From the IMG/VR virus record IMGVR_UViG_3300045988_144650: a DNA stretch of 64,000 nucleotides. One strand, 5' to 3'. Shown one piece after another: positions 1-64,000 of the stretch. The number at the start of each line of letters is the position of its first letter. Positions within the stretch are counted from its first letter, which is position 1. The notes below the pieces were generated by a model. That model had not been told where the DNA came from, did no database searches, and saw only the letters and a list, made by a program, of their open reading frames with translations. The translations under genes and the position numbers were made by a program. The DNA comes from a virus.

Positions 1-666
1 GCAGAGATAACGACACTTCCAGAAATCTAACTTTGGTGACCAATCTTCGTTGTTGGTAATGGTCTCAATACTGTCTGCAGCCCACTGCTTTGCTCGTTCC
101 AATTCTTCTTCCCGAAACGGCTCGGAAATCAACTGACCTGTTCTGTAACAATTGAATTCCAACCGCGCAGGATAGCAGTGAAATGTGTCTTTGATCGGGA
201 TGCTGTATAAGTAAAGCTGGCGAAGATATTCGTCCAACTCAGCATCAGATTTGGTTGGCTTCTTTCGTTTGGAACGCTCTTTTAGTGCTCGTGACTTATT
301 GTCCACCAGAATGATACCGTTTTCATCTTTGGCAACACAGTCAATGATGCCCGTAAACGGCTTGTCTCCGATCTTAAATTCCACCTTATGCTCTACACAC
401 AAGGGGTCTGGATAGGGGAACTTGATATCGCTTAGATAAGAGAGACCCTGTTCAAAATAGGATTTGAAGATGTCTCTGTTTGGTGCGATACCACGAACCT
501 CCCCTTTGAACCGAGCCAGATACTCACCAACAAGTTCGTCTTTCTTAAGCTTGCCGGTGAGATACTGCTCAATCAGTTTATGTATGAATGAACCATAGTC
601 CGAAAAGAACAACGGCTTCTTTGGCGTATGCTTAATATAGTTAAGTAGGAAAGCATACGGACACAT
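1..666 (-). CDS. PD-(D/E)xK exonuclease, Cas4/RecB-like with C-terminal Cys cluster. The start is at 666 and the gene runs off the left edge, so it is partial.
   Basis: Manual minus-strand translation from ATG 664-666 reads MCPYAF...GIIDCVAKDENGIILVDNKS...WKCRYLC with no stop before position 1. It carries a D..(E/L)VDxK nuclease motif and a terminal Cys cluster, and lies just before the SSB/ERF genes, a classic exonuclease plus annealase pair. Confidence 0.5.
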   Translation of the reverse strand, partial: MCPYAFLLNYIKHTPKKPLFFSDYGSFIHKLIEQYLTGKLKKDELVGEYLARFKGEVRGIAPNRDIFKSYFEQGLSYLSDIKFPYPDPLCVEHKVEFKIGDKPFTGIIDCVAKDENGIILVDNKSRALKERSKRKKPTKSDAELDEYLRQLYLYSIPIKDTFHCYPARLEFNCYRTGQLISEPFREEELERAKQWAADSIETITNNEDWSPKLDFWKCRYLC

Positions 667-745
667 CTCAAATTGATTGATACGAGAATAAGACCATGTG
701 AAATCAGAGATGATGTTTGAATATTTCACAAGTCATCACCACCGA

Positions 746-1135
746 TTAGAACGGCAGATCGTCTTCGTCAACTTCGCCCTCTTCAGCAAGAGCAGCCTTT
801 TTCTTGGTTGCGGGAGCAGCAGTGCCTGCAGTGGGAGTGGAACCGTCAGCCATCTCAAAACCAAAGACCTTGTAGTTGACATACTCAACCTTCTTTTCCT
901 TATCGTAGGTTGTGCCAACATCACACTCCAGAATCTTGATGCGATCCTTTTCCTTCAGATGTGCAGCCATCTCATGCGCCTGACCAATAAAGGTACAGAA
1001 ACCAGAGAAATCCTGCTCATACTCGTCTGTCTTCTTGTTCTTGCGGCTGGAAGAAAGACGAACTCGGGTGGTGCTGCCGGACTTGCTCGGCTCAGCAGAC
1101 CATACTGTCATATAACCGCCCTGTCGAAAACCCAT
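746..1135 (-). CDS. ssb: Single-stranded DNA-binding protein (SSB).
   Basis: OB-fold-like body with a Gly/Ala-rich linker and the acidic C-terminal tail ...EEGEVDEDDLPF typical of SSB. Confidence 0.8.
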   Translation of the reverse strand: MGFRQGGYMTVWSAEPSKSGSTTRVRLSSSRKNKKTDEYEQDFSGFCTFIGQAHEMAAHLKEKDRIKILECDVGTTYDKEKKVEYVNYKVFGFEMADGSTPTAGTAAPATKKKAALAEEGEVDEDDLPF

Positions 1136-1138
1136 AAC

Positions 1139-1855
1139 TTATTCCTCCTTGTTGTTTGTAATCTCAGCCTTCAGCGCGTTCAGAAGTTCTGTTGCCACGA
1201 CAGGAGACTCGATTGCGTAGTAGTTTGCGGTTGCCTTACCGTTTTCCTTGACATACTTCTTGGTGAGCGCAACAATCTTCTGTTTATCATCAGGATTTGC
1301 GGCGAGATGATCGGTTACCAGCTTGTGGATCTGGTCTACGATCTTTTCTGCAATCAGACGATCTTCCTGATTCTCGGCCTCGCGCTGACGGCTACGCCAG
1401 TTATCGGGATCATCATCGGATGTTGCAACATTGAAATACTTCAGCAGGAAGTAACGGGAAGCATAGGTGAGTGCAGAGCCAAACGCCTGACTGGCATCTG
1501 ACTGAGAGCCAACGAAAAGCCAGGGAACAACAACGCGATCCTCGGGGTTCTCGTCATTGACCCAAATCCAGTCCATGTCTGCACGAACCATGACCTCATT
1601 GATATGCTCTTCGTAAGTTTTTCCGTCCTTGGTAGCCTTTGTCTTGGTGTAGTGATAGGGTTCTACAACGGCGGAACCGTGAGTGATGTTGGGGATCAGT
1701 GAGACACCGTATTTCCCCATAAGACCTGTGATTTTGGAGAGGATCTCTTCCTCATCCACATATGTATAGCCGTAACCCTTGCGGTTTTTCTTTACGACTT
1801 CGACGGGCTTGCGGATCTTGGCAAGCTTCTGATAGATGTTCAAAACCTCTGACAT
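1139..1855 (-). CDS. ERF-family single-strand annealing protein.
   Basis: The motif GSALTYASRYFLLKYF matches the conserved ERF core (compare P22 Erf GATSSYARKYCLNGLF). It sits in a module with SSB and the exonuclease. Confidence 0.7.
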   Translation of the reverse strand: MSEVLNIYQKLAKIRKPVEVVKKNRKGYGYTYVDEEEILSKITGLMGKYGVSLIPNITHGSAVVEPYHYTKTKATKDGKTYEEHINEVMVRADMDWIWVNDENPEDRVVVPWLFVGSQSDASQAFGSALTYASRYFLLKYFNVATSDDDPDNWRSRQREAENQEDRLIAEKIVDQIHKLVTDHLAANPDDKQKIVALTKKYVKENGKATANYYAIESPVVATELLNALKAEITNNKEE

Positions 1856-1857
1856 AT

Positions 1858-2427
1858 TTACTCCTTCTTCTCGACGATAAAAGTAGCTGCTTCATCAGCA
1901 ACATGGACGAGCCAAGCAAGGGGAAACTGCTCGAAAGCATTTCCAACATCCTTGTTGCCATCCCATGACGCCATGTGGCAGTTGATTGAAACAGCTTCTT
2001 CCGGTGTCAGGTTCATAAAGTTCTGAATGATAAACACCGACTTGCTGCCGTGTCCACCGTAACAAAGCTTTTCTTTGATTGAGTAGGCATCATAGCTTTC
2101 CCACTGACCTGCGCTGTTCTTTCTGTTGCGCTTTTCGGTCGTGTAGAAATTGACCTTACAAAGATCGTGAAACAGTGATACGATACGGATCGTGGACTCG
2201 CTAACACTGACACTGTCACCGTAAATCTCCAGCAGACGCTTCAGCTCGTCGTAGACATTCAAAGAATGCTCCAACAAACCTCCGGCGTAATTGCCGTGGA
2301 ACTTGGTGCTTGCCGGCGCCGAATAGAAATCGCTCTTTTCAAGCCACTCCATCAGCTCGTGCATACCGTCGCGGTCAATGTCATTGCACAGCGAAATAAA
2401 ACGCTCCTTGTTGGTCATGGCGACCAT
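1858..2427 (-). CDS. HD-domain phosphohydrolase.
   Basis: H..H...LLEHSLNV and LFHDLCK motifs typical of HD metal-dependent phosphohydrolases. Confidence 0.65.
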   Translation of the reverse strand: MVAMTNKERFISLCNDIDRDGMHELMEWLEKSDFYSAPASTKFHGNYAGGLLEHSLNVYDELKRLLEIYGDSVSVSESTIRIVSLFHDLCKVNFYTTEKRNRKNSAGQWESYDAYSIKEKLCYGGHGSKSVFIIQNFMNLTPEEAVSINCHMASWDGNKDVGNAFEQFPLAWLVHVADEAATFIVEKKE

Positions 2428-2438
2428 CTCCTTTCATT

Positions 2439-2780
2439 CTAAAATCTGAGTTTCTCGGTATACCGAACTACACAGTTCAAAACTTCATAATCGATACCCG
2501 GCTCATGCAAAACCTTGTGGAAAGCATGACCACGAGCATTCTGACTTGCGCTGAGAACTTTGATATAGCTCCCATTTTTGAACTCTATAAAAGAGCTGTT
2601 GGCATTTCTTACTGCTCGATGTGTTGCTTTCTGTTCTTCTTCATCCATGCTCTCAAGCAATTCCAGACAAACGGACAACCTGTTGGCCTGTGTTCTGGTG
2701 AAGATACCGACACAAAACCTTTCCTTGTTCACACATTCGCGAACTGCGGTAAGCATGGTGAGATAATTGAGTTCCTGCAT
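2439..2780 (-). CDS. Hypothetical protein.
   Basis: 113-aa ORF, co-directional and tightly packed with its neighbours. Confidence 0.4.
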   Translation of the reverse strand: MQELNYLTMLTAVRECVNKERFCVGIFTRTQANRLSVCLELLESMDEEEQKATHRAVRNANSSFIEFKNGSYIKVLSASQNARGHAFHKVLHEPGIDYEVLNCVVRYTEKLRF

Positions 2781-2906
2781 CGTGTTCTCCTTGCCAAATG
2801 CGTGTTTTATATGGATTATAGAAATACTGCACCTATCGGACTTAAAGCCGATTTCAAGCCATTAACAGGTGTCACCAAAACGAAAGACTTTGGAAAACTT
2901 ACTGCT

Positions 2907-3101
2907 TCAAAACTTGATAAACTTCTTTTCAAGAGCCTGCGGATTCTTATCCTTGCCGAGCTTTACAAACTTGCCGTCCTTCAGCTCATAGAGGAAATAG
3001 AAATCTCTTGCCGGCTTTGAAGTTGTGATATAACGAAGATTGTGGTCTTTGTCATAATGACCGACCCAAACAATTTCTCCCTTAGGATACTGATATTCCA
3101 T
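2907..3101 (-). CDS. Hypothetical small protein.
   Basis: 64-aa ORF in the operon context. Confidence 0.3.
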   Translation of the reverse strand: MEYQYPKGEIVWVGHYDKDHNLRYITTSKPARDFYFLYELKDGKFVKLGKDKNPQALEKKFIKF

Positions 3102-3186
3102 CTTGTCGCCTCATATTTAAGTATTGATATGCAAGAAAAAGAAGAGGTCGCGAAACCTCTTCTTAAACCGCTGTTCAGTTTATGCC

Positions 3187-3600
3187 CTACTTTTGAAAGA
3201 TGAGCGTTACCCCCAACGGGATGTCGTACAGAATCCTTTCGCCGTCATAATCCAAAAGCTTCTTTTCATCGTTTTCTGACACAAGTTCAATAAAAGTGTC
3301 TTCGACGATATATGTGCCGGTTACTTCAAATGCTTTTCCGTTTTCACTACGAACCATGTGGACTGATCCGTCTTTTGTAAACCTTAGAGTGGTTTCGCTC
3401 CATTCAAGTAGAGAGTAACCACATTGCTCACAGAGATCCATAACATCTGATGCGTCATACACTGTGCCATCATACTCATATTCGCTTACTTTCCAAGTGC
3501 CTGACACAGACGAATCTGTCTTCGTGCAAGAAGCACATAGTACCAAACAGATGAAGGTTAGGAACACTACAATTATTTTGTTACGCAACATTGTAGTCAC
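3187..3600 (-). CDS. Putative lipoprotein.
   Basis: N-terminal hydrophobic signal followed by a Cys (LVLCASCTK lipobox-like), then a soluble domain. Confidence 0.5.
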   Translation of the reverse strand: MTTMLRNKIIVVFLTFICLVLCASCTKTDSSVSGTWKVSEYEYDGTVYDASDVMDLCEQCGYSLLEWSETTLRFTKDGSVHMVRSENGKAFEVTGTYIVEDTFIELVSENDEKKLLDYDGERILYDIPLGVTLIFQK

Positions 3601-4554
3601 CTACCTTGTAAACGCCGCTTTCCAACACTCGTAGTCGTCTTCAAGATCACGACGAATACCGTTGGCAAGCTTATTCCTGGTGTAGTTACGGTGGTACTGG
3701 TGGTCTGTTTTACCCATGCGCTCAACAATGAATGCGTCGAAATTCACTGGCTCTCCAAACCTTTCCATCTCATAGGTCTTATAGAAGAGGCCAGACAGAC
3801 GGATTTTACCATACGATGTTTCAATACCTTCGGCCTTAAACTTCTTACCAATGACTGCCCTTATGGTAGTGAGCTTGATCTGAGCGGAACGAATTCCTCT
3901 CAAAAGATGCTCGCCCGGATACCTGTTACGATACCCACCCTGCTTACCATCAGTATAGTTTGGGTTAACATAGCGAAACTCTGTAGCGTTGCAGGCCATC
4001 TTAAAGGCAGGAACTGCTTCACGATAGATCTCATAAGACTTTCCGCCATGTTCAATCGTCATGGTGTCAAAGTCTACTTCATCGACTGTTACCTCAATCG
4101 CTTCTGCTTCTTCAATGCCTGCAAAACCCATCCAGAGATAACATCTGTATAGACAGTCTACTGTTTCGCTTGCTACCGGTTCAAAGATCTTATTGAGTAT
4201 GGCTTCGAGATGGATTGGAGAAGCTATCATCATGCGTTTCATCTTCTCGTCCATCTCAGTTTTCAGCTCATACACATCGCTACAGGTAGGATAACCTTGT
4301 TCTTTGCACCAGCCGACATACGATCTCAAAAAGGCTATGGTTGAGTCCGTCGTTCTTGTACGGGAGCCAAACTTCGCATTAGCAATAGGCTGTAGGATGT
4401 CCACAGTAAGTTCGCAGAGATCCTTTTCCTCTTTCTGCTCATAGGGCTCTATGGTGTTGAACACAGACTTGCCAAAGTCTACTGAACTTCTCATTTCGGT
4501 CAAAAACCGCATCTTTCGCTCTTCGTTATACATGGGAACCTCCTTACGCAGCAC
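3601..4554 (-). CDS. Hypothetical protein, possibly a degenerate tyrosine-recombinase-like fold.
   Basis: 317 aa with HLLRGIR (HxLR-like) and a late Y (NYTRNK). The box-I Arg is not evident, so the resemblance is weak. Confidence 0.35.
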   Translation of the reverse strand: MLRKEVPMYNEERKMRFLTEMRSSVDFGKSVFNTIEPYEQKEEKDLCELTVDILQPIANAKFGSRTRTTDSTIAFLRSYVGWCKEQGYPTCSDVYELKTEMDEKMKRMMIASPIHLEAILNKIFEPVASETVDCLYRCYLWMGFAGIEEAEAIEVTVDEVDFDTMTIEHGGKSYEIYREAVPAFKMACNATEFRYVNPNYTDGKQGGYRNRYPGEHLLRGIRSAQIKLTTIRAVIGKKFKAEGIETSYGKIRLSGLFYKTYEMERFGEPVNFDAFIVERMGKTDHQYHRNYTRNKLANGIRRDLEDDYECWKAAFTR

Positions 4555-4978
4555 AACAGTTCAGCCGGACGGCTGCCTGCCATACCTCCAGCAGATCGCT
4601 CTCGTTCAGAAACGAGATAGCTGCTGTGGCAAGCAAGTTCGCTGCTGCGATTTTCTTCATATACTCGTCGGGAAGTCTTGTCAGAAACTTTCCGATCCTC
4701 GCCTTAGACATTTTTTCGGGGTTCTCACACAAAACCATGCTGTCTCTCCGCAGACCGGTGTCTGCAGCGAGCACGACCACATGGGTCGGCTGGTTTGTTT
4801 TCTTGATAGAGCTGGTGAGTGGAAGTGCAATCACATTAGGGCTGTGTGCATTACCGACATTATTCTGAAACACCACGCCAGGTCTCCATCCGCTTTGCTC
4901 GTTCCCGCTACCCTCAAACTTCATCAGGTAGACATCTCCGATCACCGGAGCCATACTACTCTGCCGATTCTCGCTCAT
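4544..4978 (-). CDS. MazF/PemK-family endoribonuclease toxin.
   Basis: GDVYLMKF...GWRPGVVFQNN...VIALPLTSS...THVVVL...GLRRDSMVLCE matches the MazF/PemK fold signature. Confidence 0.7.
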   Translation of the reverse strand: MSENRQSSMAPVIGDVYLMKFEGSGNEQSGWRPGVVFQNNVGNAHSPNVIALPLTSSIKKTNQPTHVVVLAADTGLRRDSMVLCENPEKMSKARIGKFLTRLPDEYMKKIAAANLLATAAISFLNESDLLEVWQAAVRLNCCAA

Positions 4979-5073
4979 TCTTCAGTTCCTCCTATGTCGA
5001 GTCCTCTTTCCTCCTGTTGTGACCCAATTATAGCACGAACTGACGCGTATGTCAATACTTATTTATGAAGTTT

Positions 5074-5382
5074 TTAGTAGCATTTCAAAGAAAATTTTAC
5101 GGGGACAGGCGCATTTGCCAGAGAATGGTCGTTGCACAAGAGGATAAAACCCTTTTCTTTGGCGTTAGAGCCATGTTTTTTGATGGTTTCCACATGGCTA
5201 AGGCATAGTTTCGCATCACTATTTTTCAAGGCGATATAAGGTGATGCAGACAGACTTATGGCAATGTGGTCAAAGTGGATAGAGAAGCTTAACGGCGTAA
5301 GCGGATCTTCGTATGTAAGGAGAAAATGGTTGTACGGCTCTGTTTCGGTTCTAAACCGCCCCAGAGAAATGGTAGAATTCAT
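5074..5382 (-). CDS. Hypothetical protein, first gene of the leftward operon.
   Basis: The likely start is ATG at 5382 (MNSTISL...), preceded by GGAGG. The track ORF extends to a GTG at 5403. Confidence 0.35.
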   Translation of the reverse strand: MNSTISLGRFRTETEPYNHFLLTYEDPLTPLSFSIHFDHIAISLSASPYIALKNSDAKLCLSHVETIKKHGSNAKEKGFILLCNDHSLANAPVPVKFSLKCY

Positions 5383-5559
5383 GCAGCATACCTCCAGAAG
5401 CACTTGATTTTTCGCGGCTATCGTGATACACTACAAGCGTTAAGCTGCATATGTGGTAGTGTGCAACTTAGCTTGCAGTTCCTTGCGAGCTGCAATACCA
5501 GGTTTTGATACAACGACCTGGGCTTTCCTTGAGGGCGGGCATTTCGGTGCTCGTCCTCT

Positions 5560-5650
5560 TCTTATATGTACTACAGCTCTTGACACAAACAGTCTTTTGT
5601 GATAACATAGCCATATCAAACAACTGTTTGTGTTCCCTATATTAGCACAA
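5560..5650 (+). promoter_or_regulatory. Repressor-gene promoter with an inverted-repeat operator.
   Basis: TTGACA-17-TAACAT upstream of the cI-like gene. CACAAACAGT and its complement ACTGTTTGTG bracket it, with a third partial copy (CTTTTGTGA) nearby. Confidence 0.4.
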
Positions 5651-5699
5651 GCAGGAAATCATGTCAAGACCTTGATAGTCTCAAAATTAGGAGGCAGTT

Positions 5700-6494
5700 A
5701 TGAATTTTAGTGAAAACTTAAAGAGCATCCGAAGCGATGCCGGAATGACACAGAAATCCCTTGGCGAGAAGATCGGCGTTACTTCGGTCACTATCGGGAA
5801 CTGGGAGCGTGGCGTCCGGCAGCCTTCGTTTGAGCTGCTTCCCAAACTCGCAGACGCTCTTGATACAAGCGTTGATGCGTTGCTTGGAAAACATAGAACC
5901 GCCAGGAGGAACCTTGCGGAAGAGGAACTATTAGCAAACTACAGACAACTTGACGCACACGGTCAAAAACTTGTTCGTATCATATGCAACACAGAACTTG
6001 AACGGTTAAAGCCGCGCAAACCAGATGTTATTCGGTTCCCAGAGAAGAAACAGGAGAGAAAGGTCGCCAGAAAACACAATCGATACATCCCGTTTTACCT
6101 TACACCACCCGCAGCGGGCATTGCTGTTCCGCTTGAGGGCGATGAATTTGAGATGCTTCTGGCTGACGACTCTGTGCCGACAGATGCAGACTATGCCGTT
6201 TGCATTTCTGGCGACAGTATGGAACCTTATATCCATGACGGAGAAATGGTGTTTGTTAAAGAGACGCAGGAATTATACGATGGTGATGTCGGTATTTTCT
6301 GTGTAGATGGCGCAATGTATTGCAAACAATACTATGTTGACGAAGAGAGAAACCTACACTTGCTGTCTGCAAACCCAAACAGGATAAACGCAAACATCTA
6401 TGTAGATGGCGAAAGCGGGTCTTCTGTTAAATGCTGTGGCAAGGTTTTGCTTGGTAAGACAATACCGTTGCCTGATTATTTTGAAGAAGATTAA
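5700..6494 (+). CDS. CI/LexA-like phage repressor with an N-terminal XRE HTH and a C-terminal S24 peptidase domain.
   Basis: HTH reads QKSLGEKIGVTSVTIGNWERG. The S24 catalytic Ser motif GDSMEP and a downstream Lys are present. It is transcribed divergently from the flanking minus-strand operons. Confidence 0.85.
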   Translation: MNFSENLKSIRSDAGMTQKSLGEKIGVTSVTIGNWERGVRQPSFELLPKLADALDTSVDALLGKHRTARRNLAEEELLANYRQLDAHGQKLVRIICNTELERLKPRKPDVIRFPEKKQERKVARKHNRYIPFYLTPPAAGIAVPLEGDEFEMLLADDSVPTDADYAVCISGDSMEPYIHDGEMVFVKETQELYDGDVGIFCVDGAMYCKQYYVDEERNLHLLSANPNRINANIYVDGESGSSVKCCGKVLLGKTIPLPDYFEED

Positions 6495-6495
6495 A

Positions 6496-6523
6496 GAAGA
6501 GGGGTGCAAACCCCTCTTTTTTA
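6496..6523. terminator. Bidirectional rho-independent terminator.
   Basis: GAGGGGTGCAAACCCCTC hairpin followed by TTTTTT on the plus strand and a T-rich run on the minus strand. Confidence 0.5.
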
Positions 6524-7174
6524 TCATGGTATTGAGCAACTCCCCAACACTTCTTTTCTGTCAAATTCAAACATACGCTCTCCATTTGCAGGATCATTTT
6601 GGTGCTGCGGATGGGTTCCTTCCCAATAATACGCTTCTTTTGCAAGGTGCTGATGATAATAAAGCTTAACCTTGGCACCCTGCAGGCGCATTAACTTCAA
6701 AATTGTTTCAGCATACTCATAGGCACTTTCTCTCAAGTCGCGGGTTCCATTTCTCACATAGGCTTTATACCCAAAGGTAGCGGCCAGCATAGAGACTTTT
6801 CCCCTATTTGCGAGCATAATATCCAAAGCTATCGTTTGATTTTTTCTCAAAATCTCACGAGCCTGTTTATGATTAACAACCCCTACGATCTGACTTTCAT
6901 TCAGTACAAAATCCCCATCTAACAGATACCGCCAATGTTCCATAGTTGAAAGCACTTTGGAGATCTCCTCGCGTACCGCTGTATAGTTGCGCTCATCTGC
7001 AATACAGCGTTCCAACCTCGCTTCAAGATCCTTATCAACATAAAGGTCTTCCCAATCTGAAATTATACTATCTCGTTTGCTCTTTTCGCGATCAAATGCA
7101 GCGGCTTTGGACTTATCGCTACCTACTTTGCATAGTACAATCGCAATCAGAACCAGTGCTAAAATCAAACTCAT
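6524..7174 (-). CDS. Membrane-anchored hypothetical protein.
   Basis: N-terminal transmembrane helix (MSLILALVLIAIVL) followed by a soluble domain. Confidence 0.45.
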   Translation of the reverse strand: MSLILALVLIAIVLCKVGSDKSKAAAFDREKSKRDSIISDWEDLYVDKDLEARLERCIADERNYTAVREEISKVLSTMEHWRYLLDGDFVLNESQIVGVVNHKQAREILRKNQTIALDIMLANRGKVSMLAATFGYKAYVRNGTRDLRESAYEYAETILKLMRLQGAKVKLYYHQHLAKEAYYWEGTHPQHQNDPANGERMFEFDRKEVLGSCSIP

Positions 7175-7189
7175 ATGGTAACTCCTTGG

Positions 7190-7420
7190 TTATGCGATAG
7201 CTCTGTCGATGTGATCTTTTGCTTCATCAATGCTACTGATAGCATCTTCCAAATGATCGATTGCTTCTTCCATTGCTTCGCATCTTTCGCTGCTCTGGAG
7301 GTTTTCCGGCATATTATCCAGTGCATCCTGTTCTTCATCTTTGGCGTCTCGAATCAAGTCAATTGCCATATCGAGATAACTTGCGGCAATCTTAATAGAT
7401 GAACGACGGCGCTTATTCAT
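7190..7420 (-). CDS. Hypothetical small helical protein.
   Basis: 76 aa with repeated acidic heptads (IDxxxDAxxxxE). Confidence 0.35.
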   Translation of the reverse strand: MNKRRRSSIKIAASYLDMAIDLIRDAKDEEQDALDNMPENLQSSERCEAMEEAIDHLEDAISSIDEAKDHIDRAIA

Positions 7421-7423
7421 GCG

Positions 7424-7792
7424 TTACACCGCCTTCCAAAGACCTGCTACACTCACCTCAATAATCAAATCTCCGCTCTTGGAAGCGGAGACATCGATTG
7501 AGTCAACCATCGCCAGTAGTTCTGAGAACAGGTCAAGTCCCTCTCGGAACAGATCTACGGCAGGAACCTCCGCCACAATTTTTACTTTGTCAACACCACA
7601 AACATCGGTGTTCTTGATACCGCCATCATTCTGGAGAGCAAACTTTCTGAACTTTTTATAGGTGTTCAGCACACGCTTATACACCTCGTTGTTCATAGTG
7701 TATTTGCCCTCGTATTCTGCAGCGACAGCTTCAATCTTTGCCGCCACAGGTGCTGCAATGTCGACGGTTACTGTGAAATTCTTTTCAGACAT
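7424..7792 (-). CDS. Hypothetical protein.
   Basis: 122-aa ORF, tightly packed. Confidence 0.4.
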   Translation of the reverse strand: MSEKNFTVTVDIAAPVAAKIEAVAAEYEGKYTMNNEVYKRVLNTYKKFRKFALQNDGGIKNTDVCGVDKVKIVAEVPAVDLFREGLDLFSELLAMVDSIDVSASKSGDLIIEVSVAGLWKAV

Positions 7793-7857
7793 AGCATCTT
7801 CCTCTTTTCTTGCATACTCTTATATTATAGCCGAAATTACGGTATTTTTCAACCGAA

Positions 7858-8517
7858 TCACAGCATTACAAGGCACTTGATATCCAGTTTAACAGGAGCG
7901 CCCTTAGGCAGCATAGAAGCAAGAGAATTACAAATCATCTCTCTGTTAAAGTTGCCGGAGAAACTCAGTGTAAACTCCGTCATGGCCATATCAGGTGACT
8001 GCGTCGCGTTATCCAGATCAATAAACGCTTCGGTCTTAGCCGGCTCCTGTTCTTTCTTTGCCACTACAACTTCTTCCTGAGGAGCAACTACACCGCAAAA
8101 CTCTTCAAAAGCCTTACGCTTTTCCTTGGACATACGCTTACCAGGAGAGAAGCGGATACCAATTTCCTCGTGCCCACAGTGCTTTGTTACCGTCTGAGGA
8201 GTAATACCAAACATCTTTGCCAAATCAGAAGCAGTTGTCTGGTATTCGTCAATCAGATTGAGCAGGTATTCCTTCTGGATATGTATAGGGAGTTCACAAA
8301 AATCTTGCCACATAATGGGCTTTCTAAAATTATAGGTCACTGTTTTACCACACCTTTCTAACCACTGTTTATGCGTCAGACGATCTGAGCTAAGATTGCA
8401 TTTCTTGCTCTTACTGCCGCGCTTGCGATATCTTGCTTGGTTTGCAAGCTTTTTCTTTTCTCTTACATCATCATTGAATATCCAATCAACGCGTTCTACT
8501 TCCTGCATAGGCAACAC
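7858..8517 (-). CDS. HTH DNA-binding protein.
   Basis: Helix-turn-helix-like segment TTASDLAKMFGITPQTVTKH and a basic N-terminus. Confidence 0.45.
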   Translation of the reverse strand: MLPMQEVERVDWIFNDDVREKKKLANQARYRKRGSKSKKCNLSSDRLTHKQWLERCGKTVTYNFRKPIMWQDFCELPIHIQKEYLLNLIDEYQTTASDLAKMFGITPQTVTKHCGHEEIGIRFSPGKRMSKEKRKAFEEFCGVVAPQEEVVVAKKEQEPAKTEAFIDLDNATQSPDMAMTEFTLSFSGNFNREMICNSLASMLPKGAPVKLDIKCLVML

Positions 8518-8520
8518 CTC

Positions 8521-8934
8521 TTAAGAAGATTGATAGCTGTACACCCCTTTGCGTGTATCAGCGCTTTCTCTGCCAGCGCAGAGCTTTGACGGATCAAAAT
8601 CCTCGTAGGTAATAACGGCAGGACAATGCTGACACTTGCCTTCGAAAAAGTAGGCATCCCAAAGATCATCGCCGCTTTCACCCTCACCGTGCAGACAGAA
8701 GAGGAGTTCAGGAAAACGCTTGGAGAGAAGACACATATCTTCTTCCCAATCGTACCACTTGGCATTTGCATAGTATCCATACTCAATATCGCCGCCGCCA
8801 TCGAAGATGTTCATCTTTTCGATTTCATCTTCAAGACTTACAAGTGTAATATGAGGAATAGTTGCAGTTGTGTAAGAGTCGGCGCCAACCGTACAAATTG
8901 ACGCTGTAAGTGTGTAATCGGTGTAGTAACCCAT
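8521..8934 (-). CDS. Hypothetical acidic protein.
   Basis: 137-aa ORF immediately downstream of the NifS gene. Confidence 0.4.
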   Translation of the reverse strand: MGYYTDYTLTASICTVGADSYTTATIPHITLVSLEDEIEKMNIFDGGGDIEYGYYANAKWYDWEEDMCLLSKRFPELLFCLHGEGESGDDLWDAYFFEGKCQHCPAVITYEDFDPSKLCAGRESADTRKGVYSYQSS

Positions 8935-8937
8935 AGT

Positions 8938-10080
8938 TTATCTCCTTTGCAGCTTCTTCACTGAATCTGCGATGACATGAGCTGCCTCGCAAATCTCCTC
9001 GTTCGTTGTAAACACAGAAAATGAAACACGGATTGAACTTCTCGCCTCATCGTCTGACAAACCAATCGCAGTCAACACATGGCTTGGAACTGCAGAATGG
9101 GCAGAACAGGCAGAGCCGGCAGATACAAAAATTCCTTTATTGTTGAGTAGAAGGAGCAAAGTTTCCCCATCCACTCCATCAAAGAAAAGATTGACTGTTT
9201 TTGAACCATCATGGGGGCAACCGTTAATCTGAACCTCACCCAGTTCTTTGGTGAGTTCACTCAAGAAAAGCTTACGCTTGTCTGCATTCTTCTGTTTGCT
9301 TGTAGGATCTTCGAATGCGGCCTCGGCAGCTTCTCCCATGCCGACAATAGACGGAACATTTTCCGTTCCAGACCGAAGCGTCTGCTCCTGACCTCCGCCA
9401 AGAATGATTGGTCGAAGAAGTTCTTTGTGTTTTGCGTATAAAAAACCCACGCCCTTTGGAGCGTGGAACTTATGACCGGAGACTGAAAGAAAATCGATAT
9501 GATCCCTTTCCACATCAATATCCATATTGCCATATGCCTGGACACAATCTGTATGGAAGAAGATGCCATACTTCTTACACTTTGCTCCGATCCTCTGGAT
9601 GTCATAGGAATTTCCCGTTTCATTGTTGACTGCCATCACGGACACAAGACCGGTATTTTTCCTAATCTTCCTGGTGAGTTCGGCAGTATCCAATTCACCG
9701 TCTTTACCCATAGCCAAATACTCGACTTCAAAACCACTATAAAACAGGTATTTCATAGCCTCCAAAACGGAAGGATGCTCTACCGGAGTGGTAATCACAT
9801 GAGTCTTGCCAATGGAAATAAGGTGTTTTGCCAAACCCACGATTGCCAGTGTGTTTGCTTCTGACCCACCAGAAGTGAAGATAATATCTTCTGGGTCAGC
9901 ATTGATTGGCCTTGCACACTGTTCCCTTGCTTTCTGCATTGCTTTTGCCGCATCTGCTCCCATCGTGTGAATACTTCCTGCATTACCATACATTTCTGTG
10001 AAGTACGGAAGCATAGCATTTACCACTCGCTGAGAGACCTGTGTGGTTGCGGCATTATCCAAATAGATCATGGGAACCAC
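8938..10080 (-). CDS. Cysteine desulfurase (NifS/IscS-like class V aminotransferase).
   Basis: N-terminal YLDNAATT, the PLP lysine motif SGHKF and an active-site Cys in SAGSACS. Confidence 0.85.
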   Translation of the reverse strand: MVPMIYLDNAATTQVSQRVVNAMLPYFTEMYGNAGSIHTMGADAAKAMQKAREQCARPINADPEDIIFTSGGSEANTLAIVGLAKHLISIGKTHVITTPVEHPSVLEAMKYLFYSGFEVEYLAMGKDGELDTAELTRKIRKNTGLVSVMAVNNETGNSYDIQRIGAKCKKYGIFFHTDCVQAYGNMDIDVERDHIDFLSVSGHKFHAPKGVGFLYAKHKELLRPIILGGGQEQTLRSGTENVPSIVGMGEAAEAAFEDPTSKQKNADKRKLFLSELTKELGEVQINGCPHDGSKTVNLFFDGVDGETLLLLLNNKGIFVSAGSACSAHSAVPSHVLTAIGLSDDEARSSIRVSFSVFTTNEEICEAAHVIADSVKKLQRR

Positions 10081-10086
10081 CTCCCA

Positions 10087-10575
10087 TCAATGGTTATCGT
10101 TATCGGTGTGCAGCGTTACGCCAGCACCGAAGATAAATTCCTTGATGTCAGTGTCGTACTCACGCAGGAAATCATCCAGAGTGCGATAATCTTCGCGACT
10201 CTGATGGTCAATATAACCATCTGAAGGATCGAGCCAAAGCCCCTTGCAGTTTGCATACTCTGCAACGACCTCATTGATACGGTCAAAATCACGCGTTTCA
10301 ATGAAGTTCTTAATATCCTCTTCGTTGGTTACATCATCATAGCACGACTCGTTACAGCCATTCAGGCAACGAGCCATTGTCAGCAGATAGCTCAATCTGG
10401 TTTCCTGATCGGTGTAGTCCCAGACCTCCCAACCAAACTCGCCAAACTCTGCATGGACATATCCGTCCTCGCTGACATACAAATAATTGGTGGACAACCC
10501 CTTACTATGGTCAACGGTCACAGAATGGGTGCTACTGGAGTTCGTTTCAAAAACTCCTCTGCGAATTTGCTTCAT
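10087..10575 (-). CDS. Member 1 of a three-paralog family with the invariant N-terminus MKQIRRGVFETNSSSTHS. Function unknown.
   Basis: The first 18 aa are near-identical to those of ORFs 25190-25486 and 26868-27380. The remainder diverges. Confidence 0.5.
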   Translation of the reverse strand: MKQIRRGVFETNSSSTHSVTVDHSKGLSTNYLYVSEDGYVHAEFGEFGWEVWDYTDQETRLSYLLTMARCLNGCNESCYDDVTNEEDIKNFIETRDFDRINEVVAEYANCKGLWLDPSDGYIDHQSREDYRTLDDFLREYDTDIKEFIFGAGVTLHTDNDNH

Positions 10576-10829
10576 TACTTTTCAGCCTCCTTTGCATCAA
10601 GCTGTGCGGCAAGATCCAAGGCGCGATACTTCCAGGCATCTGCATCGGTGACTACACAGTCTTCTCCGACTGCCAAGCCAACGATTGCTTCATCCTGGTA
10701 ATGGTTGTCCTTGAAAAACGAAACCCTCAGCTTCATAGGCTCCTGAGTGTCATCGTAGTCTACAACAATGTTGTCGCATCCTGCAGCCTTGTTCGGATCA
10801 ATGGTCAATTCTCCAATTCGTCTGTACAT
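10575..10829 (-). CDS. Hypothetical protein.
   Basis: 84-aa ORF. Confidence 0.35.
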   Translation of the reverse strand: MYRRIGELTIDPNKAAGCDNIVVDYDDTQEPMKLRVSFFKDNHYQDEAIVGLAVGEDCVVTDADAWKYRALDLAAQLDAKEAEK

Positions 10830-11296
10830 TCTTTGTAATACTCCTCTATCGGCATAGATTCATAATATCCGGTGGTCTCACCGTTCTTACCTCTGGGAAC
10901 GCAGTCATCACAGAACGGGCAGATCCAGTCTAAGGTGATACGGGTGGCAGGCTTACCGCAGCGAATACAGGTATAAGCGGAAAGATTTTCGTACTTGGGA
11001 ATAATCTCCCGCAGCATTTTCTCAGTACAGCCGTGGTCATACCATCGTAGAGATCCAAACTTCTCTTTGATCTGAGTAATGCGGTACTTATCAAGATACC
11101 CGATCTTGACCAGTTCCTGCCGGATTTCCTCACACATCTGCTCACCAAAGGCGATACGCCAACCGTCAGGCATAGCGTCGAGTTCTGTGTAGGAATAGTC
11201 GTAATCTTCGGGAACCTTATCCGTCCACCTATTGTGCGGCAGAAGAAACGGATACCTCTCAATGAGTTTCTTGTTCTGTTCCTTTGTCATATCCAT
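10805..11296 (-). CDS. Hypothetical protein with a zinc ribbon.
   Basis: CIRCGKP...CPFCDDC Cys pairs. Confidence 0.4.
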   Translation of the reverse strand: MDMTKEQNKKLIERYPFLLPHNRWTDKVPEDYDYSYTELDAMPDGWRIAFGEQMCEEIRQELVKIGYLDKYRITQIKEKFGSLRWYDHGCTEKMLREIIPKYENLSAYTCIRCGKPATRITLDWICPFCDDCVPRGKNGETTGYYESMPIEEYYKECTDELEN

Positions 11297-11311
11297 CGTT
11301 TATCACCTCCG

Positions 11312-11803
11312 TTAATACAGCGTCCACCAGTAGTCGAAGCATTTTCTATACTGGTTTCCGCGATAGACTTCTTTGCTTCTGCGAACGATCTTGTTGGAGT
11401 AACGCTTCCAATACCTCTGAGCGTTAGAGTTTTTGGGGTATTTGATGTACTTGCCAACAGGCTGCCATTTGCCGTCCACCCAGTCCCAATCTACATACCC
11501 CGCCATAGGGTTGTATCCACAGTGGTTGATGATCCACATCAGATCATCTCTATGTTTGATTGCCATTGCACGGCGGTACTCCATGCCAGTTTTGCGCTTA
11601 CCCTTTTTCCTTTTGCGGGGTTTGCCCACATACGCATCTTCGCAGCAACCGCTGATAAAGAACTCTGTTTGAACCTTATCGCAGCCGCAATATTCAAACT
11701 GGGGATCATAGCCACCTTCTTTAGCGGCACGAAGACGGTGTTCAACACCTTCGCTGATCGGACATTCGTCACAGGCAAAATAACAGTTGCCAACATCGAT
11801 CAT
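11312..11803 (-). CDS. Cys-rich hypothetical protein.
   Basis: Multiple CxxC-like pairs and a basic KRKKGKRK stretch. Confidence 0.4.
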   Translation of the reverse strand: MIDVGNCYFACDECPISEGVEHRLRAAKEGGYDPQFEYCGCDKVQTEFFISGCCEDAYVGKPRKRKKGKRKTGMEYRRAMAIKHRDDLMWIINHCGYNPMAGYVDWDWVDGKWQPVGKYIKYPKNSNAQRYWKRYSNKIVRRSKEVYRGNQYRKCFDYWWTLY

Positions 11804-11824
11804 TGGAGCACCTCCTTTTTGGGT

Positions 11825-12343
11825 TTACACTACGATTCCGGGGTCGTGATCGCAAGCATCTCTGCACGACCATTCTCTTTCGTTGCCAAAACTCATCACA
11901 CACTTGTAATGCTCTGACGCCAGATTATCAATGAGACAGTCGTTGCTCAGAACTGCAGCTTTGCTCGTTCCTCTTTCCTCAAAATATGTATCATCCTGGT
12001 TGGTGAGATAGGAAATAATATCATGTTCCGCTTCATCTCTCGAAAAGCCGAAACCCTTTCCGTAGAACTCACGAAGAGAACTGATGCGCTCCAGAACATA
12101 GGTCGTATTTGCCGTTTCAATGGAAAGAATTTTGCCGCCATCGGATTCACACCAGTCAACAACCGTTGAAGTGTGAAGGCGATGGAATCTTCCCATATCG
12201 TATTCTGGTTCAAACTTGATAAAACCGCGCTGACCCTTTTCAAGGGCAATGATATAACAGCGGCGACCAAGAACATCGTAATGAATTTCTTTCATCACAC
12301 CATCCTTGGGCTTTACCTCTTTGAAAATATAATCGTTACACAT
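11825..12343 (-). CDS. Hypothetical protein.
   Basis: 172-aa ORF. Confidence 0.4.
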   Translation of the reverse strand: MCNDYIFKEVKPKDGVMKEIHYDVLGRRCYIIALEKGQRGFIKFEPEYDMGRFHRLHTSTVVDWCESDGGKILSIETANTTYVLERISSLREFYGKGFGFSRDEAEHDIISYLTNQDDTYFEERGTSKAAVLSNDCLIDNLASEHYKCVMSFGNEREWSCRDACDHDPGIVV

Positions 12344-12355
12344 CTGGGCACCTCC

Positions 12356-12796
12356 TTAGCCGCATCCAACCACATACAGATCATTGTTGATAATCTTCTT
12401 GATCTCCTCTTCGGTCATATCAGTAATCTTCTGCACTGCTTTGATGATACGGTCAATGACCTCCTGCTCACTCTGAGGTTCGTTGCTGGTATGGTGCCAC
12501 GGCATGGAAGGCGGGTAGTAAAAATATGCACCGCCGTCTCCATCGTCACCAAAGGTGAGGGAATCTGTCTCGTCACAATGACACAGGACATCGGCAAGAC
12601 TTTCAAAACCGTTGCCGTAGTAATATTCTTCGATGTCAAAAGAAGAATAGTCATTGGCGGCGATCATATCTGCCAGATCGGACTCCTCAGGGAGCTGTTC
12701 AAGAAAAAACCGAACAGCCTTTTCTTTGTTGATATGCGGCGCCACATCGTCTGCGTTGAGACCAACGCCCTCAATCATCCAATAACTCATGCTCAT
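12356..12796 (-). CDS. Hypothetical acidic protein.
   Basis: 146-aa ORF. Confidence 0.4.
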   Translation of the reverse strand: MSMSYWMIEGVGLNADDVAPHINKEKAVRFFLEQLPEESDLADMIAANDYSSFDIEEYYYGNGFESLADVLCHCDETDSLTFGDDGDGGAYFYYPPSMPWHHTSNEPQSEQEVIDRIIKAVQKITDMTEEEIKKIINNDLYVVGCG

Positions 12797-12811
12797 TTTG
12801 AAAGCCCTCCT

Positions 12812-13414
12812 TTAGTGTTCATTGAAGACTACCTGTTCACCTTTCTTCAAAGTCCAGCAACCGCCGCTGACAGATGCACACTCAGTACAGTTGCCAGCAC
12901 ATTCCACCGCACCATCTCTGGCAGTTGTGGAACCATCGCGATAGCGCACATGAGCTTCGGGTAAAGAAAAAGGGTTGATCATTTCAAGACCAACCCATCC
13001 GCTGAACACGATATGCAGATTTTTAGGAAGCTCGCCGTGAGCCACTATGTATTCGTTTACGATCTCAAACTTCTTGGTAAAGCAGAGAATGTCGCAATGT
13101 TTCTGGCGTATTGCTACCTCAACCATTTTATCGAAGTAGTCCTTATTCGGAATGTCGCCGGATACATGAAAGCGGAAGTATCGTGACAACATGATCGTTG
13201 CCTCAACCTCCCGCCAATAAATATCAGGTGCCTCAATCAGCACCTGAAGATTGTTTTTATATGCTTGTGCTACTGTCCTTCGGATCTTTTCCAGCTTTCT
13301 GGCGTAACATTTCTGCTGACAGTCACAGGCTCTGCAGGTCACTACAGCCGGGAGCGATACGCTCTGAATCGCACCCATCTTAGAGTTGCCCTTACTGATG
13401 CTTACTACTCCCAT
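12812..13414 (-). CDS. Cys-rich hypothetical protein.
   Basis: N-terminal SKGNSKMG...TCRACDCQQKCYA and C-terminal CAGNCTECAS Cys clusters. Confidence 0.4.
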   Translation of the reverse strand: MGVVSISKGNSKMGAIQSVSLPAVVTCRACDCQQKCYARKLEKIRRTVAQAYKNNLQVLIEAPDIYWREVEATIMLSRYFRFHVSGDIPNKDYFDKMVEVAIRQKHCDILCFTKKFEIVNEYIVAHGELPKNLHIVFSGWVGLEMINPFSLPEAHVRYRDGSTTARDGAVECAGNCTECASVSGGCWTLKKGEQVVFNEH

Positions 13415-13668
13415 CTACTTCACCTCGCTTATCGTCAAGATGGAAATGCTTTTTGATAATCTCCATCATCTCGTCGTCTTCAATGTAAAAAGGGTCTTCT
13501 GTCAGTACATTCATAATCAACTGGCCGAATCTCCAATCTGGGCACTGGCCTTCCCAGATGTCGGCGAGCTGATTGCAAAACTTACGAATACGCTTAGGAT
13601 CTCTCACGGGGCTACCTCCTCTCAGGTGTAAAAAGCTTTGATATAAACCTATTAAAAGGTGCAAGTTA

Positions 13669-14529
13669 TCACAGCCACCGCTCAACATAGTCGCGGTCTT
13701 GTGTGAAAATCGGAGGCTCCTTGTCGATAATCCATTTGCGTCTGGAAACCGTGATGGTCTTACCGGGATTTTTCGGGTCAGGCATATTGGTTTCCTCAGC
13801 TTGCCTATAGCAGCAAGAACCTCTCTTGCAATCCACGGGGAAATCGTTCCAGTTGATACCATGTACCTGCCACAGCATCTCCTGAATCATGTTTGTGGTC
13901 TTCTTATGAAGCTGATTAGCGCTGAAATACGCTTGTCCAACAGCCTCAATACTGTTCCTGGTGGCATCCTGCTGTCGCCAAATCAAGCAGTTGCAAACTT
14001 CATCTTTGGGAACTGAGAATGCACGAGAATCAAAAAGAGCACCCTTATTCAGCGCCCTCTTCAAAGTTTCTGCGTATTTGTTCAGTTCCTTTTTGATCTC
14101 AGGATCTTCGCCATACATACCACTCAGTACATCTTCCCGATTAAAATAATCATCAATGTTCTGATAGAGCGCCTTGTTAAAAGCCAGGGTTGCCAGCGAT
14201 GCTGAGATGCTGCACATCTTCTGGAGGTTATATCCAAACCACGCATCGGTTGTGATGGTCGCGTAGTCCGTCAAAACCAAAGTGATTTCGTCAGACTGTG
14301 TGTAGCCAAATACACAACCCTGAATATTGGCGCAGAGACTTTGCATGGTCTGTTGCATGGTTTTCATCAAGATAGAATCAAAAGGCTTTTTCATGCCCTT
14401 TGTAAAGGTGTGAAACGCCTTGCCGTCAATGCGGATCACAACTGGGACTCTGCGTGTCAGATAGCTACGAGAAATATTTTCATAGCTCTCTTTCATACGG
14501 TCACCCAAAGAGTCCTTCTTATTGCTCAT
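13669..14529 (-). CDS. Thg1-like protein (tRNA-His guanylyltransferase / 3'-5' polymerase family).
   Basis: VVIRIDGKAFHTFTKGMKKPFD...YTQSDEITLVL matches the Thg1 catalytic core (RIDGRxFHxF...KPxD...QSDEIS). Confidence 0.7.
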   Translation of the reverse strand: MSNKKDSLGDRMKESYENISRSYLTRRVPVVIRIDGKAFHTFTKGMKKPFDSILMKTMQQTMQSLCANIQGCVFGYTQSDEITLVLTDYATITTDAWFGYNLQKMCSISASLATLAFNKALYQNIDDYFNREDVLSGMYGEDPEIKKELNKYAETLKRALNKGALFDSRAFSVPKDEVCNCLIWRQQDATRNSIEAVGQAYFSANQLHKKTTNMIQEMLWQVHGINWNDFPVDCKRGSCCYRQAEETNMPDPKNPGKTITVSRRKWIIDKEPPIFTQDRDYVERWL

Positions 14530-15871
14530 CGCTGCACCATCCTTTCATAATCAAATGTTTAATGATTGCGGGGCGCTCGTTTTCAAGGTTACCACTGATG
14601 ACAGCATCAAGAACCTCGTTTAGAATTCGCCCAACATCTTTACCCTCTTTTACATCGCAGAGGTTCATAATGTCATACCCGTCAATGACCAGATCCTTCA
14701 GCTTAAAACATTGGTTCTGCTCAATGATTTCGCTTGCCATCATGCCAAGAGCGACACATCTGTCAATGCGAGACTCTTGCGTATCTTTTCTGTGAGCCAG
14801 AATATCTGCCATGCGAATATCAAGTAGCCGCATGAACTGCTTTTCACCGACTTTATTGAGCCATCTACGAACTGTTTTGGGGGTAGGCTCAATAACTGCA
14901 TCGTGATACAGCACCAGTTCAAGAATGTCGTCTCGCGATTTGTTATCAAAACGAAGTCTTGTTAGGACTTTTTCTGCAAGGTCATGGCTGAAAACCCCGT
15001 GACCGTAGAAGTGCCCACCATTGTGATCTTCTGTATAACAGCATGGTTTACCAATGTCGTGAAGCAGAAGTGATACATTTACCACCGGATCTGTGGCGTC
15101 GTAGTTTGCAACCGCATGAGCAATATGATCGTAAATCGTAAACTCATGGAATCTGTTGTTCTGGTCAAACCCAATGCAAGGCTTAAGTTCGGGGATAATC
15201 GTTGCCATCACATCGCTATATTCGAGCAGGATATTAAGAATACCCTTGCCGGCCAGCATCTTGCATAGTTCTGACTGGATGCGCTCTGCAGCAATGTTCA
15301 TCAACCTATCTTTGTTTTGGTGGATGGATCTTGCTGTTTCTTCAGCAATAGAAAAACCATAGACAGATGCAAATCGCATTGCTCTGAGGATACGCAGCGC
15401 ATCCTCTCCAAACCTATCGTCTGGATTTCCAACACAAGAAATCATGCCGCGTTCCAAATCTTCTTTGCCACCAAAAGGATCAATCAGGCCATTGTGGTTG
15501 TATGCCATTGCGTTAATGGTGAAGTCTCTGCGAGCCAGATCTTCGACCACATCCGTTACGAATCTTACGGTATCGGGGTGGCGGTTGTCTGAGTATTCAC
15601 CATCCACTCGGAATGTAGTGACCTCATACTGTCCATCGTCCATTACAATGGTTACAGTGCCGTGCTTCAGCCCTGTTTCGATCACACGCTTGTCACAAAA
15701 ACTGTATAGAATTTGTGACGGAGAAGCAGATGTACACACATCCCAATCCTTAGGCTCGACGCCAAGCAGACTGTCTCTTACACAGCCACCAACCACATAT
15801 GCGTCATATCCTGCCTGCTGTAGAGTATGGATAATAACTTGGGCGCCATGAGGAATATTGATATTACTCAT
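14519..15871 (-). CDS. cca: CCA-adding enzyme (class II tRNA nucleotidyltransferase with HD domain).
   Basis: GGCVRDSLLG...DWD head motif, RDFTINAMA, RILRAMRF and a downstream HD motif LLLHDIGK. Confidence 0.85.
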   Translation of the reverse strand: MSNINIPHGAQVIIHTLQQAGYDAYVVGGCVRDSLLGVEPKDWDVCTSASPSQILYSFCDKRVIETGLKHGTVTIVMDDGQYEVTTFRVDGEYSDNRHPDTVRFVTDVVEDLARRDFTINAMAYNHNGLIDPFGGKEDLERGMISCVGNPDDRFGEDALRILRAMRFASVYGFSIAEETARSIHQNKDRLMNIAAERIQSELCKMLAGKGILNILLEYSDVMATIIPELKPCIGFDQNNRFHEFTIYDHIAHAVANYDATDPVVNVSLLLHDIGKPCCYTEDHNGGHFYGHGVFSHDLAEKVLTRLRFDNKSRDDILELVLYHDAVIEPTPKTVRRWLNKVGEKQFMRLLDIRMADILAHRKDTQESRIDRCVALGMMASEIIEQNQCFKLKDLVIDGYDIMNLCDVKEGKDVGRILNEVLDAVISGNLENERPAIIKHLIMKGWCSDEQ

Positions 15872-16886
15872 TGATCGCCCTCCTGTTCACTTCCACCACG
15901 AACTCTTCAACGCGCTTCATATTAGGTGTTACCGGCAGGTCAGTGTTTTCCTTGGCGTACTTCAAACGCTTCTCGTAGTCGTTCACCAAGTCAAAGAATT
16001 CCTGTCTATATGAACCGTCTTCTCTCTGGAATTTGCCATTACGAATACTCAGTAAAAACTCCCGATCTCCGTAACGGTAGGTGTTGATCTCACCCTTTTC
16101 CAGAATGTCAAGGCACATCATGTACAGACGGATCAGGTGCATGGCGTGCTTGTTGAGATGGTTGTCGTCCTTTTTACGATTTCGATGATTCAGCTTTTCA
16201 TAGTTGCCAATGACATTGGAAAGCGTATTTATCATCACGCTGAAATCTCTTGCGGGGAATTTGTCGATGTGAATGTTGCAAAAGACCTCTCGATCCAAAT
16301 CATCGCGTGGACTTTCATCTGTGAACAGGGTAATGCCGCCACTATCCATCACAGAATAGCGGTCTGCAAAAGCCTTGAAAGAACGCTCCATTGCGCTTCG
16401 AATGTGTTCTTCGGTATCCGCCTGACACATTTTGTCTCTTGCCAGAGCATTCTGCAAACGGCGTAGTTGCTGCGTTGCATACCCGCCAAAAGAATTAACT
16501 GCTTTCTGAGAAAGGAAGAGATCGCGGTTGTCAATCATCATCTGTCCAGCGTCAGAGATGTAAAAATAATGCTCTGGCTTGCAGCCGAGCATCTCAATGG
16601 TGTTAGGGTTGCAGTTAAGCAAAAGACCAATCAGTTTATTAAACCCGTAGATCGTGGTATCAGTCTGCGTGTGTACGACCTGCTCAAAATTCGTGAGGCC
16701 GAGGATATCGCTTTTGCTGTTCATCGCACACCCTCGAATATCAACATCTGAGGTTTCGATGTTCGTGCCGTAGGCGTAACTACCGCCCAGCGTCAGAAAC
16801 ATGATGCGACCTTTGAGATGTGGGTTGGTTCGCAGAAAATCATATTCTTCGCTTGCCATCATCTCTTTGATTTGTTCAATCGTCAT
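15864..16886 (-). CDS. Pol-beta superfamily nucleotidyltransferase, RNA-repair-associated type.
   Basis: GGSYAYGTNIETSDVDIRG is the GS...D.D nucleotidyltransferase signature. The gene is co-operonic with the CCA enzyme and the Thg1-like gene. Confidence 0.55.
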   Translation of the reverse strand: MTIEQIKEMMASEEYDFLRTNPHLKGRIMFLTLGGSYAYGTNIETSDVDIRGCAMNSKSDILGLTNFEQVVHTQTDTTIYGFNKLIGLLLNCNPNTIEMLGCKPEHYFYISDAGQMMIDNRDLFLSQKAVNSFGGYATQQLRRLQNALARDKMCQADTEEHIRSAMERSFKAFADRYSVMDSGGITLFTDESPRDDLDREVFCNIHIDKFPARDFSVMINTLSNVIGNYEKLNHRNRKKDDNHLNKHAMHLIRLYMMCLDILEKGEINTYRYGDREFLLSIRNGKFQREDGSYRQEFFDLVNDYEKRLKYAKENTDLPVTPNMKRVEEFVVEVNRRAINE

Positions 16887-17422
16887 ACGCTCCTCCTTCC
16901 TTGGTATGTTTCGTATAATGCTCTCTGCGGCGCATACTCACCAAAGAGTTCAATCTCTTTTGAGAGCCTTGCCTTGACAGCATCTTCTTTGAATTTGTAT
17001 CTCCCTATGTAAACGCGCTTGCCGTTGTATGAGATATTAGCAAGCCACATTCCGCGTTCCTTATCGTAGAAAACGCCCGTCACGCCGGAAGTGTTGGTGG
17101 AATAAAGACCACGGTTGCGGTCGTTCTCTGTAAACGCACAGCGTCTCAGATTGCGCTTGCGGTTATCTTTTCTATTCTTGTCGATATGGTCAACTATCTC
17201 TCCGGGCTTAGCGTGCATCACAATCCTGTGGAATCTGGAGACCTGATATCGACCGAAATAGTAATAGCCGCATACGAGGTATCCATCCTTATCGGGATAC
17301 CAGTTGCGGCTTTGGATCATATGTAGATCTTCAAGATCAAACAGATATTCAGATGCCCCAATGTGAAGAATGCCATGAGTTGGAAGAAGCTCAATTCGCT
17401 TCTGGGCGGCTTTCATCTCCAC
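16883..17422 (-). CDS. HNH homing endonuclease with an AP2 DNA-binding domain.
   Basis: HNH motif in HRIVMHAKPGEIVDHIDKNRKDNRKRNLR. AP2-like segment SGVTGVFYDKERGMWLANISYNGKRVYIGRYKFKEDA. Confidence 0.7.
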   Translation of the reverse strand: MEMKAAQKRIELLPTHGILHIGASEYLFDLEDLHMIQSRNWYPDKDGYLVCGYYYFGRYQVSRFHRIVMHAKPGEIVDHIDKNRKDNRKRNLRRCAFTENDRNRGLYSTNTSGVTGVFYDKERGMWLANISYNGKRVYIGRYKFKEDAVKARLSKEIELFGEYAPQRALYETYQGRRSV

Positions 17423-17706
17423 TTACCGTCAAAACTCTCTCCGGTTGAGTAGCCATCCGCATCATAGTAGTTGACACGAACCCAGCCGTTTTCCTGCTCA
17501 GTTTTCAAAACCATGCCGGTTTTAGAAACAGACAGATACACGGTTTCGCCGTCGGAGTTTTCTCCTGTAAACATAGTATCGCTGTCAGCGTACTGCTGAA
17601 TAATTTCCTTTCGTCCTTCTACCGTATCAAAACGGCAGGACAACTCATTTGGGATCTTCATACTTATTGCCCTCCCTTGTATCCAGTGTGCCGTGCAACC
17701 ACTCAC
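17413..17706 (-). CDS. Hypothetical protein.
   Basis: 97-aa ORF. Confidence 0.3.
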   Translation of the reverse strand: MSGCTAHWIQGRAISMKIPNELSCRFDTVEGRKEIIQQYADSDTMFTGENSDGETVYLSVSKTGMVLKTEQENGWVRVNYYDADGYSTGESFDGKWR

Positions 17707-17926
17707 TATGCGTCCAGTACACTAAATAGTTTTCGTTTTCGTACTCAAACCTTACGACCTCTTCGTCAAGGCTATAATAATCTCCATCGAGAGAGATTAG
17801 CTTTTCACCGTCCCATTGACAATACCCAAAAAGAATGCCGTCTTCACACTCGTCAAACGGATCGTTGGTTCTTGCCATAATGGTTTCAACCGGTTTGCCT
17901 TTGGTGAGAATATCTCGGAGTTTCAT
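17645..17926 (-). CDS. Hypothetical protein.
   Basis: 93-aa ORF. Confidence 0.3.
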   Translation of the reverse strand: MKLRDILTKGKPVETIMARTNDPFDECEDGILFGYCQWDGEKLISLDGDYYSLDEEVVRFEYENENYLVYWTHSEWLHGTLDTREGNKYEDPK

Positions 17927-17950
17927 GGTTAATCCACCTCAATATTGACA

Positions 17951-18535
17951 TCAGCAGATCCAATGAATAACCATATCTTCGCCATCGTCATTGGTACGAA
18001 CTCCCGACGGATGGCTGTCGATAAAGTCAATCAGATCTTCAATATCCGCAAACGGCACAGCATCCAGGTCGTACTTGCAGACCGCAAGATCTTCGAGCTG
18101 AAGATCTTCTTCGTCGCAATATTCCTCAAAATATTCTTCGGGCATATCAAACCACGCGACATCAAACTTGAAAGTTCCAGACCCAAGGTCGATGGTAACA
18201 CGACCTTCTTCCCACTTTCTGGTCTCCTCTTTTCCGTTTTCGGTTACTGAGATCAAACCATTGTTGCGATTAGTACAGTCCTTGAATTCAAAGCTGCCGA
18301 ATTTTTCCGGCTGTTTCTGAATTTCAGCTCGTTCAGTCTCGTTGACACCACCACCGGTTGCCTCCAGAAGCTCAATCGCCATCTTCAAACCAACGATTGC
18401 CTCAGAATCGTAGTAGGAATCAATGATATGCTTAGTAAGATTAAGAGCGGAACCCGTATAGGCAGACCAGTGATAGTAACAGTTTGCCAACGAGGTTTCG
18501 CCGTTTACGATCTCAATATTCAATCTCTGACCCAT
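17951..18535 (-). CDS. Hypothetical protein.
   Basis: 194-aa ORF. Confidence 0.4.
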   Translation of the reverse strand: MGQRLNIEIVNGETSLANCYYHWSAYTGSALNLTKHIIDSYYDSEAIVGLKMAIELLEATGGGVNETERAEIQKQPEKFGSFEFKDCTNRNNGLISVTENGKEETRKWEEGRVTIDLGSGTFKFDVAWFDMPEEYFEEYCDEEDLQLEDLAVCKYDLDAVPFADIEDLIDFIDSHPSGVRTNDDGEDMVIHWIC

Positions 18536-18553
18536 AGGGCACCCTCCTATCTT

Positions 18554-19090
18554 TTATCCGAAGAAGTATCGCTGCGGGACGCTTTCTTCTCCGTTATTTT
18601 CTTGAGTAGACCAAGCAGAACCGCATTTTCTACAGCTATAAAGCCGCTCCGTAAAACCGGAAAGCGACTCGTCAGATCCAATCACACATTCGCACATGAT
18701 TGGAAAACCACATTCGGGGCACACCTTGTCCCTTGCCCAGTTCACAAGGAACATCATTTCTTCATGGACACCACCGTGGTAACCAAGAACAAAATCTGCA
18801 GTTGGATAAGCATCGGTATATTCGTCGAAGTCTTTTGTTCCGCTGTTGCAGTAGTACCACTCGCCCTGGAAGCAGTTGGGAAGCGCCTCGAAAAATTGAT
18901 CGTGATCTCCATTCACCTCTTCGTAAATCTGGAGAATTCTTTCCTTATCCACGACCTCAATTTCCCATGAACCGTTCCCATCGTTTGCCTGCTCGTTGAG
19001 GTAGATGATGTACGCCTGCCAATCACAGCCATGTATCTTTCCGGGAAGAAATACGGCATCTATACCGTCTTGAATTTCGATTTTTCTCAT
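18554..19090 (-). CDS. Hypothetical protein with a C-terminal zinc ribbon.
   Basis: CPECG...CRKCG Cys pairs. Confidence 0.4.
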   Translation of the reverse strand: MRKIEIQDGIDAVFLPGKIHGCDWQAYIIYLNEQANDGNGSWEIEVVDKERILQIYEEVNGDHDQFFEALPNCFQGEWYYCNSGTKDFDEYTDAYPTADFVLGYHGGVHEEMMFLVNWARDKVCPECGFPIMCECVIGSDESLSGFTERLYSCRKCGSAWSTQENNGEESVPQRYFFG

Positions 19091-19099
19091 ATTTCCTCC

Positions 19100-19321
19100 T
19101 TAGTGGCGGTATATATCCGACCATTCCGTTTTGCTCCAGTCGATTCTCTGACCACACTCTTTGCAGAACTTATCCGTATGAGTTGACCAATCGTCCTCGC
19201 CATTGCCAGTAATAATAAAACCACCAACCTCGGCGCCGCAAACTGGGCATCCAAAGTAATGGTGGTGAACCGCATTGCTTCCTGCATTGCATAAGACAGG
19301 AGACAAACCATTATTCGCCAT
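19100..19321 (-). CDS. Small zinc-ribbon protein.
   Basis: CPVCG...CKECG Cys pairs. Confidence 0.35.
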   Translation of the reverse strand: MANNGLSPVLCNAGSNAVHHHYFGCPVCGAEVGGFIITGNGEDDWSTHTDKFCKECGQRIDWSKTEWSDIYRH

Positions 19322-19334
19322 GTCGCTTTACTCC

Positions 19335-19763
19335 TTATCTCAGGTTTTCAGGCTCCAAAGGCATGGTATCGCCAGAAGCAACGCAATCTACAATAAGATC
19401 TACAAACTCACTGTCCTCACAAAACTGGAGACGCGTAATCAGTTCTCTTGCATGAGCTGCAAGAAACTGCTTTTCCTGGATTGTCATATTGCTTTCACTC
19501 CTTTGATTCGTATTTCTTAAATGATGGTAATAAGCTACATGACCACAGTCAGGACAGACAATCTGATATACCCCAAGTTCCTTAACCTTTGGAAAGTACA
19601 GTGTGTATCCACACGGACAGAAGACTGCATCATACCCATCTTTTACAAGTATGGAATGCTCCATTACAATGTCCTCAACATCTACTCTGTATTCTCTAAT
19701 GGAATCAACACCTCTGAACCATTTCAAAACCGGAATCTCTTCTTGGATTGGTTTAGGGAACAT
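19335..19763 (-). CDS. Hypothetical protein.
   Basis: 142-aa ORF with a CPDCG motif. Confidence 0.4.
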   Translation of the reverse strand: MFPKPIQEEIPVLKWFRGVDSIREYRVDVEDIVMEHSILVKDGYDAVFCPCGYTLYFPKVKELGVYQIVCPDCGHVAYYHHLRNTNQRSESNMTIQEKQFLAAHARELITRLQFCEDSEFVDLIVDCVASGDTMPLEPENLR

Positions 19764-20070
19764 CCGAACACCCCTTTACTGTTACAAGTTCTCTTGTGTT
19801 ATCCAGCCATACCCCGCCATTGAAAAACGATGGACGATAAACTTCCATACCTTCTTCTATTTTCAAGAACACATCTGGGTTTTTCTTGAAGTAGTCAATC
19901 GCAGCCTCTTCGTTTGGAAAGTCCATAGGGAATTCATAGTAAAAGAATCTCTGATTGGTGGCAAACCAACTGTCCGAGTCTGGACAGAAAGCTAAGATGT
20001 ATGTTGGAAACTCTGTGTTAAATGTAATACCATCTATATTTGGGAGGGGCTCATAGACCGCATTCTTCAT
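19753..20070 (-). CDS. Hypothetical protein.
   Basis: 105-aa ORF. Confidence 0.35.
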   Translation of the reverse strand: MKNAVYEPLPNIDGITFNTEFPTYILAFCPDSDSWFATNQRFFYYEFPMDFPNEEAAIDYFKKNPDVFLKIEEGMEVYRPSFFNGGVWLDNTRELVTVKGCSDVP

Positions 20071-20074
20071 AAAA

Positions 20075-20416
20075 TCACACTTTCATATTCGGTACAACCA
20101 TCGGCTCGGGAGGAATCCATGCCCAAACCGTATAGCCGAGGTTGTCGCTATTGTCAATTTCATCAGAGTATGCTTCAGCCATAATGCCGCCCCACATTCT
20201 TTGCGAACATTGAAAAACTTCACCACTATCGAATACGGGGACTCCATAATCGCCGTCCTGATGATAGCTGCCAGTAAACTTATACCCGTTGTTCCTCAGC
20301 TCTTTTGCAATAACTGACCTAACGGCTTTGATTTCCGCTTCTTTGTAAGTCCCACCGAGAGGGAACATTTCTCTATATCTGGGATCATCCCATTCAGTCC
20401 ACCCAACAATCTTCAT
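20075..20416 (-). CDS. Hypothetical protein.
   Basis: 113-aa ORF. Confidence 0.4.
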   Translation of the reverse strand: MKIVGWTEWDDPRYREMFPLGGTYKEAEIKAVRSVIAKELRNNGYKFTGSYHQDGDYGVPVFDSGEVFQCSQRMWGGIMAEAYSDEIDNSDNLGYTVWAWIPPEPMVVPNMKV

Positions 20417-20453
20417 CAGGCACCTCCTTTATGCTATTGATTGCACAAATTTA

Positions 20454-20792
20454 TTAAAACTGGAGCCTTTGTGCATCACAGATGATCTTGTGAAACTCCT
20501 CTTCGGAGATCTCATATTCATCATTTTCAAAGTGTTCTTTGAATGCCCTGTTCAAACCGATGCAAATATCCTCTGCATACTTGGCAAACTCCGCATGAAT
20601 CATTGCCATCACCCTATCACCAAGGGCTCGATAGTCTATAGCCTCATGTACCTCATGCATATTTGGGTGAGCCCACACCGCATCAACATCGGCTCGGATA
20701 TTTGCCTGCTGCTCTTGTATGTCATACACTTTGGCTTCAACATCGTAAATAAGCCCTTGCAGGCGATCAAAATCTTCAGGCATTAGTACCAC
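20454..20792 (-). CDS. Hypothetical protein.
   Basis: 112-aa ORF. Confidence 0.4.
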   Translation of the reverse strand: MVLMPEDFDRLQGLIYDVEAKVYDIQEQQANIRADVDAVWAHPNMHEVHEAIDYRALGDRVMAMIHAEFAKYAEDICIGLNRAFKEHFENDEYEISEEEFHKIICDAQRLQF

Positions 20793-21337
20793 TCCCAGTA
20801 AAAGAGTGCTTCCTCCTCGTCGGGTTCGATTGCTTCAATTCGATCCTCGGGGAAAGCCTTGTTGAACGCCAGGAGCATTGCACCGGAAAGAATGTAGAAA
20901 CCTGTATTTTCTACATCTTCCTCAATGTGTTTGTGGAACCAATCCTGAATGTCGTATGCTTTGCGCCAGTATCGAATTTCTTCGGAGTCGCACACAAAGC
21001 GCTTTTCCACGCGCTCAACAGTGTATTTACGATCAATGTCTTCGCTCCTAATCTCTACCGTTTTGCGTGTCTTGCGATCAGTAATTGAAATACAGGAAGA
21101 GCACATCATACTGATGTAAGAATCATCAGACAGTTTATAATCCTTTCGGATTTTTTCCATGTCGTAATACTGGCTTCTGACTCGGAGCTCCTGAGTATAA
21201 GGTGCAAGCTGCCGATACATCGGTTCTTTCAGCTCGTCCTCATCCAAGATAACGCCGTTGATATCCACACGGTCATAAATTACGGAGTCGTCCATATGAG
21301 GTTTGGAGATCCGACGAATTTCCATATCCAGTCCCAT
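20783..21337 (-). CDS. Hypothetical protein.
   Basis: 184-aa ORF. Confidence 0.4.
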   Translation of the reverse strand: MGLDMEIRRISKPHMDDSVIYDRVDINGVILDEDELKEPMYRQLAPYTQELRVRSQYYDMEKIRKDYKLSDDSYISMMCSSCISITDRKTRKTVEIRSEDIDRKYTVERVEKRFVCDSEEIRYWRKAYDIQDWFHKHIEEDVENTGFYILSGAMLLAFNKAFPEDRIEAIEPDEEEALFYWEWY

Positions 21338-21912
21338 TAGTAATCCTCCCCTTCGTCCTCATCATCACCAATGAAAATCACATAGGCGAAATCGACTTTG
21401 CCATCAATACCGATATGGTAAATGCAGGGATAACCGCCATCACCATAACCGGAACTGGTAACCACTCCGTCAGCAAAGACGCCAGCATTGGCTTTTGACA
21501 GAGTGATATTGCACATCTCATCGTACCAGTCATCATCTTCGCCACCATTCCTTGCAACGAAATTGTTGTCATCATAGAAACCCGCCTGACCACTATCGAC
21601 GCCGGTTTCAAAATCTGCGATTTTCCAATCTGTTGAAAGCAGAGGAGACAGCCCATCTCCAGTATTGTTGATCGTATGTGTCGCCAGAGGAAGGGGACAA
21701 TCCTTGTGTTTTACTGCGAGAACCGCTACGCGGTCGCCCCACCCTCTTGTTGCCTCATTGTCAAGGATCAGAACTGCTGCCTCCCAGATACCAGGCTTGG
21801 TATCAAGAACGCCGCTGCACCAAACATCAGGCTTGTAGCAGGGATCGCTGACTCTCATTTTCCCTGCAATAGAAAAGTTGCCGAGCTGTGTCAATTCAGT
21901 TTTGTATTTCAT
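21337..21912 (-). CDS. Hypothetical protein with a Gly-rich GYGDGGY motif.
   Basis: The true start is probably MKYKTELTQ at 21912, preceded by GGAGGTG. The track start at 21987 would overlap the terminator hairpin. Confidence 0.4.
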   Translation of the reverse strand: MKYKTELTQLGNFSIAGKMRVSDPCYKPDVWCSGVLDTKPGIWEAAVLILDNEATRGWGDRVAVLAVKHKDCPLPLATHTINNTGDGLSPLLSTDWKIADFETGVDSGQAGFYDDNNFVARNGGEDDDWYDEMCNITLSKANAGVFADGVVTSSGYGDGGYPCIYHIGIDGKVDFAYVIFIGDDEDEGEDY

Positions 21913-21943
21913 CCTTACACCTCCGCATATGTAAAAAGTCGAG

Positions 21944-22000
21944 AGATAAAAAAGACCCGAACAGATCATGTAGTGAATGGAACTCATGTTGTTCGGGTCT
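21944..22000 (-). terminator. Rho-independent terminator (minus strand).
   Basis: AGACCCGAACA...TGTTCGGGTCT stem followed by TTTTTTAT on the minus strand. Confidence 0.45.
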
Positions 22001-22479
22001 TGATGTCGAATATTAAATTGTTTGTTCGGTTGCCTTGTTCAGAACGAAAGCTTTCTATGCCTTACAGCCAATTTGAGCTGACACGAGGTCAGGCATTAAG
22101 TTCAGAACTTACTAAGTAAAGTATAGGGAGAATCATTCCCAAATAATTTTCTTCATTTACAAACGACGCATGGCGAAACGCATCTCGTAAGCGGCAATTC
22201 TGGAACGAATTGTTGAACTGTCGGGCTGTGCATAGATCGCTTGGCGAATAACAGAAATTCTTGAATAACGGATGTTGCTCTTCCAGATAGAGCCTTGAAA
22301 AAGCAAGGCGGCTTTTACATCTATTTCAAGTAGATTTTTGTTATATGAAACGACCAAAGTCGGTGAGTATAGGTACTCGGTTCGCAGCGTTACACTTCAT
22401 CTGCGACTGAAGCGACTGATAAGTCAAAGTCCACTTTCGCCCTGAACAAGACAACCGAAGTTGTCTGTTCGATTATGCA

Positions 22480-23111
22480 TTAAGCAGCAGGAGTAAGAAA
22501 CTGCTCAATGGCATCCTCGAAGGAATCGTTGACGCTGTAATTGGGGTTGTAATCCACCGCCAGCTCAACCATTGCCTTATCAATGGCAGTAGACGCTTCG
22601 TCGGCGCACTGGATCAGCTTCTTGCTGATACCCTTGACCTTATTGCGGTCAAAGTCGATGGTAGTCACTTCCTTAACTTCGTAGGCATACTGAACCTGAT
22701 TGCCTTCGGCGTTAAACTTGTAGGCATATGCTCTGGTCATACGCTCGGAAGGCTTCATATTGCCCATACGAGACAGTGTGGCAGCCACACTCTGACGAAT
22801 ACGATTGTTGGCAACCTCAGCATCAATGTCAATGCTGCAGCCCTTCTTGGCTTCGCTGATCGCCTTGGTCAGCTTCTGCTTCTCGTCAATCAGATGCTGC
22901 AGGAAATCAACCATCTGATTTGCAGTGTAAGCCAAAGCTCTTTCTGCAGACAGATCAATGGTTTCGTTTTCCGCATCGGGGTTTGCCTTCTTACGCAGGT
23001 GCTCTTGCACCGTCTTTGTGGTGTACTGACCGCCGTTCAGATAACTGGTAGTGGCGGAGATTAGTTCGTTCAGATAATTCTGATATCGAAAAGCTTCTTT
23101 CAAATACATTC
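22480..23111 (-). CDS. Hypothetical protein.
   Basis: Likely start MYLKEAF at 23111 after GAGGAGG. The track N-terminal extension overlaps the next gene. Confidence 0.4.
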
Positions 23112-23113
23112 CT

Positions 23114-23431
23114 TTATTCCTCCTCTTTATTCTCGATAGGACGATTGAGTCTGATTTCGCTGAGCTTGTAGTATTCAACGAAATCAAATGCTGTGATGTT
23201 GTAAGGATCGCAATCATCGACCGGTTGGAAACCCAACAGGAAATCTCCGTCACCGAGCGGGATACAATCCTTGATAATGCCGACATTGGCGTGTGTGTCT
23301 TCAAAAATGCTCTCGTCCATAAAGCATTCTTTTTGTTCATAGGGTGTAAATACACGCCGGTAAATCCAGTAGCGGAATATCTCACCCTCATGTGCCTTGA
23401 TGAAAGCGCGGAAGTCTGTGTATGTATCCAT
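23114..23431 (-). CDS. Hypothetical protein.
   Basis: 105-aa ORF. Confidence 0.4.
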   Translation of the reverse strand: MDTYTDFRAFIKAHEGEIFRYWIYRRVFTPYEQKECFMDESIFEDTHANVGIIKDCIPLGDGDFLLGFQPVDDCDPYNITAFDFVEYYKLSEIRLNRPIENKEEE

Positions 23432-23445
23432 TCAAAGCCCTCCAA

Positions 23446-23781
23446 TTAGAAATTAACGCAGTCACGAATAATGTGTTCGGCATGAAGCTCGTCTTCATCT
23501 ACCACAGAGATCCATGTCTGCCAGTTATATTTGCCTGTAACATCTCCGGTGATATCATACACACGACCATCAATCTGACAGCCAAAGTGGTTTTCAACCT
23601 GGTCATACATAATTTCTACATCTTCATGCCAAGCGTCAATATCATAGAATCGCTCCTGAAGAATATATGCAAACCAGAAACAACAGCCGCAGGTAAAAGT
23701 ATCAATGGTTCCTTGGTTCTTACCGCCCTGCGTAAAACGGTTAATGAACCCCATTACCTTATCGTGCCTGTTCATCAGCAA
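23446..23781 (-). CDS. Hypothetical protein.
   Basis: 111-aa ORF. Confidence 0.4.
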   Translation of the reverse strand: MLMNRHDKVMGFINRFTQGGKNQGTIDTFTCGCCFWFAYILQERFYDIDAWHEDVEIMYDQVENHFGCQIDGRVYDITGDVTGKYNWQTWISVVDEDELHAEHIIRDCVNF

Positions 23782-24242
23782 TGATAATCAACAACGCCGC
23801 CAATGAAATAGGTCTCTCCATCCTTTACCAGACGCATGAAGTTGTCCAGAGTATCGAGGAAACCATCATCGCAATAGACATAGAAACCATAGCGGTCACT
23901 ATAGGCTTCCCTCAGGTTGAAGAGAACCGAATCAACGGAGTGGCTGGAAACAAAATCTTCAAAGGTGGTTTCCGAAAGTTTTTCTGCCGCTTTGATAAAA
24001 GCTTCATGCTTTTCTTTGAAGTATCTGCGAACATCAGAGGAGAAAGTCAGCTTGTCACCATCGACTGTGGCAATATCGCCAAGCGCAGCAGTCATCAGCC
24101 AATCAATGTCGTCTTCACGACTACAATCATCGCTGGTGTAATCCGCAACCGAATTGGTAAACCACTCAGGGATACAATCGCTGTCAATGCGTTCTTCCTC
24201 GGGAACGACCTCTTTTTCGATCTGAAAAATTCTGCTATGCAA
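23775..24242 (-). CDS. Hypothetical acidic protein.
   Basis: 155-aa ORF. Confidence 0.4.
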   Translation of the reverse strand: MHSRIFQIEKEVVPEEERIDSDCIPEWFTNSVADYTSDDCSREDDIDWLMTAALGDIATVDGDKLTFSSDVRRYFKEKHEAFIKAAEKLSETTFEDFVSSHSVDSVLFNLREAYSDRYGFYVYCDDGFLDTLDNFMRLVKDGETYFIGGVVDYHC

Positions 24243-24244
24243 TC

Positions 24245-25183
24245 TTACTCCTCCTTTGCCTTTAAGAATTGGAACATCTCCGTGATGTTGTTGGTGACGG
24301 GGAAACGCTCTGTGCTACAAGAGTTTCTTGCAAATTGGCCGGAAACTGCATCCACATACATAGAAGCAGAACTCAACTCGCCCTCTCTGCCATCGTCTCC
24401 CATATAGAAAATCTTCCACTCTTCTTCAGACATCAGTCGCTTGACATCAAGCTGAGAAATCGCCAGATTGTCAAAACTTATGGTCTTGAACCAACCGTTT
24501 TTGATAATCTGCGGAAGATATTCATACATATCATGCATTTTGTTGTCGACGATCTGACCAACCTTCATATGGTGGTCAGCGCCGCGTCGGAAATCCTTAT
24601 ATCCAAGGATCAGGATCTTCAGCTCACGGTTGCGTTCCGAAAGCCAAGACACCTGTTCCATACTAACAATGCCGTTGATGATGTGAATAACAGCATTGGG
24701 AAACTTGGAAACTTCATCCGCAAAACGGTAAGTGCTTTCGCGATCTCCGCCGGTATAAGAAATTCCCAAGCCATAAATAAACCCTTGCTCCATCAGTTCG
24801 AGAAGCAAGGGAATGTTTTTCAGAAAATGAACTTCGTTGACCGTCACATTTGCTATCAGCTTGCGCTTCTTCAGCAAATGCAGAAACGGGATAAAATCTG
24901 GGTGCGAGAGCGGGTTGCCGCCGCCAATCGCCAGTTCCGTAAACTCGTGGAGAGAGTCAAGAAACGGCAGGTTGAGGATATCACCGTGCTTGCCATCCGG
25001 CCTGGAATCCTCATGGCACATAGGACAACCCTTATCGCAAGCGTTGGTGATTTTGATATCCATCGACTCAGGGAACTCGGCATCAAAGAAGTCCAGATCG
25101 TTTTCTCGGATCTTGGTGCCGTCGGAGAGTATCGTCACGCTATAGTTTCCATTTTGATATTGACCCAAGATACTCATACACAA
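24245..25183 (-). CDS. Radical SAM enzyme, small, with no SPASM domain.
   Basis: CDKGCPMC is a Cx3Cx2C cluster. GGGNP glycine-rich SAM motif present. Confidence 0.7.
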   Translation of the reverse strand: MCMSILGQYQNGNYSVTILSDGTKIRENDLDFFDAEFPESMDIKITNACDKGCPMCHEDSRPDGKHGDILNLPFLDSLHEFTELAIGGGNPLSHPDFIPFLHLLKKRKLIANVTVNEVHFLKNIPLLLELMEQGFIYGLGISYTGGDRESTYRFADEVSKFPNAVIHIINGIVSMEQVSWLSERNRELKILILGYKDFRRGADHHMKVGQIVDNKMHDMYEYLPQIIKNGWFKTISFDNLAISQLDVKRLMSEEEWKIFYMGDDGREGELSSASMYVDAVSGQFARNSCSTERFPVTNNITEMFQFLKAKEE

Positions 25184-25189
25184 CCTCCC

Positions 25190-25486
25190 TTAACCGTCTC
25201 TTCCGTAGGTGCCAAAGGCAACCATCTTATCACCACTCGGCGTAGTAAAGCGATGGGAATAAACATCAAGTGAGTACCATCTGTTATCGCCGAGATTTTC
25301 GTAGGTGCAATACTGACCGTCTTCACCCTCAGTGAGGATAGAGGATTTCGGAACCAGCTTTTCGCCCCAACTGTCATACATCAGCTCACCGCGCTTAAAC
25401 TTCTCATACTCGTCTTCGGTGCAAATGGTAATGCTATGAGTGGAGCTGCTGTTCGTTTCGAACACGCTGCGTCGAACTTGCTTCAT
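25190..25486 (-). CDS. Member 2 of the conserved-N-terminus paralog family (MKQVRRSVFETNSSSTHS).
   Basis: Shares the 18-aa N-terminus with the other two paralogs. It lies 7 bp upstream of the radical SAM gene and 6 bp downstream of RtcB. Confidence 0.5.
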   Translation of the reverse strand: MKQVRRSVFETNSSSTHSITICTEDEYEKFKRGELMYDSWGEKLVPKSSILTEGEDGQYCTYENLGDNRWYSLDVYSHRFTTPSGDKMVAFGTYGRDG

Positions 25487-25491
25487 TTTCT

Positions 25492-26700
25492 CTACCTCTC
25501 TTCTTCGCCGGCTTTGAAATTATAGATCGGCTTAATAACCGAAATAATCTTTGCCGTCGGCTCAATATTGTCGACAATGTCTTCCATATTCTTGTATGCC
25601 ATAGGGCACTCATCAAGAGTGCTTTGACCTACAGATGTCGTATAAATTCCACTCATCTGCTTTTTGAACTCAGAAACTGTAAATGTCTGCTTTGCCGCAC
25701 TTCTGCTCATCAATCGACCTGCTCCATGAGGTGCAGAATAGTTCCAATCTTCATTACCCTTACCAATACAGATTAGACTTCCATCTCTCATGTTGATCGG
25801 GATCAGAAGTTTTTCTTCGTTCTGTGCAGAAACAGCTCCCTTTCGCAGAATCATATTATCCAAATCAATATAGTTATGAATTGTTGTAAATTGTTCAACA
25901 ACATGGAACCCCATGTTCTTTACAATAATATCCATCATAGCTTGCCTATTTAATTCGGCAAACTGCTGTGCAATTTGCATATCGTGCAAATATTGCTCGA
26001 ACAACTCACCCTCTACATAGGCTAATGCTTTAGGGATGGATGACTGCTTAGTCTTCATCTGTTTCAAAACGGTTTGAATTTCCTTTTGGCGACCGTCTTT
26101 TTTTAATCTCTGGACAACCTCATCAATTTCATCTTTACTGTATGAGGTTAATGATTTATAAGCAGCATCCTGATAATAATTAGCTATTTCCAACCCAAGA
26201 TGTCTGCTTCCAGAATGGACGACAATATAAATATTTCCATCATCGTCTTTATTTGCTTCAATAAAATGATTACCACCACCGAGTGTTCCGATGCTGTTAT
26301 AGGCGCGATCGGTATTAACTTTGTCTGCACAAAACAGTTTTGACAAATCGATACGATCAGAAAACTTATGTGGTCTCTTATGAATTTCAAACCCAGATGG
26401 AATACTTGATCGAATTACCTTGTCCAACTTTTGTGGTTCAATATGTGTCTCTTTCAGCCGGATGGTTTCCATTCCGCATCCAATATCAACCCCTACAAGA
26501 TTGGGGCATATCTTGTCCTTGATAGTCATTGTGGTTCCAATTGTACACCCTGCACCAGCATGAATGTCGGGCATCATTCGAACTCTGCTTCCCTCCATAT
26601 AGGGTTGATTCAGCAAATTTATCACCTGAGAGATAGATTCGTTGTCGACCACATCAGTAAATACTTTTGCAATGCCGTATTTTCCGCTCAACTCAAACAT
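25492..26700 (-). CDS. rtcB: RtcB-family RNA ligase (3'-phosphate/5'-OH).
   Basis: DIHAGAGCTIG, GGGNHF and HGAGR motifs. Confidence 0.85.
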   Translation of the reverse strand: MFELSGKYGIAKVFTDVVDNESISQVINLLNQPYMEGSRVRMMPDIHAGAGCTIGTTMTIKDKICPNLVGVDIGCGMETIRLKETHIEPQKLDKVIRSSIPSGFEIHKRPHKFSDRIDLSKLFCADKVNTDRAYNSIGTLGGGNHFIEANKDDDGNIYIVVHSGSRHLGLEIANYYQDAAYKSLTSYSKDEIDEVVQRLKKDGRQKEIQTVLKQMKTKQSSIPKALAYVEGELFEQYLHDMQIAQQFAELNRQAMMDIIVKNMGFHVVEQFTTIHNYIDLDNMILRKGAVSAQNEEKLLIPINMRDGSLICIGKGNEDWNYSAPHGAGRLMSRSAAKQTFTVSEFKKQMSGIYTTSVGQSTLDECPMAYKNMEDIVDNIEPTAKIISVIKPIYNFKAGEEER

Positions 26701-26852
26701 TATTGTGAATCGCCCCTCTTTCTGTAAGAATCTTTTTGCCTATTGCGATCATATGCCTTTTTATTCGGGACTGACTGTGTTACAGGGCGAGCGCAAGTCC
26801 AGAAGTTCCGAAACTTTTTAGCATACTCTTTCTTCTGATTTTTCTCAGTCAT
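26697..26852 (-). CDS. Small basic protein (about 51 aa), not in the ORF track.
   Basis: ATG after GGAGG reads MTEKNQKKEYAKKFRNFW... and its stop overlaps the RtcB start. Confidence 0.3.
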
Positions 26853-26867
26853 GTGCTCGCCTCCATT

Positions 26868-27380
26868 TTAATTTCCTTTGTAATACTCTTCGTGAGGATA
26901 AAGTGCATGGATATCTACATCCATATCACTATTATCGTTTCCGGTGAGTACAAAACTGTCTTCAGAGAAGAGATATCGCAAAAGGCGCCCCTTGTTACTT
27001 GTGGTCTTGTCCACAAACCTTTGGTGGTCATCTTCGCCGCAGTGGTCTACGCTTGCATTCACCACATAAGAACTGCTTCCGTATTTGTGGTACACCGCTT
27101 CGTCGAACTCGCACTCGACACCAATACTATCAAGCGTTTCCATAATAAACGCCATGACATCTTGTGCTTTTTCTCTGCTGTAAAGACTCAGAAAACTGGC
27201 GTAAAGATATGCTGCCTTTTCTTCAGGGGTGTCAAGTCGATCAAAACCCCAACCAAAATCTTCACAACGGAAGACGAGTTTGTCAGGGTAAGAAAGTTCT
27301 GTGTTGCGATTAGTTGCAATACAGATACTGTGGGTACTGCTGGAGTTTGTTTCAAAAACACCGCGCCGTTCCTGTCTCAT
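26868..27380 (-). CDS. Member 3 of the conserved-N-terminus paralog family (MRQERRGVFETNSSSTHS).
   Basis: The likely start is the internal ATG preceded by AGGAGA, which makes the conserved motif the exact N-terminus. Confidence 0.5.
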   Translation of the reverse strand: MRQERRGVFETNSSSTHSICIATNRNTELSYPDKLVFRCEDFGWGFDRLDTPEEKAAYLYASFLSLYSREKAQDVMAFIMETLDSIGVECEFDEAVYHKYGSSSYVVNASVDHCGEDDHQRFVDKTTSNKGRLLRYLFSEDSFVLTGNDNSDMDVDIHALYPHEEYYKGN

Positions 27381-27453
27381 CGGGTTTCTCCTCTCGTTCG
27401 TATTTGAAAAGAATTCGTAATCCATTATAGATCTCTTTAGTGTTGAAGAGAGA

Positions 27454-27609
27454 TTATAATGCAGAAGAACACACGAAGTGATCTCCGCACGATCCTTTAG
27501 GATCGAAGCAGATCACGAGTGTGAAAAGTAACAAAACCTTACTTCGATTTACAATACGAAGCGACTGCCTCTATGTATGATTGTGTATGGCAGACCATGT
27601 GCATTATAA
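27454..27609 (-). ncRNA. Family-1 structured element, short copy D.
   Basis: Terminal inverted repeats TTATAATGCA and TGCATTATAA flank SL1 (CTGCC/GGCAG) and the conserved SL2 CTTCG-ATTTACAATA-CGAAG. Confidence 0.4.
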
Positions 27610-27707
27610 ATTCTTTTCGGTTGTTTATCGTTCGCAACCTGAATAAAGTGCTTTTGGATCTATAGAGATAAATTCCTGGAAAACCCCGTTTTCCTGGAAT
27701 TTAGCGC

Positions 27708-27815
27708 TATTGATACAAAACATCTTTATTTACAACGGGGTATGGGGTTTACCCCAGATAAGCTTCTCAAACCTTTACTTCGATTTACAATACGAAGCCA
27801 CCCTATGTATCAAAG
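27708..27815 (-). ncRNA. Family-1 structured element, short copy E.
   Basis: a1-like CTTTGATAC and a2-like GTATCAA with the conserved SL2 CTTCG-ATTTACAATA-CGAAG. Confidence 0.35.
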
Positions 27816-27848
27816 AAATGGGTAAATGTTCGTTGCAAACGCAAAATA

Positions 27849-28443
27849 TTACTCGTGGAAGTGGAACATAACCTCTTCCATTTTGCCAGGTCTTAAGGCC
27901 GAAACATAAATCTTATCGAAAGCCCATGTTCCAACCTCGGGATCGTCTCCCCGGTAATCGCCACCGCCCTGACCGTTGCCGATACTGGTGAGCAGAGGCA
28001 GAGGATTGATACACCAACCCTCTTTGTCTTTGTTTTCTGCCACATACTTTTCCATGTCGATGTAGCAATTTCTTGTGATGTTCACAATGAAGCAATCCGC
28101 CTCATCATTGGAAAGCTTGTACTGCGGCAGCTTTCTGTCAATCGGCGTGATAACCTCTTTTCCATCACTCCAGAGAGTATTGTAGAGCCGCATGAAATCC
28201 TTGCGGTCTGTGATAAAAGCATCGCTGAAGCAACACTCATCATCAACTACGCTGTCAGCATAATCGCCGACCCACGCCAGTCGCTGAGGAGTGCCGTCAA
28301 GGTTCTGAAGAACTGCGTTAACAAAATCATTTCCAACCCAAGAATGTTCCATGAGCTTCAGACCGTTGCCGTAATCGTGAGAATAGGCAGTCTGTTTGGT
28401 CCCGTCATCTGCAATCAAGAGTGGCTTGTAATACTGACCCATA
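27849..28443 (-). CDS. Hypothetical protein with a Gly-rich GNGQGGGDY motif.
   Basis: The real start is probably ATG at 28443 after GAGGAAGAAAGG. The track start at 28532 lies inside tRNA-Leu. Confidence 0.45.
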
Positions 28444-28482
28444 GTGAAACCTACCTTTCTTCCTCGCTTTTGAAAATCGTAA

Positions 28483-28569
28483 TGGTACGGATAGTGGGAC
28501 TTGAACCCACACATCATTGCTGACATTAGCACCTGAAGCTAACGCGTCTGCCAATTCCGCCATATCCGC
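28483..28569 (-). tRNA. tRNA-Leu (anticodon CAG), type II, CCA encoded.
   Basis: Manual fold: acceptor GCGGATA, anticodon loop TTCAGGT, long variable arm, T-arm GTGGG-TTCAAGT-CCCAC, 3' ACCA. Confidence 0.7.
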
Positions 28570-28742
28570 ATATTTCTTTGGTCGGCTTCCCGCTTAGATT
28601 GTCACATCGTCTACTTGGGAGTAAAGGTCTCGTTCGCAAACAACCGTGTATACCCGATTGCTCCGCAGTTTTCAGCGGACATTTTCATTCTCTGTGTGGT
28701 AAGCCGATAATCGCACACATCATCTGGGAGCTACCCAGCCAC

Positions 28743-28833
28743 TGGCGGAGCAGATAGGACTTGAACCTACACACCCTTTCGGGCTACTCACGGTTTAGCA
28801 AACCGCTGCCTTACCAATTAGGCTTACTGCTCC
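28743..28833 (-). tRNA. tRNA-Ser (anticodon GCU), type II.
   Basis: Acceptor GGAGCAG, anticodon loop TTGCTAA, long variable arm, T-loop TTCAAGT, 3' GCCA. Confidence 0.7.
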
Positions 28834-28837
28834 ATAT

Positions 28838-28913
28838 TGGAGCTGGTGGACGGATTCGAACCCCCGACCTACTGATTACAAATCAGTTGCTCTACCGACT
28901 GAGCTACACCAGC
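28838..28913 (-). tRNA. tRNA-Thr (anticodon UGU).
   Basis: Canonical D-arm AGCTCAGTCGGTAGAGC, anticodon loop TTTGTAA, T-arm GGGGG-TTCGAAT-CCGTC, 3' TCCA. Confidence 0.8.
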
Positions 28914-29527
28914 ATCTCTTTATAGGGTTTTTCGCGCTTCTGCAGATTTCCACGCCTTGTCCTTACCGTCTATCCCTATTGCCACATGGGATCACAGACC
29001 CTAAACACTTCTGCTCTATGCCGGTTGTGTTCTGATACCGGAAAACATTCTGGGGACTTTATTTCACCTTGTTGCTCCAGCCCTCAAGGGTAACTCGGCA
29101 AGTGGCTTGCCTATTTGGATTTTGGTGCCATCATCTCAGCCATACACTCCGGCCTAAACCTAAGTTTGCCAGAACCTCACCGATTGCTCCTATGTATGCC
29201 GTCCTCGCCTCTGACTGAAATGATGTGCCGACACCTTCCATACCGTCTCACTTGCAAAATAAAACAAACTACGAACGGGGTGTGGTAAGCACATACCACC
29301 CAAACCTCTGCTTAGTCCCGCCGGTTCTGGTTTACGACATGGTTTGGTGCTCATGCCCTTGAGCTATTAGGCTATTTAACTATCTCTCACCGGCTTGATT
29401 TGCTTTTGTTAAGACGGTGCCAGAGCACGCTGCTCATATCCCGTTATCTTCCGCCCATCGTAGTCGATGACCCAGCCACTATATATCATTTCAAGTGGGC
29501 TTTTCCCATACCGTCTAAAGCGTATGG

Positions 29528-29637
29528 CTGGTGGAGAGGGATGGATTCGAACCACCGAAGCTTAATTGACCACACGGCGCCACAAGTCAAAAAGCGGAGA
29601 TTTACAGTCCCCGACTTTGGCCACTTGTCTACCTCTC
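29528..29637 (-). tRNA. tRNA-Tyr-like (anticodon GUA), atypically long at 110 nt with a ~39-nt variable arm.
   Basis: Acceptor GGAGAGG/CCTCTCC, anticodon stem-loop GGGGA-CTGTAAA-TCTCC, T-arm GGTGG-TTCGAAT-CCATC, 3' ACCA. The variable region GCTTTTTGACTTGTGGCGCCGTGTGGTCAATTAAGCTTC forms an extended hairpin. Confidence 0.55.
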
Positions 29638-29655
29638 CATATTGGTAAACTGGTC

Positions 29656-30468
29656 TTATTCCCAGTTTGTCGTAACACGACCATCTGGATGAATAATAAT
29701 ATTGGAATACCCATCCTGATAATCATTATGTTGCTGTTGCCACATATCTCCGAGTGTTACCCTGGCGTGCTTGCCAGCATAATCAAAAGTTGCATACACA
29801 AAGAAGTCGCCAATACGAAATGTGTGAAGATCAACTTCGTGATCGTTTTGTAATTCATTCCAAATATCTACCGAGTAGTCTTTTCGTTCAAGGCCACTAA
29901 GAAACCGAAAAGAAAAGGCATCTGCATCCATCTTCATGTAATCTTTAATGAATGCCAATGTTGGGGTTTCAACCACTGTTTGGACTGTACACCCAGGAAA
30001 CTTACTTGGATTTGGATGAATAAACTCGTTACAGGACAGATTGATATGTGCCAAACCATTTAATTCTGTGCTGAAACCAGAAGTATTTATTGAGCAAAAG
30101 ACACCGTTGCTGTAACTCTGATATGTTTCAACGATTTTTGCAATGTGTTTTGGATATAGACCGGGTTCTCCGCCAGTGATAGTAAGCCTTCCATTCGGAT
30201 GTTCTTTTAACACACGCTTTAGCGCCTCAACCTGGAGCGGAAAATTATTGTTGCCGGACATTGGGTGCTGCCTTTCCAAGCAAAACGGACAGCTAAACGG
30301 ACATTCCTGTGTGGTAATCAGTTGGATATTGATTCGATAGTAAAGAGGCCGACCAAGTGATGTTTTGATTAACCTGTCTCTTAGCCTATATTGCAGATCA
30401 TTATTCATTTCATTCCTTATTTCGTCGTAAGAACCAATGAACGGAATGAAGTTCAACTTGCTACTCAT
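29656..30468 (-). CDS. Radical SAM enzyme, second copy, small.
   Basis: CPFSCPFC is a Cx3Cx2C cluster. ITGGEPGLYP SAM-binding motif present. Confidence 0.7.
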   Translation of the reverse strand: MSSKLNFIPFIGSYDEIRNEMNNDLQYRLRDRLIKTSLGRPLYYRINIQLITTQECPFSCPFCLERQHPMSGNNNFPLQVEALKRVLKEHPNGRLTITGGEPGLYPKHIAKIVETYQSYSNGVFCSINTSGFSTELNGLAHINLSCNEFIHPNPSKFPGCTVQTVVETPTLAFIKDYMKMDADAFSFRFLSGLERKDYSVDIWNELQNDHEVDLHTFRIGDFFVYATFDYAGKHARVTLGDMWQQQHNDYQDGYSNIIIHPDGRVTTNWE

Positions 30469-30493
30469 CTAAATCAACCTCCTTTGCTGTTAG

Positions 30494-30569
30494 TGGTGGA
30501 GATGGTCGGGATCGAACCGGCGACCTCCTGCTTGCAAGGCAGGCGCTCTCCCAACTGAGCTACATCCCC
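30494..30569 (-). tRNA. tRNA-Ala (anticodon UGC).
   Basis: GGGGATGTAGCTCAGTTGGGAGAGC..., G3:U70 pair, anticodon loop CTTGCAA, T-arm with TTCGATC, 3' ACCA. Confidence 0.8.
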
Positions 30570-30683
30570 GTATGAAATGATTGTTTTATACACTGTAGAT
30601 ATATTGCAAACCATGCAGTAAAGCCCTTGATTCTGGGCTTTACTGACATAGTTAAAACGAAAGATTTTTGGTTTTCCTGCAGT

Positions 30684-31193
30684 TCAGCGCTTGGACACCC
30701 GCTTATCCTGCACCAGACGCTTGAACTTTGTGCCACTTGCTTCGATGTATTCGTCGATCAATTTGCTCTGACTTTTGGTTTCAGCATAAGCCGTAATAGT
30801 AAGAGTTTTTCGCTCCCAATCCATTGTGTAGCTATCACTCGCCACATTGGTAATCTTGTTCTCTGCCAAGAAATCTCGGAGCTTCATCATTTCCTCTTTA
30901 TCATCTGACATGATGACATTCACATAGGTTTTCTCTTTGGAAAACTTATTGTTGAACGCAACTGCCAAACAGCACCCTACGCCGCTTGCAATGGAGACCA
31001 CTACAAGAGCGAGGGTGCTGTCGGTAGTTACGATATCTTTCGTGATGCTAAGGTAGATGAAGTTTGACAATCCAAGAGCTAAACCGGCGAGAACACATCG
31101 GTTTCTTTGAACCAAAATGGTCTTTGCTGTCCCCAGTGCATTATCGAAAACTTTTGCGACGAACAGCGCCGCCAGATATAACCATGATGTCAT
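30684..31193 (-). CDS. UPF0316/DUF2179 (YebE-like) membrane protein.
   Basis: Three N-terminal transmembrane segments with TILVQRNRCVLAG (compare B. subtilis YebE TILLVKNQTRSAAG), followed by a C-terminal soluble domain. Confidence 0.5.
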   Translation of the reverse strand: MTSWLYLAALFVAKVFDNALGTAKTILVQRNRCVLAGLALGLSNFIYLSITKDIVTTDSTLALVVVSIASGVGCCLAVAFNNKFSKEKTYVNVIMSDDKEEMMKLRDFLAENKITNVASDSYTMDWERKTLTITAYAETKSQSKLIDEYIEASGTKFKRLVQDKRVSKR

Positions 31194-31226
31194 TCTCTCA
31201 TCTCCTCTTCATCAAACTATGTATGC

Positions 31227-32720
31227 TTAGTGCTTGTCAGCAATCGCGCCGCCCAGCATACCGGACAGCACGGCCATCAGATCCAGGCCGGTTGCATCCT
31301 TGAAACCATCCTGAACCTGCTTCATGCCGGTGGTAACGGCGCCGGTCAGAGTGGAAGTACCACCCTCGTAGATGGTCATGTTGTCGATACCCTCCATAGG
31401 CTTAGCAACGGCAGCGGCAATCTCAGGCATGGTCTTGACATACTCCATTGCCACATCCAGAACCATCTGCTGCTTAGCAGCGTCGCCGTATTCCTTCATA
31501 GCTTCTGCCTTCTTCAGAATGCCTGCAGCCTCAGCCTCTGCCTTAGCCTGAATGGCCTCGGCTTCAGCACGACCCTTGGCAGCGATACCGGCAGCTTCGT
31601 TTTCCATTGCCACACGAGCAGCTTCGGAACGAGCCTTTTCAGCAGCAGCTCTCTGCTCTGCCTCAAACAGCTCTGCAGCAGCCTGCTTCTGACGCTCGAA
31701 CAGCTCAGCCTCAGAAGACTTCTGAACCTCATACAGCTTTGCATCAGCTTCCTGCTGTGCAGCGTACTTATCGGCCTCAGCCTTCTTCTTGATCTCTGCA
31801 TCCAAAGAACGCTCACGGATAGCAACCTCGCGCTCCTTCAGTTCGATTTCCTTTTCCAGACGAGCCAGGTTGGCTTCGGCTGTCTTGGTTTCGATGGATG
31901 CACGCTGCTCCTGCTCCTGAATTGCATAGGCAGCATCTGCTTCTGCTCGCTTGGCGTCCTCAATCTTCTTCAGCTCAGCCATCTGAATGGCAAGCTCGTT
32001 CTGACGCTTAGCAATCTCCTGATCGGACTTAACCTGAGCCTCGTTGGCAGCCATAGCAGCCTGAGCCTGAGCAATAGCAATCTCCTTCTCTGCCTGAGCC
32101 TTGGAAATTGCGGCGTCCTTGGAAATCTGAACAGTGTTCTCCAGACCGAGGTTGTCGATCACGCCGTTGCGATCCTTGAAGTTCTGAATGTTAAAGGTAG
32201 TCAGCTCCAGACCCATATCGTTCAGGTTGGGAGTAACATTCTCAATGATACGCTCGGCAAAAATCTTCTTGTCACCCTGGATCAGTTCCTTCAGAGTGGT
32301 CTGAGAAATAATCTCACGAATATTACCCTCCAGAACAGGAGTAATGATTTCGCGAATCTGATTGGGATTATAGCCAAGGAATTTAGAGGCTGCGACCTTC
32401 AGCATATCAGGATCTTTAGCGATGGACACATTGGCTACTGCGTCAACCATAATGTTGATAGCATCCTTGGTGGGGATCTCATCGCGAGAAGTGAAGTCAG
32501 ACTGAATGTTTTCCAGAGACATATAGTCGACACGCTGGATGATAGGAATAACCAGTGCGCCCTGACCGATAATTGTTCTTGCACCACGGGGGCCGGTGAT
32601 GACCATTGCCACATTGGGAGGTGCTTTCTTATACATAACCTTGCCAATGAAGATCAGAAGAATGATTGCGACAAGGATGCCGACACCGGCGGTTGCGTAA
32701 GGCAAAATCATTTCGAGCAT
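31227..32720 (-). CDS. Flotillin-like SPFH-domain protein (FloT/YuaG-like).
   Basis: N-terminal transmembrane anchor, an SPFH region, then a long Ala/Glu/Gln/Lys-rich coiled coil (EA repeats) and a C-terminal flotillin tail. Confidence 0.75.
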   Translation of the reverse strand: MLEMILPYATAGVGILVAIILLIFIGKVMYKKAPPNVAMVITGPRGARTIIGQGALVIPIIQRVDYMSLENIQSDFTSRDEIPTKDAINIMVDAVANVSIAKDPDMLKVAASKFLGYNPNQIREIITPVLEGNIREIISQTTLKELIQGDKKIFAERIIENVTPNLNDMGLELTTFNIQNFKDRNGVIDNLGLENTVQISKDAAISKAQAEKEIAIAQAQAAMAANEAQVKSDQEIAKRQNELAIQMAELKKIEDAKRAEADAAYAIQEQEQRASIETKTAEANLARLEKEIELKEREVAIRERSLDAEIKKKAEADKYAAQQEADAKLYEVQKSSEAELFERQKQAAAELFEAEQRAAAEKARSEAARVAMENEAAGIAAKGRAEAEAIQAKAEAEAAGILKKAEAMKEYGDAAKQQMVLDVAMEYVKTMPEIAAAVAKPMEGIDNMTIYEGGTSTLTGAVTTGMKQVQDGFKDATGLDLMAVLSGMLGGAIADKH

Positions 32721-32763
32721 TAAGTTTTCTCCTTTATATTCTTGTGATTGGTGACTACGGATT

Positions 32764-33177
32764 TCACTTCTTTACTACCACATCGTTCTCACCCCTTCCA
32801 AGTACGCGAGGGTAATAGACCCTGTTCTCCATCTTCTCTTCGGCTTTTCTCGTTTTGCCGAGAACCTCTTTGAGAAGATTGACTAACTGCCGACCCTTGT
32901 CTGTATTTAGATACTGAACCAATGGTTCAAGAATCATCGTGGTGTCCTTATGTTCGCGCCGCTCCTGCCGGCACTTTGCAAGTTGCGTTGCGATTTTTGC
33001 TCGCTCCTCGTATTTCAATCCGTCAAGTTCCAGGCTGTGCAGATAATCCTGTGTGAGCTTGTCCATCTCAACGATCTTATCGCTATTCCATTGGTAGTCC
33101 TTGATGGCTTCATCAAACATTCTGCAGACGCTGCTGATGTTTTCGGAGAATGATGGGTTTTGCTTCTGCTTTTTCAT
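32764..33177 (-). CDS. Hypothetical protein.
   Basis: 137-aa basic ORF. Confidence 0.4.
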   Translation of the reverse strand: MKKQKQNPSFSENISSVCRMFDEAIKDYQWNSDKIVEMDKLTQDYLHSLELDGLKYEERAKIATQLAKCRQERREHKDTTMILEPLVQYLNTDKGRQLVNLLKEVLGKTRKAEEKMENRVYYPRVLGRGENDVVVKK

Positions 33178-33179
33178 AC

Positions 33180-33863
33180 CTACACACCTCCGAGCGGGAG
33201 AACCCTACGATAAAGAGCTGTGTGTCTATCATCAATGTCTAAGTCGACATGATAGTGACCAAAATACCAATGCTTAAACCTGCAATTTTCCTCTACAAAC
33301 TGCAGAAAACTGGTGACCGCGTCGTTCTCATACCAACTTGCAATTTTGGCCTGTATGCTTTTGGATGCACAATGCGTAACTATGTAATCAACACACCAGT
33401 TGTGCTTTTCGAGCGTTTCAACAGCGTGTTCGAACTCTGCTTTGCTCGGGATTTCTTCTTCCCACCAAGATATATTTGGCTTTCTCAAATGCTTGTCATG
33501 AGATGATGCCCCGCCCATGCAGAACACCTTAGCTCCATCAATTTCAAACACCTCGCCACGCATCAAATGAAACAAGCTTGGCTGAATTTGGTGAACTGAC
33601 CCGCCATACTGATTTACAATGGGGAACTCTGCGAGCATTCGGTGGTTTTCATGGTTGCCATCCACAAAAAGAGTGGTGAATGATTTTTCTTCGTACCACT
33701 TCTGCCAGTATCGGTCACATTTCGATCCGTCCCAAACACAACCAAAATCCCCGCATACAATTAGGGAATCGTTTTTGCTCATGGACTTTTGTTGAGGGAA
33801 GTTTCTCATTGCAAGCTTATGAATGTCGATATCTCCATGAGTATCGCCAGTGATATAAACCAT
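33180..33863 (-). CDS. Calcineurin-like metallophosphoesterase.
   Basis: MVYITGDTHGD...GDF...GNHE...GHYH motifs. Confidence 0.7.
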   Translation of the reverse strand: MVYITGDTHGDIDIHKLAMRNFPQQKSMSKNDSLIVCGDFGCVWDGSKCDRYWQKWYEEKSFTTLFVDGNHENHRMLAEFPIVNQYGGSVHQIQPSLFHLMRGEVFEIDGAKVFCMGGASSHDKHLRKPNISWWEEEIPSKAEFEHAVETLEKHNWCVDYIVTHCASKSIQAKIASWYENDAVTSFLQFVEENCRFKHWYFGHYHVDLDIDDRHTALYRRVLPLGGV

Positions 33864-33889
33864 CCGTTCACCCCTTTCCTTTTCGTTTC

Positions 33890-34218
33890 ATCTGTAATCT
33901 ACAAGTACACCCGTCTTCTTGAGGAAGCTCTGGAGGGACTCCTCGTCGAGAGCTGAGGCTTCGTGAAGCGTGAGTTCGGGATTTCGCATCGGGTCGGTGA
34001 GCGAGAAAACCCTTGTAGTTACAGGGGTTTTCGAGTGTTTCCGAGTGAGGAAAATTTATTTATTTCCTGACCCTGCGAGCAGTGTCATCTCTTGCGCCGG
34101 GCGAATTCGCTGGAGGCGCCTGCCGCAGCGGCGTGCCCCTGGTATTTCCCCCCGGCCATTCGTAACTCCGATTTACAATACGGAGCATTAACTGAAACAG
34201 TTAATAATGCATTACAGA
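33890..34218 (-). ncRNA. Family-1 structured element, long copy B (about 329 nt, retron-ncRNA-like architecture).
   Basis: Minus-strand a1 ATCTGTAAT immediately followed by G, then the conserved CATTA-SL1-TGC-SL2(CTCCG-TATTGTAAAT-CGGAG)-TTACGAATGG module, a variable GC-rich ~230-nt body, and a2 ATTACAGAT 27 nt upstream of the next gene start. Confidence 0.45.
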
Positions 34219-34233
34219 TGATATTTTCTGGAT

Positions 34234-34788
34234 TTATCTCCAGTGAATTAGATACAAACTGTATTCCTCAGACTCAAGATCCTCGGCGAGTCTGAAGCCG
34301 ATTGCTTCATACTGTGCCCAAATCGCAGACCAGTCGATATAGTCCGTGATTTCGTCTTTGCTGATAAAGTCGAGGATTTCCTTGGTGATACCTGTGTCGA
34401 AAGGAACGCCAAGTTCGGTAGCTATGTAACAGGCGGCGAGTTCTTCGTTACCCATTTTCCAAGTGACCTCGGAAAGATCTTCAAACATGAAGTCATTTTC
34501 TTTGATGCGGCGGACAAATTCTTCGTCTTCAAGTTCTCCATCAACGGCATCCATAATCAGCGCAAGAAGTTCAGCCGTCATACCGGGATTCTCGCTGTTG
34601 ATGTCGTCAATAACTTCATTCAACTCCCAAACATCCATCGTTTGGATACCGGGAATAGACGGCGTACTGTCGATGATGACATACTCGTTTTGGCGATTCA
34701 GTTCAGAGCGAATATTAGATGGGATCGTGACAGTCTTATCCGCGCAACCGTCATCCCAGTCCTGCAGTTCAAGTTCCAGTTTAATCAT
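34234..34788 (-). CDS. Hypothetical acidic protein.
   Basis: 184-aa ORF preceded by AGGTGATGG. Confidence 0.45.
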   Translation of the reverse strand: MIKLELELQDWDDGCADKTVTIPSNIRSELNRQNEYVIIDSTPSIPGIQTMDVWELNEVIDDINSENPGMTAELLALIMDAVDGELEDEEFVRRIKENDFMFEDLSEVTWKMGNEELAACYIATELGVPFDTGITKEILDFISKDEITDYIDWSAIWAQYEAIGFRLAEDLESEEYSLYLIHWR

Positions 34789-34820
34789 TTGCCATCACCT
34801 CTTATTGTTTTGTTTGGTTT

Positions 34821-35157
34821 CTTTGTAATCATTACATATATATCCTGATTCCCTTCAGTGCGATCATCGATGGGATGCCAATCCCAGTTCTGTCGTCATC
34901 TGATGTGATTTGGACTTCTTGCAGTTGGGAAACCACCTAATTCCGAGGTCTTAGTTGGTGTTTTGCACGGAATTATTTATTTAGTCTTGGTTCAACCGCC
35001 GGAGACTGGGTGCCTCTTGAGGTGTTAACGCGTTGACGGCCGGCGGAGCTGCGGGCGTCACCAGTGGTGGGCTATGTGTTTCCTCCCGACCATTCGTTAC
35101 TTTGATTGACAATACAAAGTGCTACTTGCCAAAGACAAACAGCTATGCATTACAAAG
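34821..35157 (-). ncRNA. Family-1 structured element, long copy C (about 337 nt).
   Basis: a1 CTTTGTAAT-G and a2 ATTACAAAG carry compensatory changes relative to copies A and B. SL2 is CTTTG-TATTGTCAAT-CAAAG. The conserved TAACGAATGG block is present. Confidence 0.45.
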
Positions 35158-35166
35158 AAATTTGGT

Positions 35167-35361
35167 TTAGAATATTGCTTGTTCGTACTGTGCTTGGGTT
35201 ATTTCGCCGTTCTTGCAAAGAGCGTCAATCCAGCACGACCACTCAAACTGAACCTTACAGTAGTCGTCCTGACGCGCTCTCAGGTAGGCTTTATAGTCAC
35301 CGCCGAACGCTTCGTCGATGAATCTTCTTCTCAGGGTTTTTCGTCTTTGGCGTCTATACAT
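35167..35361 (-). CDS. Small basic protein.
   Basis: 64-aa ORF (MYRRQRRKTLRRR...). Coding status is uncertain. Confidence 0.3.
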   Translation of the reverse strand: MYRRQRRKTLRRRFIDEAFGGDYKAYLRARQDDYCKVQFEWSCWIDALCKNGEITQAQYEQAIF

Positions 35362-36050
35362 TATCCGTTGTCAACCTCCTCGGCAAAGAAAGTTTCGTTC
35401 ATATATGCCAGAACACGGTCGGCATATCCACTCGTGCCCGGGCTACCAGTGTTATAGCAGGTAAGGGCAGACTCGACTGACCCGTACTTTTCTATCAATT
35501 CGGCAAGCAAATCGCATCCGACTCTGAAGTTTGAAAGAGGATCGGAAAGGTCTGTCACACCAAGCCGCTCCATTCTTTCCTGGTGCCAACGAGGCTGAAC
35601 CTGCATATACCCGATGCTGTTTCCATTGTCGCCATTTACATTCCTGTATGTGGACTCACGGAAAATAACCGCCAAAGCAAGCTCATAAGGGCAGCCTGTT
35701 TCTTCACAAGCTGCCCATACAAGTTCCTGCAATTCATATTCAAGGGAAATATTTTCGTAGTATCGAAATGTCTCTTCCGGTTCCGGTTCTGGGGTGGGCT
35801 CTGAAACTAACATGGTTTCGCGTGGAATATACACCGGTGGAACAACCATCGGTTCAAGTTTTAATGGAATAGTTTCGTATGTATCGCTGATAGCAGGAGT
35901 TGGGATTTCCGGCTCAGCATCTGCAGCCGGATTTGAAAGGCCACATAAAACCACGGTTACGAATGCCAGAAAAAGCAGCATTGCGATGATATGCGGAAAC
36001 CGTCTGTGAGAACGGCGCCGTCTTCGTCTTTTCTGATACAAGGGTAACAC
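35361..36050 (-). CDS. Lytic transglycosylase (SLT domain) with an N-terminal membrane anchor.
   Basis: ELALAVIFRESTYR...GYMQV matches the catalytic E-S and GLMQ-like motifs of the SLT domain. A hydrophobic helix lies near the N-terminus. Confidence 0.75.
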   Translation of the reverse strand: MLPLYQKRRRRRRSHRRFPHIIAMLLFLAFVTVVLCGLSNPAADAEPEIPTPAISDTYETIPLKLEPMVVPPVYIPRETMLVSEPTPEPEPEETFRYYENISLEYELQELVWAACEETGCPYELALAVIFRESTYRNVNGDNGNSIGYMQVQPRWHQERMERLGVTDLSDPLSNFRVGCDLLAELIEKYGSVESALTCYNTGSPGTSGYADRVLAYMNETFFAEEVDNG

Positions 36051-36075
36051 TCCTCTCTTGTGACCGATGCTGAAA

Positions 36076-37221
36076 CTACTGGTTGAGATCCTCGCTCATG
36101 CTTTTCATAACATCGGTGTGGAACTTCTCATTGTTGTACTTGATTACGCTATCTACATACTCTTTTTCGACCATGCTGTAATAGTTGACCAAACCACGCA
36201 GAACCTGTACATCGTGCAGATCCCAATGGCGACCATTCTGCCGGTCGAGAATGTAGTTGCAAATCATTGCCCGCAAGCGCTGTTTGTTCTTATAACCAAT
36301 GGTGATCTCATTATCCTTATTGAGCATCACACCGAGGTTCCAATTACTTCCAGCGCGTGAGCCATAGCGCGTCTTTTCGTCTTTGATCTTAAAAGGAGCA
36401 CCAAACTCTGCGAGGGTAGAATTGATAAAGCCGATGATTTCATCCTTATCAAAACCCTTACGGCTTGAAAAGAGAGAGTCATCGGCATATCTGGTATATA
36501 CATAATGATTTCCATTGAAGTCACGCAGGCAATTGTTGATACGATGGTCAATGGGAATCATCATCAGATTTGTGAGCATAGGGGAAATAGGTGTTCCCTG
36601 CGGGAGACCACCGTTCAGGAAACACAGATCCAACGCTTTTTCCAAAGCATCAAATCCGCGCTGAGATTTTACGATCTCGCTAAATGGAAATACTTTGGAA
36701 AGCATAGACATCAGGAACTTCGGAGTTGTGCTGCCAAAGAAGTCAGAGAAGTCGGTCTTGAGGAACCAATGACTCTCATTCTTCTGATGACGCTTTACCG
36801 CGTCGATGGTAGATCTTCCGGGAACATAAGCAAATGCGCTGGTATGATACAGCGCAAACATCTGGGTTTCAAAAATCGTTTTCAGATTTCTGAGCGCATT
36901 CATCAGCGCTGGCTGCGGCGCATTGATCTCACGCAAGCCACCGGACTTCTTAGGGATATAGAACTTATCGTAGAGGTCGCTGCGCTTTGCCTCGTAAAGT
37001 TTAGCGTTCTGCTTGCAAAACTCTTCCAAGGTTACGACCATTGCATCAATATCAAAACGCTCAAGGAACTTGGGGTTCAGAACTTTGGAAAAGTAAGTTC
37101 TTGTGTTGGTCTCATTGGGGTTGACCATGTTGGCGAGATTGACATTCCCCGAAATAATTTCATCAAATGTGATCTGATGGAAAATCGGAGACTGCATCAG
37201 CGTAATGTAAGGCACTTCCAA
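36076..37221 (-). CDS. Reverse transcriptase, retron-type.
   Basis: RT motifs: IPKKSGGLREINAP (1/2), AYVPGRS, FLKTDFSDFFGS (A), GLPQGTPISPMLTNL (B'), YTRYADD (C), and a downstream KT....NLGVML resembling the retron VTG region. Start follows AAAGGAGG. Confidence 0.75.
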   Translation of the reverse strand: MEVPYITLMQSPIFHQITFDEIISGNVNLANMVNPNETNTRTYFSKVLNPKFLERFDIDAMVVTLEEFCKQNAKLYEAKRSDLYDKFYIPKKSGGLREINAPQPALMNALRNLKTIFETQMFALYHTSAFAYVPGRSTIDAVKRHQKNESHWFLKTDFSDFFGSTTPKFLMSMLSKVFPFSEIVKSQRGFDALEKALDLCFLNGGLPQGTPISPMLTNLMMIPIDHRINNCLRDFNGNHYVYTRYADDSLFSSRKGFDKDEIIGFINSTLAEFGAPFKIKDEKTRYGSRAGSNWNLGVMLNKDNEITIGYKNKQRLRAMICNYILDRQNGRHWDLHDVQVLRGLVNYYSMVEKEYVDSVIKYNNEKFHTDVMKSMSEDLNQ

Positions 37222-37242
37222 ACCTCCTTTTTCATTATTCGT

Positions 37243-37569
37243 ATCTGTAATCTACATACTCTGTGATGAGATGACCAGATCAGCTCAGGATACTCGTAGA
37301 TCTTCAGATTCCTGGATTCGGACATCTGATGGCTATGAAGTAACGGTGAACTCCTGGTTGTGCAGGTAATGAGTCTTGGATTTCCTGTGGTTCCTTAAAG
37401 TTTTCTTCAGGAGACACTGATGAAACTCTTGACTTTTGCTGTATAACCTGCGATGCTGCGACCGAGTCGCTGCAGCGTTTCTGGGTAGCCGGGTATTTCC
37501 CGTCCACCATTCGTAACTTTGATTTACAATACAAAGCACTTCCTATTCGGGAAGTAATGCATTACAGAT
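37243..37569 (-). ncRNA. Family-1 structured element, long copy A (about 327 nt), directly 5' of the RT gene. Candidate retron msr-msd ncRNA.
   Basis: a1 ATCTGTAAT-G at the 5' end (minus strand). SL1 is CTTCC-CGAATA-GGAAG and SL2 is CTTTG-TATTGTAAAT-CAAAG, followed by TTACGAATGG. a2 ATTACAGAT lies 22 nt upstream of the RT start. Confidence 0.5.
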
Positions 37570-37574
37570 CTCGT

Positions 37575-38456
37575 TTACATCTTTTTCAGAATCGCAAAGA
37601 ACTCCTCTTCATCAATCTCGATGATCTCCTGTGGAGCACTGAGAACCTCATAGTACCCATCGCCGTCAGGCTCATCTGAGATTAGGATTTCAGGATTGAG
37701 TTTCAAAGCTGGGCGCACCCCCACACAATCGTCGCAAGCACAGGCACTGCCGACATCGCCATCGCGATTAACGCAACGCACATTGTACGAGCGGCCAGAG
37801 TTCGGGGAGCGCAGGTAGTAGTACCACTCCTCGTCTTCATATTCGGGCTTGTCATTATTGGGAGTATTTGCGTACAGTTCGGGAGAGAACAGGCAGGCTC
37901 TGTTTGCACCATCCGCAAACAAATCCCAAACCTCACCCTCCTGAATACGGTTCTCAGTTCCACCGCCCACATTGGTTCTGGAGGGCATGAAAACCTTAGC
38001 ATAAATGGTTTCATACTTTTCGCCACCAGTAGGAATATCCTTGGTAGGCAGCGCCGTTTTGATCTCGGACTCCTCAATGGCTTCGACTTCCCACTCCTCA
38101 AAGTAGTGCAGGAAACCAGGCTTGTGAACATAGCCGTAGCGACCATTGTACATCAGGCGATCCTCGGGAGCCGTGTCGTGTTCGTGTGTCGGGCGGAACC
38201 AGTCTGTCCCCTCAGCATTCAGAAACTGATGACTGTTACTTAAGGAGTAGCGGTTATTACCGTAACTCCTGCGGTATTCGTCGGGGTTATCGGGCTCTTT
38301 GGCATCGAACGCACACTGATCTTCCATAAACTCGGTCAAGATCGTGCCGTCGCGATGAGCCTTTACCCAGCAAATCTTATGCGGCATCTCACCGCTGACG
38401 CTATAAGCGCCGAATTTCAGTTTTGCCCCGATGGGCAGGTCTGCGATAGTAGGCAT
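37575..38456 (-). CDS. Hypothetical protein.
   Basis: 293-aa ORF with a Cys cluster CACDDC near the C-terminus. Confidence 0.45.
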   Translation of the reverse strand: MPTIADLPIGAKLKFGAYSVSGEMPHKICWVKAHRDGTILTEFMEDQCAFDAKEPDNPDEYRRSYGNNRYSLSNSHQFLNAEGTDWFRPTHEHDTAPEDRLMYNGRYGYVHKPGFLHYFEEWEVEAIEESEIKTALPTKDIPTGGEKYETIYAKVFMPSRTNVGGGTENRIQEGEVWDLFADGANRACLFSPELYANTPNNDKPEYEDEEWYYYLRSPNSGRSYNVRCVNRDGDVGSACACDDCVGVRPALKLNPEILISDEPDGDGYYEVLSAPQEIIEIDEEEFFAILKKM

Positions 38457-38480
38457 AACCGCTACTCCTTTCGTATTTAT

Positions 38481-39158
38481 TTAGAACGCATCAACCGTGT
38501 GACCAAAAGCGTCGATCAAGATCAGCTTACGCAGATCGCCGCCCTTGACAAAATTGATGAAGTTGGAGACTCCGCAAGCAACAATCATTCTGACTGTCGG
38601 AACCACGGACAGAGTGACATTGCAGGCAGAAACAGGGGTCTCTTCCTTAGCCTCCTCGTGAGAGAATGCCATGCTCTTGATGAAATCCTCAACCATCTTC
38701 TGGTTGTCCCAAGCCGCAGCATAGTGCTGGGCATCAGTCAGTCTCATACGGAAGTCAAACATTCCCTTGACATACTGATTTTCCTTGCACTTGGTGGCAA
38801 TCTCACGGCGGAGGTCGATATTATCCACGCAGAGGAAAACATAACCGGAAAGCCGCTGACCTGTCCAACCATCGGGAACCAACTTAAGCTCCTCCGCGCA
38901 ATCGGGATTGATCTCACACAGGTAATCAGCAAGCGCCTCGATCTTCAGCTTGCCGATGTCGGTCTGACGGAACATCTGGTTTGCGATGTTGTGCGCCTCA
39001 ACCTTGTCGAAATCGTAAAGAGTGATTTTGGTGATACCGAACCGAACCAGATTTTCTGCGACGGTCGATCCGATTGCACCGCAGCCGATGATATGCACAC
39101 GAGAAGTCAGCATATCAGGCTTGAAAAAGTCATAAGACTTGGACAAATCCATAGCCAT
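38481..39158 (-). CDS. E1-like ThiF/MoeB-family adenylyltransferase.
   Basis: Rossmann loop IIGCGAIGSTVAENL followed by ITLYDFDKVEAHNIANQ (compare GxGxxG ... D.D.V..SNLNRQ). Confidence 0.65.
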   Translation of the reverse strand: MAMDLSKSYDFFKPDMLTSRVHIIGCGAIGSTVAENLVRFGITKITLYDFDKVEAHNIANQMFRQTDIGKLKIEALADYLCEINPDCAEELKLVPDGWTGQRLSGYVFLCVDNIDLRREIATKCKENQYVKGMFDFRMRLTDAQHYAAAWDNQKMVEDFIKSMAFSHEEAKEETPVSACNVTLSVVPTVRMIVACGVSNFINFVKGGDLRKLILIDAFGHTVDAF

Positions 39159-39179
39159 TTGGTCAGTCTCCCTTCTTAT

Positions 39180-40082
39180 TTATTTCTGAAAGCGACCGTA
39201 ATCGTAGATGCCGTACTGATCGTCGTCATCGTCATAGCCGCCGTAGTTATATCCTTTGCCGGAACTTCCGATATCGGGCTTATCCTTCTTGCCGCCCTTG
39301 GGCTTGCTCTTGGTCTTATCGGAACCGGTCTGAGCCTGGAAACCCGTCTGCTGCTTGCCATACTGGTAACCACTCTGACCGTACTGGCCTCCGCCGTACT
39401 GATAGGTCTTGGTCTTGACCAGTTCCTTGGCATCCTTGATAAAGGCGTTCAGGTCACAACCCTCATCGCCGATATACAGGTCAACATCTGCGGTTTCGTA
39501 GAGCGTATTGTTTGCCATATCGAAAATCTTGATGTTGCGCTCGAACTTCTTGTTCCAAATCATAAAGATGTAGAACATATCGTCGTCGATCTGGCTCAGG
39601 ATCTTTTCCTGATGGGTGGTATCCACACCGGAGGGGGTCGTGCTGAAATCTACATGAGAATGACCCTGCATACGGATGTTGTTAAACACCTCATCATCGT
39701 GGGTGTAGAGCCAAGTCTGATACGCATCCTGGTCGGTGTTAACGGTAGAACCGGTAACAACCTGGGGATAAACCAGAATGTCAGTGATGTAGAACTTATT
39801 CTTTTCCTTTTCGTCGCGATATGCGACACCGTGCCAAGCGACCTCGCTGGTAAAGTTCTGAACCAACATGGTCATCTTGGCAAATGCGACGGCGGAGAAC
39901 ACAACAGAAGCCCTGTCCTCACCATCCCATTTGAAGTTCTTGGTGTAATTGAGCTTACCGTCGAACATCTTCATCTTTTTGACATTCTCGATAAACTCCT
40001 GCTGAATCGCAGCAATCAGCTCGTCGGTGAGCTTGATCGGCTTACTCATGTGCTTCCTCCTTTTTCTTTTGCTTTTCCGCAT
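39180..40082 (-). CDS. JAB/MPN (JAMM) metalloprotease-domain protein with a Gly/Tyr/Gln-rich disordered tail.
   Basis: GHSHVDFSTTPSGVD matches HxHx7Sx2D with an upstream Glu. The C-terminal 90 aa are low complexity (YQYGGGQYGQSGYQYG...). Confidence 0.6.
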   Translation of the reverse strand: MRKSKRKRRKHMSKPIKLTDELIAAIQQEFIENVKKMKMFDGKLNYTKNFKWDGEDRASVVFSAVAFAKMTMLVQNFTSEVAWHGVAYRDEKEKNKFYITDILVYPQVVTGSTVNTDQDAYQTWLYTHDDEVFNNIRMQGHSHVDFSTTPSGVDTTHQEKILSQIDDDMFYIFMIWNKKFERNIKIFDMANNTLYETADVDLYIGDEGCDLNAFIKDAKELVKTKTYQYGGGQYGQSGYQYGKQQTGFQAQTGSDKTKSKPKGGKKDKPDIGSSGKGYNYGGYDDDDDQYGIYDYGRFQK

Positions 40083-41559
40083 CCTGTGCCTCCAACCACT
40101 TCACTGCATCCAGAGGCGTTGCGGTAGAGCCGTCAGGCATCTGGATAATCTTACCCACATCGTTTGCACAAATCTTCTGCATAAAGAAAGTGCCAGTGTT
40201 GGCTTCGGTCAAATTGATATTGGTTGCGGAACCACAGCAGTTGCTCACTGCCGCGACATAGTCGCGGTTCATCATTGCTTTTCGGATATAGGTCTGATTA
40301 TTACCCAAGCAAGCATAATACTGGATATGCTGGTTGGGGGTATGATCCACAAGAATTTCAGGCGGGAACGAGTAGTTCTTCAGACCGTAATAACCGCCAT
40401 CAGAGAAGTTCAGTTTGTATGCCGCGCAGACACGAAGCTTCATAATTTCATCTCTGAAAATCGCAATCATCAAGCGCTTGATACGCTCGTCGGTCATTTC
40501 CTTGTTCTGGTAACGCTGACCGGTCTGATAGTGACGATAGAAGAAGCTACGGCCAAACTGCTCAATAGCGGACTCGAACAGCTCAGGGTCGAAACTGGAA
40601 ATCGTAGTGGTTACGATAAACTCAATCGTACCACCACTGACACGAACAAGATTGATGGACTTATTGCAGAGCATATACTCCATAAACTCGGTATCTTCGC
40701 CATCATCACCGTCGCCGCGCATTTTCGCAATCAAACCCAGTTCCTGTGTGGTCAGATCAGCAATCCGCACATACAGGTCGCGGAACTGCTGTTCCAACTG
40801 TTCAATGCGATTACGGTCGTTGGCAATCTGCTGCTGAACATTCCGAAGTTTGTCCTTCTCAAAGGCATTCTCAAAACCACGGAGCATATTGCGAACCGCC
40901 TGCGTTCTGAAATCAAACTTCTTAGCGAATTGTTCAATCAGCTCGGTATAATCAGGAGCATAACGCTTGGTGAGGGATCGGATCAGTGCAACCTCTTCGT
41001 CATTGAAGGGGTTTTCACGCACATACCAAGGCATATAGCGGGGAATCAGAGACTGCAACAGATGCCATCTCTTGATATCCAGCTTTTCAACGAAAATCAG
41101 AACGGACTTACGCTCCTCGCTGATAAACACACGGGCATGAACCTTGCCGTTCTGTTCCAGAAACTTAGATACATCGGGCAGAGCGATAAAAGCATTGCCC
41201 AGTGCGGCATTTACACCGCCATTGTCGATAGCAGCGAAGCTTGCGGTGTTGCCCTCTTCGTCACCATCAAAAGTGTGAATATGCAGAGCACCGGGAACTG
41301 CAGACATAATATCGGTATTTCTCAGGAATGCACGGACGCAATCCTTAGCAGTTGCTCCGTCAATTTCATACTTACCATAACGAGAGGCAGTAACGCGAAG
41401 CAAAATGGACTCTTCTTTCGGAACCCTTTTGTACATAAGGGCTCGCAAGGTCGCCAGAAAAGAGGTATCGCCTCTAAAGTCCTGCCCATTGATGTTTTGG
41501 AACAGACCATCGGCGACCTGTTTGGTGAGAGTCAGACCAGAAAGAGTTTTGTTAAACAT
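40042..41559 (-). CDS. Hypothetical protein, 505 aa.
   Basis: Large ORF with a central coiled-coil-like region, co-directional with and upstream of the JAB and E1-like genes. Confidence 0.45.
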   Translation of the reverse strand: MFNKTLSGLTLTKQVADGLFQNINGQDFRGDTSFLATLRALMYKRVPKEESILLRVTASRYGKYEIDGATAKDCVRAFLRNTDIMSAVPGALHIHTFDGDEEGNTASFAAIDNGGVNAALGNAFIALPDVSKFLEQNGKVHARVFISEERKSVLIFVEKLDIKRWHLLQSLIPRYMPWYVRENPFNDEEVALIRSLTKRYAPDYTELIEQFAKKFDFRTQAVRNMLRGFENAFEKDKLRNVQQQIANDRNRIEQLEQQFRDLYVRIADLTTQELGLIAKMRGDGDDGEDTEFMEYMLCNKSINLVRVSGGTIEFIVTTTISSFDPELFESAIEQFGRSFFYRHYQTGQRYQNKEMTDERIKRLMIAIFRDEIMKLRVCAAYKLNFSDGGYYGLKNYSFPPEILVDHTPNQHIQYYACLGNNQTYIRKAMMNRDYVAAVSNCCGSATNINLTEANTGTFFMQKICANDVGKIIQMPDGSTATPLDAVKWLEAQDAEKQKKKEEAHE

Positions 41560-41629
41560 AGCCTGCTCCTTTACTCAATGATTAAGGGCACCCACCGTAT
41601 TTCAGATGGGTGCCCCAGCCGATATGTAA

Positions 41630-41872
41630 TTAGGCGTTGTCAGCCTTAACGACATTGAGCAGGAAGCACTTGTCGTGACCCTCAGTGCCGTCGTAGCCGA
41701 AGTCGGCAAAAGTCTTGTTCAGGTCGCCGGGGCCGAGAGTGGAACCATCCAGAGTGGTCATGCCGGAGGTGTAGTCGATGCCGGCCTGCTCCATAGCAGC
41801 ACGCAGGGTGGTATCAGGGGTATAGTTCTCAGAGGAACGCTTCAGGTTGTTACCAATAGTGACACGGATCAT
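41630..41872 (-). CDS. Small protein, 80 aa.
   Basis: ORF MIRVTIGNN... Its size and position make it a ubiquitin-like (beta-grasp) candidate. Confidence 0.35.
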   Translation of the reverse strand: MIRVTIGNNLKRSSENYTPDTTLRAAMEQAGIDYTSGMTTLDGSTLGPGDLNKTFADFGYDGTEGHDKCFLLNVVKADNA

Positions 41873-41968
41873 AATGATTTCTCCTTTTTATTCATCAGAT
41901 TTTGTTTGTGAAACTTGAATTTGGTTAGGAGCTGGGCGGTTTGCCCGCCCAACCCCAAGCTGCTTTAC

Positions 41969-42370
41969 TTAGCAGGCAACGGTGATGCACTCGCGAACCG
42001 CAGCCTTCTCAGCAGCGACAGCGTTGACGGCATCCTCGAACTGAGCCTCGACCTGGTTCAGCATGGTGATAGCCTTACCGATCTTCTCGGCAGCGTAGTC
42101 GACCGCATTGGCGGTGCCGGCAGGGATGGGCATGGTGATGGAAGCCAGCTTCTGATCGTCGTGAGTGACGGAAGCGAACACCGCACCATTACCGTTGATG
42201 ACACCAGTGCTGCCGGAAGCGACACGGAAAACCTCGGACTTGTTGCCGTCCTCGTCGCGCTCGTACAGACGCAGTGCCTTGGGGCGATACTTCTCCAGAT
42301 CCTTGATTGCCTCCAGAGTCTTGCTGGAAGTGATGACGATGGAGTCGCCAGCGATAGTGATTTTTGCCAT
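41969..42370 (-). CDS. Hypothetical protein, 133 aa.
   Basis: ORF MAKITIAGDSIVITS..., strong RBS context. Confidence 0.4.
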   Translation of the reverse strand: MAKITIAGDSIVITSSKTLEAIKDLEKYRPKALRLYERDEDGNKSEVFRVASGSTGVINGNGAVFASVTHDDQKLASITMPIPAGTANAVDYAAEKIGKAITMLNQVEAQFEDAVNAVAAEKAAVRECITVAC

Positions 42371-42539
42371 AGTGAAATCTTCCTTTCTGTTCTGGGCTTT
42401 GCCCGATTTGAATTATGTATTCCGTTTGCTTGAACCTTGCGGTTCTCCCCGCCCTGAACTTGCAGAGAATGGTTATCTGCGGAAGTGGAACCATTCAGGA
42501 CATGAAAACCCCGCAACCTGTTGGCTACGGGGTGTGCTA

Positions 42540-42764
42540 TCAGTCATACATCTCGATATCTTTCGTATTTTCGTTGGCAATAGTTACGATGCCATTGTCT
42601 TCCGTCACATAGACCTCAATGCCACTATTCGGAAAACTCCAGATATCACGATGAGCATGGTTGTAATTGTGTCGGTCATACCACGAAACATCTATGTCGA
42701 GCTCACTATTTTCATCAAACTCTTTGAGTTTCTCTATAAGTTGACCTACGGTTTTTATGCTCAT
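42540..42764 (-). CDS. Hypothetical protein.
   Basis: 74-aa ORF. Confidence 0.35.
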   Translation of the reverse strand: MSIKTVGQLIEKLKEFDENSELDIDVSWYDRHNYNHAHRDIWSFPNSGIEVYVTEDNGIVTIANENTKDIEMYD

Positions 42765-43009
42765 ACCGACACCCCTCTCCGTATCAACTCCTGCTTGAAC
42801 TCATCACGACGCTTTGCAGTCGTAATGTAAATCCCGTAAGCGTAGCTTGTACCGGTGCCAATGTGCCTTGCATCAGAACTATACTTGGTATAGGCAATGT
42901 ACAGCAGGTCTGTTGGAAAATCCGAAGCGGGGATATCGTGATGGCGAGCCATTCTTGTTGCTTCTTCAAACTGAGAAGCAGAGCACTCAAGATAGTTAAG
43001 CATCAGCAC
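42761..43009 (-). CDS. Hypothetical protein.
   Basis: 82-aa ORF. Confidence 0.35.
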   Translation of the reverse strand: MLMLNYLECSASQFEEATRMARHHDIPASDFPTDLLYIAYTKYSSDARHIGTGTSYAYGIYITTAKRRDEFKQELIRRGVSV

Positions 43010-43379
43010 ACCTCACTTTCATGTATTGAGGATAGTCGCATGGAAGATTTCTCAGAAACAACCAAAGGAATGTGTCAATGGTCATGGTGTACTCTCTTGG
43101 ATACACTTCAATAACAGAAATTCCTCTTGTTGCTCGAACTACCTTAACCATTCCGGCTACAAGATACGCATTGTAGATTTGTGGATCATCTTTTCGTCTG
43201 AAGTTTTTAATAGAGCCGTAACGCTCCAGTCTTTCCCATGCGGTCATACCGTAATTACTTGGATAATTCGGATACCTAAGCAACTCAGCCATGTCAAACA
43301 CCTCACGAATGAGACGGGACACCGAAGAGTAACCCCGTTTTCTTTTGCTCTGGATATGAGCTATAATCAAATCCCTCAA
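42996..43379 (-). CDS. Hypothetical protein.
   Basis: 127-aa ORF. Confidence 0.4.
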   Translation of the reverse strand: MRDLIIAHIQSKRKRGYSSVSRLIREVFDMAELLRYPNYPSNYGMTAWERLERYGSIKNFRRKDDPQIYNAYLVAGMVKVVRATRGISVIEVYPREYTMTIDTFLWLFLRNLPCDYPQYMKVRCADA

Positions 43380-43550
43380 GTTGGCACGAGGGGATAAGGC
43401 GCTCTATACCATCGCTACATACACAGATTGCGATACCAGGGTCTTCAGTCCACTCTTTGAACTCTGCCGTGTATTTTGCATATCCTTTAAGGCTACGGCA
43501 GTAAAAACCATTGTACTCAAATTTTTTGACACGCATATTATCACCATCCC

Positions 43551-44051
43551 TTATCCAGCCGCCAGAATGGCATCGAAATCATTTTGGTTTATTTCTGGGG
43601 AGTACACATCGGAAAATGTGCTTCCTGTCCCGGGGAGAGAAAACAGCCATTCCAAAACATCAAGCGGAACTTCTTCTTTGAGCCATGCAGTTCCGTATCT
43701 GTATCCGCCATCGATCAAAAGATTGATGCTTTCGAGCATCTTGCAGGCGCCCTGATAACTCGGATCGTCGGCGGTCGGGCGCCACTTGCGAACCGCTTCT
43801 TCTTGCTTTGGCGTGCCGGCTCTCATATCGTTGAGGTGCCAACGCTGCCAAGCTTGCTTCAAGCGGAAGCAATCCTTTCTCGTGAACCCATAAGCAGGAT
43901 TGTCTTTGGTTAGGTATTCGTAAACCTGACCAGAACCATGTCTGCCAGAACCGACAAGAGAAAGCCGTCCGTCAGCTCTATAGGTTATTGTGACCTTCAT
44001 AGAGGTTGTGGGCTGAATAACTCGTCTAAATACTTCCGTCAAGTTCTTCAT
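43551..44051 (-). CDS. Hypothetical protein.
   Basis: 166-aa ORF. Confidence 0.4.
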   Translation of the reverse strand: MKNLTEVFRRVIQPTTSMKVTITYRADGRLSLVGSGRHGSGQVYEYLTKDNPAYGFTRKDCFRLKQAWQRWHLNDMRAGTPKQEEAVRKWRPTADDPSYQGACKMLESINLLIDGGYRYGTAWLKEEVPLDVLEWLFSLPGTGSTFSDVYSPEINQNDFDAILAAG

Positions 44052-44293
44052 ACACCTCCCTCATGTTGTCAGCGCTGAACTGAAACACACCGTTGAGGAA
44101 AACCTCAATGTGCTCACGAACCCATCTGATTTCGTACATAAGATTTCCTCCTTTTCCTCTTTGGTGAGATGGCTCTTTTTCTGCGTTGAAAATACAGAGA
44201 TTCTTTTTAAGGGTGACACCCCGAAAACCCGCATGAACACGGGCTTTTCTTTTTATTTTGCGACCGGAGTCGTCGCAAAACCGTTTCGGTCTG

Positions 44294-44345
44294 CTCTGCA
44301 TTTACACGGGCTTGCAACCGTTTTGGAAACCCAAAGCTGCATTAG
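44294..44345. repeat. Family-2 two-hairpin element, copy 1.
   Basis: CTCTGCATTTACACGG-GCTTGCAA-CCGT-TTTGG-AAAC-CCAAA-GCTGCATTAG. It is followed on the minus strand by TTGCGA-17-TAAAAA and a hairpin. Confidence 0.45.
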
Positions 44346-44426
44346 ACCAGGCGGGAAACCGCCTGACCGTAGAAAGGAAAGGAAGCCGAAAGCCAAAGCA
44401 TTCAGCAAAAGTCGCCATGTGGCGAT

Positions 44427-44514
44427 GGCGGAGAGGGTGGGATTCGAACCCACGGAGGTTTTACCCTCGCCGGTTTTCAAGACCGGTTCCTTAAACCAGC
44501 TCGAACACCTCTCC
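44427..44514 (-). tRNA. tRNA-Ser (anticodon UGA), type II.
   Basis: Acceptor GGAGAGG, anticodon stem-loop CCGGT-CTTGAAA-ACCGG, long variable arm, T-arm GTGGG-TTCGAAT-CCCAC, 3' GCCA. Confidence 0.7.
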
Positions 44515-44518
44515 TTAT

Positions 44519-44746
44519 TCAATAGATGGCGACCGTTTTGGTGAACAGAAGATACAGACCCATGGGAGCAGTCAGCAGAACTGCGGTTGCATCTTTATCT
44601 TCAACCGTGGTTCCCTGAGAAGCTATGTAAATGAGCAGGATGCTCATGGCGATCAGCGCCAAACCATAAAGCTTCTGGATAAACAGCTTCTTGCGACGGA
44701 TCTGATTGCGGGTTCTCTTACTAACAGCTTGCGTGCTCATTTTCAA
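44519..44746 (-). CDS. Small membrane protein.
   Basis: 75 aa with a basic N-terminus and two hydrophobic helices. Confidence 0.4.
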   Translation of the reverse strand: MKMSTQAVSKRTRNQIRRKKLFIQKLYGLALIAMSILLIYIASQGTTVEDKDATAVLLTAPMGLYLLFTKTVAIY

Positions 44747-45237
44747 ACCTCCTCAGAATACGGATACTGAATAACTTTGTCCCCATCAACGATGGGGTGA
44801 CGAATGGAAAACCCATATGCGTCGTAGAGATATTCCTCAAACGCAGATGCGATTTCCTCAATGCAGTCATCATCGAAGCACTCGTCCGGTTCGCACTCCA
44901 ACAGAACGGAGAGGTAATCAATGGTTGCGCTGTGGATTTCTCCAAGTCGGTCAAGGTCTTCTGCATCCAAAACCTCATCGCTATCGGTTTCGCAGATGTA
45001 GAGATTGAGAAGCTGCGAGTAAACCTTTTCGATTTCAGCTTCAGAACTTGCTTTGGCTTCGTATTCAACGACTCCGTCCACTTCAACCGTGAAGTAAGGC
45101 AAACCCTCTTCCTCGGTGATGTAAACCTCGGCGCCAACCTCTGCTTCATCAGCGACCAAGCGATATTCGCTCTGCAGGGCAAACCGATTTTCGTTGTAGA
45201 ACTTTCGGATCTCGCCAACAGATACAATCGCTGCCAT
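44743..45237 (-). CDS. Hypothetical acidic protein.
   Basis: Likely start MAAIVSVGEI at 45237 after AAAGGAGG. The track extension to 45291 would run through the family-2 element. Confidence 0.45.
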   Translation of the reverse strand: MAAIVSVGEIRKFYNENRFALQSEYRLVADEAEVGAEVYITEEEGLPYFTVEVDGVVEYEAKASSEAEIEKVYSQLLNLYICETDSDEVLDAEDLDRLGEIHSATIDYLSVLLECEPDECFDDDCIEEIASAFEEYLYDAYGFSIRHPIVDGDKVIQYPYSEEV

Positions 45238-45275
45238 CTGAACACCTCCTTTTCCTGTTAAATTCAAAACTTTCC

Positions 45276-45321
45276 ACTCTGCATTTCTCATGCGGGCTTG
45301 TGACCGCCATTGGCTGCATTA
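45276..45321. repeat. Family-2 element, copy 4 (short form).
   Basis: CTCTGCATTTCTCATGCGG-GCTTGTGA-CCGC-CATTGGCTGCATTAG. The hairpin-1 stem changed ACGG/CCGT to GCGG/CCGC (compensatory). TTGAAT follows 9 nt downstream on the minus strand. Confidence 0.4.
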
Positions 45322-45549
45322 GAAAACCCCTCTTGAGAACAGGTAAGCAGCCGATTCACAAGAGGGGAATTTCCCCCGCGTTCAGGTGTTAATGCGGGAT
45401 TGTTTAATCAATCATAAACTTTAATCATTTGGATAACACCTGCCCAAAGCAAGAGGTCAGCGCTAACCCCTCACTCTCCGCATTTCGGGAATCTTTTCGC
45501 ATACGGTACGCCGCGTCAAGGCTCGTCGCGGAAAACCCTGCCAGGGATG

Positions 45550-45621
45550 TGACATGAGCAAGACTCGAACTTGCGACACGCCGGTCATATCCGGTTGCTC
45601 TACCGACTGAGCTATCATGCC
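45550..45621 (-). tRNA. tRNA-like element or pseudo-tRNA, with no encoded CCA and a noncanonical anticodon arm.
   Basis: Canonical D-arm TAGCTCAGTCGGTAGAGC and T-arm GCAAG-TTCGAGT-CTTGC with acceptor GGCATGA/TCATGTC. The anticodon region CCGG-ATATGA-CCGG gives only a 4-bp stem and a 6-nt loop. Confidence 0.4.
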
Positions 45622-45838
45622 ATAGCAGGAGAAGCGTGGACTTTTGCCAAAGCCTCCAGAGCCTCAAAACTCTCTACGACGGTTTTGTGAGCGCAGGCAA
45701 TCGCACAACGATCACAGTCAATGTGCATACCGCGATTACAGCACACATTGCAGGAGTAACGGAAACTTCCTTGTGCTTTTCGCTTACTGGTCGCGCCGTA
45801 CTGAATTTCGACACCGATTTCTTCAAATCTGGTCATCG
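45615..45838 (-). CDS. Small Cys-rich protein.
   Basis: Likely start MTRFEE... after AAAGGAG. The body reads CNVCCNRGMHIDCDRCAIACAH. Confidence 0.4.
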
Positions 45839-46124
45839 TAACAACTCCTTTCGTATTGAATTTTGAAACCTGGGAGACGCGCTCCACCGACCGCCATTGT
45901 GGCGGTTATCGTCTTAATTTTCAAAGACTCATCAGGGTGGCTCTACCCACGGCAACAAAAGGAGCAAGGCAAATTGTTTTCTGTTTGAGAACTTGTCTGC
46001 CTCTGCACACTTGCGAGGAGATCACAAGTCGGTTTAATTCATAAGACCTTGCAGCTTTCGTTTTCCGTTTTTTGGCATAAAAAAGACCCTCCAGAGAAAC
46101 CGGAAGGTCTTGATAGGGAAAAGC

Positions 46125-46455
46125 TTATTCAGTTGTTTTGAAAACGCCCTTAACCGTTACGGACGCTCTAACGGTGCCGTCATTCAACGGCAAAATCTCG
46201 AATGTGTTGCATCTGCTCAAAACCTCTTTGAGCCTCAAAGCTCCATCCTTGTCCAGGTGGATCGCAGGAACTTCAACGGTAACGCTTCCAGAGGTAAAGT
46301 TCGGGAACAGCTTCAGCTCCGGCAGAGTTCCAATCAGGCTGGAAACCTCAGTGAAAACCTGGCTCAAAACCTCATACCGTTCCGGGACAATTTCCTTGTT
46401 CTCATTGCCCTCGGTCACAGCGGAATACAACAAGGCTTCAAAAACCTCGCCAAAC
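46125..46455 (-). CDS. Hypothetical protein.
   Basis: No ATG in frame. The likely start is a GTG next to GAGAGGAG, and the exact start is uncertain. Confidence 0.35.
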
Positions 46456-46477
46456 TCGTACAGATTTCTCACACTCC

Positions 46478-46510
46478 TCTCGTTTTTCAAATCGTGCTTA
46501 TTATAGCACA
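46478..46510 (-). promoter_or_regulatory. Sigma-70-like promoter, TTGAAA-17-TGcTATAAT (minus strand).
   Basis: Minus strand reads TTGAAAAACGATCCGATTTGTGCTATAAT: the -35 TTGAAA, 17 nt, then the -10 TATAAT with a TG extension. It lies 11 nt downstream of family-2 copy 2. Confidence 0.5.
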
Positions 46511-46544
46511 AATCGGATCGTTTTTCAATTCAAGACCCTGCCCA

Positions 46545-46599
46545 CTCTGCGTTTACACGGACTTGTGACCGTTTGCAAAACCTTTGCAAGTCGCATTAG
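46545..46599. repeat. Family-2 two-hairpin element, copy 2.
   Basis: CTCTGCGTTTACACGG-ACTTGTGA-CCGT-TTGCAAA-ACC-TTTGCAA-GTCGCATTAG. Confidence 0.45.
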
Positions 46600-46633
46600 G
46601 CGCGGAGAGCCGAAACCCTCCGCGTTTGGGGAT

Positions 46634-47473
46634 TTATGCGGCAGCTTCAGCCTTCTTGACAACAACGGTCTCGGCTTCAGCAACCTTCTTGGAAGCCTTG
46701 GGCTTGGTCTGCTTAGCGGTTTCGGTCTTAGGTTCGGAACCTTCAGCCACATTGGAAGTGCGCTTGTGGTCGACACCGTAAGTGCCATTGGTAACTACGC
46801 GATGGAACACATCCATCAGCAAGCTCTGGAGGATGGTGTGCTTGGAACAGATAACCCTCAGAGCGGTCTTGTTGTTCTTCTTGGCGTAACAGAGCCAGAT
46901 GTAAGCCAGGTCATGGCTGTTCACGCGACCTTCGCCTTCGGAAAGAGAGTCCAAAACCTTCTGCATATGCTTAACGCACTGGGTATCGGAAGTCGGGGTC
47001 TTGCCAAGGTCGATTTCGGCAGCCAGCTTATCCATGCTGTAACTGTCGTCGATGGATTTCATTTCCTTTGCGGAAACCCCAAGCTCGGTGGCAGCCTTGA
47101 GGGTCAGGCGCTTGTTAAGAGCCTGCATCTCATAGAACCAACCCATGTCCAGGCTCTTGTACTCGCAGAACTTGCGGAGGTCAATCTGAACCATACGCTC
47201 AGACTTTTCGACGCCGGTCATAACGCCGTCCTCGGAGATCTTCTTGTGGGAAATGGTGGTGAAGTGGTGCTGCACGAGTGCTTCGTGAACATCAGCACAA
47301 GAAGCGAAAACCTCCTTCTCACGAAGGGCGCGGTAATCGTTCTCGATGTTCTTCAGCTCGGTAAGCTTGCCCTCAACCTCTGCGGCGGTGCCTTTGGCAC
47401 AAATCTTGTTGACCTCGGCGATTTTCGCCTCATAATCGGCAAGAAGTCGGGCTTTAATGTCTTTTGTTGCCAT
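46634..47473 (-). CDS. Hypothetical protein, 279 aa, with a Lys/Ala-rich C-terminal tail.
   Basis: Strong RBS AAAGGAG. The C-terminus reads KQTKPKASKKVAEAETVVVKKAEAAA. Confidence 0.45.
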   Translation of the reverse strand: MATKDIKARLLADYEAKIAEVNKICAKGTAAEVEGKLTELKNIENDYRALREKEVFASCADVHEALVQHHFTTISHKKISEDGVMTGVEKSERMVQIDLRKFCEYKSLDMGWFYEMQALNKRLTLKAATELGVSAKEMKSIDDSYSMDKLAAEIDLGKTPTSDTQCVKHMQKVLDSLSEGEGRVNSHDLAYIWLCYAKKNNKTALRVICSKHTILQSLLMDVFHRVVTNGTYGVDHKRTSNVAEGSEPKTETAKQTKPKASKKVAEAETVVVKKAEAAA

Positions 47474-48041
47474 AGTTCTTACTCCTTTATGGTTTATTTA
47501 TGGGCAAGCCCATAATGAAGCGCAGTAACCCTTGTGGAGCTACTGCGCTCGATATAGACTTGCGTAGCAAGGGCAAGCCCCTGCGCGCATAAACTTTTTG
47601 ATTGACAAATCATGCTCGCTCAAGTAATTCCCCTGGTCGCCTTACATCTGCGCTATACACCTCCTTGAAGCTTTCACGCATAACACCCAACTCTACCACG
47701 ATAGAGGCATCCTTGATACCTAAACCGCTTAACGGCTTTATCAAATGCTGCTCAGAAACCAGGCTGCATAAGTGAGCCAACACTTATTCACTTGCGCTTA
47801 TTCATATCGCTCAAAGGTCATAGTGACTATAACCTATTGCCGAGAACTCAATACTACCCGCGTTCAGTATCCGCGCACTCTGAACCTAACTTTCAGAATT
47901 TTTGGCTGACCTTCTCTTATGGCGGTTGAAGCCGCGCTCGTGGTAAGAGTACCCTTCTTTTGGTGGCAAAAGTACCCCTTGTGTATGCCCATCAAGGTGG
48001 CGCGTTGGATCGCTCAACCAAGTAAAAACCTGGTCGAACCA

Positions 48042-48099
48042 CTCTGCATTTATACGGGCTTGTGACCGTTCGCCGGAAACCTCCGGCAAGCTGCATTAG
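48042..48099. repeat. Family-2 two-hairpin element, copy 3.
   Basis: CTCTGCATTTATACGG-GCTTGTGA-CCGT-TCGCCGGA-AACC-TCCGGC-AAGCTGCATTAG. Confidence 0.45.
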
Positions 48100-48132
48100 T
48101 TCTTTGGGTCTTTCCGTGTGCGCTTTTGCGCT

Positions 48133-48376
48133 CGTTTCGGTTGCCCCATATACACGCACACGGCTGTATGTCACCCTGTGCGGTGTGGCTGTCCGTTTCG
48201 GTTGCCCCATATACACGCACACGGCTGTATGTCACCCTGTGCGGTGTGGCTGTCCGTTTCGGTTGCCCCATATACACGCACACGGCTGTATGTCACCCTG
48301 TGCGGTGTGGCTGTCCGTTTCGGTTGCCCCATATACACGCACACGGCTGTATGTCACCCTGTGCGGTGTGGTCGCG
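48133..48376. repeat. Tandem direct repeats, 61-bp unit x 4 (3.9 copies), GC-rich.
   Basis: The unit CGTTTCGGTTGCCCCATATACACGCACACGGCTGTATGTCACCCTGTGCGGTGTGGCTGTC repeats exactly at 48133, 48194, 48255 and 48316, with a divergent last unit. A partial fifth copy (TACGCACACGGCTGTATGTCACCC) sits at 49368-49392. Confidence 0.8.
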
Positions 48377-48457
48377 GTGTGCGCGGTATATGGTAGTCAC
48401 CAGAGCGCAAAAAAAGGAGGGGCGCGGTTGCCCCTCCTGCGGTGTGTGTATGCGGTT

Positions 48458-49231
48458 TTACCATCTTGCACGCTTGCGGAGAATGGTTTGCATTTCGTCA
48501 ATGTCCTCCGCCGTGTATCCTGCCTCCGTAAAGGCGCGAAGGTCGCGGTCAAGCTCTACCATGCGCGCAAGCACTTTGAAATATGCGCGGTATAAGGTCT
48601 GATATACTGTCGCGCGTTTGATGTTGAGCGCGTCCGCGATGTCCTGCGCGCTCTGTCCGTCCTGATATGCCATGTTGAGCACACGCGCTTGATTTTCGGT
48701 CATGTCGGCGGTTTCAACTGCCTTGCGCGTCAAGCGGTCAAGCGCGGGGAAGGTTGCCTTTGCGGTGCGCGGTGTGATGTTGCACGCGCTCCATCCCGGC
48801 AGATATTCGCGCTCGCTGTTGCGGTCGCGTTTCGCTTGTTCTGCGCGGATTGCGGAAAATGCCGCCGTTTTCAATGTGTGCATATCGGCGGAGGGGTTCT
48901 CTGCGAAAATGACAGCGAACGCAACGCAAGCGGTCATAATGTAGTCCTCCCTGTCCTCCGCTGTGCGCTTGAAGGGTTCTAATACTGCGTTATCGTTTCG
49001 CCGTTCCCAATTCTCCACACTGCGGAGGGTATGCTGTGCAAGTGCAAGCTGTCCTTCGCCATCCTGCGCGGTGCAGTACGGATATACACGGAAGGAGGCG
49101 CGGTCATGCTTGCCTTCCGCCTGCGCGGTTGCCTGCATGATGTTGTCAGCCTCCACAAGTGCGGTTTGCTTGACTGTTGCCTTCGTGGTTTCGGTTGCCT
49201 TGTTCAATACACAGATTTGATACAACATAGG
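48458..49231 (-). CDS. Sigma-70 region-4-like transcriptional regulator (late activator or ECF-like sigma candidate).
   Basis: C-terminal TENQARVLNMAYQDGQSAQDIADALNIKRATVYQTLYRAYFKV matches the sigma region 4 HTH. Likely start MLYQICV at 49231 after GGAAGGAAAG. Confidence 0.55.
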   Translation of the reverse strand, partial: PMLYQICVLNKATETTKATVKQTALVEADNIMQATAQAEGKHDRASFRVYPYCTAQDGEGQLALAQHTLRSVENWERRNDNAVLEPFKRTAEDREDYIMTACVAFAVIFAENPSADMHTLKTAAFSAIRAEQAKRDRNSEREYLPGWSACNITPRTAKATFPALDRLTRKAVETADMTENQARVLNMAYQDGQSAQDIADALNIKRATVYQTLYRAYFKVLARMVELDRDLRAFTEAGYTAEDIDEMQTILRKRARW

Positions 49232-49316
49232 TCTTTCCTTCCTGTCCATGGGATATAGTATAGTTTTCGGGATTGCTTGTGGTAGATTGCAAGCCCTGCC
49301 CCATGTGACATTATGG

Positions 49317-49345
49317 ATTATACCTCCGATTTTCCATGTTGTCAA
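49317..49345 (-). promoter_or_regulatory. Perfect-consensus sigma-70 promoter TTGACA-17-TATAAT (minus strand).
   Basis: Minus strand reads TTGACAacatggaaaatcggaggTATAAT, upstream of the sigma-like gene. Confidence 0.6.
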
Positions 49346-49731
49346 CAGTTTTTTTCACGGCGTTATTACGCACACGGCTGTATGTCACCCAATAGGAACG
49401 GAGGCGCGTGTGCGGTCATATATCTATGTTGCAAAATGGCACTATGCAACATGGGGGCGTGTTTTCCATATTTACGGCAGAACGGCGACCAGGCTATCCG
49501 GGTAGTTGCTCCACCACATTCACAGCCCTTTTCTCTCAACTTGACCCATCACCCCAAACGCCTGTAAACACAAGGAAAATAGGGCTTTTTATTGTCGGAG
49601 AGAGTGCCGTGATCATGCTGTTTAACCACGATGATCTCTTTGAGAATAAAAAGCCCGCCTTGCTGTAATGGCTTAAAAACGCACTTTAGCATTGGTGCAA
49701 AAAATATCAACAATTTTTTATGAAGAACCCC

Positions 49732-49759
49732 TTGACAAATGCTCCAAAATGAGTATAAT
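49732..49759 (+). promoter_or_regulatory. Near-consensus sigma-70 promoter TTGACA-16-TATAAT (plus strand).
   Basis: TTGACAaatgctccaaaatgagTATAAT, 55 nt upstream of the first plus-strand gene. Confidence 0.55.
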
Positions 49760-49814
49760 GGTATTGTAGTCAGTAGTTATTTACACGGCGAACAAGCAGA
49801 GAGGAGCAAAGCTC

Positions 49815-50633
49815 ATGGGTAACATCATTATGGTAGATTTCAACGCTATGCGTGAGAGTAGGGTGATCGACACTGCAGCAGTCAAGCAGTCACGGAGAGT
49901 TCTCCGAGAAGGTCTGATTGCACCGGCTATCGAGGATACTTCCTACCAGATTGCTGGCGAGCATACCAGTGATCCCATCAAGAGCATTGATGACATCTAC
50001 TCTATCTCCAACTGGTTTATCAGCCAGGGTAGATACAGAGACAATATGCTCTTTATCGTTGGCATCAACTTTGGTCTTCGTGTCAGCGATCTCCTCACGC
50101 TTCGTTTCTCCCATCTGATCGATGAACAGTTCAGGTTCAAGACCACCTTCCCCATTCTGGAGAAGAAGACCAAGAACACCAGAAAGGTTCAGAAGAACAG
50201 ATACATCACCATCAACGATGCGGTGGTCGATGCGGTCATGCTCTACCTTGAGCATACCCACGGTGTGAAGCTGAGTGACTATATGTTTCGTGGTGAGAGC
50301 AACCGGTGTGGTAGCGACAACAAGCCTATGCACCGCAACTCCGTCGAGAGAATTCTGAAAGAGGTTGGTACAGTCCTTGGTATCGAAGCTCATATGGCAA
50401 CCCATACACTTCGCAAGACTTTTGCCTATCATCAGATGCTGATTAGCAACAACGATCCTCGTAAGCTGCTGCTTCTGCAGAAGATGTTTGGACACAGCAC
50501 CTCGGCTCAGACATTGGACTATATCGGCATTACTGGCGAGGAGATCGAAGCTGCCTATATGGAGCTGAACCTCGGTGCCAGACATAAGCCTTACTTGGTG
50601 GACAGCACCATCGGAGAGATGGCTGCCTGCTAA
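49815..50633 (+). CDS. Small tyrosine recombinase (phage integrase family).
   Basis: Box I LRVSDLLTLRF, then HTLRKTF (HxLR) and the catalytic Tyr in SAQTLDYIG. Confidence 0.6.
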   Translation: MGNIIMVDFNAMRESRVIDTAAVKQSRRVLREGLIAPAIEDTSYQIAGEHTSDPIKSIDDIYSISNWFISQGRYRDNMLFIVGINFGLRVSDLLTLRFSHLIDEQFRFKTTFPILEKKTKNTRKVQKNRYITINDAVVDAVMLYLEHTHGVKLSDYMFRGESNRCGSDNKPMHRNSVERILKEVGTVLGIEAHMATHTLRKTFAYHQMLISNNDPRKLLLLQKMFGHSTSAQTLDYIGITGEEIEAAYMELNLGARHKPYLVDSTIGEMAAC

Positions 50634-50847
50634 CCCACCAACCCTGTACCTTGACAAACAGGCGCCTGTCGCCTCATATGACCATCACGATTCCTTATTT
50701 ACAATGTCCTTGGGAAGCTCTTTCTTTCACTGTTGTCTGACAGAGATTCTCTTTAAGGGCATCCCCAACTTAGGCCGGATTTCACAGGCCGAAAAATTCA
50801 TTTTGCGACCGCCTTGGTCGCAGAATTAGAAAAGAGGTAGCAAAACT

Positions 50848-51234
50848 ATGAGAAACAACTGGATCTTGCAGGCCGACGAGGACAATATCGCCGCCGCAAG
50901 AGGAGATTACGATGACTACGGATACGGCGGTACGCACCCAGTGTCCATCGGCGACGAGATCGCTGTGGACGACGAGGAGTGCTTCCAGAGCGGTATCGTA
51001 GTCGGCATTATTCGCAATATCTATGGCGTCCCCGTGTGCTATAAGGTGGTGAGCCGCGCGGACGCAAACGACACCGTGGGCGTGTTCGATTATATCTCTC
51101 CAGACAAGGTAACTGTCTGCGACCCTTGTGGGTCAGCATCATGGTCAGTCAGTCGCATTGGTTATGAGTGGACTGAGGATGATGCCGGTGGGCGCTTCTT
51201 CAATAAGCTGACGGGAGATGTGATCTTTTGGTAA
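50848..51234 (+). CDS. Hypothetical protein.
   Basis: 128-aa ORF. Confidence 0.4.
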   Translation: MRNNWILQADEDNIAAARGDYDDYGYGGTHPVSIGDEIAVDDEECFQSGIVVGIIRNIYGVPVCYKVVSRADANDTVGVFDYISPDKVTVCDPCGSASWSVSRIGYEWTEDDAGGRFFNKLTGDVIFW

Positions 51235-52457
51235 AGGTGTGCGATGCCATCATGGGCACCGGCAAGAGTTCCGCTGCTATCACCTACATGAATGAGCATC
51301 CCGAGAAACGCTTCATTTATATTACCCCCTACCTTGAAGAAGCCAACCGCATCGCCACCTCCTGCGACAAGACACAGTTCTTCGAGCCGCAGAAGATCAC
51401 ACAGTTTTCGGGCTCCAAGACACTGCACACCATCGATCTGGTGAGTCGCGGAGAGAACATTGCAACCACACACCAAGCATTCCGTTTCTATCCGCAGGAA
51501 CTGCTCGACCTTGTCAAAGAGAAGCAGTACACACTGATTATCGATGAGAATGTGGATGTGCTGGAAACACTCGACGAAGATCCTGCCGACATCCAGATGG
51601 CAATTGACGCAGGGTACATTGAGGAGACACGGAGCGGTGTATATCACCTCGTTAAAGATGTGTATACTGGCAAGCTCCACCGTGATCTGTTCCGTGTTCT
51701 GCGGACGAGGGATCTTATTAAGGTTACCGGCGAGAAAAAAGAGTCGTTCTTCTACTGGCAGCTTCCGCCGGAGCTGATTACTTCCTTTGAGGAAGTGTTC
51801 ATTCTGACATATCTGTTCAACGGTCAGAGCCTGCACCATTTTCTGGAGATGTACAACATTCCCTATGAGTTTATCGGGATCGACAAGGCTGACGGTGTAT
51901 TCCGTTTCAGTGACACCTCCAGATATGTGCCGGACTATGTACACACGCTGAAAGATATGATACATATTATCGACAACAAGAAGCTGAACCAAATTGGCGA
52001 GGACAATTTCGCTCTGTCGCTGAGCTGGTTTGGCAAAGAGCAGTCAGATATCAAGAAGCTGAAGAACAATGTCTACAACTTCTTTAATCATATCTGTGCT
52101 GCTACCTCCGCTGAGAGAATGTGGAGCACTTACGCCGATGCAGAATACAAACTGCGCGGCAAGGGATATTCCAACGGGTTTATTCCTTTTAACAAAAAAG
52201 CAACTAATAACTTTAAGGATCGGACGGCTGCAGCCTATTGCGTCAACATCTTTATGAATGTGGGGCAGAAGCTCTTTTATCAGAACAATGGTGTTGATGT
52301 GTACGAAGATGACTATGCACTGTCCATCATGGTGCAATGGATCTGGCGAAGCGCCATTCGTGACGGCAAGAAGATATGGCTGTATGTGCCCAGCAAGCGT
52401 ATGCGCGATTTGCTTACAAACTGGATTGAGGAGGTGAGCAATGGTGGCAGCGTGTGA
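51228..52457 (+). CDS. P-loop NTPase (Zot-like/replication-type ATPase).
   Basis: Walker A GTGKSS at the N-terminus and Walker B LIIDEN. Confidence 0.5.
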   Translation: MVKVCDAIMGTGKSSAAITYMNEHPEKRFIYITPYLEEANRIATSCDKTQFFEPQKITQFSGSKTLHTIDLVSRGENIATTHQAFRFYPQELLDLVKEKQYTLIIDENVDVLETLDEDPADIQMAIDAGYIEETRSGVYHLVKDVYTGKLHRDLFRVLRTRDLIKVTGEKKESFFYWQLPPELITSFEEVFILTYLFNGQSLHHFLEMYNIPYEFIGIDKADGVFRFSDTSRYVPDYVHTLKDMIHIIDNKKLNQIGEDNFALSLSWFGKEQSDIKKLKNNVYNFFNHICAATSAERMWSTYADAEYKLRGKGYSNGFIPFNKKATNNFKDRTAAAYCVNIFMNVGQKLFYQNNGVDVYEDDYALSIMVQWIWRSAIRDGKKIWLYVPSKRMRDLLTNWIEEVSNGGSV

Positions 52458-52577
52458 TAAGTGTCTGTGGCGCGAACAGTGCCTGTCGGATGAAGTGTGC
52501 GAACACTACACCCCAGTTGATGAAGACGAATACATCGACGAAATGATCGAGAAAGGCCGCTACGAGTTCCGTAAAGA

Positions 52578-55412
52578 GTGGTTTGCTTACATCAGCCAGG
52601 ACGATTAACTTATTTTTTTGACAATTCAATACTTATTTATGAGGCGGTGAGCAACATTTCTAAACAACAGTCTTGCCAGAAGTTTATTTACAAGATACAT
52701 AGCGCACGCTTACGCAAGGCGAGGTGGAATTTGACTTTACCGATCTCCGAAGCTCGAAGAAACGACGAGGTCATTTCCTTAAGCGATAGCCAGATGCTGC
52801 GCTTCATAGATAAGCTGAACGGTATTGAAAACGGAGATGCGATTGCAAAAGGTATCAAAAATGAGATAAAAATGCTCAGAAAAGAGCCAAATTCCTTGCA
52901 AAATCGCAGAAAAATCAAGAAATTATACGAAAAACTGGACGAAATCCAGTATAAACCAGACTATATGTGTCTGATTATTGATAAGGAAAAGGATTACTGG
53001 CGTGCTTGCCGTGGCTTCAAGATCAACGGTTTGAAGTATGTGCGGCTGCTCGGAACCAACGGTGGCATCAAGAACTCCACCATCGTGTTCGTCAGCGAGC
53101 GGCTTGCGCCGGAGCTGAGGCGTCGAATCGACAACGGGCGCAATAAGGATATGGAGCTTGTCCCTGCCAAGTTGGAAGCATATCAGGCATTGGTGTGCAG
53201 CGGCTCTACTCCTGTGTCGATGCCAAAGGGTATCGCGGTCGTCAATGACTGTATTACCCACTTCAAGTCTGATGTGGTCAACCTGAATGACGAGACCGCC
53301 GGCGAGCCTGTGATGCAGTTTACCCCTGATGTCGATATTGAACTCAACGCTTCCGACGGATACGGACTGATGCTCCCGTCTTTGGCGAGAAAGTGGTCTG
53401 AAGAACTGAAGCTCGACTATATGGTTAGCGGTGTGAACACCCGCTTCTCGTGGGAGAAAGGTATGGTCTTTACATTCGACTTCCTTGCTTTTGCGGATGA
53501 GGTGGCAGGCACCCGCATCATCAAAGATGCTTGGGGTAACGATGTAGACCTGACCGATGTAGAGTTGATTCTTACGACTTCTATGCTTAAGCTTTGGGAC
53601 TCCTACGACAGTTGCGAGGATTATCTGAGAAACTGCGCGGAGAATGAGTACACATTTGGCATTGCCAAGACTTGTCCTAAACGGTTGGAGCGCGAGCGAA
53701 ATCTGAACTATCAGTTTATTCAGAGCTATGAGCTGACAAATGAACAGATTGAGGAACTGATTGCTCCTACCATCAATGAGATCCATGACATCTTGAGCCT
53801 TGACTGGCGTAAATCGGTTCTGTTCTTAAAGGGCGTTGGGCTTTCCGATGAAAACATCGACTATGTGGACGCCGACTTCGCCAAGGCAATCATGGTAGAC
53901 CGCAGGATGATGGAAGATCCGTTCGTCAGAAAAAAGATTTTCGCTCTAATCAAGAAGCGTATCACCGACGCCAAGATCGGTGTCATCAAGGTGCATGGCA
54001 ACTACTCCATCATTTCTGGCGACCCGTATGCTTTGTGTCAGAGTATATTTGGGCTTGAGATTACAGGTTTGCTGAAGACCGGCGAGATCTACAACAAGTA
54101 TTGGCTTGACAGTGGTTCCGAGAGACTTGCCTGTTTCCGGGCGCCTATGACTTGTCACAACAACATCCGCTTGATGCGAGTGGCGTCTGGCGAGGATGTT
54201 CAGAAGTGGTATCAGTATATGACTACTTGCACCATCCTTAACGCTTGGGACACATCATCGCAGGCATTGAACGGCTGCGACTTCGACGGTGATTTGGTGA
54301 TGTTGACTGACAATAAGATCCTCGTTGAGAATCTCGTTGAGTTGCCGGCTATCATGTGTGTGCAGCGCAAGGCTAAAAAGCGTGTGCCTACTGAGCAGGA
54401 TATGATCCAGTCCAACATCGACAGTTTTGGTGACGATATTGGCAAGATCACCAATCGTATTACTTCCATGTTCGATGTGATCGCCCAGTTTGAAAAAGGG
54501 TCTGAGGAATACGAAGTGCTGGACTACCGCATTAAGTGTGGTCAGCTTTTCCAGCAGAACGCCATTGATAAGGCTAAGGGCATTATTGCAAAGCCTATGC
54601 CGAAAGAATGGTATGACAGAAATTCCAATCGTAGCTGTGATATTGAGGATGAAGCACAGCGACAGTTTAATCTGCGAGTTATCGCTGATAAGAAACCGTA
54701 CTTTATGCGGTACATCTATCCTACGATGATGAAGCAGTACAATACATATATCTCCAACACTAACAAAAAGGCTATTCGCGAGTTCCGCCTGACAATTGAT
54801 GAACTGTTGGAGAAACCTACGGACGAACTCACTGATGACGAGCGCAACTTCATTCGTTACTACCACGCAAAGATGCCTGTTGGTGTACACGACTGCGTAA
54901 TGAACCGAATTTGCAGACGCTTCGAACAGGAGTTCGACGGATACATAGCCCGTCATAGCGGTGACTTTGAGTTTGACTACCGCATTATGAAGAGTGGGCA
55001 AGATTATACAACCACGCAGTACAATGCTGTGCTGCAGCTTTACAACGCTTATAATCGTCGCGCACAGGACTATATGCAGTATGCAAAGAAAGAGCGTGTT
55101 GACGACGATGAAAACGCTAACCAGAAGAGCGTAATGATCCAGGAATTTAAGAGCGAGTGTCAGAGCGTATGCTCCAACAATCTGCAACTGTGCGATATCC
55201 TGCTCGACATCTGTTACCAGAAAGAGGGCTCCAAACAGTTTGTTTGGGATATTGCAAGCGAGGAGATCATTGAGAATCTGCTGAACCGAAATGACAGGTA
55301 TATTTCCTACCCGGTGCTCAATGCCGAGGGCGATGTGGAGTTCGGCGGAGAACGGTTCTCTTTCTCAATAAAGCAGATTGGAGGAGATGCAGATGAGCAT
55401 TGTGTTGAATGA
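52578..55412 (+). CDS. Large protein with the DFDGD motif; YonO-like single-subunit RNA polymerase candidate.
   Basis: 944 aa containing NGCDFDGDLVML, which resembles the universal NADFDGD Mg-binding motif of double-psi beta-barrel RNA polymerases. The phage context and size match B. subtilis SPbeta YonO. Confidence 0.5.
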   Translation: MVCLHQPGRLTYFFDNSILIYEAVSNISKQQSCQKFIYKIHSARLRKARWNLTLPISEARRNDEVISLSDSQMLRFIDKLNGIENGDAIAKGIKNEIKMLRKEPNSLQNRRKIKKLYEKLDEIQYKPDYMCLIIDKEKDYWRACRGFKINGLKYVRLLGTNGGIKNSTIVFVSERLAPELRRRIDNGRNKDMELVPAKLEAYQALVCSGSTPVSMPKGIAVVNDCITHFKSDVVNLNDETAGEPVMQFTPDVDIELNASDGYGLMLPSLARKWSEELKLDYMVSGVNTRFSWEKGMVFTFDFLAFADEVAGTRIIKDAWGNDVDLTDVELILTTSMLKLWDSYDSCEDYLRNCAENEYTFGIAKTCPKRLERERNLNYQFIQSYELTNEQIEELIAPTINEIHDILSLDWRKSVLFLKGVGLSDENIDYVDADFAKAIMVDRRMMEDPFVRKKIFALIKKRITDAKIGVIKVHGNYSIISGDPYALCQSIFGLEITGLLKTGEIYNKYWLDSGSERLACFRAPMTCHNNIRLMRVASGEDVQKWYQYMTTCTILNAWDTSSQALNGCDFDGDLVMLTDNKILVENLVELPAIMCVQRKAKKRVPTEQDMIQSNIDSFGDDIGKITNRITSMFDVIAQFEKGSEEYEVLDYRIKCGQLFQQNAIDKAKGIIAKPMPKEWYDRNSNRSCDIEDEAQRQFNLRVIADKKPYFMRYIYPTMMKQYNTYISNTNKKAIREFRLTIDELLEKPTDELTDDERNFIRYYHAKMPVGVHDCVMNRICRRFEQEFDGYIARHSGDFEFDYRIMKSGQDYTTTQYNAVLQLYNAYNRRAQDYMQYAKKERVDDDENANQKSVMIQEFKSECQSVCSNNLQLCDILLDICYQKEGSKQFVWDIASEEIIENLLNRNDRYISYPVLNAEGDVEFGGERFSFSIKQIGGDADEHCVE

Positions 55413-56148
55413 GAGAGAATGCGCCATAGAAGCGCTGCAGAGATGCGTGCTCGACACGAAGCCTTTGGAAACGCTTGGTCGGGTTGCGAAATATTATCGA
55501 GCAGAGGGCTACAAGAAGTCTGAGATCCACAGTATGTTGGAGTCGTTCATGTTGAAGTGTGATCCTACAATCAACATTGTGAAGTGGCAGGATGCCATCG
55601 ATAGGCAGATCAAGGATGCTGAGAAGTTTCCTCTGATTGAACTCGACGGTATTCCTATCACACAAAGCGAATTGGATGTTTGCGATGGCCTGTCAGGAAA
55701 ACAGATGAAGCGATTGATGTTTACACTCATCTGTCTTGCCAAGTTCTGTAACGCGGTCAGCGATAAGAACAACAACTGGGTCAATCGTCCAGACAAGGAA
55801 ATCTTTAAGATGGCAAATGTGGTTACCCCCATTAAGCGCCAGTCTCTGATGCTTAATGATTTACGCGAAGCAGGATTGATCCGCTTTAGCAGAAAAGTGG
55901 ATAACATCAACATCAATGTTTCCTGTATTGATAATACTGGCGATCCCGTGCTTGTTATCACTGACTATCGTAATCTTGGATATCAGTATATGCGGTACTG
56001 CGGTGAACCGTATTTTGAGTGTGCGTCGTGCGGTGTCGTGATTAAGCGCACCGGAAAGAACCATAAGTATTGTAGCGACTGTGCTGCGGACATCCATCGC
56101 CAGAAAGCGCGTGATAACTTCAAGAACAGGACTCAATATACTAAGTAG
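55378..56148 (+). CDS. Hypothetical protein with a C-terminal zinc finger.
   Basis: CASCG...CSDC Cys pairs. Confidence 0.4.
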   Translation: MEEMQMSIVLNERECAIEALQRCVLDTKPLETLGRVAKYYRAEGYKKSEIHSMLESFMLKCDPTINIVKWQDAIDRQIKDAEKFPLIELDGIPITQSELDVCDGLSGKQMKRLMFTLICLAKFCNAVSDKNNNWVNRPDKEIFKMANVVTPIKRQSLMLNDLREAGLIRFSRKVDNININVSCIDNTGDPVLVITDYRNLGYQYMRYCGEPYFECASCGVVIKRTGKNHKYCSDCAADIHRQKARDNFKNRTQYTK

Positions 56149-56295
56149 CCATTTCAAAAAACTTTCGTTTTAACCATGTCCGTAAAGCCTGATAACAAGG
56201 GCTTTACGGCATGGGGTGCAGTATATCTAAAATGTATATAAAATATGTCAACGCTTTTTTATGAAGCGAAATTCAGACCGAAAGGGAGTTTATTG

Positions 56296-56469
56296 TGATT
56301 ACTATCACCAGTCAGGAAAAAGAGATTATTGCGGAGCGTATGCCGAATGTTCACATTCGCAGAACGGTCAGACAGAAGTCCAAGCGCCATAAGTATTATA
56401 TGGAAGAGAACAAAAACGCCATGCGCCTTCTGAAGGAACTTCGCACTGACAAAACAGAAGTTAAGTAAG
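56296..56469 (+). CDS. Small basic protein (about 57 aa), GTG start.
   Basis: GAAAGGGAG RBS then GTG reads VITITSQEKEIIAERMPNVHIRRTVRQKSKRHKYY... It is not in the ORF track. Confidence 0.3.
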
Positions 56470-56480
56470 GAGGTTAACAC

Positions 56481-57677
56481 ATGGACAAGCTTTCAAAGCA
56501 GCCAAACGAAACAGAGTTGGCGTATCACAAGCGTCTGATCTTTGGTAAGTTGGTTGATGGGACGCTTGCCGATGAGGACTATTCCGAACTTGCACCTTAT
56601 GTATATGGTAAAGAGTATAGTTCTGATGTCGCCCGAAGAATGATGTATGGCAGCAGACGAACTCTGGAGTTGTTGGATGAACAAGCTGTAAAGCAAATCA
56701 CATCCGACGATATTTTGAGCGAGCTGGACGCAAAGATGATTGAGTCCAAAAAGGAGCGTCAAAAGTTTTATGACCAGCGTAATGCGCTGACCAAAGTGAT
56801 CAGAGATCGCTCTCGTCAGGAAGAGTTGAATGAGATCCTGTACGAAGCTATCCAGTCCGGCAATCTTCCTCAGCTTAACTATCAGAGGACAGAAATCGAA
56901 CCCTCGGACAATGATCTACTGGTGAGTCTGAACGATATCCATTATGGAGCAAATGTTCAGAATTACTGGAATACATATAATTCCGACATCTGCCGTGATA
57001 TGATGTGCAGATACCTTGATAAGATTATTTCTATCGGCGAGACACACGGCAGTGAGAACTGTATCGTGTGGGCAAATGGAGATGAGATTAGTGGTAACAT
57101 CCATCAGTCTATTGCTGTCACCAATAAGGAAACTGTGATTGAACAGATTAAGGGTGTGTCGGAGCTGATTGCTGAGTTTCTTGCTGAACTGAGCAAACAT
57201 TTCAGACAGGTAACCTATGTGAGCGTTGCCGGCAATCATAGTCGTATTGACCCCAACAAAGATAAGGCGCTGATTTCTGAGCGACTTGACGATCTTGTTG
57301 AGTGGTATCTTGCCGCAAGACTGCAGAATTTCGATAATGTAGTTGTAGGCGGCGGTGAAAAGGTTGACTGCACTATGTACCTTATTGATGTCCGTGGTAA
57401 GACCTACTGCGGTGTACATGGTGACTTTGATGGCAGCGCAACCAAGATTCAGGCATTGCAGACAATGGCACAAAAGCCTCTGTACGCAGTATTGTCTGGT
57501 CATCTGCACCACAATAAGATTGATGATGTGCAGGGTATTAAAACAATCATGGCAGGATCTTTCCTCGGTATGGACGACTACTGTGTCCAGAAGAGAATTT
57601 ATGGTCGTGCTGAGCAGATGGTATGTGTCTGTGATGGTGATGGCGTCCGGTGTTCATATCCGGTGCCTTTGAATTAA
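56481..57677 (+). CDS. Metallophosphoesterase (calcineurin-like, SbcD/Mre11-type fold).
   Basis: LNDIHYG, GDE, GNH and GHLHHN motifs. Confidence 0.65.
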   Translation: MDKLSKQPNETELAYHKRLIFGKLVDGTLADEDYSELAPYVYGKEYSSDVARRMMYGSRRTLELLDEQAVKQITSDDILSELDAKMIESKKERQKFYDQRNALTKVIRDRSRQEELNEILYEAIQSGNLPQLNYQRTEIEPSDNDLLVSLNDIHYGANVQNYWNTYNSDICRDMMCRYLDKIISIGETHGSENCIVWANGDEISGNIHQSIAVTNKETVIEQIKGVSELIAEFLAELSKHFRQVTYVSVAGNHSRIDPNKDKALISERLDDLVEWYLAARLQNFDNVVVGGGEKVDCTMYLIDVRGKTYCGVHGDFDGSATKIQALQTMAQKPLYAVLSGHLHHNKIDDVQGIKTIMAGSFLGMDDYCVQKRIYGRAEQMVCVCDGDGVRCSYPVPLN

Positions 57678-57757
57678 ATTGATTAGATGTGCTATAGCGA
57701 GCGGGAGGGGTTGACAGCCCCATCCCGCTTTCTTTTTCTCAAAATTATGACAAGGAG

Positions 57758-58798
57758 GTGGCTTGTTTGCCGAGAAGCACACAGATGAATGATCTGACAA
57801 GCCCCGAGCTTGTCGCGCAGGTCAACCCCGAGAATCTGCGGCTAAAAAAGGATTTTCTGGATTATCTAAAATCCGTTCAGAGAAGCCCTGGTACAATTCG
57901 CGGTTACGAGAATGACCTTGATATCTTCTTCGTGTATTGCATGAAGAATCTTGGCAACAAGAACTTTGCAAATGTAAGTAAGCGAGATCTTGTTTCCTTC
58001 CAAAATTGGCTTATCAACGACAATGGAAATTCGCCGTCGCGAGTGCGGCGAATCAAGTCTGCAATCTCTTCTCTATCCAATTTTATCGAAGCAATTCTGG
58101 ATGACGAGGAAGAGTTTAAGAACTTCCGCTCTATTGTTCGTAAAATTGAGTCCCCCGTAAATCAGCCGGTTCGTGATAAGACGATCCTGTCAGAAGATCA
58201 GCTCAACAGTTTGCTGAAAATGCTGACGGATAGTGGCAAGCACGAAAAGGCTTGTATGCTGGCCTTGGCTATGCATTCAGGCCGAAGAAAGTCTGAGCTT
58301 GTGCGCTTTAGGGTCGATGACTTTAAGGACGAGAACTTGGTTTGCGGCGGTGCGCTGTATAAGACAAGCGAAACAATTAAGACCAAGGGCTTTGGACTTG
58401 GCAAATATATTTATTGCTACACACTGGCAAAAGATTTCAAACCCTACTTTGACCGCTGGATGGAACAGCGTGAGAAAGATGGTATTGTCAGTGAATGGCT
58501 GTTCCCGCTCAAGGATGATCCGACACAGCAGATGAAGCCCGAAACACTAAACAGTTGGGCAATATCTTTCGGAAAGCTGTTGGGCGTAGATTTCTATTGG
58601 CACTGTCTCAGACATTACTTTACAACCGACCTTGCCCGCTCCGGTTTGCCGGACGGTGTAATTCAGGAAATCATTGGTTGGACTTCAAGCGATATGGTTC
58701 GCCTGTATAAAGACCTGACTACCGAAGAGCAGTTGGATCAGTATTTTGATGAGACCGGTATCAAGGTTGTTCAGCCTACAAAGCTGAGCGATTTGTGA
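57758..58798 (+). CDS. Tyrosine integrase/recombinase.
   Basis: MHSGRRKSELVRFRVDDF (box I Arg), HCLRHYF (HxLR), catalytic Tyr in DMVRLY, and an N-terminal SAM-like core-binding domain. Confidence 0.8.
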   Translation: MACLPRSTQMNDLTSPELVAQVNPENLRLKKDFLDYLKSVQRSPGTIRGYENDLDIFFVYCMKNLGNKNFANVSKRDLVSFQNWLINDNGNSPSRVRRIKSAISSLSNFIEAILDDEEEFKNFRSIVRKIESPVNQPVRDKTILSEDQLNSLLKMLTDSGKHEKACMLALAMHSGRRKSELVRFRVDDFKDENLVCGGALYKTSETIKTKGFGLGKYIYCYTLAKDFKPYFDRWMEQREKDGIVSEWLFPLKDDPTQQMKPETLNSWAISFGKLLGVDFYWHCLRHYFTTDLARSGLPDGVIQEIIGWTSSDMVRLYKDLTTEEQLDQYFDETGIKVVQPTKLSDL

Positions 58799-58824
58799 TA
58801 ACAGGAATATGAAAGGGTGTTTAT

Positions 58825-59115
58825 ATGTTACAAAGAGATGATTTTATTACACGGCTTGCTCAAAAGGGATATACGAAGCACGAAGCCGGAATTATCATGG
58901 ATGATTTCATCCGTACACTGGAAGAGATCCTTGTTGAGGGTGAATCCGTGATGTTCCGTGGTTTTGGCACCTTTGATGTGCGCGAGCGCTCCGAAAGAGA
59001 GAGCGTTGATCCTCAGAGCAAGGAACGCATTGTGATTCCCTCATACCGCGCTCCCAAGTTTACTCCCGGTAAGCTGTTGAAGCGAGAGGTTAAAGAGGGC
59101 ATCATCCGAGACTGA
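58825..59115 (+). CDS. HU/IHF-family DNA-binding protein.
   Basis: FGTFDVRERSERESVDPQSKERIVIPSYRAPKFTPGKLL matches the HU beta-arm signature. Confidence 0.8.
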   Translation: MLQRDDFITRLAQKGYTKHEAGIIMDDFIRTLEEILVEGESVMFRGFGTFDVRERSERESVDPQSKERIVIPSYRAPKFTPGKLLKREVKEGIIRD

Positions 59116-59126
59116 GGTGATCTTAT

Positions 59127-60194
59127 ATGCCGAAGCAGAGTAAGATAACCAAATCGAGTCCGGGTGTGGCGGCGCCAATTAAGGATGCTCCCGATAAGTT
59201 CTATTGCACGCGGTGTCCGCGTGATTACACAAGGCAGAAAGGAAACTTCCCTGCCTCCCAAAGCCCGATCTACCGTGAGAACGGTGGCTATCTGCCTGTT
59301 TGCCGGCATTGTGTAGACGAAATGTACCAGCACTATAAGACTGTGCTTGGTGATGAAAAGTCTGCAATCCGCAGAATCTGTATGAAGTTCGATATTTATT
59401 GGAACGACAAGATTTACGGTATGCTTAATAAGAGCAGTACCACAAACTCTCGCGTTCTGAGTTATATCAGCAAGTCCAATTTGTATCAGTTTGTTGGTAA
59501 AACATTTGACGATACACTGGACGAAGAGAATGAGCTGATGCAGAGATCGTCCGATGTGGCTTTGGATGAAATTATTGCAGACAGCAATGAAGAGATTACA
59601 ATTTCGAGCGAAATCGTCGAATTCTGGGGCGCCGGTTTCGCTCCTTCATTTTACATTGATCTGGAGAGGCGCCTGAAATATTGGTGTGGTGACGCTGATC
59701 GCTACTCAATGGATGTCAGTGAATGCGCTATTATCAGACAGATTTGTATGTTGGAAGTTACGATTACTCGTGATACAGCCGCAGGTAAGTCAACTGATAA
59801 GTCAGTTAACGCATTGAACACATTGCTTGGTAGTGCAAACCTGAAGCCTGTCCAGAAAAAGAAAGAAGAGAATCTCGATGCAGCAGCAGAGTCAACTCCC
59901 TTTGGTGTGTGGATTCGCAAGATTGAAAACACTCGGCCTATTGCAGAGCCCGATCCGCAACTTAAGGATGTTGACGGTATCGCAAAATATGTTTCCGTTT
60001 GGTTCCTTGGTCATCTTTGCAAAATGATGAAGATCGAAAATACATACAGCCGTCTGTATGAAGAGGAAATGGCACGGCTTCGTGTTGAACGCCCTGAATA
60101 TGAGGGTGAAGACGAAGAAGCTGTGTTTGAAGATATTTTCGCCAGAGCCGATGAGAACGGAACCGATTTTGACGGTGAGATAGATGGCGAGTGA
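59127..60194 (+). CDS. Hypothetical protein with an N-terminal zinc finger, possibly a terminase small subunit or DNA-binding protein.
   Basis: CTRCPRD...CRHC Cys pairs. Its position immediately upstream of the terminase large subunit is suggestive. Confidence 0.35.
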   Translation: MPKQSKITKSSPGVAAPIKDAPDKFYCTRCPRDYTRQKGNFPASQSPIYRENGGYLPVCRHCVDEMYQHYKTVLGDEKSAIRRICMKFDIYWNDKIYGMLNKSSTTNSRVLSYISKSNLYQFVGKTFDDTLDEENELMQRSSDVALDEIIADSNEEITISSEIVEFWGAGFAPSFYIDLERRLKYWCGDADRYSMDVSECAIIRQICMLEVTITRDTAAGKSTDKSVNALNTLLGSANLKPVQKKKEENLDAAAESTPFGVWIRKIENTRPIAEPDPQLKDVDGIAKYVSVWFLGHLCKMMKIENTYSRLYEEEMARLRVERPEYEGEDEEAVFEDIFARADENGTDFDGEIDGE

Positions 60195-61926
60195 AACAAG
60201 AGAAGGTAGAATTTTGGCCGGCGTGGATGCGTGGGCTTCTTTTTATAGAGCCAACCCACACCGTTTTGCTGAAGACTACCTGAATGTCCACCTGCGATTG
60301 TTCCAGAAGATCCTGCTTTATATGATGAATATTTGCTATTTCTTCTGTTACATCGCTGCTCGTGGTCAGGGTAAATCCTGGCTTCTGGCTGTTTTCTGCT
60401 GTATTCGATGTATCCTATACCCCGGTACAAAAATATGTATTGCATCCGGCACACGAGGTCAGAGTATCAACATTCTTGAAAAGATCAAAATTGAGCTTTT
60501 GCCCAACTCTCCTCTTTTGAAAAATGAGATTGAGAACTTGGTCATTTCAAGTACAAATGCGTATGTTGATTTTAAGAATGGCTCCTCTATTAAGGTTGTT
60601 ACTGCGTCTGACTCCGCACGAAGCAACCGTGCCAACATTCTGTTGGTGGACGAGTTCCGTATGGTTAACAAAGACACTATTGAAACCGTCCTGCGCCGTT
60701 TCTTGACCGCCCCTCGTATGCCCGGGTATTTGCATAATCCAAAGTACGCTCACCTCAAAGAGCGTAACAAGGAAGTATATCTTTCCAGTGCTTATTTCAA
60801 GAGTCATTGGTCATATGAAAAGGTCAAAGACTACAAGGATAAAATGCTGGATGATACAACAAAGTATTTCGTGTGTGGCTTGCCGTATCAGCTTTCCATT
60901 AAAGAGGGGCTACTTGACAACAATGCGGTTGCAGACGAAATGTCAGAGGCCGGCTTTAATGAGACCAAATGGTCTATGGAGATGGAGTGTCTCTGGTTTG
61001 GCGACTTGGATGGTACATTCTTTGATTTTGACACTGTTTCTAAGAACAGAAAGATTGCTTACCCCATGTTGCCTGACGATGTGTCAATTAAGCTGACGGA
61101 CTCCAAAAAGGTAAAGATACTTCCGAAACAGAACGGCGAAAAGCGTATTCTATCGGTTGACCTTGCTTTGATGGCAAGTACGAAAAACAAAAACGACGCA
61201 TCCGCTATTTTCATCAATCAGTTGCTGCCAACAAAGGCAGGACGATATACGAATAATCTTGTGTACACAGAATCTTCTGAGGGCGCACATACTGCCGATC
61301 AGGCGCTACGCGTTCGAAAGTTGTATGAGATGTATATGTGCGACTACATCGTAATCGATGTTAAGGGTGTCGGCTTTGGTGTTGCAGATAGCTTGGTTAG
61401 AGACATTAACGACCCAGATACTGGTGAAGTTTATCCTGCTCTTTCCTGCTGCAACAATGCAGAGTGGGCTGCCCGTGCTCCTCATGGCGCTGAGAAAGCG
61501 TTGTGGGTTATTAACGCAACAGACAAATTCAATTCTGAGTGTGCAATTTTGCTTCGTGATGGATTTAGAGCCGGCAGAGTAAGATTGCTTGTATCTGAGT
61601 ATGACGGTGAGACAAGCCTTGCGGGTATCCGTGGCTATGGCTCTCTTGATGCTTCTGATAAACTGCAGCTTCAAATGCCGTATATCAATACTACGCTTCT
61701 GATCAATGAGCTGATCAATCTGCAGCATGATGAGACGAGCGGCTTTGTTAAAATCACCCGTAAAAAGGGTGTGCGAAAAGACCGTTATTCCAGTTTGAGC
61801 TATAGCTATTGGGTTGCTTGTCAGCTTGAAAGCAAGCTTAAGAAAAGAAATAGTTCTGCTTCTGAGAGTGATCAGGTGTTCATGTTCAGAGCACCAAAAG
61901 TTAAACAAGGAAGGCGGGTGAAATAA
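60184..61926 (+). CDS. Terminase large subunit.
   Basis: Walker A AARGQGKSW, Walker B ILLVDEF and a C-terminal RNaseH-like nuclease region. It lies just upstream of the portal-sized gene. Confidence 0.7.
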   Translation: MASETREGRILAGVDAWASFYRANPHRFAEDYLNVHLRLFQKILLYMMNICYFFCYIAARGQGKSWLLAVFCCIRCILYPGTKICIASGTRGQSINILEKIKIELLPNSPLLKNEIENLVISSTNAYVDFKNGSSIKVVTASDSARSNRANILLVDEFRMVNKDTIETVLRRFLTAPRMPGYLHNPKYAHLKERNKEVYLSSAYFKSHWSYEKVKDYKDKMLDDTTKYFVCGLPYQLSIKEGLLDNNAVADEMSEAGFNETKWSMEMECLWFGDLDGTFFDFDTVSKNRKIAYPMLPDDVSIKLTDSKKVKILPKQNGEKRILSVDLALMASTKNKNDASAIFINQLLPTKAGRYTNNLVYTESSEGAHTADQALRVRKLYEMYMCDYIVIDVKGVGFGVADSLVRDINDPDTGEVYPALSCCNNAEWAARAPHGAEKALWVINATDKFNSECAILLRDGFRAGRVRLLVSEYDGETSLAGIRGYGSLDASDKLQLQMPYINTTLLINELINLQHDETSGFVKITRKKGVRKDRYSSLSYSYWVACQLESKLKKRNSSASESDQVFMFRAPKVKQGRRVK

Positions 61927-63438
61927 GTGGAGAAAAAGATTGTTGAAGTGACTGAGAACACTTCTGGGTCGGCGGCGACAAGTTCCAATTTCAATATTGA
62001 TGGTATGATCCATTTGCCACAGAGATTTGCGGCACTTAATCGACTGATTACCAGAGATCTGAACGGCACTTCGAGGAACCCGACTTTCTACCTATACACA
62101 AAAGATCAAATCACAACATTTTTGCAGAATCCTTATAGTAACCAAAAGAATCTGCGAAATGCTGCTATTTACATTTATGGTGCAAGCTCACACTTCCGTC
62201 GGTTGATCCAGTATTTTACTGGGTTGACCGATTTGTCATATGTGCTGTCTCCGCACAAGATTGACACAAGCACCGTAAAACCGGCAACCATCGGTAAGCA
62301 ATACAGAAAAACGCTGAATATGCTTTCTGCGATGGATATCAAGAACCAGTTCCCCAAGATTATTACGGTTTGTCTCCGCGAAGATACATTCTATGGAACC
62401 ATGTGGGTCACCAACGACAACATTACCATTCAGCAGTTGCCGTCCGATTACTGTGATATTGCAGTTGTTGAGGGAAATGTTCTTAATGTTTCGTTCGATT
62501 TCTCATATTTTGACTCAAACAGTGAGTATTTGGCGCTGTATCCGCCCGAATTTGAGAAAAAGTACAAGCTGTATCAGAATGACCGCACAAAGATGAAGTG
62601 GCAGGAGTTGGATTCTCCTACTTCGTTTGCTGTGAAATGTAACACAGATATTCTGAATTATTCTATTCCCCCGTTTGCAGGTATGTTCCGCGAAGTTTAT
62701 GACCTTGAGGACTACAAGCAACTCAAGATGACAAAGACTGAGTTGGAGAATTATGCCATGTTGGTAATGAAGCTTGGCATCAATTCTGATGGCGAATGGG
62801 AAATGGATCTTGATAAGGCAAAAGAATTCTACCGCAACCTGGACAATGTTCTGCCGGAAGAGGTTGGCGCAGTTCTGTCTCCTATGGAAATCAATAAGAT
62901 CAGCTTTGATCGTTCCACCGCTGGTGATAGCGATACGATTGCGGAAGCTGAGCAGAACCTGTTTACCGCAGCGGGTGTTTCCACTCTGCTATTCAACAAC
63001 GATAAGGCTTCGAGCAATGCTTTGCTCCTGTCTATTAAGGCAGACCAAGCGATTACTTATGGCATCGTTAAGAGTCTTGAGGGTGTTGTGAACCGCTTTA
63101 TTCAGAGCTACTCACACGGTAAGAATTTCAAGGTGACATTCCTTGATTGTAGTCCTTATAACCGCAAGGAAATCGGCGAGCAGTATTTGAAAGCTGCTCA
63201 GTATGGTTTACCTACCATTTCTTACTACTGTGCTTCACAGGGTGTATCTCAGGCAGAGATGGATTGCATGAATTTCCTGGAGGATAGCGTGCTTGATCTG
63301 AAGTCAAGGTTCAAGCCGTTGATGAGTTCTGCAACGATGAGTTCCGCTGACGCCGGCGCTCCTCAAAAGGATATTGGAGAGCTGAGTGACTCTGGTGAGC
63401 AGTCCAGAGAGACTGAAGATGGAGACAACAACGAATAA
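61927..63438 (+). CDS. Portal protein (putative).
   Basis: 503 aa with an acidic C-terminus, located immediately after the terminase large subunit. Confidence 0.5.
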   Translation: MEKKIVEVTENTSGSAATSSNFNIDGMIHLPQRFAALNRLITRDLNGTSRNPTFYLYTKDQITTFLQNPYSNQKNLRNAAIYIYGASSHFRRLIQYFTGLTDLSYVLSPHKIDTSTVKPATIGKQYRKTLNMLSAMDIKNQFPKIITVCLREDTFYGTMWVTNDNITIQQLPSDYCDIAVVEGNVLNVSFDFSYFDSNSEYLALYPPEFEKKYKLYQNDRTKMKWQELDSPTSFAVKCNTDILNYSIPPFAGMFREVYDLEDYKQLKMTKTELENYAMLVMKLGINSDGEWEMDLDKAKEFYRNLDNVLPEEVGAVLSPMEINKISFDRSTAGDSDTIAEAEQNLFTAAGVSTLLFNNDKASSNALLLSIKADQAITYGIVKSLEGVVNRFIQSYSHGKNFKVTFLDCSPYNRKEIGEQYLKAAQYGLPTISYYCASQGVSQAEMDCMNFLEDSVLDLKSRFKPLMSSATMSSADAGAPQKDIGELSDSGEQSRETEDGDNNE

Positions 63439-63453
63439 AAGGAGGAAACGATT

Positions 63454-63645
63454 ATGCGTTTCGTTTATGTAATGAAGAAGGAAGACAAGGACAAGATGGT
63501 CGCGATGGGTTATTCGCTGATCAAAGAGGACAAGCGAAATCATATTTGGGTGTTTGAGAACAAGGATGTAGCTACATTTGCATCCGAGGACGAAATCACC
63601 AATGCAGGTGTCTCATTTGTTCTGTCAGATATGCTTACATTCTGA
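63454..63645 (+). CDS. Hypothetical small protein.
   Basis: 63-aa ORF after AAGGAGG. Confidence 0.35.
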   Translation: MRFVYVMKKEDKDKMVAMGYSLIKEDKRNHIWVFENKDVATFASEDEITNAGVSFVLSDMLTF

Positions 63646-63697
63646 GGTGGGAGTCGCATCCCACCTCTCACTATATTTTGGAGAGGCGGTGATGTAA

Positions 63698-64000
63698 TTG
63701 GACGAACACATGAAGATTACATACAGCTCTTCTGTCGAGAAACTGTGCGAGGTTAATAGCTCGTTTGATGCAGGCGTGCTCAAGGTGGCCTATGTTGGCA
63801 AAAACCGTAATGGATCAAGCATTTCTAAGGAAGCGTTTGAACGCAGTATGAGCACAATTTACAACTGCCCCATTGTTTGCAATTACAACCGGGAGCGTGA
63901 CGAGATCGGTAGTCACGATGTAGAGATCGTGATGAAAGACGGTTCTGCGAGAATTGTCAACATTACTCAGCCGGTCGGCGTAATTCCCGAAAGTGCTAAA
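63698..64000 (+). CDS. Phage morphogenesis or structural protein, partial (runs off the right edge).
   Basis: Open frame from a TTG or ATG after GGAGAGG to the window end, downstream of the portal gene. Confidence 0.35.
   Translation, partial: MDEHMKITYSSSVEKLCEVNSSFDAGVLKVAYVGKNRNGSSISKEAFERSMSTIYNCPIVCNYNRERDEIGSHDVEIVMKDGSARIVNITQPVGVIPESAK

Follow-up and report, generated by a model that had tools for sequence, protein, structure and literature searches.

A tRNA-shaped element with an aberrant anticodon arm in a gut-phage operon with twister-like ribozymes

Excision of mascRNA from MALAT1 by RNase P and RNase Z makes the ends of the neighboring RNA, and the excised RNA receives CCA without being aminoacylated. 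Like the tRNA-like 3' elements of MALAT1 and NEAT1, the element described here is an embedded cloverleaf with conserved arms and a poorly conserved anticodon loop; those elements, however, belong to eukaryotic nuclear lncRNAs, whereas ours lies in a phage operon, overlaps a stop codon, and has an adjoining cut predicted from a twister-like ribozyme. The vtRNA-miRNA transcripts ("TMER") of murine gammaherpesvirus 68 are also non-aminoacylated, and their 3' cut by RNase Z frees a linked structured small RNA. They share with our element the arrangement of a viral tRNA-like RNA with a structured RNA downstream, but they are found in an animal virus and supply Pol III promoters and miRNA hairpins, whereas our element has a bacterial host and no promoter role is expected of it. 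Mitochondrial tRNA punctuation and mRNA-embedded bacterial tRNAs (tufB operon) provide intercistronic cutting points for RNase P and RNase Z, as we propose here, although those tRNAs decode as well and this element does not. Elements of the mascRNA and vtRNA type are marked by a conserved cloverleaf body, an anticodon loop that is not conserved, and a position inside a longer transcript, and all three were found at this locus. By analogy, the element would work most like mascRNA/MALAT1, the gammaherpesvirus tRNA-like units, and tRNA punctuation.

Several other systems are more partial parallels. The tRNA-Other of Bacillus cereus is chromosomal, lacks the canonical D- and T-loop residues, and is aminoacylated by LysRS; it is, like our element, a noncanonical tRNA-like small RNA outside normal translation, in this case from a Firmicute, but our element has retained the canonical elbow, and no identity set is conserved in it. 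The tRNA-like domain of tmRNA and YrlA likewise mimic tRNA without an anticodon. YrlA, a bacterial Y RNA, is often linked to RtcB operons; its topology is the reverse of that seen here, with the acceptor end closed and the anticodon end open. No tmRNA was reported by ARAGORN, G3.U70 and a tag ORF are absent, and Rfam gave no YrlA match within the window. The T5 tRNAs with altered loops that evade anticodon nucleases (PARIS, Retron-Eco7) are phage tRNA variants shaped by host immunity, but they keep 7-nt loops and decode, whereas the element described here cannot decode. In the literature searched, an incomplete collection, we came across no account of a bacteriophage element of this kind.

A tRNA gene in a phage is usually interpreted either as an aid to codon usage or as a substitute for tRNAs that host defense systems have destroyed. 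The present locus represents a third state, in which the tRNA body is kept by selection after decoding has been given up; elements of a similar kind have been described from mammals and from a herpesvirus. Annotation pipelines would call such an element "tRNA-???" or "pseudo" and drop it. Its place in an operon with several twister-like ribozymes, in a phage that encodes RtcB, also makes it a concrete system for studying how phages shape transcripts with self-cleaving ribozymes and tRNA-processing enzymes, and what the role of bacterial-type RtcB is.

The element, its operon, and its relatives

The window, the whole 64,000-nt stretch of DNA analyzed (IMG/VR record IMGVR_UViG_3300045988_144650), is confirmed as phage by its terminase, portal, and integrase genes. 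All relatives of the portal protein are from Firmicutes phages, the closest from human feces, and the element belongs to a group of gut phages. The features of the locus, in the order of transcription, are:

48036–48102, minus strand: twister-P1-like ribozyme upstream of the 279-aa gene (Rfam, 65.3 bits)
46539–46602, minus strand: twister-P1-like ribozyme between the 279-aa and 115-aa genes (Rfam, 58.1 bits)
46111–46083, minus strand: terminator ending the preceding unit
45896–45924, minus strand: candidate sigma-70-like promoter TTGAAA-17-CACAAT upstream of the Cys-rich ORF (consensus scan)
45615–45836, minus strand: upstream 73-aa Cys-rich ORF (ORF list, start codon, homologs)
45550–45621, minus strand: tRNA-like element (ARAGORN, Rfam, MFE fold, covariation over 11 variants)
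45580–45595, minus strand: aberrant anticodon arm ACCGG-AUAUGA-CCGGC within it (sequence, compared with relatives)
45431–45549, minus strand: Block 1, a conserved structured noncoding RNA directly 3' of the element (alignment, RNAalifold, covariance model)
45327–45367, minus strand: GC-rich terminator-like hairpin CCCCUCUUG...CAAGAGGGG followed by UUUUCU (sequence)
45271–45325, minus strand: twister-P1-like ribozyme with one optional stem missing (RF03160, 48.3 bits, E = 1e-7)
44743–45237, minus strand: 164-aa acidic protein gene, the last part of the module missing from the relative L001
44426–44514, minus strand: genuine tRNA-Ser(UGA) with encoded CCA, used as internal control
44348–44288, minus strand: twister-like match after tRNA-Ser(UGA) (Rfam)

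The element is a 72-nt cloverleaf whose 5' end is at 45621 and whose discriminator is A45550. ARAGORN reports it as tRNA-??? at 45549–45621 on the minus strand with a 2-base "anticodon", the MFE fold of 45621–45550 is a cloverleaf, and the Rfam tRNA model RF00005 matches at 50.6 bits, where the gathering score is 29 (E = 6.7e-8 when the entire window is searched with all 4227 Rfam families). The window copy thus lies above the threshold for membership in RF00005, and its orthologs score 40.3–56.8 bits. From the 5' end the sequence reads GGCAUGA-UA-GCUC-AGUCGGUA-GAGC-A, then the anticodon arm listed above, then GUGUC-GCAAG-UUCGAGU-CUUGC-UCAUGUC-A followed by CAU; these parts form a 7-bp acceptor stem, canonical D and T arms, and a 5-nt variable loop. 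The first-pass annotation had described canonical D and T arms, a 4-bp anticodon stem, and a 6-nt loop, all of which are present, on the minus strand. Features compatible with processing are the G1-C72 pair, the U at position −1, and the lack of CCA.

That CCA is not encoded, that the 3' end is A-CAT, and that the other tRNAs carry CCA had also been noted, and this is borne out: each of the six other tRNAs in the window is followed by CCA, the element by CAU. With relatives included, CCA is encoded in 24 of 24 ordinary tRNAs and in 0 of 11 copies of the element, so its absence is a conserved difference and not an accident of a single copy. CCA may still be added to the element after transcription.

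The same locus was recovered from about 25 independent metagenome contigs that represent 11 distinct sequence variants. Homologs of the 164-aa protein numbered 22 in a large protein collection, and the contigs that encode them (L002–L025), together with a JGI contig (L018) and a MAG contig (L026), share a common gene order. In every contig but L020, a tRNA-shaped element lies between a 73–75-aa Cys-rich ORF and the 164-aa gene. The ATATGA loop is identical in assemblies from different studies, on four sequence backgrounds; we reject sequencing or assembly error because the same loop occurs in these independent assemblies. The JGI metagenome scan returned one near-identical contig, and a scan of a genome collection returned one phage contig, binned as "Bacteroides"; three further matches in that collection were assumed from their taxa to be due to chance. 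Searched as exact patterns, neither the anticodon arm nor Block 1 had a match in IMG/VR. Among GenBank phages no relative of the locus was found by DNA or by the 279-aa protein, and the matches obtained there reflect generic tRNA similarity of inconsistent isotype (Lys, Ile, Gln, Asn, Phe, and Arg).

IMG/VR contains one relative only, which is more distant (L001/L030). L001 lacks the whole module, composed of the element, the spacer, the twister, and the 164-aa gene; GGCAUAG is nevertheless retained at the end of its Cys-rich ORF, and a small membrane-protein gene comes directly after. That this relative manages without the whole module counts against a processing role. L001/L030 shows no ordinary tRNA at the site and is compatible with either insertion or deletion of the module. 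An ordinary tRNA at this position in related phages, which the first-pass annotation would have taken as the mark of a pseudogene, was not found; the relatives carry the same tRNA-shaped element instead. In L020 a 109-aa ORF occupies the place of the 5' half of the element, the 3' half is decayed (T loop UUCGAGC changed to CCCAAAU), and most of Block 1 is gone, with the twister and the 164-aa gene retained. This contig shows what true decay looks like at the locus, with the element and most of Block 1 lost together, which is in keeping with a shared role in processing. The contigs L031–33 encode a more distant homolog of the Cys-rich protein and are uninformative because its context differs, with neither a tRNA nor a twister.

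Conservation of the body and variation of the anticodon arm

In all 11 distinct variants, every pair of the acceptor, D, and T stems is formed (100%), and compensatory double changes are found in 11 of the 21 modeled pairs. The acceptor stem occurs as GGCAUGA/UCAUGUC, GGCGUGA/UCACGCC, GGCAUAG/CUAUGCC, and GGUGUGA/UCACGCC, and the T stem as GCAAG/CUUGC, GCCGG/CCGGU, and GGGGG/CCCUC. Covariation scores 0.469, compared with 0.237 for column shuffles, and none of 500 shuffles reaches the observed value; pairing falls from 95.7% to 29–42% when the 3' partners are slid by 1–3 columns. U8, A14, G18, G19, A21, C48, and the T loop UUCRANU are invariant or nearly so. The 3:70 pair is C3-G70 in 10 variants and U3.G70 in one, never G3.U70, and the discriminator, which may be A, U, or G, is A in 8 of 11. 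Mean pairwise identities among the relatives of the locus are:

Neighboring genuine tRNA-Ser(UGA): 86%
tRNA-like body: 79%
Fourfold-degenerate sites of the 279-aa gene: 63.5%
Fourfold-degenerate sites of the 164-aa gene: 42.8%
Distal anticodon arm: 27%

Signs of neutral decay (broken stems, lost loop invariants, and no compensation) are absent from these variants, and true decay is seen in L020 only. As read from the alignment, selection is shown to keep the L-shaped body, that is, the acceptor stem, the D arm, the T arm, and the elbow residues.

The anticodon arm of the window copy has a 4-bp stem (CCGG/CCGG) extended by an A27.C43 mismatch (45595/45580) and closed by the 6-nt loop AUAUGA (45585–45590). 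In a contig related at 98%, G27 restores a clean 5-bp stem and the 6-nt loop is unchanged. The arm is 13–17 nt long in the relatives, with the exception of the 55-nt arm of L026, and across orthologs the loop ranges from 5 to 11 nt and the stem from 3 to 5 bp, with U33 absent in most; no relative has a canonical 5-bp stem with a 7-nt U33/R37 loop. The types observed are 5 bp with 6 nt, 3 bp with 7 nt, 4 bp with 5 nt, mismatched 17-nt, and 55-nt, distributed as follows:

Four sequence backgrounds: arm GCCGG-AUAUGA-CCGG(C/U), 6-nt loop
L010: arm CCUGU-CGAUAA-ACAGG, another 6-nt loop
L019: arm GCC-ACAUGAA-GGC, 3-bp stem
L025: arm GCU(U)-AUUAG-(A)GGC
L021: arm GCU-CAUAGGAU-GGC
L005 and L012: mismatched 17-nt arms
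L026: 55-nt arm with an extra 7-bp hairpin inside

By this comparison the anticodon arm is shown to be unconstrained in both length and sequence. A fixed nonstandard loop length, such as the 8 nt of frameshift suppressors or the 6 nt of doublet readers, is not kept among the orthologs, and no conserved loop motif fitting a nuclease site was found among the variants. The neighboring tRNA-Ser, by contrast, has a 7-nt loop (CUUGAAA or CCUGAAA) with a UGA anticodon in all relatives; since the arms of the element vary while this loop keeps UGA, the element is neither a decoding tRNA nor a decaying one. A reverse transcriptase is encoded at 36076–37221; the idea that it is part of a diversity-generating retroelement which varies the arm was not supported, since the search for a template/variable repeat pair found only a 50-nt triple repeat.

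Taken from sequence comparison, these observations lead us to assign a probability of about 0.9 to the locus being a non-decoding tRNA mimic that is kept by selection. The general suggestion of a tRNA mimic in the first-pass annotation agrees with the conserved paired body and the abnormal arm of the 11 variants. Its suggestion of a decayed tRNA is contradicted by relatives in which the stems are kept by compensatory changes and the anticodon arm is always abnormal, and its idea of a precursor needing repair is not sustained, because loop length and sequence vary and no repaired product is defined. Its other example, a decoy substrate, gains nothing from the loops, where no motif that fits a nuclease site is conserved.

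Downstream RNA, twister-like ribozymes, and a proposed processing role

The Cys-rich ORF finishes with the codons AUG-GCA-UGA (ending in UAG in relatives), which supply positions 1–7 of the mimic, an overlap found in all variants, and U8-A9-G10 of the mimic is a second in-frame stop of that ORF. Because acceptor positions 1–7 overlap the stop codon, the mimic must be cotranscribed with the Cys-rich gene, and there is no room for a promoter of its own. Promoter-like sites are not more numerous than expected from shuffled sequence, and the candidate at 45896–45924 is weak evidence.

The 312-nt spacer 3' of the mimic is not neutral and consists, in order, of Block 1, an AT-rich variable stretch, two hairpins, and the twister. 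Block 1 (about 120 nt) contains a small hairpin (CCGCG/CGCGG, 45531–45511) with one compensated pair, the invariant GCGUACCGUAUGCG at 45511–45498, and a long covarying hairpin (45478–45446) with apex UUAGCGCUGA, in which RNAalifold identifies nine pairs with double changes. A covariance model of Block 1 (R1) finds a single copy in the window, at 133.5 bits; no Rfam family matches Block 1, and no second copy or complementary target was found within the window. The hairpin at 45327–45367 is kept in relatives with differing sequences, and its U-run doubles as the 5' strand of twister P1. The twister-like match that follows is near-invariant across relatives, with the core UAAUGCAGC...CGGUCACAAGCCCG...AAAUGCAGAGUGG present, and the ribosome-binding site of the 164-aa gene comes after it.

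Four twister-P1-like matches lie on the same strand in the intergenic gaps of one operon, and the relatives have three to four each. The three other than that at 45271–45325 score 55.8–65.3 bits; all four are below the RF03160 gathering score of 67.2, with E-values for the whole window of 1e-7 to 1e-12. The genuine tRNAs here also have a twister-like match within 65–80 nt downstream. The mimic is in line with its flanking genes, in an operon with several twister-like ribozymes and with a conserved RNA directly 3', an arrangement in keeping with processing. The neighboring proteins have no informative match in Pfam, PHROG, or PADLOC, and the mediocre AlphaFold2 model of the 164-aa protein (pLDDT 68) has no counterpart among PDB folds (best E = 0.04).

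The acceptor, T arm, and elbow of tRNAs are what RNase P, RNase Z, and the CCA-adding enzyme recognize, and the anticodon is ignored by all three. The conservation pattern of the mimic fits a processing handle because these enzymes read precisely the parts that are conserved. The minus-strand orientation, the overlap with the stop codon, and the twister-like ribozymes with the conserved downstream RNA, none of which the first-pass annotation had noted, point to a processing role. We tentatively posit, at somewhat less than even odds, that the mimic is a handle for the tRNA end-processing enzymes of the host and that RNase P, RNase Z, and the twister delimit a noncoding RNA. The mimic would be transcribed inside the mRNA and would act there, with RNase P cutting 5' of G45621 and RNase Z after A45550. 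In Bacillus subtilis, CCA blocks RNase Z, and the RNase Z of Firmicutes, the group to whose phages the portal protein points, processes CCA-less precursors only; an endonucleolytic RNase Z cut is proposed here because CCA is absent. A clean cut after the discriminator, without exonucleolytic trimming, would spare the conserved RNA downstream. About 225 nt downstream, the twister would cut between U45321 and A45320, which we take to be its cleavage site. Together, the cuts would separate the upstream cistron and free an RNA composed of Block 1 and the hairpins with defined ends, its 3' end a cyclic phosphate; the mRNA of the 164-aa gene would begin with a 5'-OH.

We are cautious about this proposal. 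An RNase P cut at G1 would strip the upstream ORF of its last two codons and stop, and the resulting non-stop mRNA would be costly if the cut were unregulated and the protein still needed afterwards. In addition, the transcript would already be cut by the twisters, which makes a tRNA-like handle seem partly redundant.

We regard as distinctly unlikely the further reading that the mimic and Block 1 form an undescribed phage noncoding RNA unit or a freed, non-translating decoy. As a noncoding unit, it would owe its ends to three different RNA-cutting activities (those of RNase P, RNase Z, and the twister), and the 2',3'-cyclic phosphate and 5'-OH ends of the products would be substrates of RtcB, so that ligation or circularization is conceivable. 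As a decoy, the freed tRNA-shaped RNA would join RtcB, the Thg1-like protein, RlaP, and the CCA-adding enzyme against tRNA-targeting immunity.

Alternative readings

The mimic could instead act as a decoy or sponge that binds a tRNA-targeting defense factor of the host, such as a nuclease or a 3'-end-modifying toxin recognizing the acceptor, T arm, or elbow, or that titrates or regulates a tRNA enzyme of the phage itself. We consider this unlikely, if still worth taking seriously. With no usable anticodon it would leave translation undisturbed, the whole L-shape is conserved beyond a minihelix, and the fast-evolving arm next to a fast-evolving acidic protein, in a module present or absent as a unit, resembles an accessory or counter-defense module. 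The phage also carries genes for a MazF-like RNase (4544–4978, minus strand), RtcB (25492–26700, minus strand), and a CCA-adding enzyme (14519–15871, minus strand), the three that the first-pass annotation had correctly named, and for a Thg1-like protein (13669–14529) and an RlaP-family nucleotidyltransferase (15864–16886). However, the mimic is 20–30 kb away from the repair genes, a single copy embedded in an mRNA is a poor fit for a stoichiometric sponge, no loop imitates a particular host anticodon loop and the arm varies in length, and PADLOC gives nothing informative for the neighbors. A nonribosomal or regulatory pseudo-tRNA, which would receive CCA and be charged by an anticodon-independent synthetase, or behave like tRNA-Other, and donate its amino acid elsewhere than at the ribosome, seems to us quite improbable. 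The intact 7-bp acceptor stem with its prevalent discriminator A and the canonical T arm would suit EF-Tu and the CCA-adding enzyme, which the phage encodes; against this, the anticodon-independent identity sets for Ala and Ser are absent, since there is neither G3.U70 nor a long variable arm, the discriminator varies, and CCA is never encoded, unlike in every real tRNA here.

The remaining readings fare worse. Unusual decoding, by a tRNA that promotes frameshifts or reads doublets, or by a derivative of tRNA-Ile(NAU) minus U33, is highly improbable: the L010 loop C-GAU-AA approximates the tRNA-Ile loop CUGAUAA without U33, and tRNA-Ile is among the BLAST neighbors, but decoding would fix the loop geometry, as in the neighboring tRNA-Ser, and the loops here range over 5–11 nt on stems of 3–5 bp, one arm reaches 55 nt, and U33 is mostly absent. 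We find it scarcely credible that the element is a functionless, decaying pseudogene. Its abnormal loop, its lack of CCA, the A27.C43 mismatch of the window copy, and its destruction in L020 are what such a reading would draw upon; yet the stems are fully paired with 11 compensated pairs, compared with 43–64% identity at adjacent neutral sites, and decay would be expected in the T loop and acceptor, as happened in L020. Firmicutes phages often integrate into tRNA genes, and integrase-like genes are present at 57758–58798 and 3601–4554, so that a DNA-level site, such as an attP that copies part of a host tRNA gene, might be considered. It is equally hard to credit, and we reject it on the RNA-level covariation: the strands of the acceptor and T stems covary so that RNA pairing is maintained, and a site acting as DNA has no need of this. 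Moreover, at least 12 kb separates the mimic from either recombinase, and the loop region, the usual site of crossover, is the least conserved part. No prophage junctions (attL/attR) splitting the mimic were seen in one scan of a genome collection.

Every loop of the mimic, whatever its length, contains N-A-U followed by purines (UAU, CAU, GAU, or AAU), which is also a point in favor of unusual decoding. This "AU-purine" motif (N-NAU-R) might point to some remaining constraint, one not required of an element that serves purely as a processing handle, and, given such short loops, it may equally reflect shared ancestry.

Twister-P1-like elements in the mimic operon

We found that, within a single phage operon, each intergenic gap carries one near-threshold match to the Rfam twister-P1 family, an arrangement that is kept in relatives.

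Twister-P1 matches (Rfam)
Window, minus strand: 48102-48036, 46602-46539, 45325-45271, 44348-44288
L030 (contig of a relative): 309-372, 2023-2089, 4752-4812
L026 (contig of a relative): 551-616, 2015-2077, 3313-3367, 4253-4313

Across all three sequences the matches score 48–66 bits (E = 1e-7 to 1e-13), below the family's gathering score of 67.2 bits. RtcB ligates 2′,3′-cyclic phosphate and 5′-OH ends, which are the products of twister-type ribozymes; an RtcB gene (25492-26700, minus strand) is present in the same phage. Together with three adjacent genes at 13669-16886 (minus strand), which encode a Thg1-like 3′–5′ polymerase, a CCA-adding enzyme and an RlaP-family nucleotidyltransferase, it forms a predicted tRNA/RNA repair set.

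The mimic and its neighbors

45549-45431, minus: Block 1, a conserved structured noncoding RNA of ~120 nt directly 3′ of the tRNA mimic
44743-45237, minus: gene for a 164-aa acidic protein, neighboring the mimic (homologues P0001-P0022)
L026 2997-3108: mimic with an expanded anticodon arm
L020 (contig of a relative) 2439-2860: natural disruption of the mimic locus

Block 1, which is single-copy and has no matching family in Rfam, contains the invariant sequence GCGUACCGUAUGCG; it also has a long hairpin that shows covariation and carries UUAGCGCUGA at its apex. The 164-aa acidic protein, which matched neither a family nor a fold, evolves much faster than the neighboring proteins, with a mean amino-acid identity of 64% versus 89% for the 279-aa product of a neighboring operon gene in the same genomes; its variants include a fusion with the next gene (P0021) and a frameshifted copy (P0022).

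In L026, an additional 7-bp hairpin with the loop GUAUAAU stretches the anticodon arm of the mimic to 55 nt, yet Rfam still recognizes the element as a tRNA (40.3 bits). This contig (CAZUZK010000045.1) is labelled as an uncultured Bacteroides MAG, which is probably a binning error given that portal relatives come from Firmicutes phages. In L020, a 109-aa ORF occupies the place of the mimic 5′ half, the 3′ half is decayed and Block 1 is mostly deleted; the twister element and the downstream gene are retained.

Other features of the window

29638-29532, minus: 107-nt tRNA, anticodon GUA (Tyr-like), CCA encoded (Rfam, 38.1 bits)
34138-34187, 35072-35121, 37489-37538: 50-nt repeat, three copies

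The GUA tRNA, detected by Rfam but missed by ARAGORN, has an unusually long variable region with an insert of ~37 nt. The repeat copies, which share 72–82% identity and each contain a small hairpin, flank a reverse-transcriptase gene (36076-37221) and do not resemble the paired template and variable repeats of diversity-generating retroelements. The window also encodes a class-V aminotransferase (8938-10080), two weak radical-SAM matches (24245-25183, under Pfam's cut-off, and 29656-30468), and a 497-aa flotillin/SPFH-domain protein (31227-32720, minus strand) with tRNA genes on either side.

Follow-up and report, generated by a model that had tools for sequence, protein, structure and literature searches.

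A tandem repeat array between a sigma-factor-like gene and a predicted twister ribozyme in a phage genome: candidate copies of a dedicated promoter

The window, by which we mean the whole 64-kb stretch of viral DNA analyzed here, contains a point at which gene orientation switches. Minus-strand genes lie to the left of this junction and the genes for an RNA polymerase, the large terminase, and the portal to the right, in agreement with the minus-strand block and the plus-strand RNA polymerase and packaging block described in the original prediction. An array of tandem repeats next to a gene for a sigma-factor-like protein marks the switch, and this point coincides with the minimum of the cumulative GC skew. 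GC content is 0.54 to 0.59 over positions 47900-49250 and about 0.44 to 0.49 in the rest of the window, which bears out the GC-rich island noted before. The divergent plus-strand block has a perfect promoter of its own (TTGACA-16-TATAAT, 49732-49759) and includes a gene for a 272-amino-acid (aa) XerC/D-like tyrosine recombinase (49815-50633), which always adjoins the sigma-like gene in the core lineage. Also present are the genes for a YonO-like RNA polymerase (52578-55412), a second, larger integrase (57758-58798), and the large terminase (60184-61926, 12 kb from the array). The polymerase is 27 to 42% identical to phage YonO-type RNA polymerases, and PF05183 is recorded for its orthologue in related loci.

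The sigma-like protein (256 aa) is encoded on the minus strand at 48458-49228. The gene had been called at 48458-49231, and the gene itself stands, but its start was placed one codon too far, the ATG being at 49228. The two other features proposed for it were also confirmed: a perfect consensus promoter of the housekeeping type, TTGACA-17-TATAAT, lies at 49345 to 49317 on the minus strand, and the C terminus is a sigma-70 region-4-type helix-turn-helix (HTH), with a Pfam Sigma70_r4_2 match above the cut-off (E = 1.3e-8). This HTH follows an N-terminal beta domain and a helical middle part. Foldseek aligned full-length SigL, SigE, and SigH to the protein with probabilities of 0.99 to 1.00 but TM scores of 0.2 to 0.3, and the best structural matches span both the sigma-2-like and the sigma-4 parts. 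TIGR02937 matched residues 91-220 at 32 bits, below its cut-off of 42.9; DUF1492 gave a weak match, below the Pfam cut-off (E = 1.4e-3); and an hhalign comparison with E. coli RpoE aligned region 4 only. It is thus the fold search, and no other comparison, that suggests a region-2 (sigma-2) domain, and on the best reading the protein is probably an ECF-type sigma factor by fold, or at least a sigma-4-type activator. No Rep or winged-helix initiator was among the top structural matches, and the profile matches were to sigma factors and HTH regulators. A tblastn search of phage records with the protein gave no match, and a search of 185,579 species-representative genomes revealed no relative of the gene, so that no host or prophage could be identified, although absence from that set is not proof. 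An intrinsic terminator whose GC-rich stem of 9 bp precedes a T run (48415-48438, minus strand) sits between the sigma-like gene and the array, which implies that the downstream block needs its own promoter.

The array occupies 48133-48371 and consists of 61-bp units arranged head to tail with 100% identity. Tandem Repeats Finder counted 3.9 copies, in agreement with an independent repeat search, although the copy number of a perfect repeat in a short-read assembly is unreliable. The four copies originally placed up to 48376 are therefore real as repeats, but the final copy is slightly truncated and the array ends at 48371. On the minus strand, a unit comprises a core of 33 nt and a C/A-rich spacer of 28 nt that contains no T; the core is a 10-nt block followed by the conserved right part ACAGCCGTGTGCGT-TATAT-GGGG. 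In copy 4, the closest to the ribozyme described below (48144-48176), the core reads GGGTGACATAC-AGCCGTGTGCGTG-TATAT-GGGG, with the variable block at 48175-48166, the conserved AGCCGTGTGCGT at 48165-48154, TATAT at 48152-48148, and GGGG at 48147-48144; copies 3 (48205-48237), 2 (48266-48298), and 1 (48327-48359) are the same. A distal copy, ACGCACACGGCTGTATGTCACCC, lies upstream of the sigma-like gene on the minus strand. It had been reported as a 24-bp fragment at 49368-49392, and the copy is there, but the exact match to the repeat is 23 nt long (49368-49390); it comprises the core's first 23 nt, is followed by a -10-like TAATAA, and lies ~24 nt 5' of the -35 element of the sigma-like gene's own promoter. 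A degenerate version of the core's right half, in inverted orientation (CGCGTGTGCGGTCATATATC; 49405-49424, plus strand), faces the plus-strand block. At up to three mismatches, the motif matched five times in the window, compared with 0.00 matches expected from shuffles, and neither the motif nor its halves were found elsewhere in the 64 kb beyond the array and the upstream copy. This restriction to two sites leaves no regulon for testing.

Overlooked in the original prediction was a predicted type-P1 twister ribozyme at 48036-48102 on the minus strand, with predicted cleavage between 48098 and 48097, which places the array at the head of a transcription unit. The match to Rfam RF03160 covers the full-length model (65.3 bits compared with a gathering score of 67.2; E = 1.7e-14) and retains nearly every conserved nucleotide of the consensus. 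A 49-nt stretch without T (48099-48147, minus strand), longer than any other such run in the window, extends exactly from the last core to the predicted cleavage site and is the proposed U-less initial transcribed leader. Beyond the ribozyme are a conserved, highly structured noncoding leader (47474-48035, minus strand) with compensatory base-pair changes among relatives, the first open reading frame (ORF) of the unit (46634-47473, minus strand), which encodes a 279-aa protein of no known family conserved in all relatives, and a second twister 3' of this ORF (46539-46602). In addition to the leader and the 279-aa gene, the minus-strand block carries tRNAs, RtcB, and other genes. The association of twisters with phage genes is known but unexplained, and their biological role is still open (PMC6765202). 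Our literature search, which was not exhaustive, found no earlier description of a promoter array directly 5' of the first ribozyme.

The same layout was found in ~35 related metagenomic phage loci, always in one orientation: recombinase, divergent sigma-like gene, terminator, one to four motif copies, twister-P1, structured leader, and 279-aa gene, with every motif copy facing the downstream genes. The cassette of sigma-like gene, terminator, and motif also occurs on a different phage backbone (L018/L019). Copy number ranges from 1 (L011, L024, and L032) to about 4 (3.9 in this window), and the repeat period differs by lineage (60/61, 81, or 94-104 bp), pointing to independent amplifications. 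Over 12 nonredundant units, the core consensus is GGtG.ca.ACAgCCGTGTGCgTgTATAtgGGG. The three copies in L012 have diverged, with 32 of 34 core positions invariant versus 36% of the columns past alignment column 44; judging from this alignment, it is only the core that is under selection where copies have diverged. In every lineage, the upstream copies carry a TAnnAT-like hexamer whose position is fixed, and they have lineage-specific changes in common with the array copies. Many contigs stop at the array, others read straight through it, and two scaffolds (L004 and L027) have N-gaps inside it. An alignment-based search of IMG/VR gave six loci, and a single-protein locus search gave none. Exact 61-mer and 23-mer searches of IMG/VR found no match, and megablast of 47000-51000 against 50,697 phage records returned only a 32-nt chance match.

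Several features of the repeat count against the promoter reading set out below. TATAT is a poor housekeeping -10 element, and the motif falls outside the usual ECF "AAC-N16-CGT" spacing. Conservation is highest in the would-be promoter spacer, AGCCGTGTGCGT, a pattern not accounted for by simple -35/-10 recognition. The distance from block to hexamer is unequal between array and upstream copies: the variable block is ~17 nt 5' of TATAT in the array, and this spacing shrinks by 2 nt in upstream copies and by 4 nt in class D. ORFs of 76 to 177 aa traverse the array on both strands; protein coding by the repeats was rejected because 61 is not a multiple of 3, the periods vary by lineage, and only the 33-nt core is kept. 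A CRISPR array was likewise rejected, as the units are head to tail and 100% identical over all 61 bp, with no unique spacers. An invertible promoter (inverton) was rejected because the inverted repeats found flank neither promoter and the ~35 loci all have one orientation; one inverted-repeat pair spanning the whole region is only 75% complementary. A search for an RNA family matching the repeat gave only chance-level mir-210 matches (E = 1.4). RNA from the array folds better than shuffles (z = -4.2), and the hairpin is not kept in class D lineages.

Across the related loci, the whole 10-nt block changes in step with the sigma-like protein's recognition helix, and the pairs fall into five classes. 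Helix RATVYQ[TS]LYRA pairs with block GTGACATAC in seven distinct lineages whose proteins are 63 to 99% identical, and R[TP]AVYRALYRA pairs with GACGGTAAC in four lineages; the remaining helices, QSTVRDALATA, RQNVYKNLAKA, and KAAAALSVNRA, pair with AATGCCACTC, GGGGGGTGAC, and CTCTGACATACC, respectively. Units of L020 and L005 have entirely different blocks but are otherwise identical. In L020, the block tracks the C terminus of the sigma-like protein and not the recombinase side, and the upstream copy is mismatched; in L026, the upstream copy is absent. In an alignment with E. coli sigma-E, the residues that differ between classes fall in part of the region-4 helix, a segment that contacts the -35 element in the sigma-E/DNA structure. 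The DNA encoding the helix lies only ~250 bp from the array, so the co-variation could instead reflect linkage during recombination, in keeping with the upstream copies of L020 and L026.

Among the functions originally offered for the repeats, a binding array for the regulator is the one that this pairing supports, and it can be sharpened to a promoter. We put at roughly 55% the probability that the array represents tandem copies of one dedicated promoter read by the adjacent sigma-like protein. Each unit would comprise, on the minus strand, the 10-nt specificity block, ACAGCCGTGTGCGT, a -10-like TATAT, GGGG, and a U-less, C/A-rich transcript start. Host RNA polymerase would first make the sigma-like protein from its consensus housekeeping promoter; the region-4 helix would then read the specificity block, and transcription would proceed from every repeat into the minus-strand block. 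The twister 41 nt downstream would remove the variable 5' leader, leaving the downstream RNA with an identical 5'-OH end regardless of which repeat had initiated transcription. The fifth copy, 5' of the sigma-like gene, may act as an optional autoregulatory promoter or operator.

Alternatively, the protein could be a conventional transcription factor that binds the repeats and works by activation, repression, or titration, the repeats being an operator or decoy array and not promoters, with transcription of the minus-strand block starting elsewhere, for instance by read-through. The upstream copy, at about -59 to -81 of the consensus promoter, is in a typical activator or operator position, helix-block co-variation implies at most binding and not initiation, and the sigma-2 domain is putative. 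We nonetheless find this explanation unlikely, as a strong terminator separates the sigma-like gene from the array, no other promoter-like site was found between the array and the twister, and each copy has a TA-rich hexamer, GGGG, and a U-less stretch in succession, always oriented the same way.

It is also conceivable, though doubtful, that the repeats are promoters of the phage's YonO-type single-chain RNA polymerase, whether or not the sigma-like protein serves as its specificity factor. The contiguous conserved motif ending in TATAT-GGGG with a U-less start is like phage single-subunit polymerase promoters, those of the T7 type among them. In SPbeta, YonO transcribes a very long operon from one start site 5' of an unannotated noncoding RNA, its promoter and cofactors being unknown (PMC5467207), and here, too, a YonO-type polymerase is present and a single private promoter site precedes a structured noncoding leader. 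However, the present motif has no sequence similarity to the SPbeta promoter region and a different genomic position: from synteny with SPbeta/phi3T, one would expect the YonO promoter on the plus strand, 3' of the genes for the polymerase and HU, and the region upstream of phi3T yonK, which carries a 26-nt motif (CAGTTGRCARGCAACATAAAAACTTG) twice, 109 bp apart, has no sequence in common with it. Cultured phages with related polymerases (c-st, Enterocloster PMBT24/CB457P1, and the SPbeta group) have no homologue of the sigma-like protein. YonO also lacks most of the conserved domains of multisubunit polymerases (PMC5467207), making canonical sigma docking on it unlikely, and a search of the YonO/yonK literature after 2018 found nothing relevant. 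A more specific version of this idea, in which the YonO-type polymerase has its missing promoter-specificity factor in the sigma-like protein and the repeats are a cluster of YonO-type promoters, strikes us as a long shot; it would entail contiguous promoters of ~33 nt and twister-trimmed transcripts, perhaps rejoined by the phage RtcB ligase.

Another view, to which we give little credence, is that only one copy matters and the rest arose neutrally, through slippage or unequal recombination, or are in part artefacts of assembly. The 100% identity of copies in most lineages implies recent turnover, single-copy relatives are viable, and short-read copy numbers are unreliable. Against this, arrays with three different periods arose independently, and each copy of the diverged L012 array retains an intact core.

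The repeats are probably neither a replication origin nor a packaging site. An iteron-type origin was suggested in the original prediction; the repeats would then bind an initiator, and the promoter-near copy would autoregulate the initiator gene as in iteron plasmids. Such an origin would account for direct repeats beside the gene of a DNA-binding protein, for the further copy near that gene's promoter, and for the location at the strand switch and skew minimum. It fits poorly, however, and we consider it improbable: L011, L024, and L032 have a single copy, the variable period is out of helical phase, the GC-rich array (local GC, 0.58; flanks, 0.45 to 0.48) has no AT-rich unwinding element, and the neighboring protein matches sigma factors and not Rep initiators. 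Moreover, because gene orientation changes here, the skew minimum is a confounded signal, and the strict orientation and the ribozyme directly 3' point to transcription. Least probable is a recombination or packaging site, either the pac/att-related site also suggested originally or a target of the neighboring tyrosine recombinase: the recombinase gene next door is what an attP site would have, and many contigs end at the array, but assemblers yield such ends at perfect repeats (as the N-gaps in L004 and L027 illustrate), contigs of 61 to 131 kb read through the site, the terminase is distant and a second integrase is present, the block co-varies with the C terminus of the sigma-like protein rather than the recombinase side, the window has no further occurrence of the motif, no locus shows a sign of inversion, and no prophage copy that would supply junctions was found in the 185,579 species-representative genomes.

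The proposed sigma-promoter pair can be compared with several known systems. ECF (group 4) sigma factors, such as E. coli sigma-E, B. subtilis sigma-W, and M. tuberculosis SigL, have a cognate, often autoregulated promoter; as with these, a copy of the target motif lies 5' of the factor's own gene, and specificity changes map to the region-4 recognition helix. The present protein differs in its extra N-terminal beta domain and C-terminal tail, in sequence scores below the family cut-offs except for region 4, in a perfect housekeeping promoter for its own gene, in a motif other than AAC-N16-CGT, and in having no anti-sigma gene. The ArpU/RinA/Ltr (DUF1492) late activators of Firmicutes phages are likewise small proteins encoded directly 5' of a proposed target operon, but the target block here is not the terminase/structural operon, which is on the other strand, and those activators are not known to have tandemly repeated targets. 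Same-direction promoters are stacked before one transcription unit in T7 A1-A2-A3 and rrn P1-P2. Those, however, are distinct, nonidentical promoters for a housekeeping sigma factor, whereas here the copies are exact, variable in number, and apparently served by a private factor. The likeness to plasmid and phage iterons in arrangement does not extend to copy number, spacing, base composition, or protein fold.

If the proposed reading is correct, the sigma gene would form a compact, portable cassette with its terminator and dedicated promoter. Among the large gut phages of Clostridia, such cassettes would exist in at least five specificity classes, apparently orthogonal to one another, and could be a source of ready-made orthogonal sigma/promoter pairs. 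Promoter dosage would be tuned through tandem amplification, a natural case of promoter copy-number evolution, and the locus bears on how transcription is divided between host and phage enzymes in YonO-type phages. A ribozyme-punctuated operon would also gain a defined transcription start, the proposed job of the first twister being removal of a variable-length leader. With four twister-P1 matches in the window and others in all complete relatives, the region resembles the twister and hammerhead neighborhoods of Firmicutes phages and prophages, but differs from these, as described in the literature covered, in having the candidate promoter array directly 5' of the first ribozyme. The twister stem sequences themselves differ between loci (CCGGAGGTTTCCGG in this window and GGGCAAGTTACACTTGTCT in L032), and related loci also contain RAGATH-4-like matches.

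The repeat array on the minus strand at 48133-48371 consists of 3.9 copies of a 61-bp unit at 100% identity (Tandem Repeats Finder, with a second repeat search concordant); the original prediction of four copies reaching 48376 was right about the repeats and slightly long in their extent. An exact further copy of 23 nt of the unit, ACGCACACGGCTGTATGTCACCC, lies at 49368-49390, a match proposed earlier as 24 bp to 49392, and the window holds five matches to this motif at ≤3 mismatches, versus none in 100 shuffles. Between the array and this upstream copy, also on the minus strand, lies a gene for a 256-aa sigma-like protein (48458-49228), whose start ATG at 49228 is one codon away from the 49231 first proposed. 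The claimed perfect consensus promoter ahead of it was found (TTGACA-17-TATAAT, 49345..49317, minus), as was the GC-rich island, with GC rising to 0.58 over the array and gene versus 0.44 to 0.49 elsewhere in the window. The earlier observation is thus confirmed with minor corrections. A strong intrinsic terminator (48438..48415, minus) separates the sigma-like gene from the array, and a perfect TTGACA-16-TATAAT promoter (49732..49759, plus) precedes the gene for a 272-aa tyrosine recombinase (49815-50633, plus). The divergent intergenic region also contains an inverted repeat, ATGTTGCAAAATG/CACTATGCAACAT (49426-49452), partly conserved in relatives, which may be an operator or recombinase site, and a second one forming a hairpin with 22-nt arms (49582-49656).

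The source is a large phage, with related contigs of 61 to 139 kb. Plus-strand genes encode a YonO-type two-barrel RNA polymerase (52578-55412; PF05183 is recorded for its orthologue in related loci), a YonV-like protein, an SbcD-like exonuclease, an HU-like protein, the large terminase subunit, a portal protein, a second integrase of the tyrosine recombinase type (57758-58798), and a CI/LexA-like repressor (5700-6494). By gene content, the two recombinases and the repressor suggest a temperate lifestyle, despite the lack of any relative of the sigma gene in species-representative bacterial genomes. Among cultured phages, the polymerase is most closely related to those of Clostridium phage c-st (42% identity) and Enterocloster phages PMBT24 and CB457P1 (~40%) and to SPbeta YonO (27%). 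The minus-strand block left of the array carries tRNAs (the window has seven matches), a reverse transcriptase, a Hoc-like protein, an RtcB RNA ligase, a CCA-adding enzyme, and other nucleotidyltransferases. The reverse transcriptase (phrog_2825/1423) adjoins the Hoc-like Ig-domain protein (36076-37221 and 37575-38456, both minus), and the pair may be a diversity-generating retroelement. Two tRNA calls (29532-29638 and 45549-45621, both minus) are unusual: one is a 107-nt Rfam match missed by ARAGORN that may contain an intron, and to the other ARAGORN assigned no anticodon.

The sigma-like protein certainly possesses sigma region 4, as had been predicted for its C terminus, where Pfam Sigma70_r4_2 matches above the curated cut-off. 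Region 2 is likely present, judging from the predicted fold. From N to C terminus, the AlphaFold model (pLDDT 86) comprises a beta domain, three long helices, and an HTH domain, and its best Foldseek matches are full-length ECF sigma factors (probability 0.99 to 1.00). TIGR02937 aligns to residues 91 to 220 with a score below its cut-off, and in the RpoE profile comparison region 4 alone aligns. We found 76 homologues in metagenomes (36 to 99% identity), none in 50,697 deposited phage genomes, and no relative in 185,579 species-representative bacterial genomes.

About 35 related loci were retrieved for comparison. The core lineage keeps one invariable order: recombinase, divergent sigma gene, terminator, motif copies, noncoding region, and a gene of 278 to 292 aa. 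Contigs ended within 400 nt past the sigma gene in 21 of 30 cases, all but two of these within ~180 nt, and two scaffolds have N-gaps inside the array; because other contigs of 61 to 131 kb read through, these stops reflect assembler failure on the repeat and not a genome end. In two loci (L018/L019), a 57%-identical sigma gene, its terminator, and a single motif copy belong to another phage backbone; a neighbor there is RepB-RCR_reg-like, and recombinase, RNA polymerase, and twister are all absent from the vicinity, an arrangement suggesting that the cassette may be mobile.

Arrays in relatives have periods of 60 bp (L005, 3.2 copies), 61 bp (L007, 3.2; L009, 2.8), 81 bp (L035/L036, 2; L037, at least 2), or 94 to 104 bp (L012/L015/L025, 3 diverged copies), and L011, L024, L032, and L019 have a single copy. 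The differing periods mean that separate lineages amplified one shared core independently of each other. The three diverged copies of L012 all agree at 32 of 34 core positions, versus 36% of columns past alignment column 44, which argues that selection acts on the core of every copy. All motif copies are oriented with the downstream genes, and the consensus of 12 nonredundant units on the sigma-sense strand is GGtG.ca.ACAgCCGTGTGCgTgTATAtgGGG. Spacings within the motif are not the same in the upstream copies as in the arrays. With the GTATAT that comes after it, AGCCGTGTGCGT makes up an alternating purine-pyrimidine tract of 14 nt. In this conserved core sequence, GTGTGCGTGTATAT (48148-48161, minus), the alternation is perfect, and most lineages retain the alternation despite base differences, e.g., GTGTGCATATATAC.

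The 10 nt directly 5' of ACAGCC change as one block, in step with the HTH recognition helix. Helix RATVYQ[TS]LYRA pairs with GTGACATAC in seven distinct lineages (63 to 99% protein identity), R[TP]AVYRALYRA with GACGGTAAC in four lineages, QSTVRDALATA with AATGCCACTC in L020, RQNVYKNLAKA with GGGGGGTGAC in the class D lineages, and KAAAALSVNRA with CTCTGACATACC in L018/L019. The units of L020 and L005 are the same outside the block and wholly different within it, a pattern more suggestive of an exchanged specificity than of drift. When aligned with E. coli sigma-E, the class-differing residues fall on a part of its region-4 helix that we take to contact the -35 element in the sigma-E/DNA structure. 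The upstream copy shares the block and lineage-specific mid-motif changes with the array and always has a TAnnAT-like hexamer at a fixed position. Two chimeras limit this specificity argument. The L026 sigma gene joins a class A N terminus to a class B C terminus and has AT-rich sequence in place of a lost upstream copy, and the copy upstream of the L020 gene, also chimeric, is of a mismatched class; the upstream copy is therefore dispensable. In both, the C-terminal HTH and downstream array form one travelling module, with the N terminus and upstream region from another class. Since the helix-coding region lies only ~250 bp from the array, part of the covariation could be linkage.

Directly after the array is a match to the type-P1 twister ribozyme (48102..48036, minus; 65.3 bits versus a gathering score of 67.2, E=1.7e-14) with almost all conserved consensus nucleotides. 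Three further type-P1 matches follow (46602..46539, 45325..45271, and 44348..44288, all minus); the four are spread over the first 4 kb of the minus-strand unit, with ORFs and two tRNAs between them, so placed that the 279-aa gene has one on either side. They score 48 to 65 bits (E from 1e-7 to 1e-12), just under the Rfam gathering score, and every complete relative has such matches, some with RAGATH-4-like inserts. A T-free run of 49 nt, which opens with the last core's GGGG and ends at the predicted cleavage site (48099-48147, minus), is the longest in the 64-kb window (expected, 0.007). The C/A-rich spacers between cores are also T-free (48174-48208, 48235-48269, and 48296-48330, minus), so that a run follows every core, as in most relatives (30 to 71 nt). 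The conserved noncoding ~560 nt from the ribozyme to the 279-aa gene (47474-48035, minus) fold far better than shuffles (z=-4.7), and 18 base pairs within the first ~300 nt show compensatory changes among six sequences (the window, L004, L007, L009, L011, and L032). This leader matched no Rfam family, making it a candidate new structured RNA. RAGATH-4-like matches occur in the leaders of L007 (5577-5707), L011 (5691-5825), and L012 (5628-5761), at 44 to 69 bits versus a gathering score of 104, and are absent from the window. RtcB (25492-26700; phrog_1075, 8e-144), the CCA-adding enzyme (14519-15871), and another nucleotidyltransferase (15864-16886) are encoded on the same minus strand as the twisters. 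Since 2',3'-cyclic-phosphate and 5'-OH ends, the very ones that twister cleavage makes, are what RtcB joins, ligation or circularization of ribozyme-flanked RNAs is conceivable.

The simplest account, to which we give a probability of roughly 0.55, is that the array is a tandem amplification of a promoter private to the sigma-like factor. We infer every functional step, namely factor expression, initiation at the repeats, cleavage, and feedback. Host polymerase would make the factor from the consensus promoter, and the factor would start transcripts at every repeat that run into the minus-strand block. The ribozyme would then cut away the leader, leaving one defined 5'-OH end on the downstream RNA whichever repeat had fired. 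The upstream copy would supply optional feedback, and extra repeats would increase promoter dosage; that amplification is useful is supported by its return at three different periods and by the intact cores that old copies retain. The private-promoter account does not cover the fact that the most conserved part of the core is the would-be spacer, AGCCGTGTGCGT, nor the differing spacings of array and upstream copies, nor that the array transcript would begin U-free. There are precedents for phage sigma factors, for autoregulated ECF promoters, and for tandem promoters. What appears to be new is a sigma family with no cultured-phage homologue, exact and copy-number-variable amplification of its proposed private promoter, discrete specificity classes, and the position of the array directly ahead of a self-cleaving ribozyme.

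Alternatively, the repeats could be purely an operator or decoy array, which we consider unlikely. A promoter for the phage's YonO-type polymerase is attractive because, in SPbeta, the operon transcribed by YonO begins ahead of an unannotated noncoding RNA, from an unknown promoter (PMC5467207); however, this sigma is missing from related phages that have the polymerase, the SPbeta promoter would by synteny lie elsewhere, and YonO lacks most domains of multisubunit polymerases (PMC5467207), and we hold this reading to be distinctly improbable. An iteron-type origin, suggested originally, is very doubtful: copy number, spacing, base composition, and protein fold all misfit, and the GC-skew minimum at 46 to 52 kb is confounded by the gene-strand switch. 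The att or pac site also suggested has little support and is scarcely credible. Bacillus phage phi3T has two copies of a 26-nt motif, CAGTTGRCARGCAACATAAAAACTTG, spaced 109 bp apart upstream of yonK, the reported YonO-promoter region in SPbeta, and a DUF3800-VIII RNA match (44.7 bits, above the gathering score) follows the pair (sites 9133-9270 and 9455-9520).

Follow-up and report, generated by a model that had tools for sequence, protein, structure and literature searches.

The closest described system is YonO of the Bacillus subtilis prophage SPbeta, a strict DNA-dependent RNA polymerase that is insensitive to rifampicin and transcribes the SPbeta late operon from one start upstream of yonK; the 3D>3N mutant of its DNDGD loop is inactive (PMC5467207). 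The SPbeta start site was published at NC_000964 position 2225998, and the primer-extension primers bracket it to within 190 nt. The sequence recognised by YonO, and its possible need for a factor, were not settled by Forrest et al. 2017 (PMC5467207). Clostridium phage c-st has already been listed as carrying a YonO-like protein (PMC7824862), and for QDE-1 eight invariant residues of the two barrels were described, namely D709, R738, K743, R962, P964, D1007, D1009 and D1011 (PMC2919709).

The locus analysed here lies in IMG/VR virus record IMGVR_UViG_3300045988_144650, of which a stretch of 64,000 nucleotides, called the window, was studied. The best explanation of the results, which we hold with good confidence, is that the locus encodes a YonO-family single-chain DNA-dependent RNA polymerase with two double-psi beta-barrels (DPBB), and that the carrier is an SPbeta-like temperate phage or prophage whose host is an Oscillospiraceae (Intestinimonas-like) gut bacterium. 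The coordinates of the features are presented in Table 1.

Table 1. Features of the polymerase locus and of the hairpin module in the window.
Feature	Position	Strand	Remarks
Perfect sigma-70/sigA promoter	49732..49759	+	TTGACA-N16-TATAAT; head of the operon, 2.9 kb upstream of the polymerase
Tyrosine-recombinase-like gene, first of the operon	49815..50633	+	Pfam Phage_integrase, E = 7e-17; PHROG 216 integrase
YonV-like P-loop ATPase	51228..52457	+	Walker A GTGKS, Walker B LIIDE
Small Cys-rich ORF, 55 aa	52441..52608	+	immediately upstream of the polymerase; position conserved in relatives
Predicted YonO-type single-chain two-barrel RNA polymerase	52647..55412	+	921 aa from GTG 52647
Metal-binding loop codons, D545-F-D547-G-D549	54279..54293	+	beta-prime-like barrel
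Partner protein, 251 aa	55393..56148	+	helical N-terminal domain, winged helix, C4 zinc ribbon, basic C-terminal helix
Element A	56162..56245	+	CTTTCGTTTT, 16-bp hairpin (56174-56214), GGTGCAGTATATCTAAAATGTATATAAAATA; separates the polymerase operon from the late genes
Late gene string, predicted polymerase target	56295..63438	+	order matches SPbeta yonK-yonJ...yonG-yonF-yonE
Tyrosine-recombinase-like gene of the late string	57758-58798		
Element B, second copy of the module	30582..30663	-	12 nt upstream of tRNA-Ala (30569-30494)
Element C, third copy of the module	2803..2886	-	CTTTCGTTTT, different short hairpin, GGTGCAGTATTTCTATAAT; a 113-aa ORF begins 22 nt downstream, at 2780
Hairpins of elements A, B and C	56214, 30611, 2835		

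An earlier note, made from the sequence alone, had pointed to a 944-codon open reading frame at 52578..55412 (+) with NGCDFDGDLVML, and this frame is present, with the motif at its residues 565-576 (nt 54270-54305). The most upstream possible start is GTG 52578, which would make the gene overlap the 55-aa ORF lying in another frame. When read from GTG 52647, the protein is 100% covered by 82-85%-identical homologues of 920-924 aa, and its residues 10-28 are conserved in distant homologues and reach pLDDT values of 87-92 in the structural model. For a 99%-identical protein, gene callers chose TTG 52731, which gives 893 aa. On these comparisons the polymerase probably starts at GTG 52647 rather than at GTG 52578, and the residue numbers given below follow this reading.

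The BLASTP comparison with SPbeta YonO showed 26% identity over 509 aa (E = 2e-28, query residues 122-610), so that the direct similarity is significant across both barrels, and LLQFDNDGD of YonO is aligned to LNGCDFDGD of the query, which bears out the likeness of DFDGD to the catalytic loop of YonO suggested in the earlier note. The yonO genes of SPbeta-group phages were also matched by tblastn (24 phages, E about 1e-24). The equivalents of the eight QDE-1 residues are D237, R266, K271, R498, P500, D545, D547 and D549, none of which varies among the homologues aligned, 5 of them distant and 62 closer. D237, R266 and K271 belong to the beta-like barrel and are spaced by 29 + 5 residues, exactly as in QDE-1, while R498 and P500 (R-x-P) precede the triad. 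D545, D547, G548 and D549 are invariant in the 62 homologues, the family consensus being DKDGD, and the query loop reads DFDGD where most close relatives have DKDGD.

The AF2 model of the polymerase (pLDDT 87.3, pTM 0.82) revealed the two-barrel polymerase fold, and DFDGD is located within it and not in an unrelated domain. The best Foldseek matches in the PDB were RDR2 and QDE-1 (E = 1e-18 to 1e-14, TM about 0.48), followed by crAss phi14:2 gp66 and then by beta-prime subunits. Searching the query sequence against Pfam, NCBIfam and the PDB gave nothing useful: Pfam matched neither the query nor YonO itself, the PDB sequence search returned no match, and PHROGs returned only families of unknown function. 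When five distant homologues were used for a profile search in order to widen the alignment, the same close set came back. As neither Pfam nor the PDB sequences were matched, the family was assigned from pairwise and profile homology together with the predicted fold. Homologues 80-95% identical to the query score 46-58 bits against Pfam RdRP PF05183 (cut-off 23.8), and an 81%-identical Intestinimonas protein is named 'RNA dependent RNA polymerase' at NCBI. Judged by sequence, the polymerase is a member of a large, already named YonO-type family, which comprises 2481 clusters at 50% identity and in which more than 4700 homologues conserve the whole 921 aa.

The analysis of the gene neighbourhood confirmed the P-loop ATPase and the recombinases listed in the earlier note. 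That note had also placed the polymerase gene downstream of a consensus host-type promoter; a perfect consensus exists, but it stands at the head of the operon, where it precedes the opening gene of a plus-strand string of closely packed genes, and not directly before the polymerase. The window holds three perfect 12/12 sigA sites, versus 0.02 expected. Many related loci likewise carry a perfect consensus promoter in the corresponding position, some 2.9 kb upstream, and in phage PMBT24 such a promoter is situated 36 nt upstream of the polymerase gene. The ATPase has the Pfam domain YonV_C (on an identical protein) and 36% identity to SPbeta yonV in tblastn; the 55-aa ORF showed no similarity to SPbeta YonP.

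The late gene string contains a 57-aa ORF, a YonJ-like phosphoesterase, the tyrosine-recombinase-like gene, an HU-like gene, a YonG-like gene, the large terminase and the portal. The domains YonV_C, YonJ_CC, HU, YonG_N/C, terminase, portal and YonD_N flank the polymerase in SPbeta order, and the local gene order mirrors SPbeta yonV-yonO-yonJ-yonN-yonG-terminase-portal. Together with the homology to YonO, the two-barrel fold and the eight invariant residues, this SPbeta-like cluster upholds the earlier reading of the protein as a YonO-like RNA polymerase. By analogy with SPbeta, the phage late genes, a plus-strand operon directly downstream, are most likely its target. Elsewhere in the window there is a gene with an MrpR_N_CB domain, a family named after the SPbeta master repressor MrpR. 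The protein of ORF 36076-37221 had no exact match among database records.

The polymerase operon is followed by a module of about 100 nt, composed of CTTTCGTTTT, a long hairpin and GGTGCAGTATATCTAAAAT; its segments include GGTGCAGTAT and TAAAAT. Element B, which fronts a tRNA and tRNA-repair block, was matched by nhmmer with E = 0.012, and with E = 9.5e-4 by a model that already included element B. The core pattern has four matches in the window, versus 0.13 expected, and its degenerate form matched IMG/VR 95 times, mostly at unrelated sites. Among related loci the module occurs once per locus, directly 3' of the partner gene, in 73 of 89. The hairpin is kept despite differing stems: folding against shuffles gave z < -2 for 32/32 sequences (median dG -24 kcal/mol), and a close-clade alignment contains compensatory changes in 6 of 11 hairpin pairs. 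These two analyses replaced RNAalifold, which found no consensus structure in the broad 32-sequence alignment because the hairpins are out of register across these sequences. In the Rfam scan only tRNAs were recognised and the module had no match. The nhmmer module profile, when searched against SPbeta, phi3T, BUCT082, PMBT24 and TR-TP1, did not significantly match the P_YonO region; it matched only a hairpin that follows the partner gene of BUCT082 (E = 0.028), and TGCAGT and TTATGAGGG are the only short words common to the module and the 190-nt primer-bracketed stretch of SPbeta. The module at 56162-56245 may be a late promoter or regulatory module of the polymerase. The earlier note had suggested that repeated elements of the minus-strand block could be promoters or terminators of the polymerase. 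This is borne out only in part: the present family, with one copy at the late-gene junction and two on the minus strand, could plausibly supply promoters, and the remaining minus-strand repeat families are unexplained.

Two ordinary assignments were also considered for elements A, B and C and set aside, a defining feature being absent in each case. As an intrinsic terminator, the hairpin (dG about -27 kcal/mol) has no U-tract, being followed by CATGGGGTGC in A and by GCATGGTTTGC in B, and the terminator scan of the window did not call it. As a sigA promoter, the core offers the -10-like hexamers TAAAAT, TACAGT and TATAAT but no -35 hexamer, unlike the early promoters of the phage, which are perfect sigA consensus sequences; at the place of a -35 there is hairpin-arm sequence (TTACGG, 2/6 matches), and the promoter scan does not call the site.

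The gene of the 251-aa partner protein is conserved and always found directly after the polymerase gene. Its four cysteines, Cys 210, 213, 227 and 230, are all invariant. A TFE/TFIIE-alpha-like factor, in which a winged helix is followed by a zinc ribbon, was considered for the partner. Fold comparison supports the winged helix, but the scores of TFE (6.8 and 6.4) are equalled or exceeded by many unrelated winged-helix proteins, such as ORC2 (8.1) and MCM8 (7.1), and there was no sequence similarity between the partner and TFE. The zinc ribbon showed weak similarity to the C-terminus of YonO (E = 0.004-0.011). Its adjacency, generic winged-helix fold and weak zinc-ribbon likeness suggest that the partner may be an accessory or initiation factor.

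We propose that, after induction or infection, host sigA RNA polymerase would start at 49732-49759 and produce a transcript spanning the recombinase-like gene, the YonV-like ATPase, the 55-aa ORF, the polymerase and the partner. The phage polymerase, using its predicted metal site D545, D547 and D549 in one barrel together with residues D237, R266 and K271 of the other, would transcribe the downstream late genes (YonJ-like, HU, YonG-like, terminase, portal and onward), like YonO in SPbeta. Transcription would start at element A, elements B (30663-30582) and C (2886-2803) being possible extra start sites on the minus strand, and the winged helix and zinc ribbon of the partner may help promoter recognition. 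In SPbeta, only one YonO-dependent start site was found, versus the three module copies proposed here.

It is improbable that the protein is an RNA-dependent RNA polymerase that copies RNA, for instance to amplify or silence transcripts, and not phage DNA. Such an activity is suggested by the Pfam match of the close homologues to PF05183 'RdRP', by the same name in NCBI and phage records and by the nearest solved structures, the eukaryotic RdRPs RDR2 and QDE-1, and template preference is not readable from sequence. However, the name was inherited from the Pfam family and not from a test, in this dsDNA phage the gene takes the place of yonO within an SPbeta-like late cluster, and YonO, which alone has been characterised among the bacterial and phage members of the branch, strongly prefers DNA templates and is needed for late-gene expression (PMC5467207). 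We regard as very unlikely a degenerate or repurposed homologue devoid of polymerase activity, such as a remnant with a structural or DNA-binding role or a replication enzyme resembling a primase. The deviating DFDGD and the missing direct Pfam match of the query itself would fit such a protein, but all eight catalytic or invariant residues are kept, active enzymes differ in the middle residue of DxDGD (YonO has N and QDE-1 has Y), and the 921 aa are conserved across more than 4700 homologues and confidently folded.

A real polymerase is also compatible with a different role of the hairpin module, as a terminator of the upstream unit combined with a host sigA promoter that lacks the -35 and needs a phage activator, possibly the partner. 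This is a serious possibility, although we incline against it. All three copies are situated 13-30 nt past a stop codon, the hairpin occupies the spot at which the early operon would be expected to terminate, and SPbeta has an annotated stem-loop right after yonO; moreover, the -10-like hexamers could serve host sigA with an activator, and TGCTATAAT forms an extended -10 in some relatives. Against this, the hairpin is followed by CATGGGGTGC without a U-tract and the terminator scan is silent, the spacing between TG and the hexamer ranges over 0 to 8 nt from relative to relative, as it would not in an extended -10, the blocks conserved outside the sigA elements are CTTTCGTTTT, TTGATGrGGTGC and GAAAGGAAATATA, and the evident host promoters of the phage have the full consensus with a -35.

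The polymerase that we favour, a YonO-type DNA-dependent enzyme, is an ordinary member of a large named family, so the finding mainly corrects an annotation: databases say 'RNA-dependent RNA polymerase' or 'hypothetical', and the context says late-gene transcriptase. To the two questions left open for YonO, the window and about 80 relatives contribute a concrete candidate promoter module with a conserved position and a covarying hairpin, and a concrete candidate factor, the partner. Since such phages are abundant in gut Clostridia, host-independent late transcription also matters for gut-virome transcription and for orthogonal expression tools. A wider reading, which is tentative and in its full form rather unlikely, would be that the module is the promoter class of YonO-type polymerases and the partner their dedicated initiation factor, giving a minimal two-protein system on an ancestral two-barrel core that would also drive the tRNA and tRNA-repair block; in SPbeta YonO the ribbon would be fused to the polymerase, and in the much larger gut-phage branch studied here it would be carried by the separate partner.

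Compared with the known systems, SPbeta YonO is like the query in having both barrels in one polypeptide with DxDGD aligned, and in being preceded by a YonV-like gene and followed by YonJ, HU, YonG, terminase and portal, and the two presumably do the same job. The query is longer (921 aa against 839 aa in YonO): it has an additional segment at the N-terminus, and its C-terminal end also differs. The last part of YonO is a C4 zinc ribbon with a basic tail, whereas in the query locus a similar ribbon ends the separate downstream protein. The host of SPbeta is Bacillus, and the query phage has its host among the gut Clostridia. The polymerases of Clostridium phage c-st, Enterocloster phages PMBT24 and CB457P1 and Bacillus phage BUCT082 belong to the same sub-branch as the query (42%, 40% and 31% identity over more than 90% of the length), and in PMBT24 and BUCT082 the partner gene follows the polymerase, as in the query. 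Annotation of these phage genes goes no further than hypothetical or 'RNA-dependent RNA polymerase', none has been studied, and several are split by insertions. BUCT082, a Spbetavirus, has the loop DFDYD in place of the DFDGD of the query; it carries this partner-type polymerase at the yonO position, and its late leader is about 97% identical to the SPbeta leader.

QDE-1 and RDR2 (Pfam PF05183) share 12-17% identity with the query, differ from it in the N- and C-terminal domains and act in RNA silencing, whereas the query is found in the late-gene context of a dsDNA phage. The phage single-chain two-barrel RNA polymerases of crAss-like phi14:2 (gp66), P23-45 (gp96 and gp64) and P74-26 (gp62) have no detectable sequence similarity to the query. 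Moreover, gp66 and gp96 are packaged in the virion and much larger or fused, while the query polymerase is predicted to be expressed from a host promoter after induction.

The open reading frame (ORF) described in the earlier note as a candidate YonO-like single-subunit RNA polymerase had no match in Pfam, NCBIfam or PDB sequence searches, and the three PHROGs families that it matched are all without known function. The tblastn search against phage records returned Clostridium phage c-st (42%), Enterocloster phages (40%), one of whose homologues is annotated as 'RNA-dependent RNA polymerase', and Bacillus phage BUCT082 (31%), and also reached yonO in 20-odd phages of the SPbeta group (E about 1e-24). 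The BLASTP comparison with YonO of the Bacillus subtilis prophage SPbeta gave E = 2e-28 and 26% identity over 509 residues, with LNGCDFDGD of the query opposite LLQFDNDGD. Published work showed that YonO makes RNA in a strictly DNA-dependent manner and that its aspartate triad is catalytic (PMC5467207).

All eight residues that are invariant across the two-barrel polymerases (Ruprich-Robert & Thuriaux 2010, PMC2919709) were present: D709, R738, K743, R962, P964, D1007, D1009 and D1011 of Neurospora QDE-1 correspond to D237, R266, K271, R498, P500, D545, D547 and D549, which are invariant in both a 5-sequence distant and a 62-sequence family alignment. The spacing of D237-R266-K271 (29 and 5 residues) equals that of D709-R738-K743. 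The metal loop reads DKDGD in most close relatives, DFDGD being a minor variant. The AlphaFold2 model, built on an alignment of 62 homologues, was confident (pTM 0.82, pLDDT 87.3), and its top Foldseek matches in the PDB were maize and Arabidopsis RDR2 and QDE-1 (E = 2e-18 to 8e-14, TM about 0.48 over about 900 columns), followed by the virion polymerase of the crAss-like phage phi14:2 and then by beta-prime subunits; 8F5M (gp62) is a non-virion two-barrel polymerase of a Thermus phage. These two-barrel matches uphold the polymerase reading, and the DFDGD segment, present as the earlier note recorded it, does not fall in an unrelated domain. The protein is a further member of the known YonO-like branch, in kind neither surprising nor novel; its c-st homologue was listed earlier as YonO-like (PMC7824862).

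The ORF exists as reported, but its 944-aa length is probably too great, as it stems from the most upstream GTG, which overlaps the 55-aa ORF in a different frame. The true start is probably the GTG giving 921 aa, because homologues at 82-85% identity have 920-924 aa and span this entire reading, and its residues 10-28 are kept in distant relatives and modelled confidently. A small uncertainty stays, since gene callers picked a TTG further downstream for a 99%-identical protein.

The family is large. More than 4700 homologous proteins reached E <= 1e-5 among 8000 scored candidates, and a profile run against 1.84 billion cluster representatives gave 2481 clusters at E <= 1e-3 (860 at E <= 1e-30). 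Pfam RdRP PF05183 matches homologues at 80-95% identity to the query well above its threshold, and matches neither the query nor YonO. Close relatives occur in Oscillospiraceae/Clostridia genomes and MAGs, including Intestinimonas butyriciproducens, and on 60-130 kb IMG/VR phage contigs. Three contigs with close relatives were binned into Prevotella, Odoribacter and Candidatus Nanosyncoccus MAGs and are probably phage contigs misplaced in unrelated genomes. Homologous genes are in 2-3 pieces in phi3T (phi3T_60/59; 3608-6515 of its record), c-st and CB457P phages, and a GIY-YIG gene splits the terminase gene of an Intestinimonas prophage (17423-20222 of its record), a pattern suggestive of introns or of homing endonucleases inserted into the late-gene module.

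The window is that of an SPbeta-like phage or prophage. The called genes flanking the polymerase (Pfam YonV_C, YonJ_CC, YonG_N/C and YonD_N, with HU, large terminase and portal) follow the SPbeta order, and the YonJ-like protein resembles YonJ of SPbeta (E = 2e-15). The plus-strand string of a recombinase-like gene, a 128-aa ORF, a YonV-like P-loop ATPase (motifs GTGKS and LIIDE), a 55-aa Cys-rich ORF, the polymerase and its 251-aa partner keeps its order in about 80 related loci. The host-type promoter of the earlier note was found as a perfect TTGACA-N16-TATAAT, placed, however, at the operon head, 2.9 kb from the polymerase. Three perfect sites of this type were observed in the window versus 0.02 expected; many relatives carry one at the equivalent relative position, and PMBT24 has one 36 nt upstream of its polymerase gene. 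Given this consensus at the operon head and in relatives, the polymerase is very probably expressed by the host RNA polymerase, as had been supposed.

The minus-strand block contains seven genes for tRNAs, of which one has an odd anticodon loop, alongside genes for tRNA repair and maturation (RtcB ligase, CCA-adding enzyme, Thg1-like protein and RlaP) and an MrpR-type repressor gene. The repressor gene belongs to a lysogeny-control region with a PemK-family toxin, the third perfect sigA promoter and, inside the block on the opposite strand, a LexA-like gene.

The partner gene overlaps the polymerase stop codon, and it comes after the polymerase gene in every related locus as well as in PMBT24 and BUCT082 (profile E = 1e-24 and 8e-29); 602 homologues were found. 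Pfam showed no domain in it, and its PHROG is a family without known function. The very confident model (pLDDT 95.3) predicts a helical N-terminal domain, a winged helix, a C4 zinc ribbon with invariant cysteines (C210, C213, C227, C230) and a basic helix. When the partner profile was searched against 386 ORFs from five phage loci, the best matches after two orthologues were the YonO C-terminal zinc ribbons of SPbeta and phi3T (E = 0.004 and 0.008); BLASTP gave E = 0.011 for this similarity. Residues 795-838 of SPbeta YonO (CxxC...CxxC ribbon and basic tail) resemble partner residues 202-245. This likeness hints that the ribbon forms part of the polymerase in SPbeta and of a separate protein in the present phage, through gene fusion or fission, and is consistent with, though not proof of, a partner role in the transcription complex.

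Positions of the polymerase locus, the hairpin module and other features in the window
Feature	Position	Strand	Remark
Polymerase ORF	52578-55412	+	from most upstream GTG
Probable start	52647	+	GTG
Alternative start	52731	+	TTG
DFDGD segment	54270-54305	+	NGCDFDGDLVML
55-aa ORF	52441-52608	+
Partner	55393-56148	+
Element A	56162-56245	+
Element A, part 1			CTTTCGTTTT
Element A, part 2	56174-56214		16-bp hairpin
Element A, part 3			GGTGCAGTATATCTAAAATGTATATAAAATA
Element B	30663-30582	-	by module profile; 12 nt before tRNA-Ala
Element C	2886-2803	-	by core pattern; precedes 113-aa ORF
Operon-head promoter	49732-49759	+
Third sigA promoter	5055-5027	-
tRNA/repair block	25492-30569, 13669-16886	-
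MrpR_N_CB-domain gene	3601-4554	-
PemK-family toxin	about 4700-5100
LexA-like gene	5700-6494	+	HTH plus S24 peptidase repressor
Repeat family D16	5052-5089, 52626-52663		38 nt, similar; second copy just upstream of polymerase start
Tandem repeat	48133-48432		61 nt, 4-5 copies, core ACGCACACGGCTGTATGTCACCC
Further core copy	49368-49390		beside divergent consensus promoters
Five-copy family	27532-27565, 27768-27801, 34138-34189, 35072-35123, 37489-37540	-	intergenic, minus-strand block
Four-copy family	44277-44322, 44492-44537, 46528-46573, 48025-48070	+	minus/plus gene-block switch region

Between the partner gene and the ORF that follows it, a 146-nt spacer holds element A, a copy of a hairpin-plus-motif module. 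In relatives, a hairpin and then a conserved block (broad consensus TTGATGrGGTGC-TATAATGAAAGGAAATATA) lie immediately 3' of the partner gene, and stay there despite 1 kb of extra genes inserted downstream. In 73 of 89 loci the module profile found a copy, and only one. The stems vary in sequence and yet all fold stably (median -24 kcal/mol, z = -5.6, 32 of 32 below -2), with compensatory changes in 6 of 11 base pairs within the close clade; the Rfam scan gave no family. The core pattern matched four times in the window versus 0.13 expected, and elements A, B and C align with a mean column identity of 77%. The idea that minus-strand repeats serve as promoters or terminators is thus upheld in part, with one of the families, this module, as a promoter candidate.

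The module could be a terminator plus an activator-dependent host promoter, a serious alternative. It has, however, neither a -35 hexamer nor a U-tract, the promoter and terminator scans made no call there, and the evident host promoters of the phage, unlike it, carry the full consensus. For these reasons we rank first the reading of the module as a promoter used by the phage polymerase, or as the region of its start site, with a chance that approaches even. The 190 nt of SPbeta between the published primer-extension primers hold CATTGCAGTTAGTCGGATAATAG and TTTATGAGGG, similar to module words and not picked up by the module profile, and point weakly to a link with the SPbeta start region. As element B directly precedes the first tRNA, the tRNA block may share control with the late genes. 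The conserved module and partner are possibly new, and both bear on promoter recognition by YonO, on which no paper was found in the literature searched. That the module is the promoter and the partner its initiation factor is, taken jointly, possible but less likely than not.

Other repeats were also present. The tandem repeat precedes the polymerase by about 4.3 kb, and many relatives' IMG/VR contigs end 4.1-4.6 kb upstream of their polymerase gene; packaging of SPbeta DNA starts in the yonR-yonP interval, just upstream of yonO (bioRxiv 10.1101/2021.11.22.469490). The repeat may mark a pac site or terminus, or may simply be one that breaks assemblies. The five-copy family (TGTAATGCAT ... GCTYYGTATTGTAAATCRRAGTTACGAATGG ... 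GGAAAYACC, together with a small hairpin) does not look like a sigma-70 promoter, matches nothing in Rfam and is unrelated to the polymerase-linked module. The four-copy family (CTCTGCATTTACACGGGCTTGTGACCGTT, then GCTGCATTAG about 20 nt on) may represent operator-like sites.

YonO is switched on together with its prophage and is indispensable for plaque formation; the 37 late genes that it transcribes form one operon, with a single YonO start site upstream of yonK (PMC5467207). By homology and synteny, the polymerase described here should transcribe the plus-strand late genes from 56295 onward, directly after its own operon. In BUCT082 (Spbetavirus), the yonO position is taken by the longer, partner-associated polymerase type, 25% identical to YonO (924 aa, loop DFDYD, with partner gene; BUCT082 record 3260-6870 versus SPbeta record 11357-13876), whereas the yonN-yonK leader, including the region between the published P_YonO primers, shares about 97% identity with that of SPbeta. 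Judged from these sequences, the polymerase module is exchanged within the genus Spbetavirus, and since BUCT082 pairs a partner-type polymerase with a near-SPbeta late leader, the two polymerase types would, by this independent argument, be equivalent.
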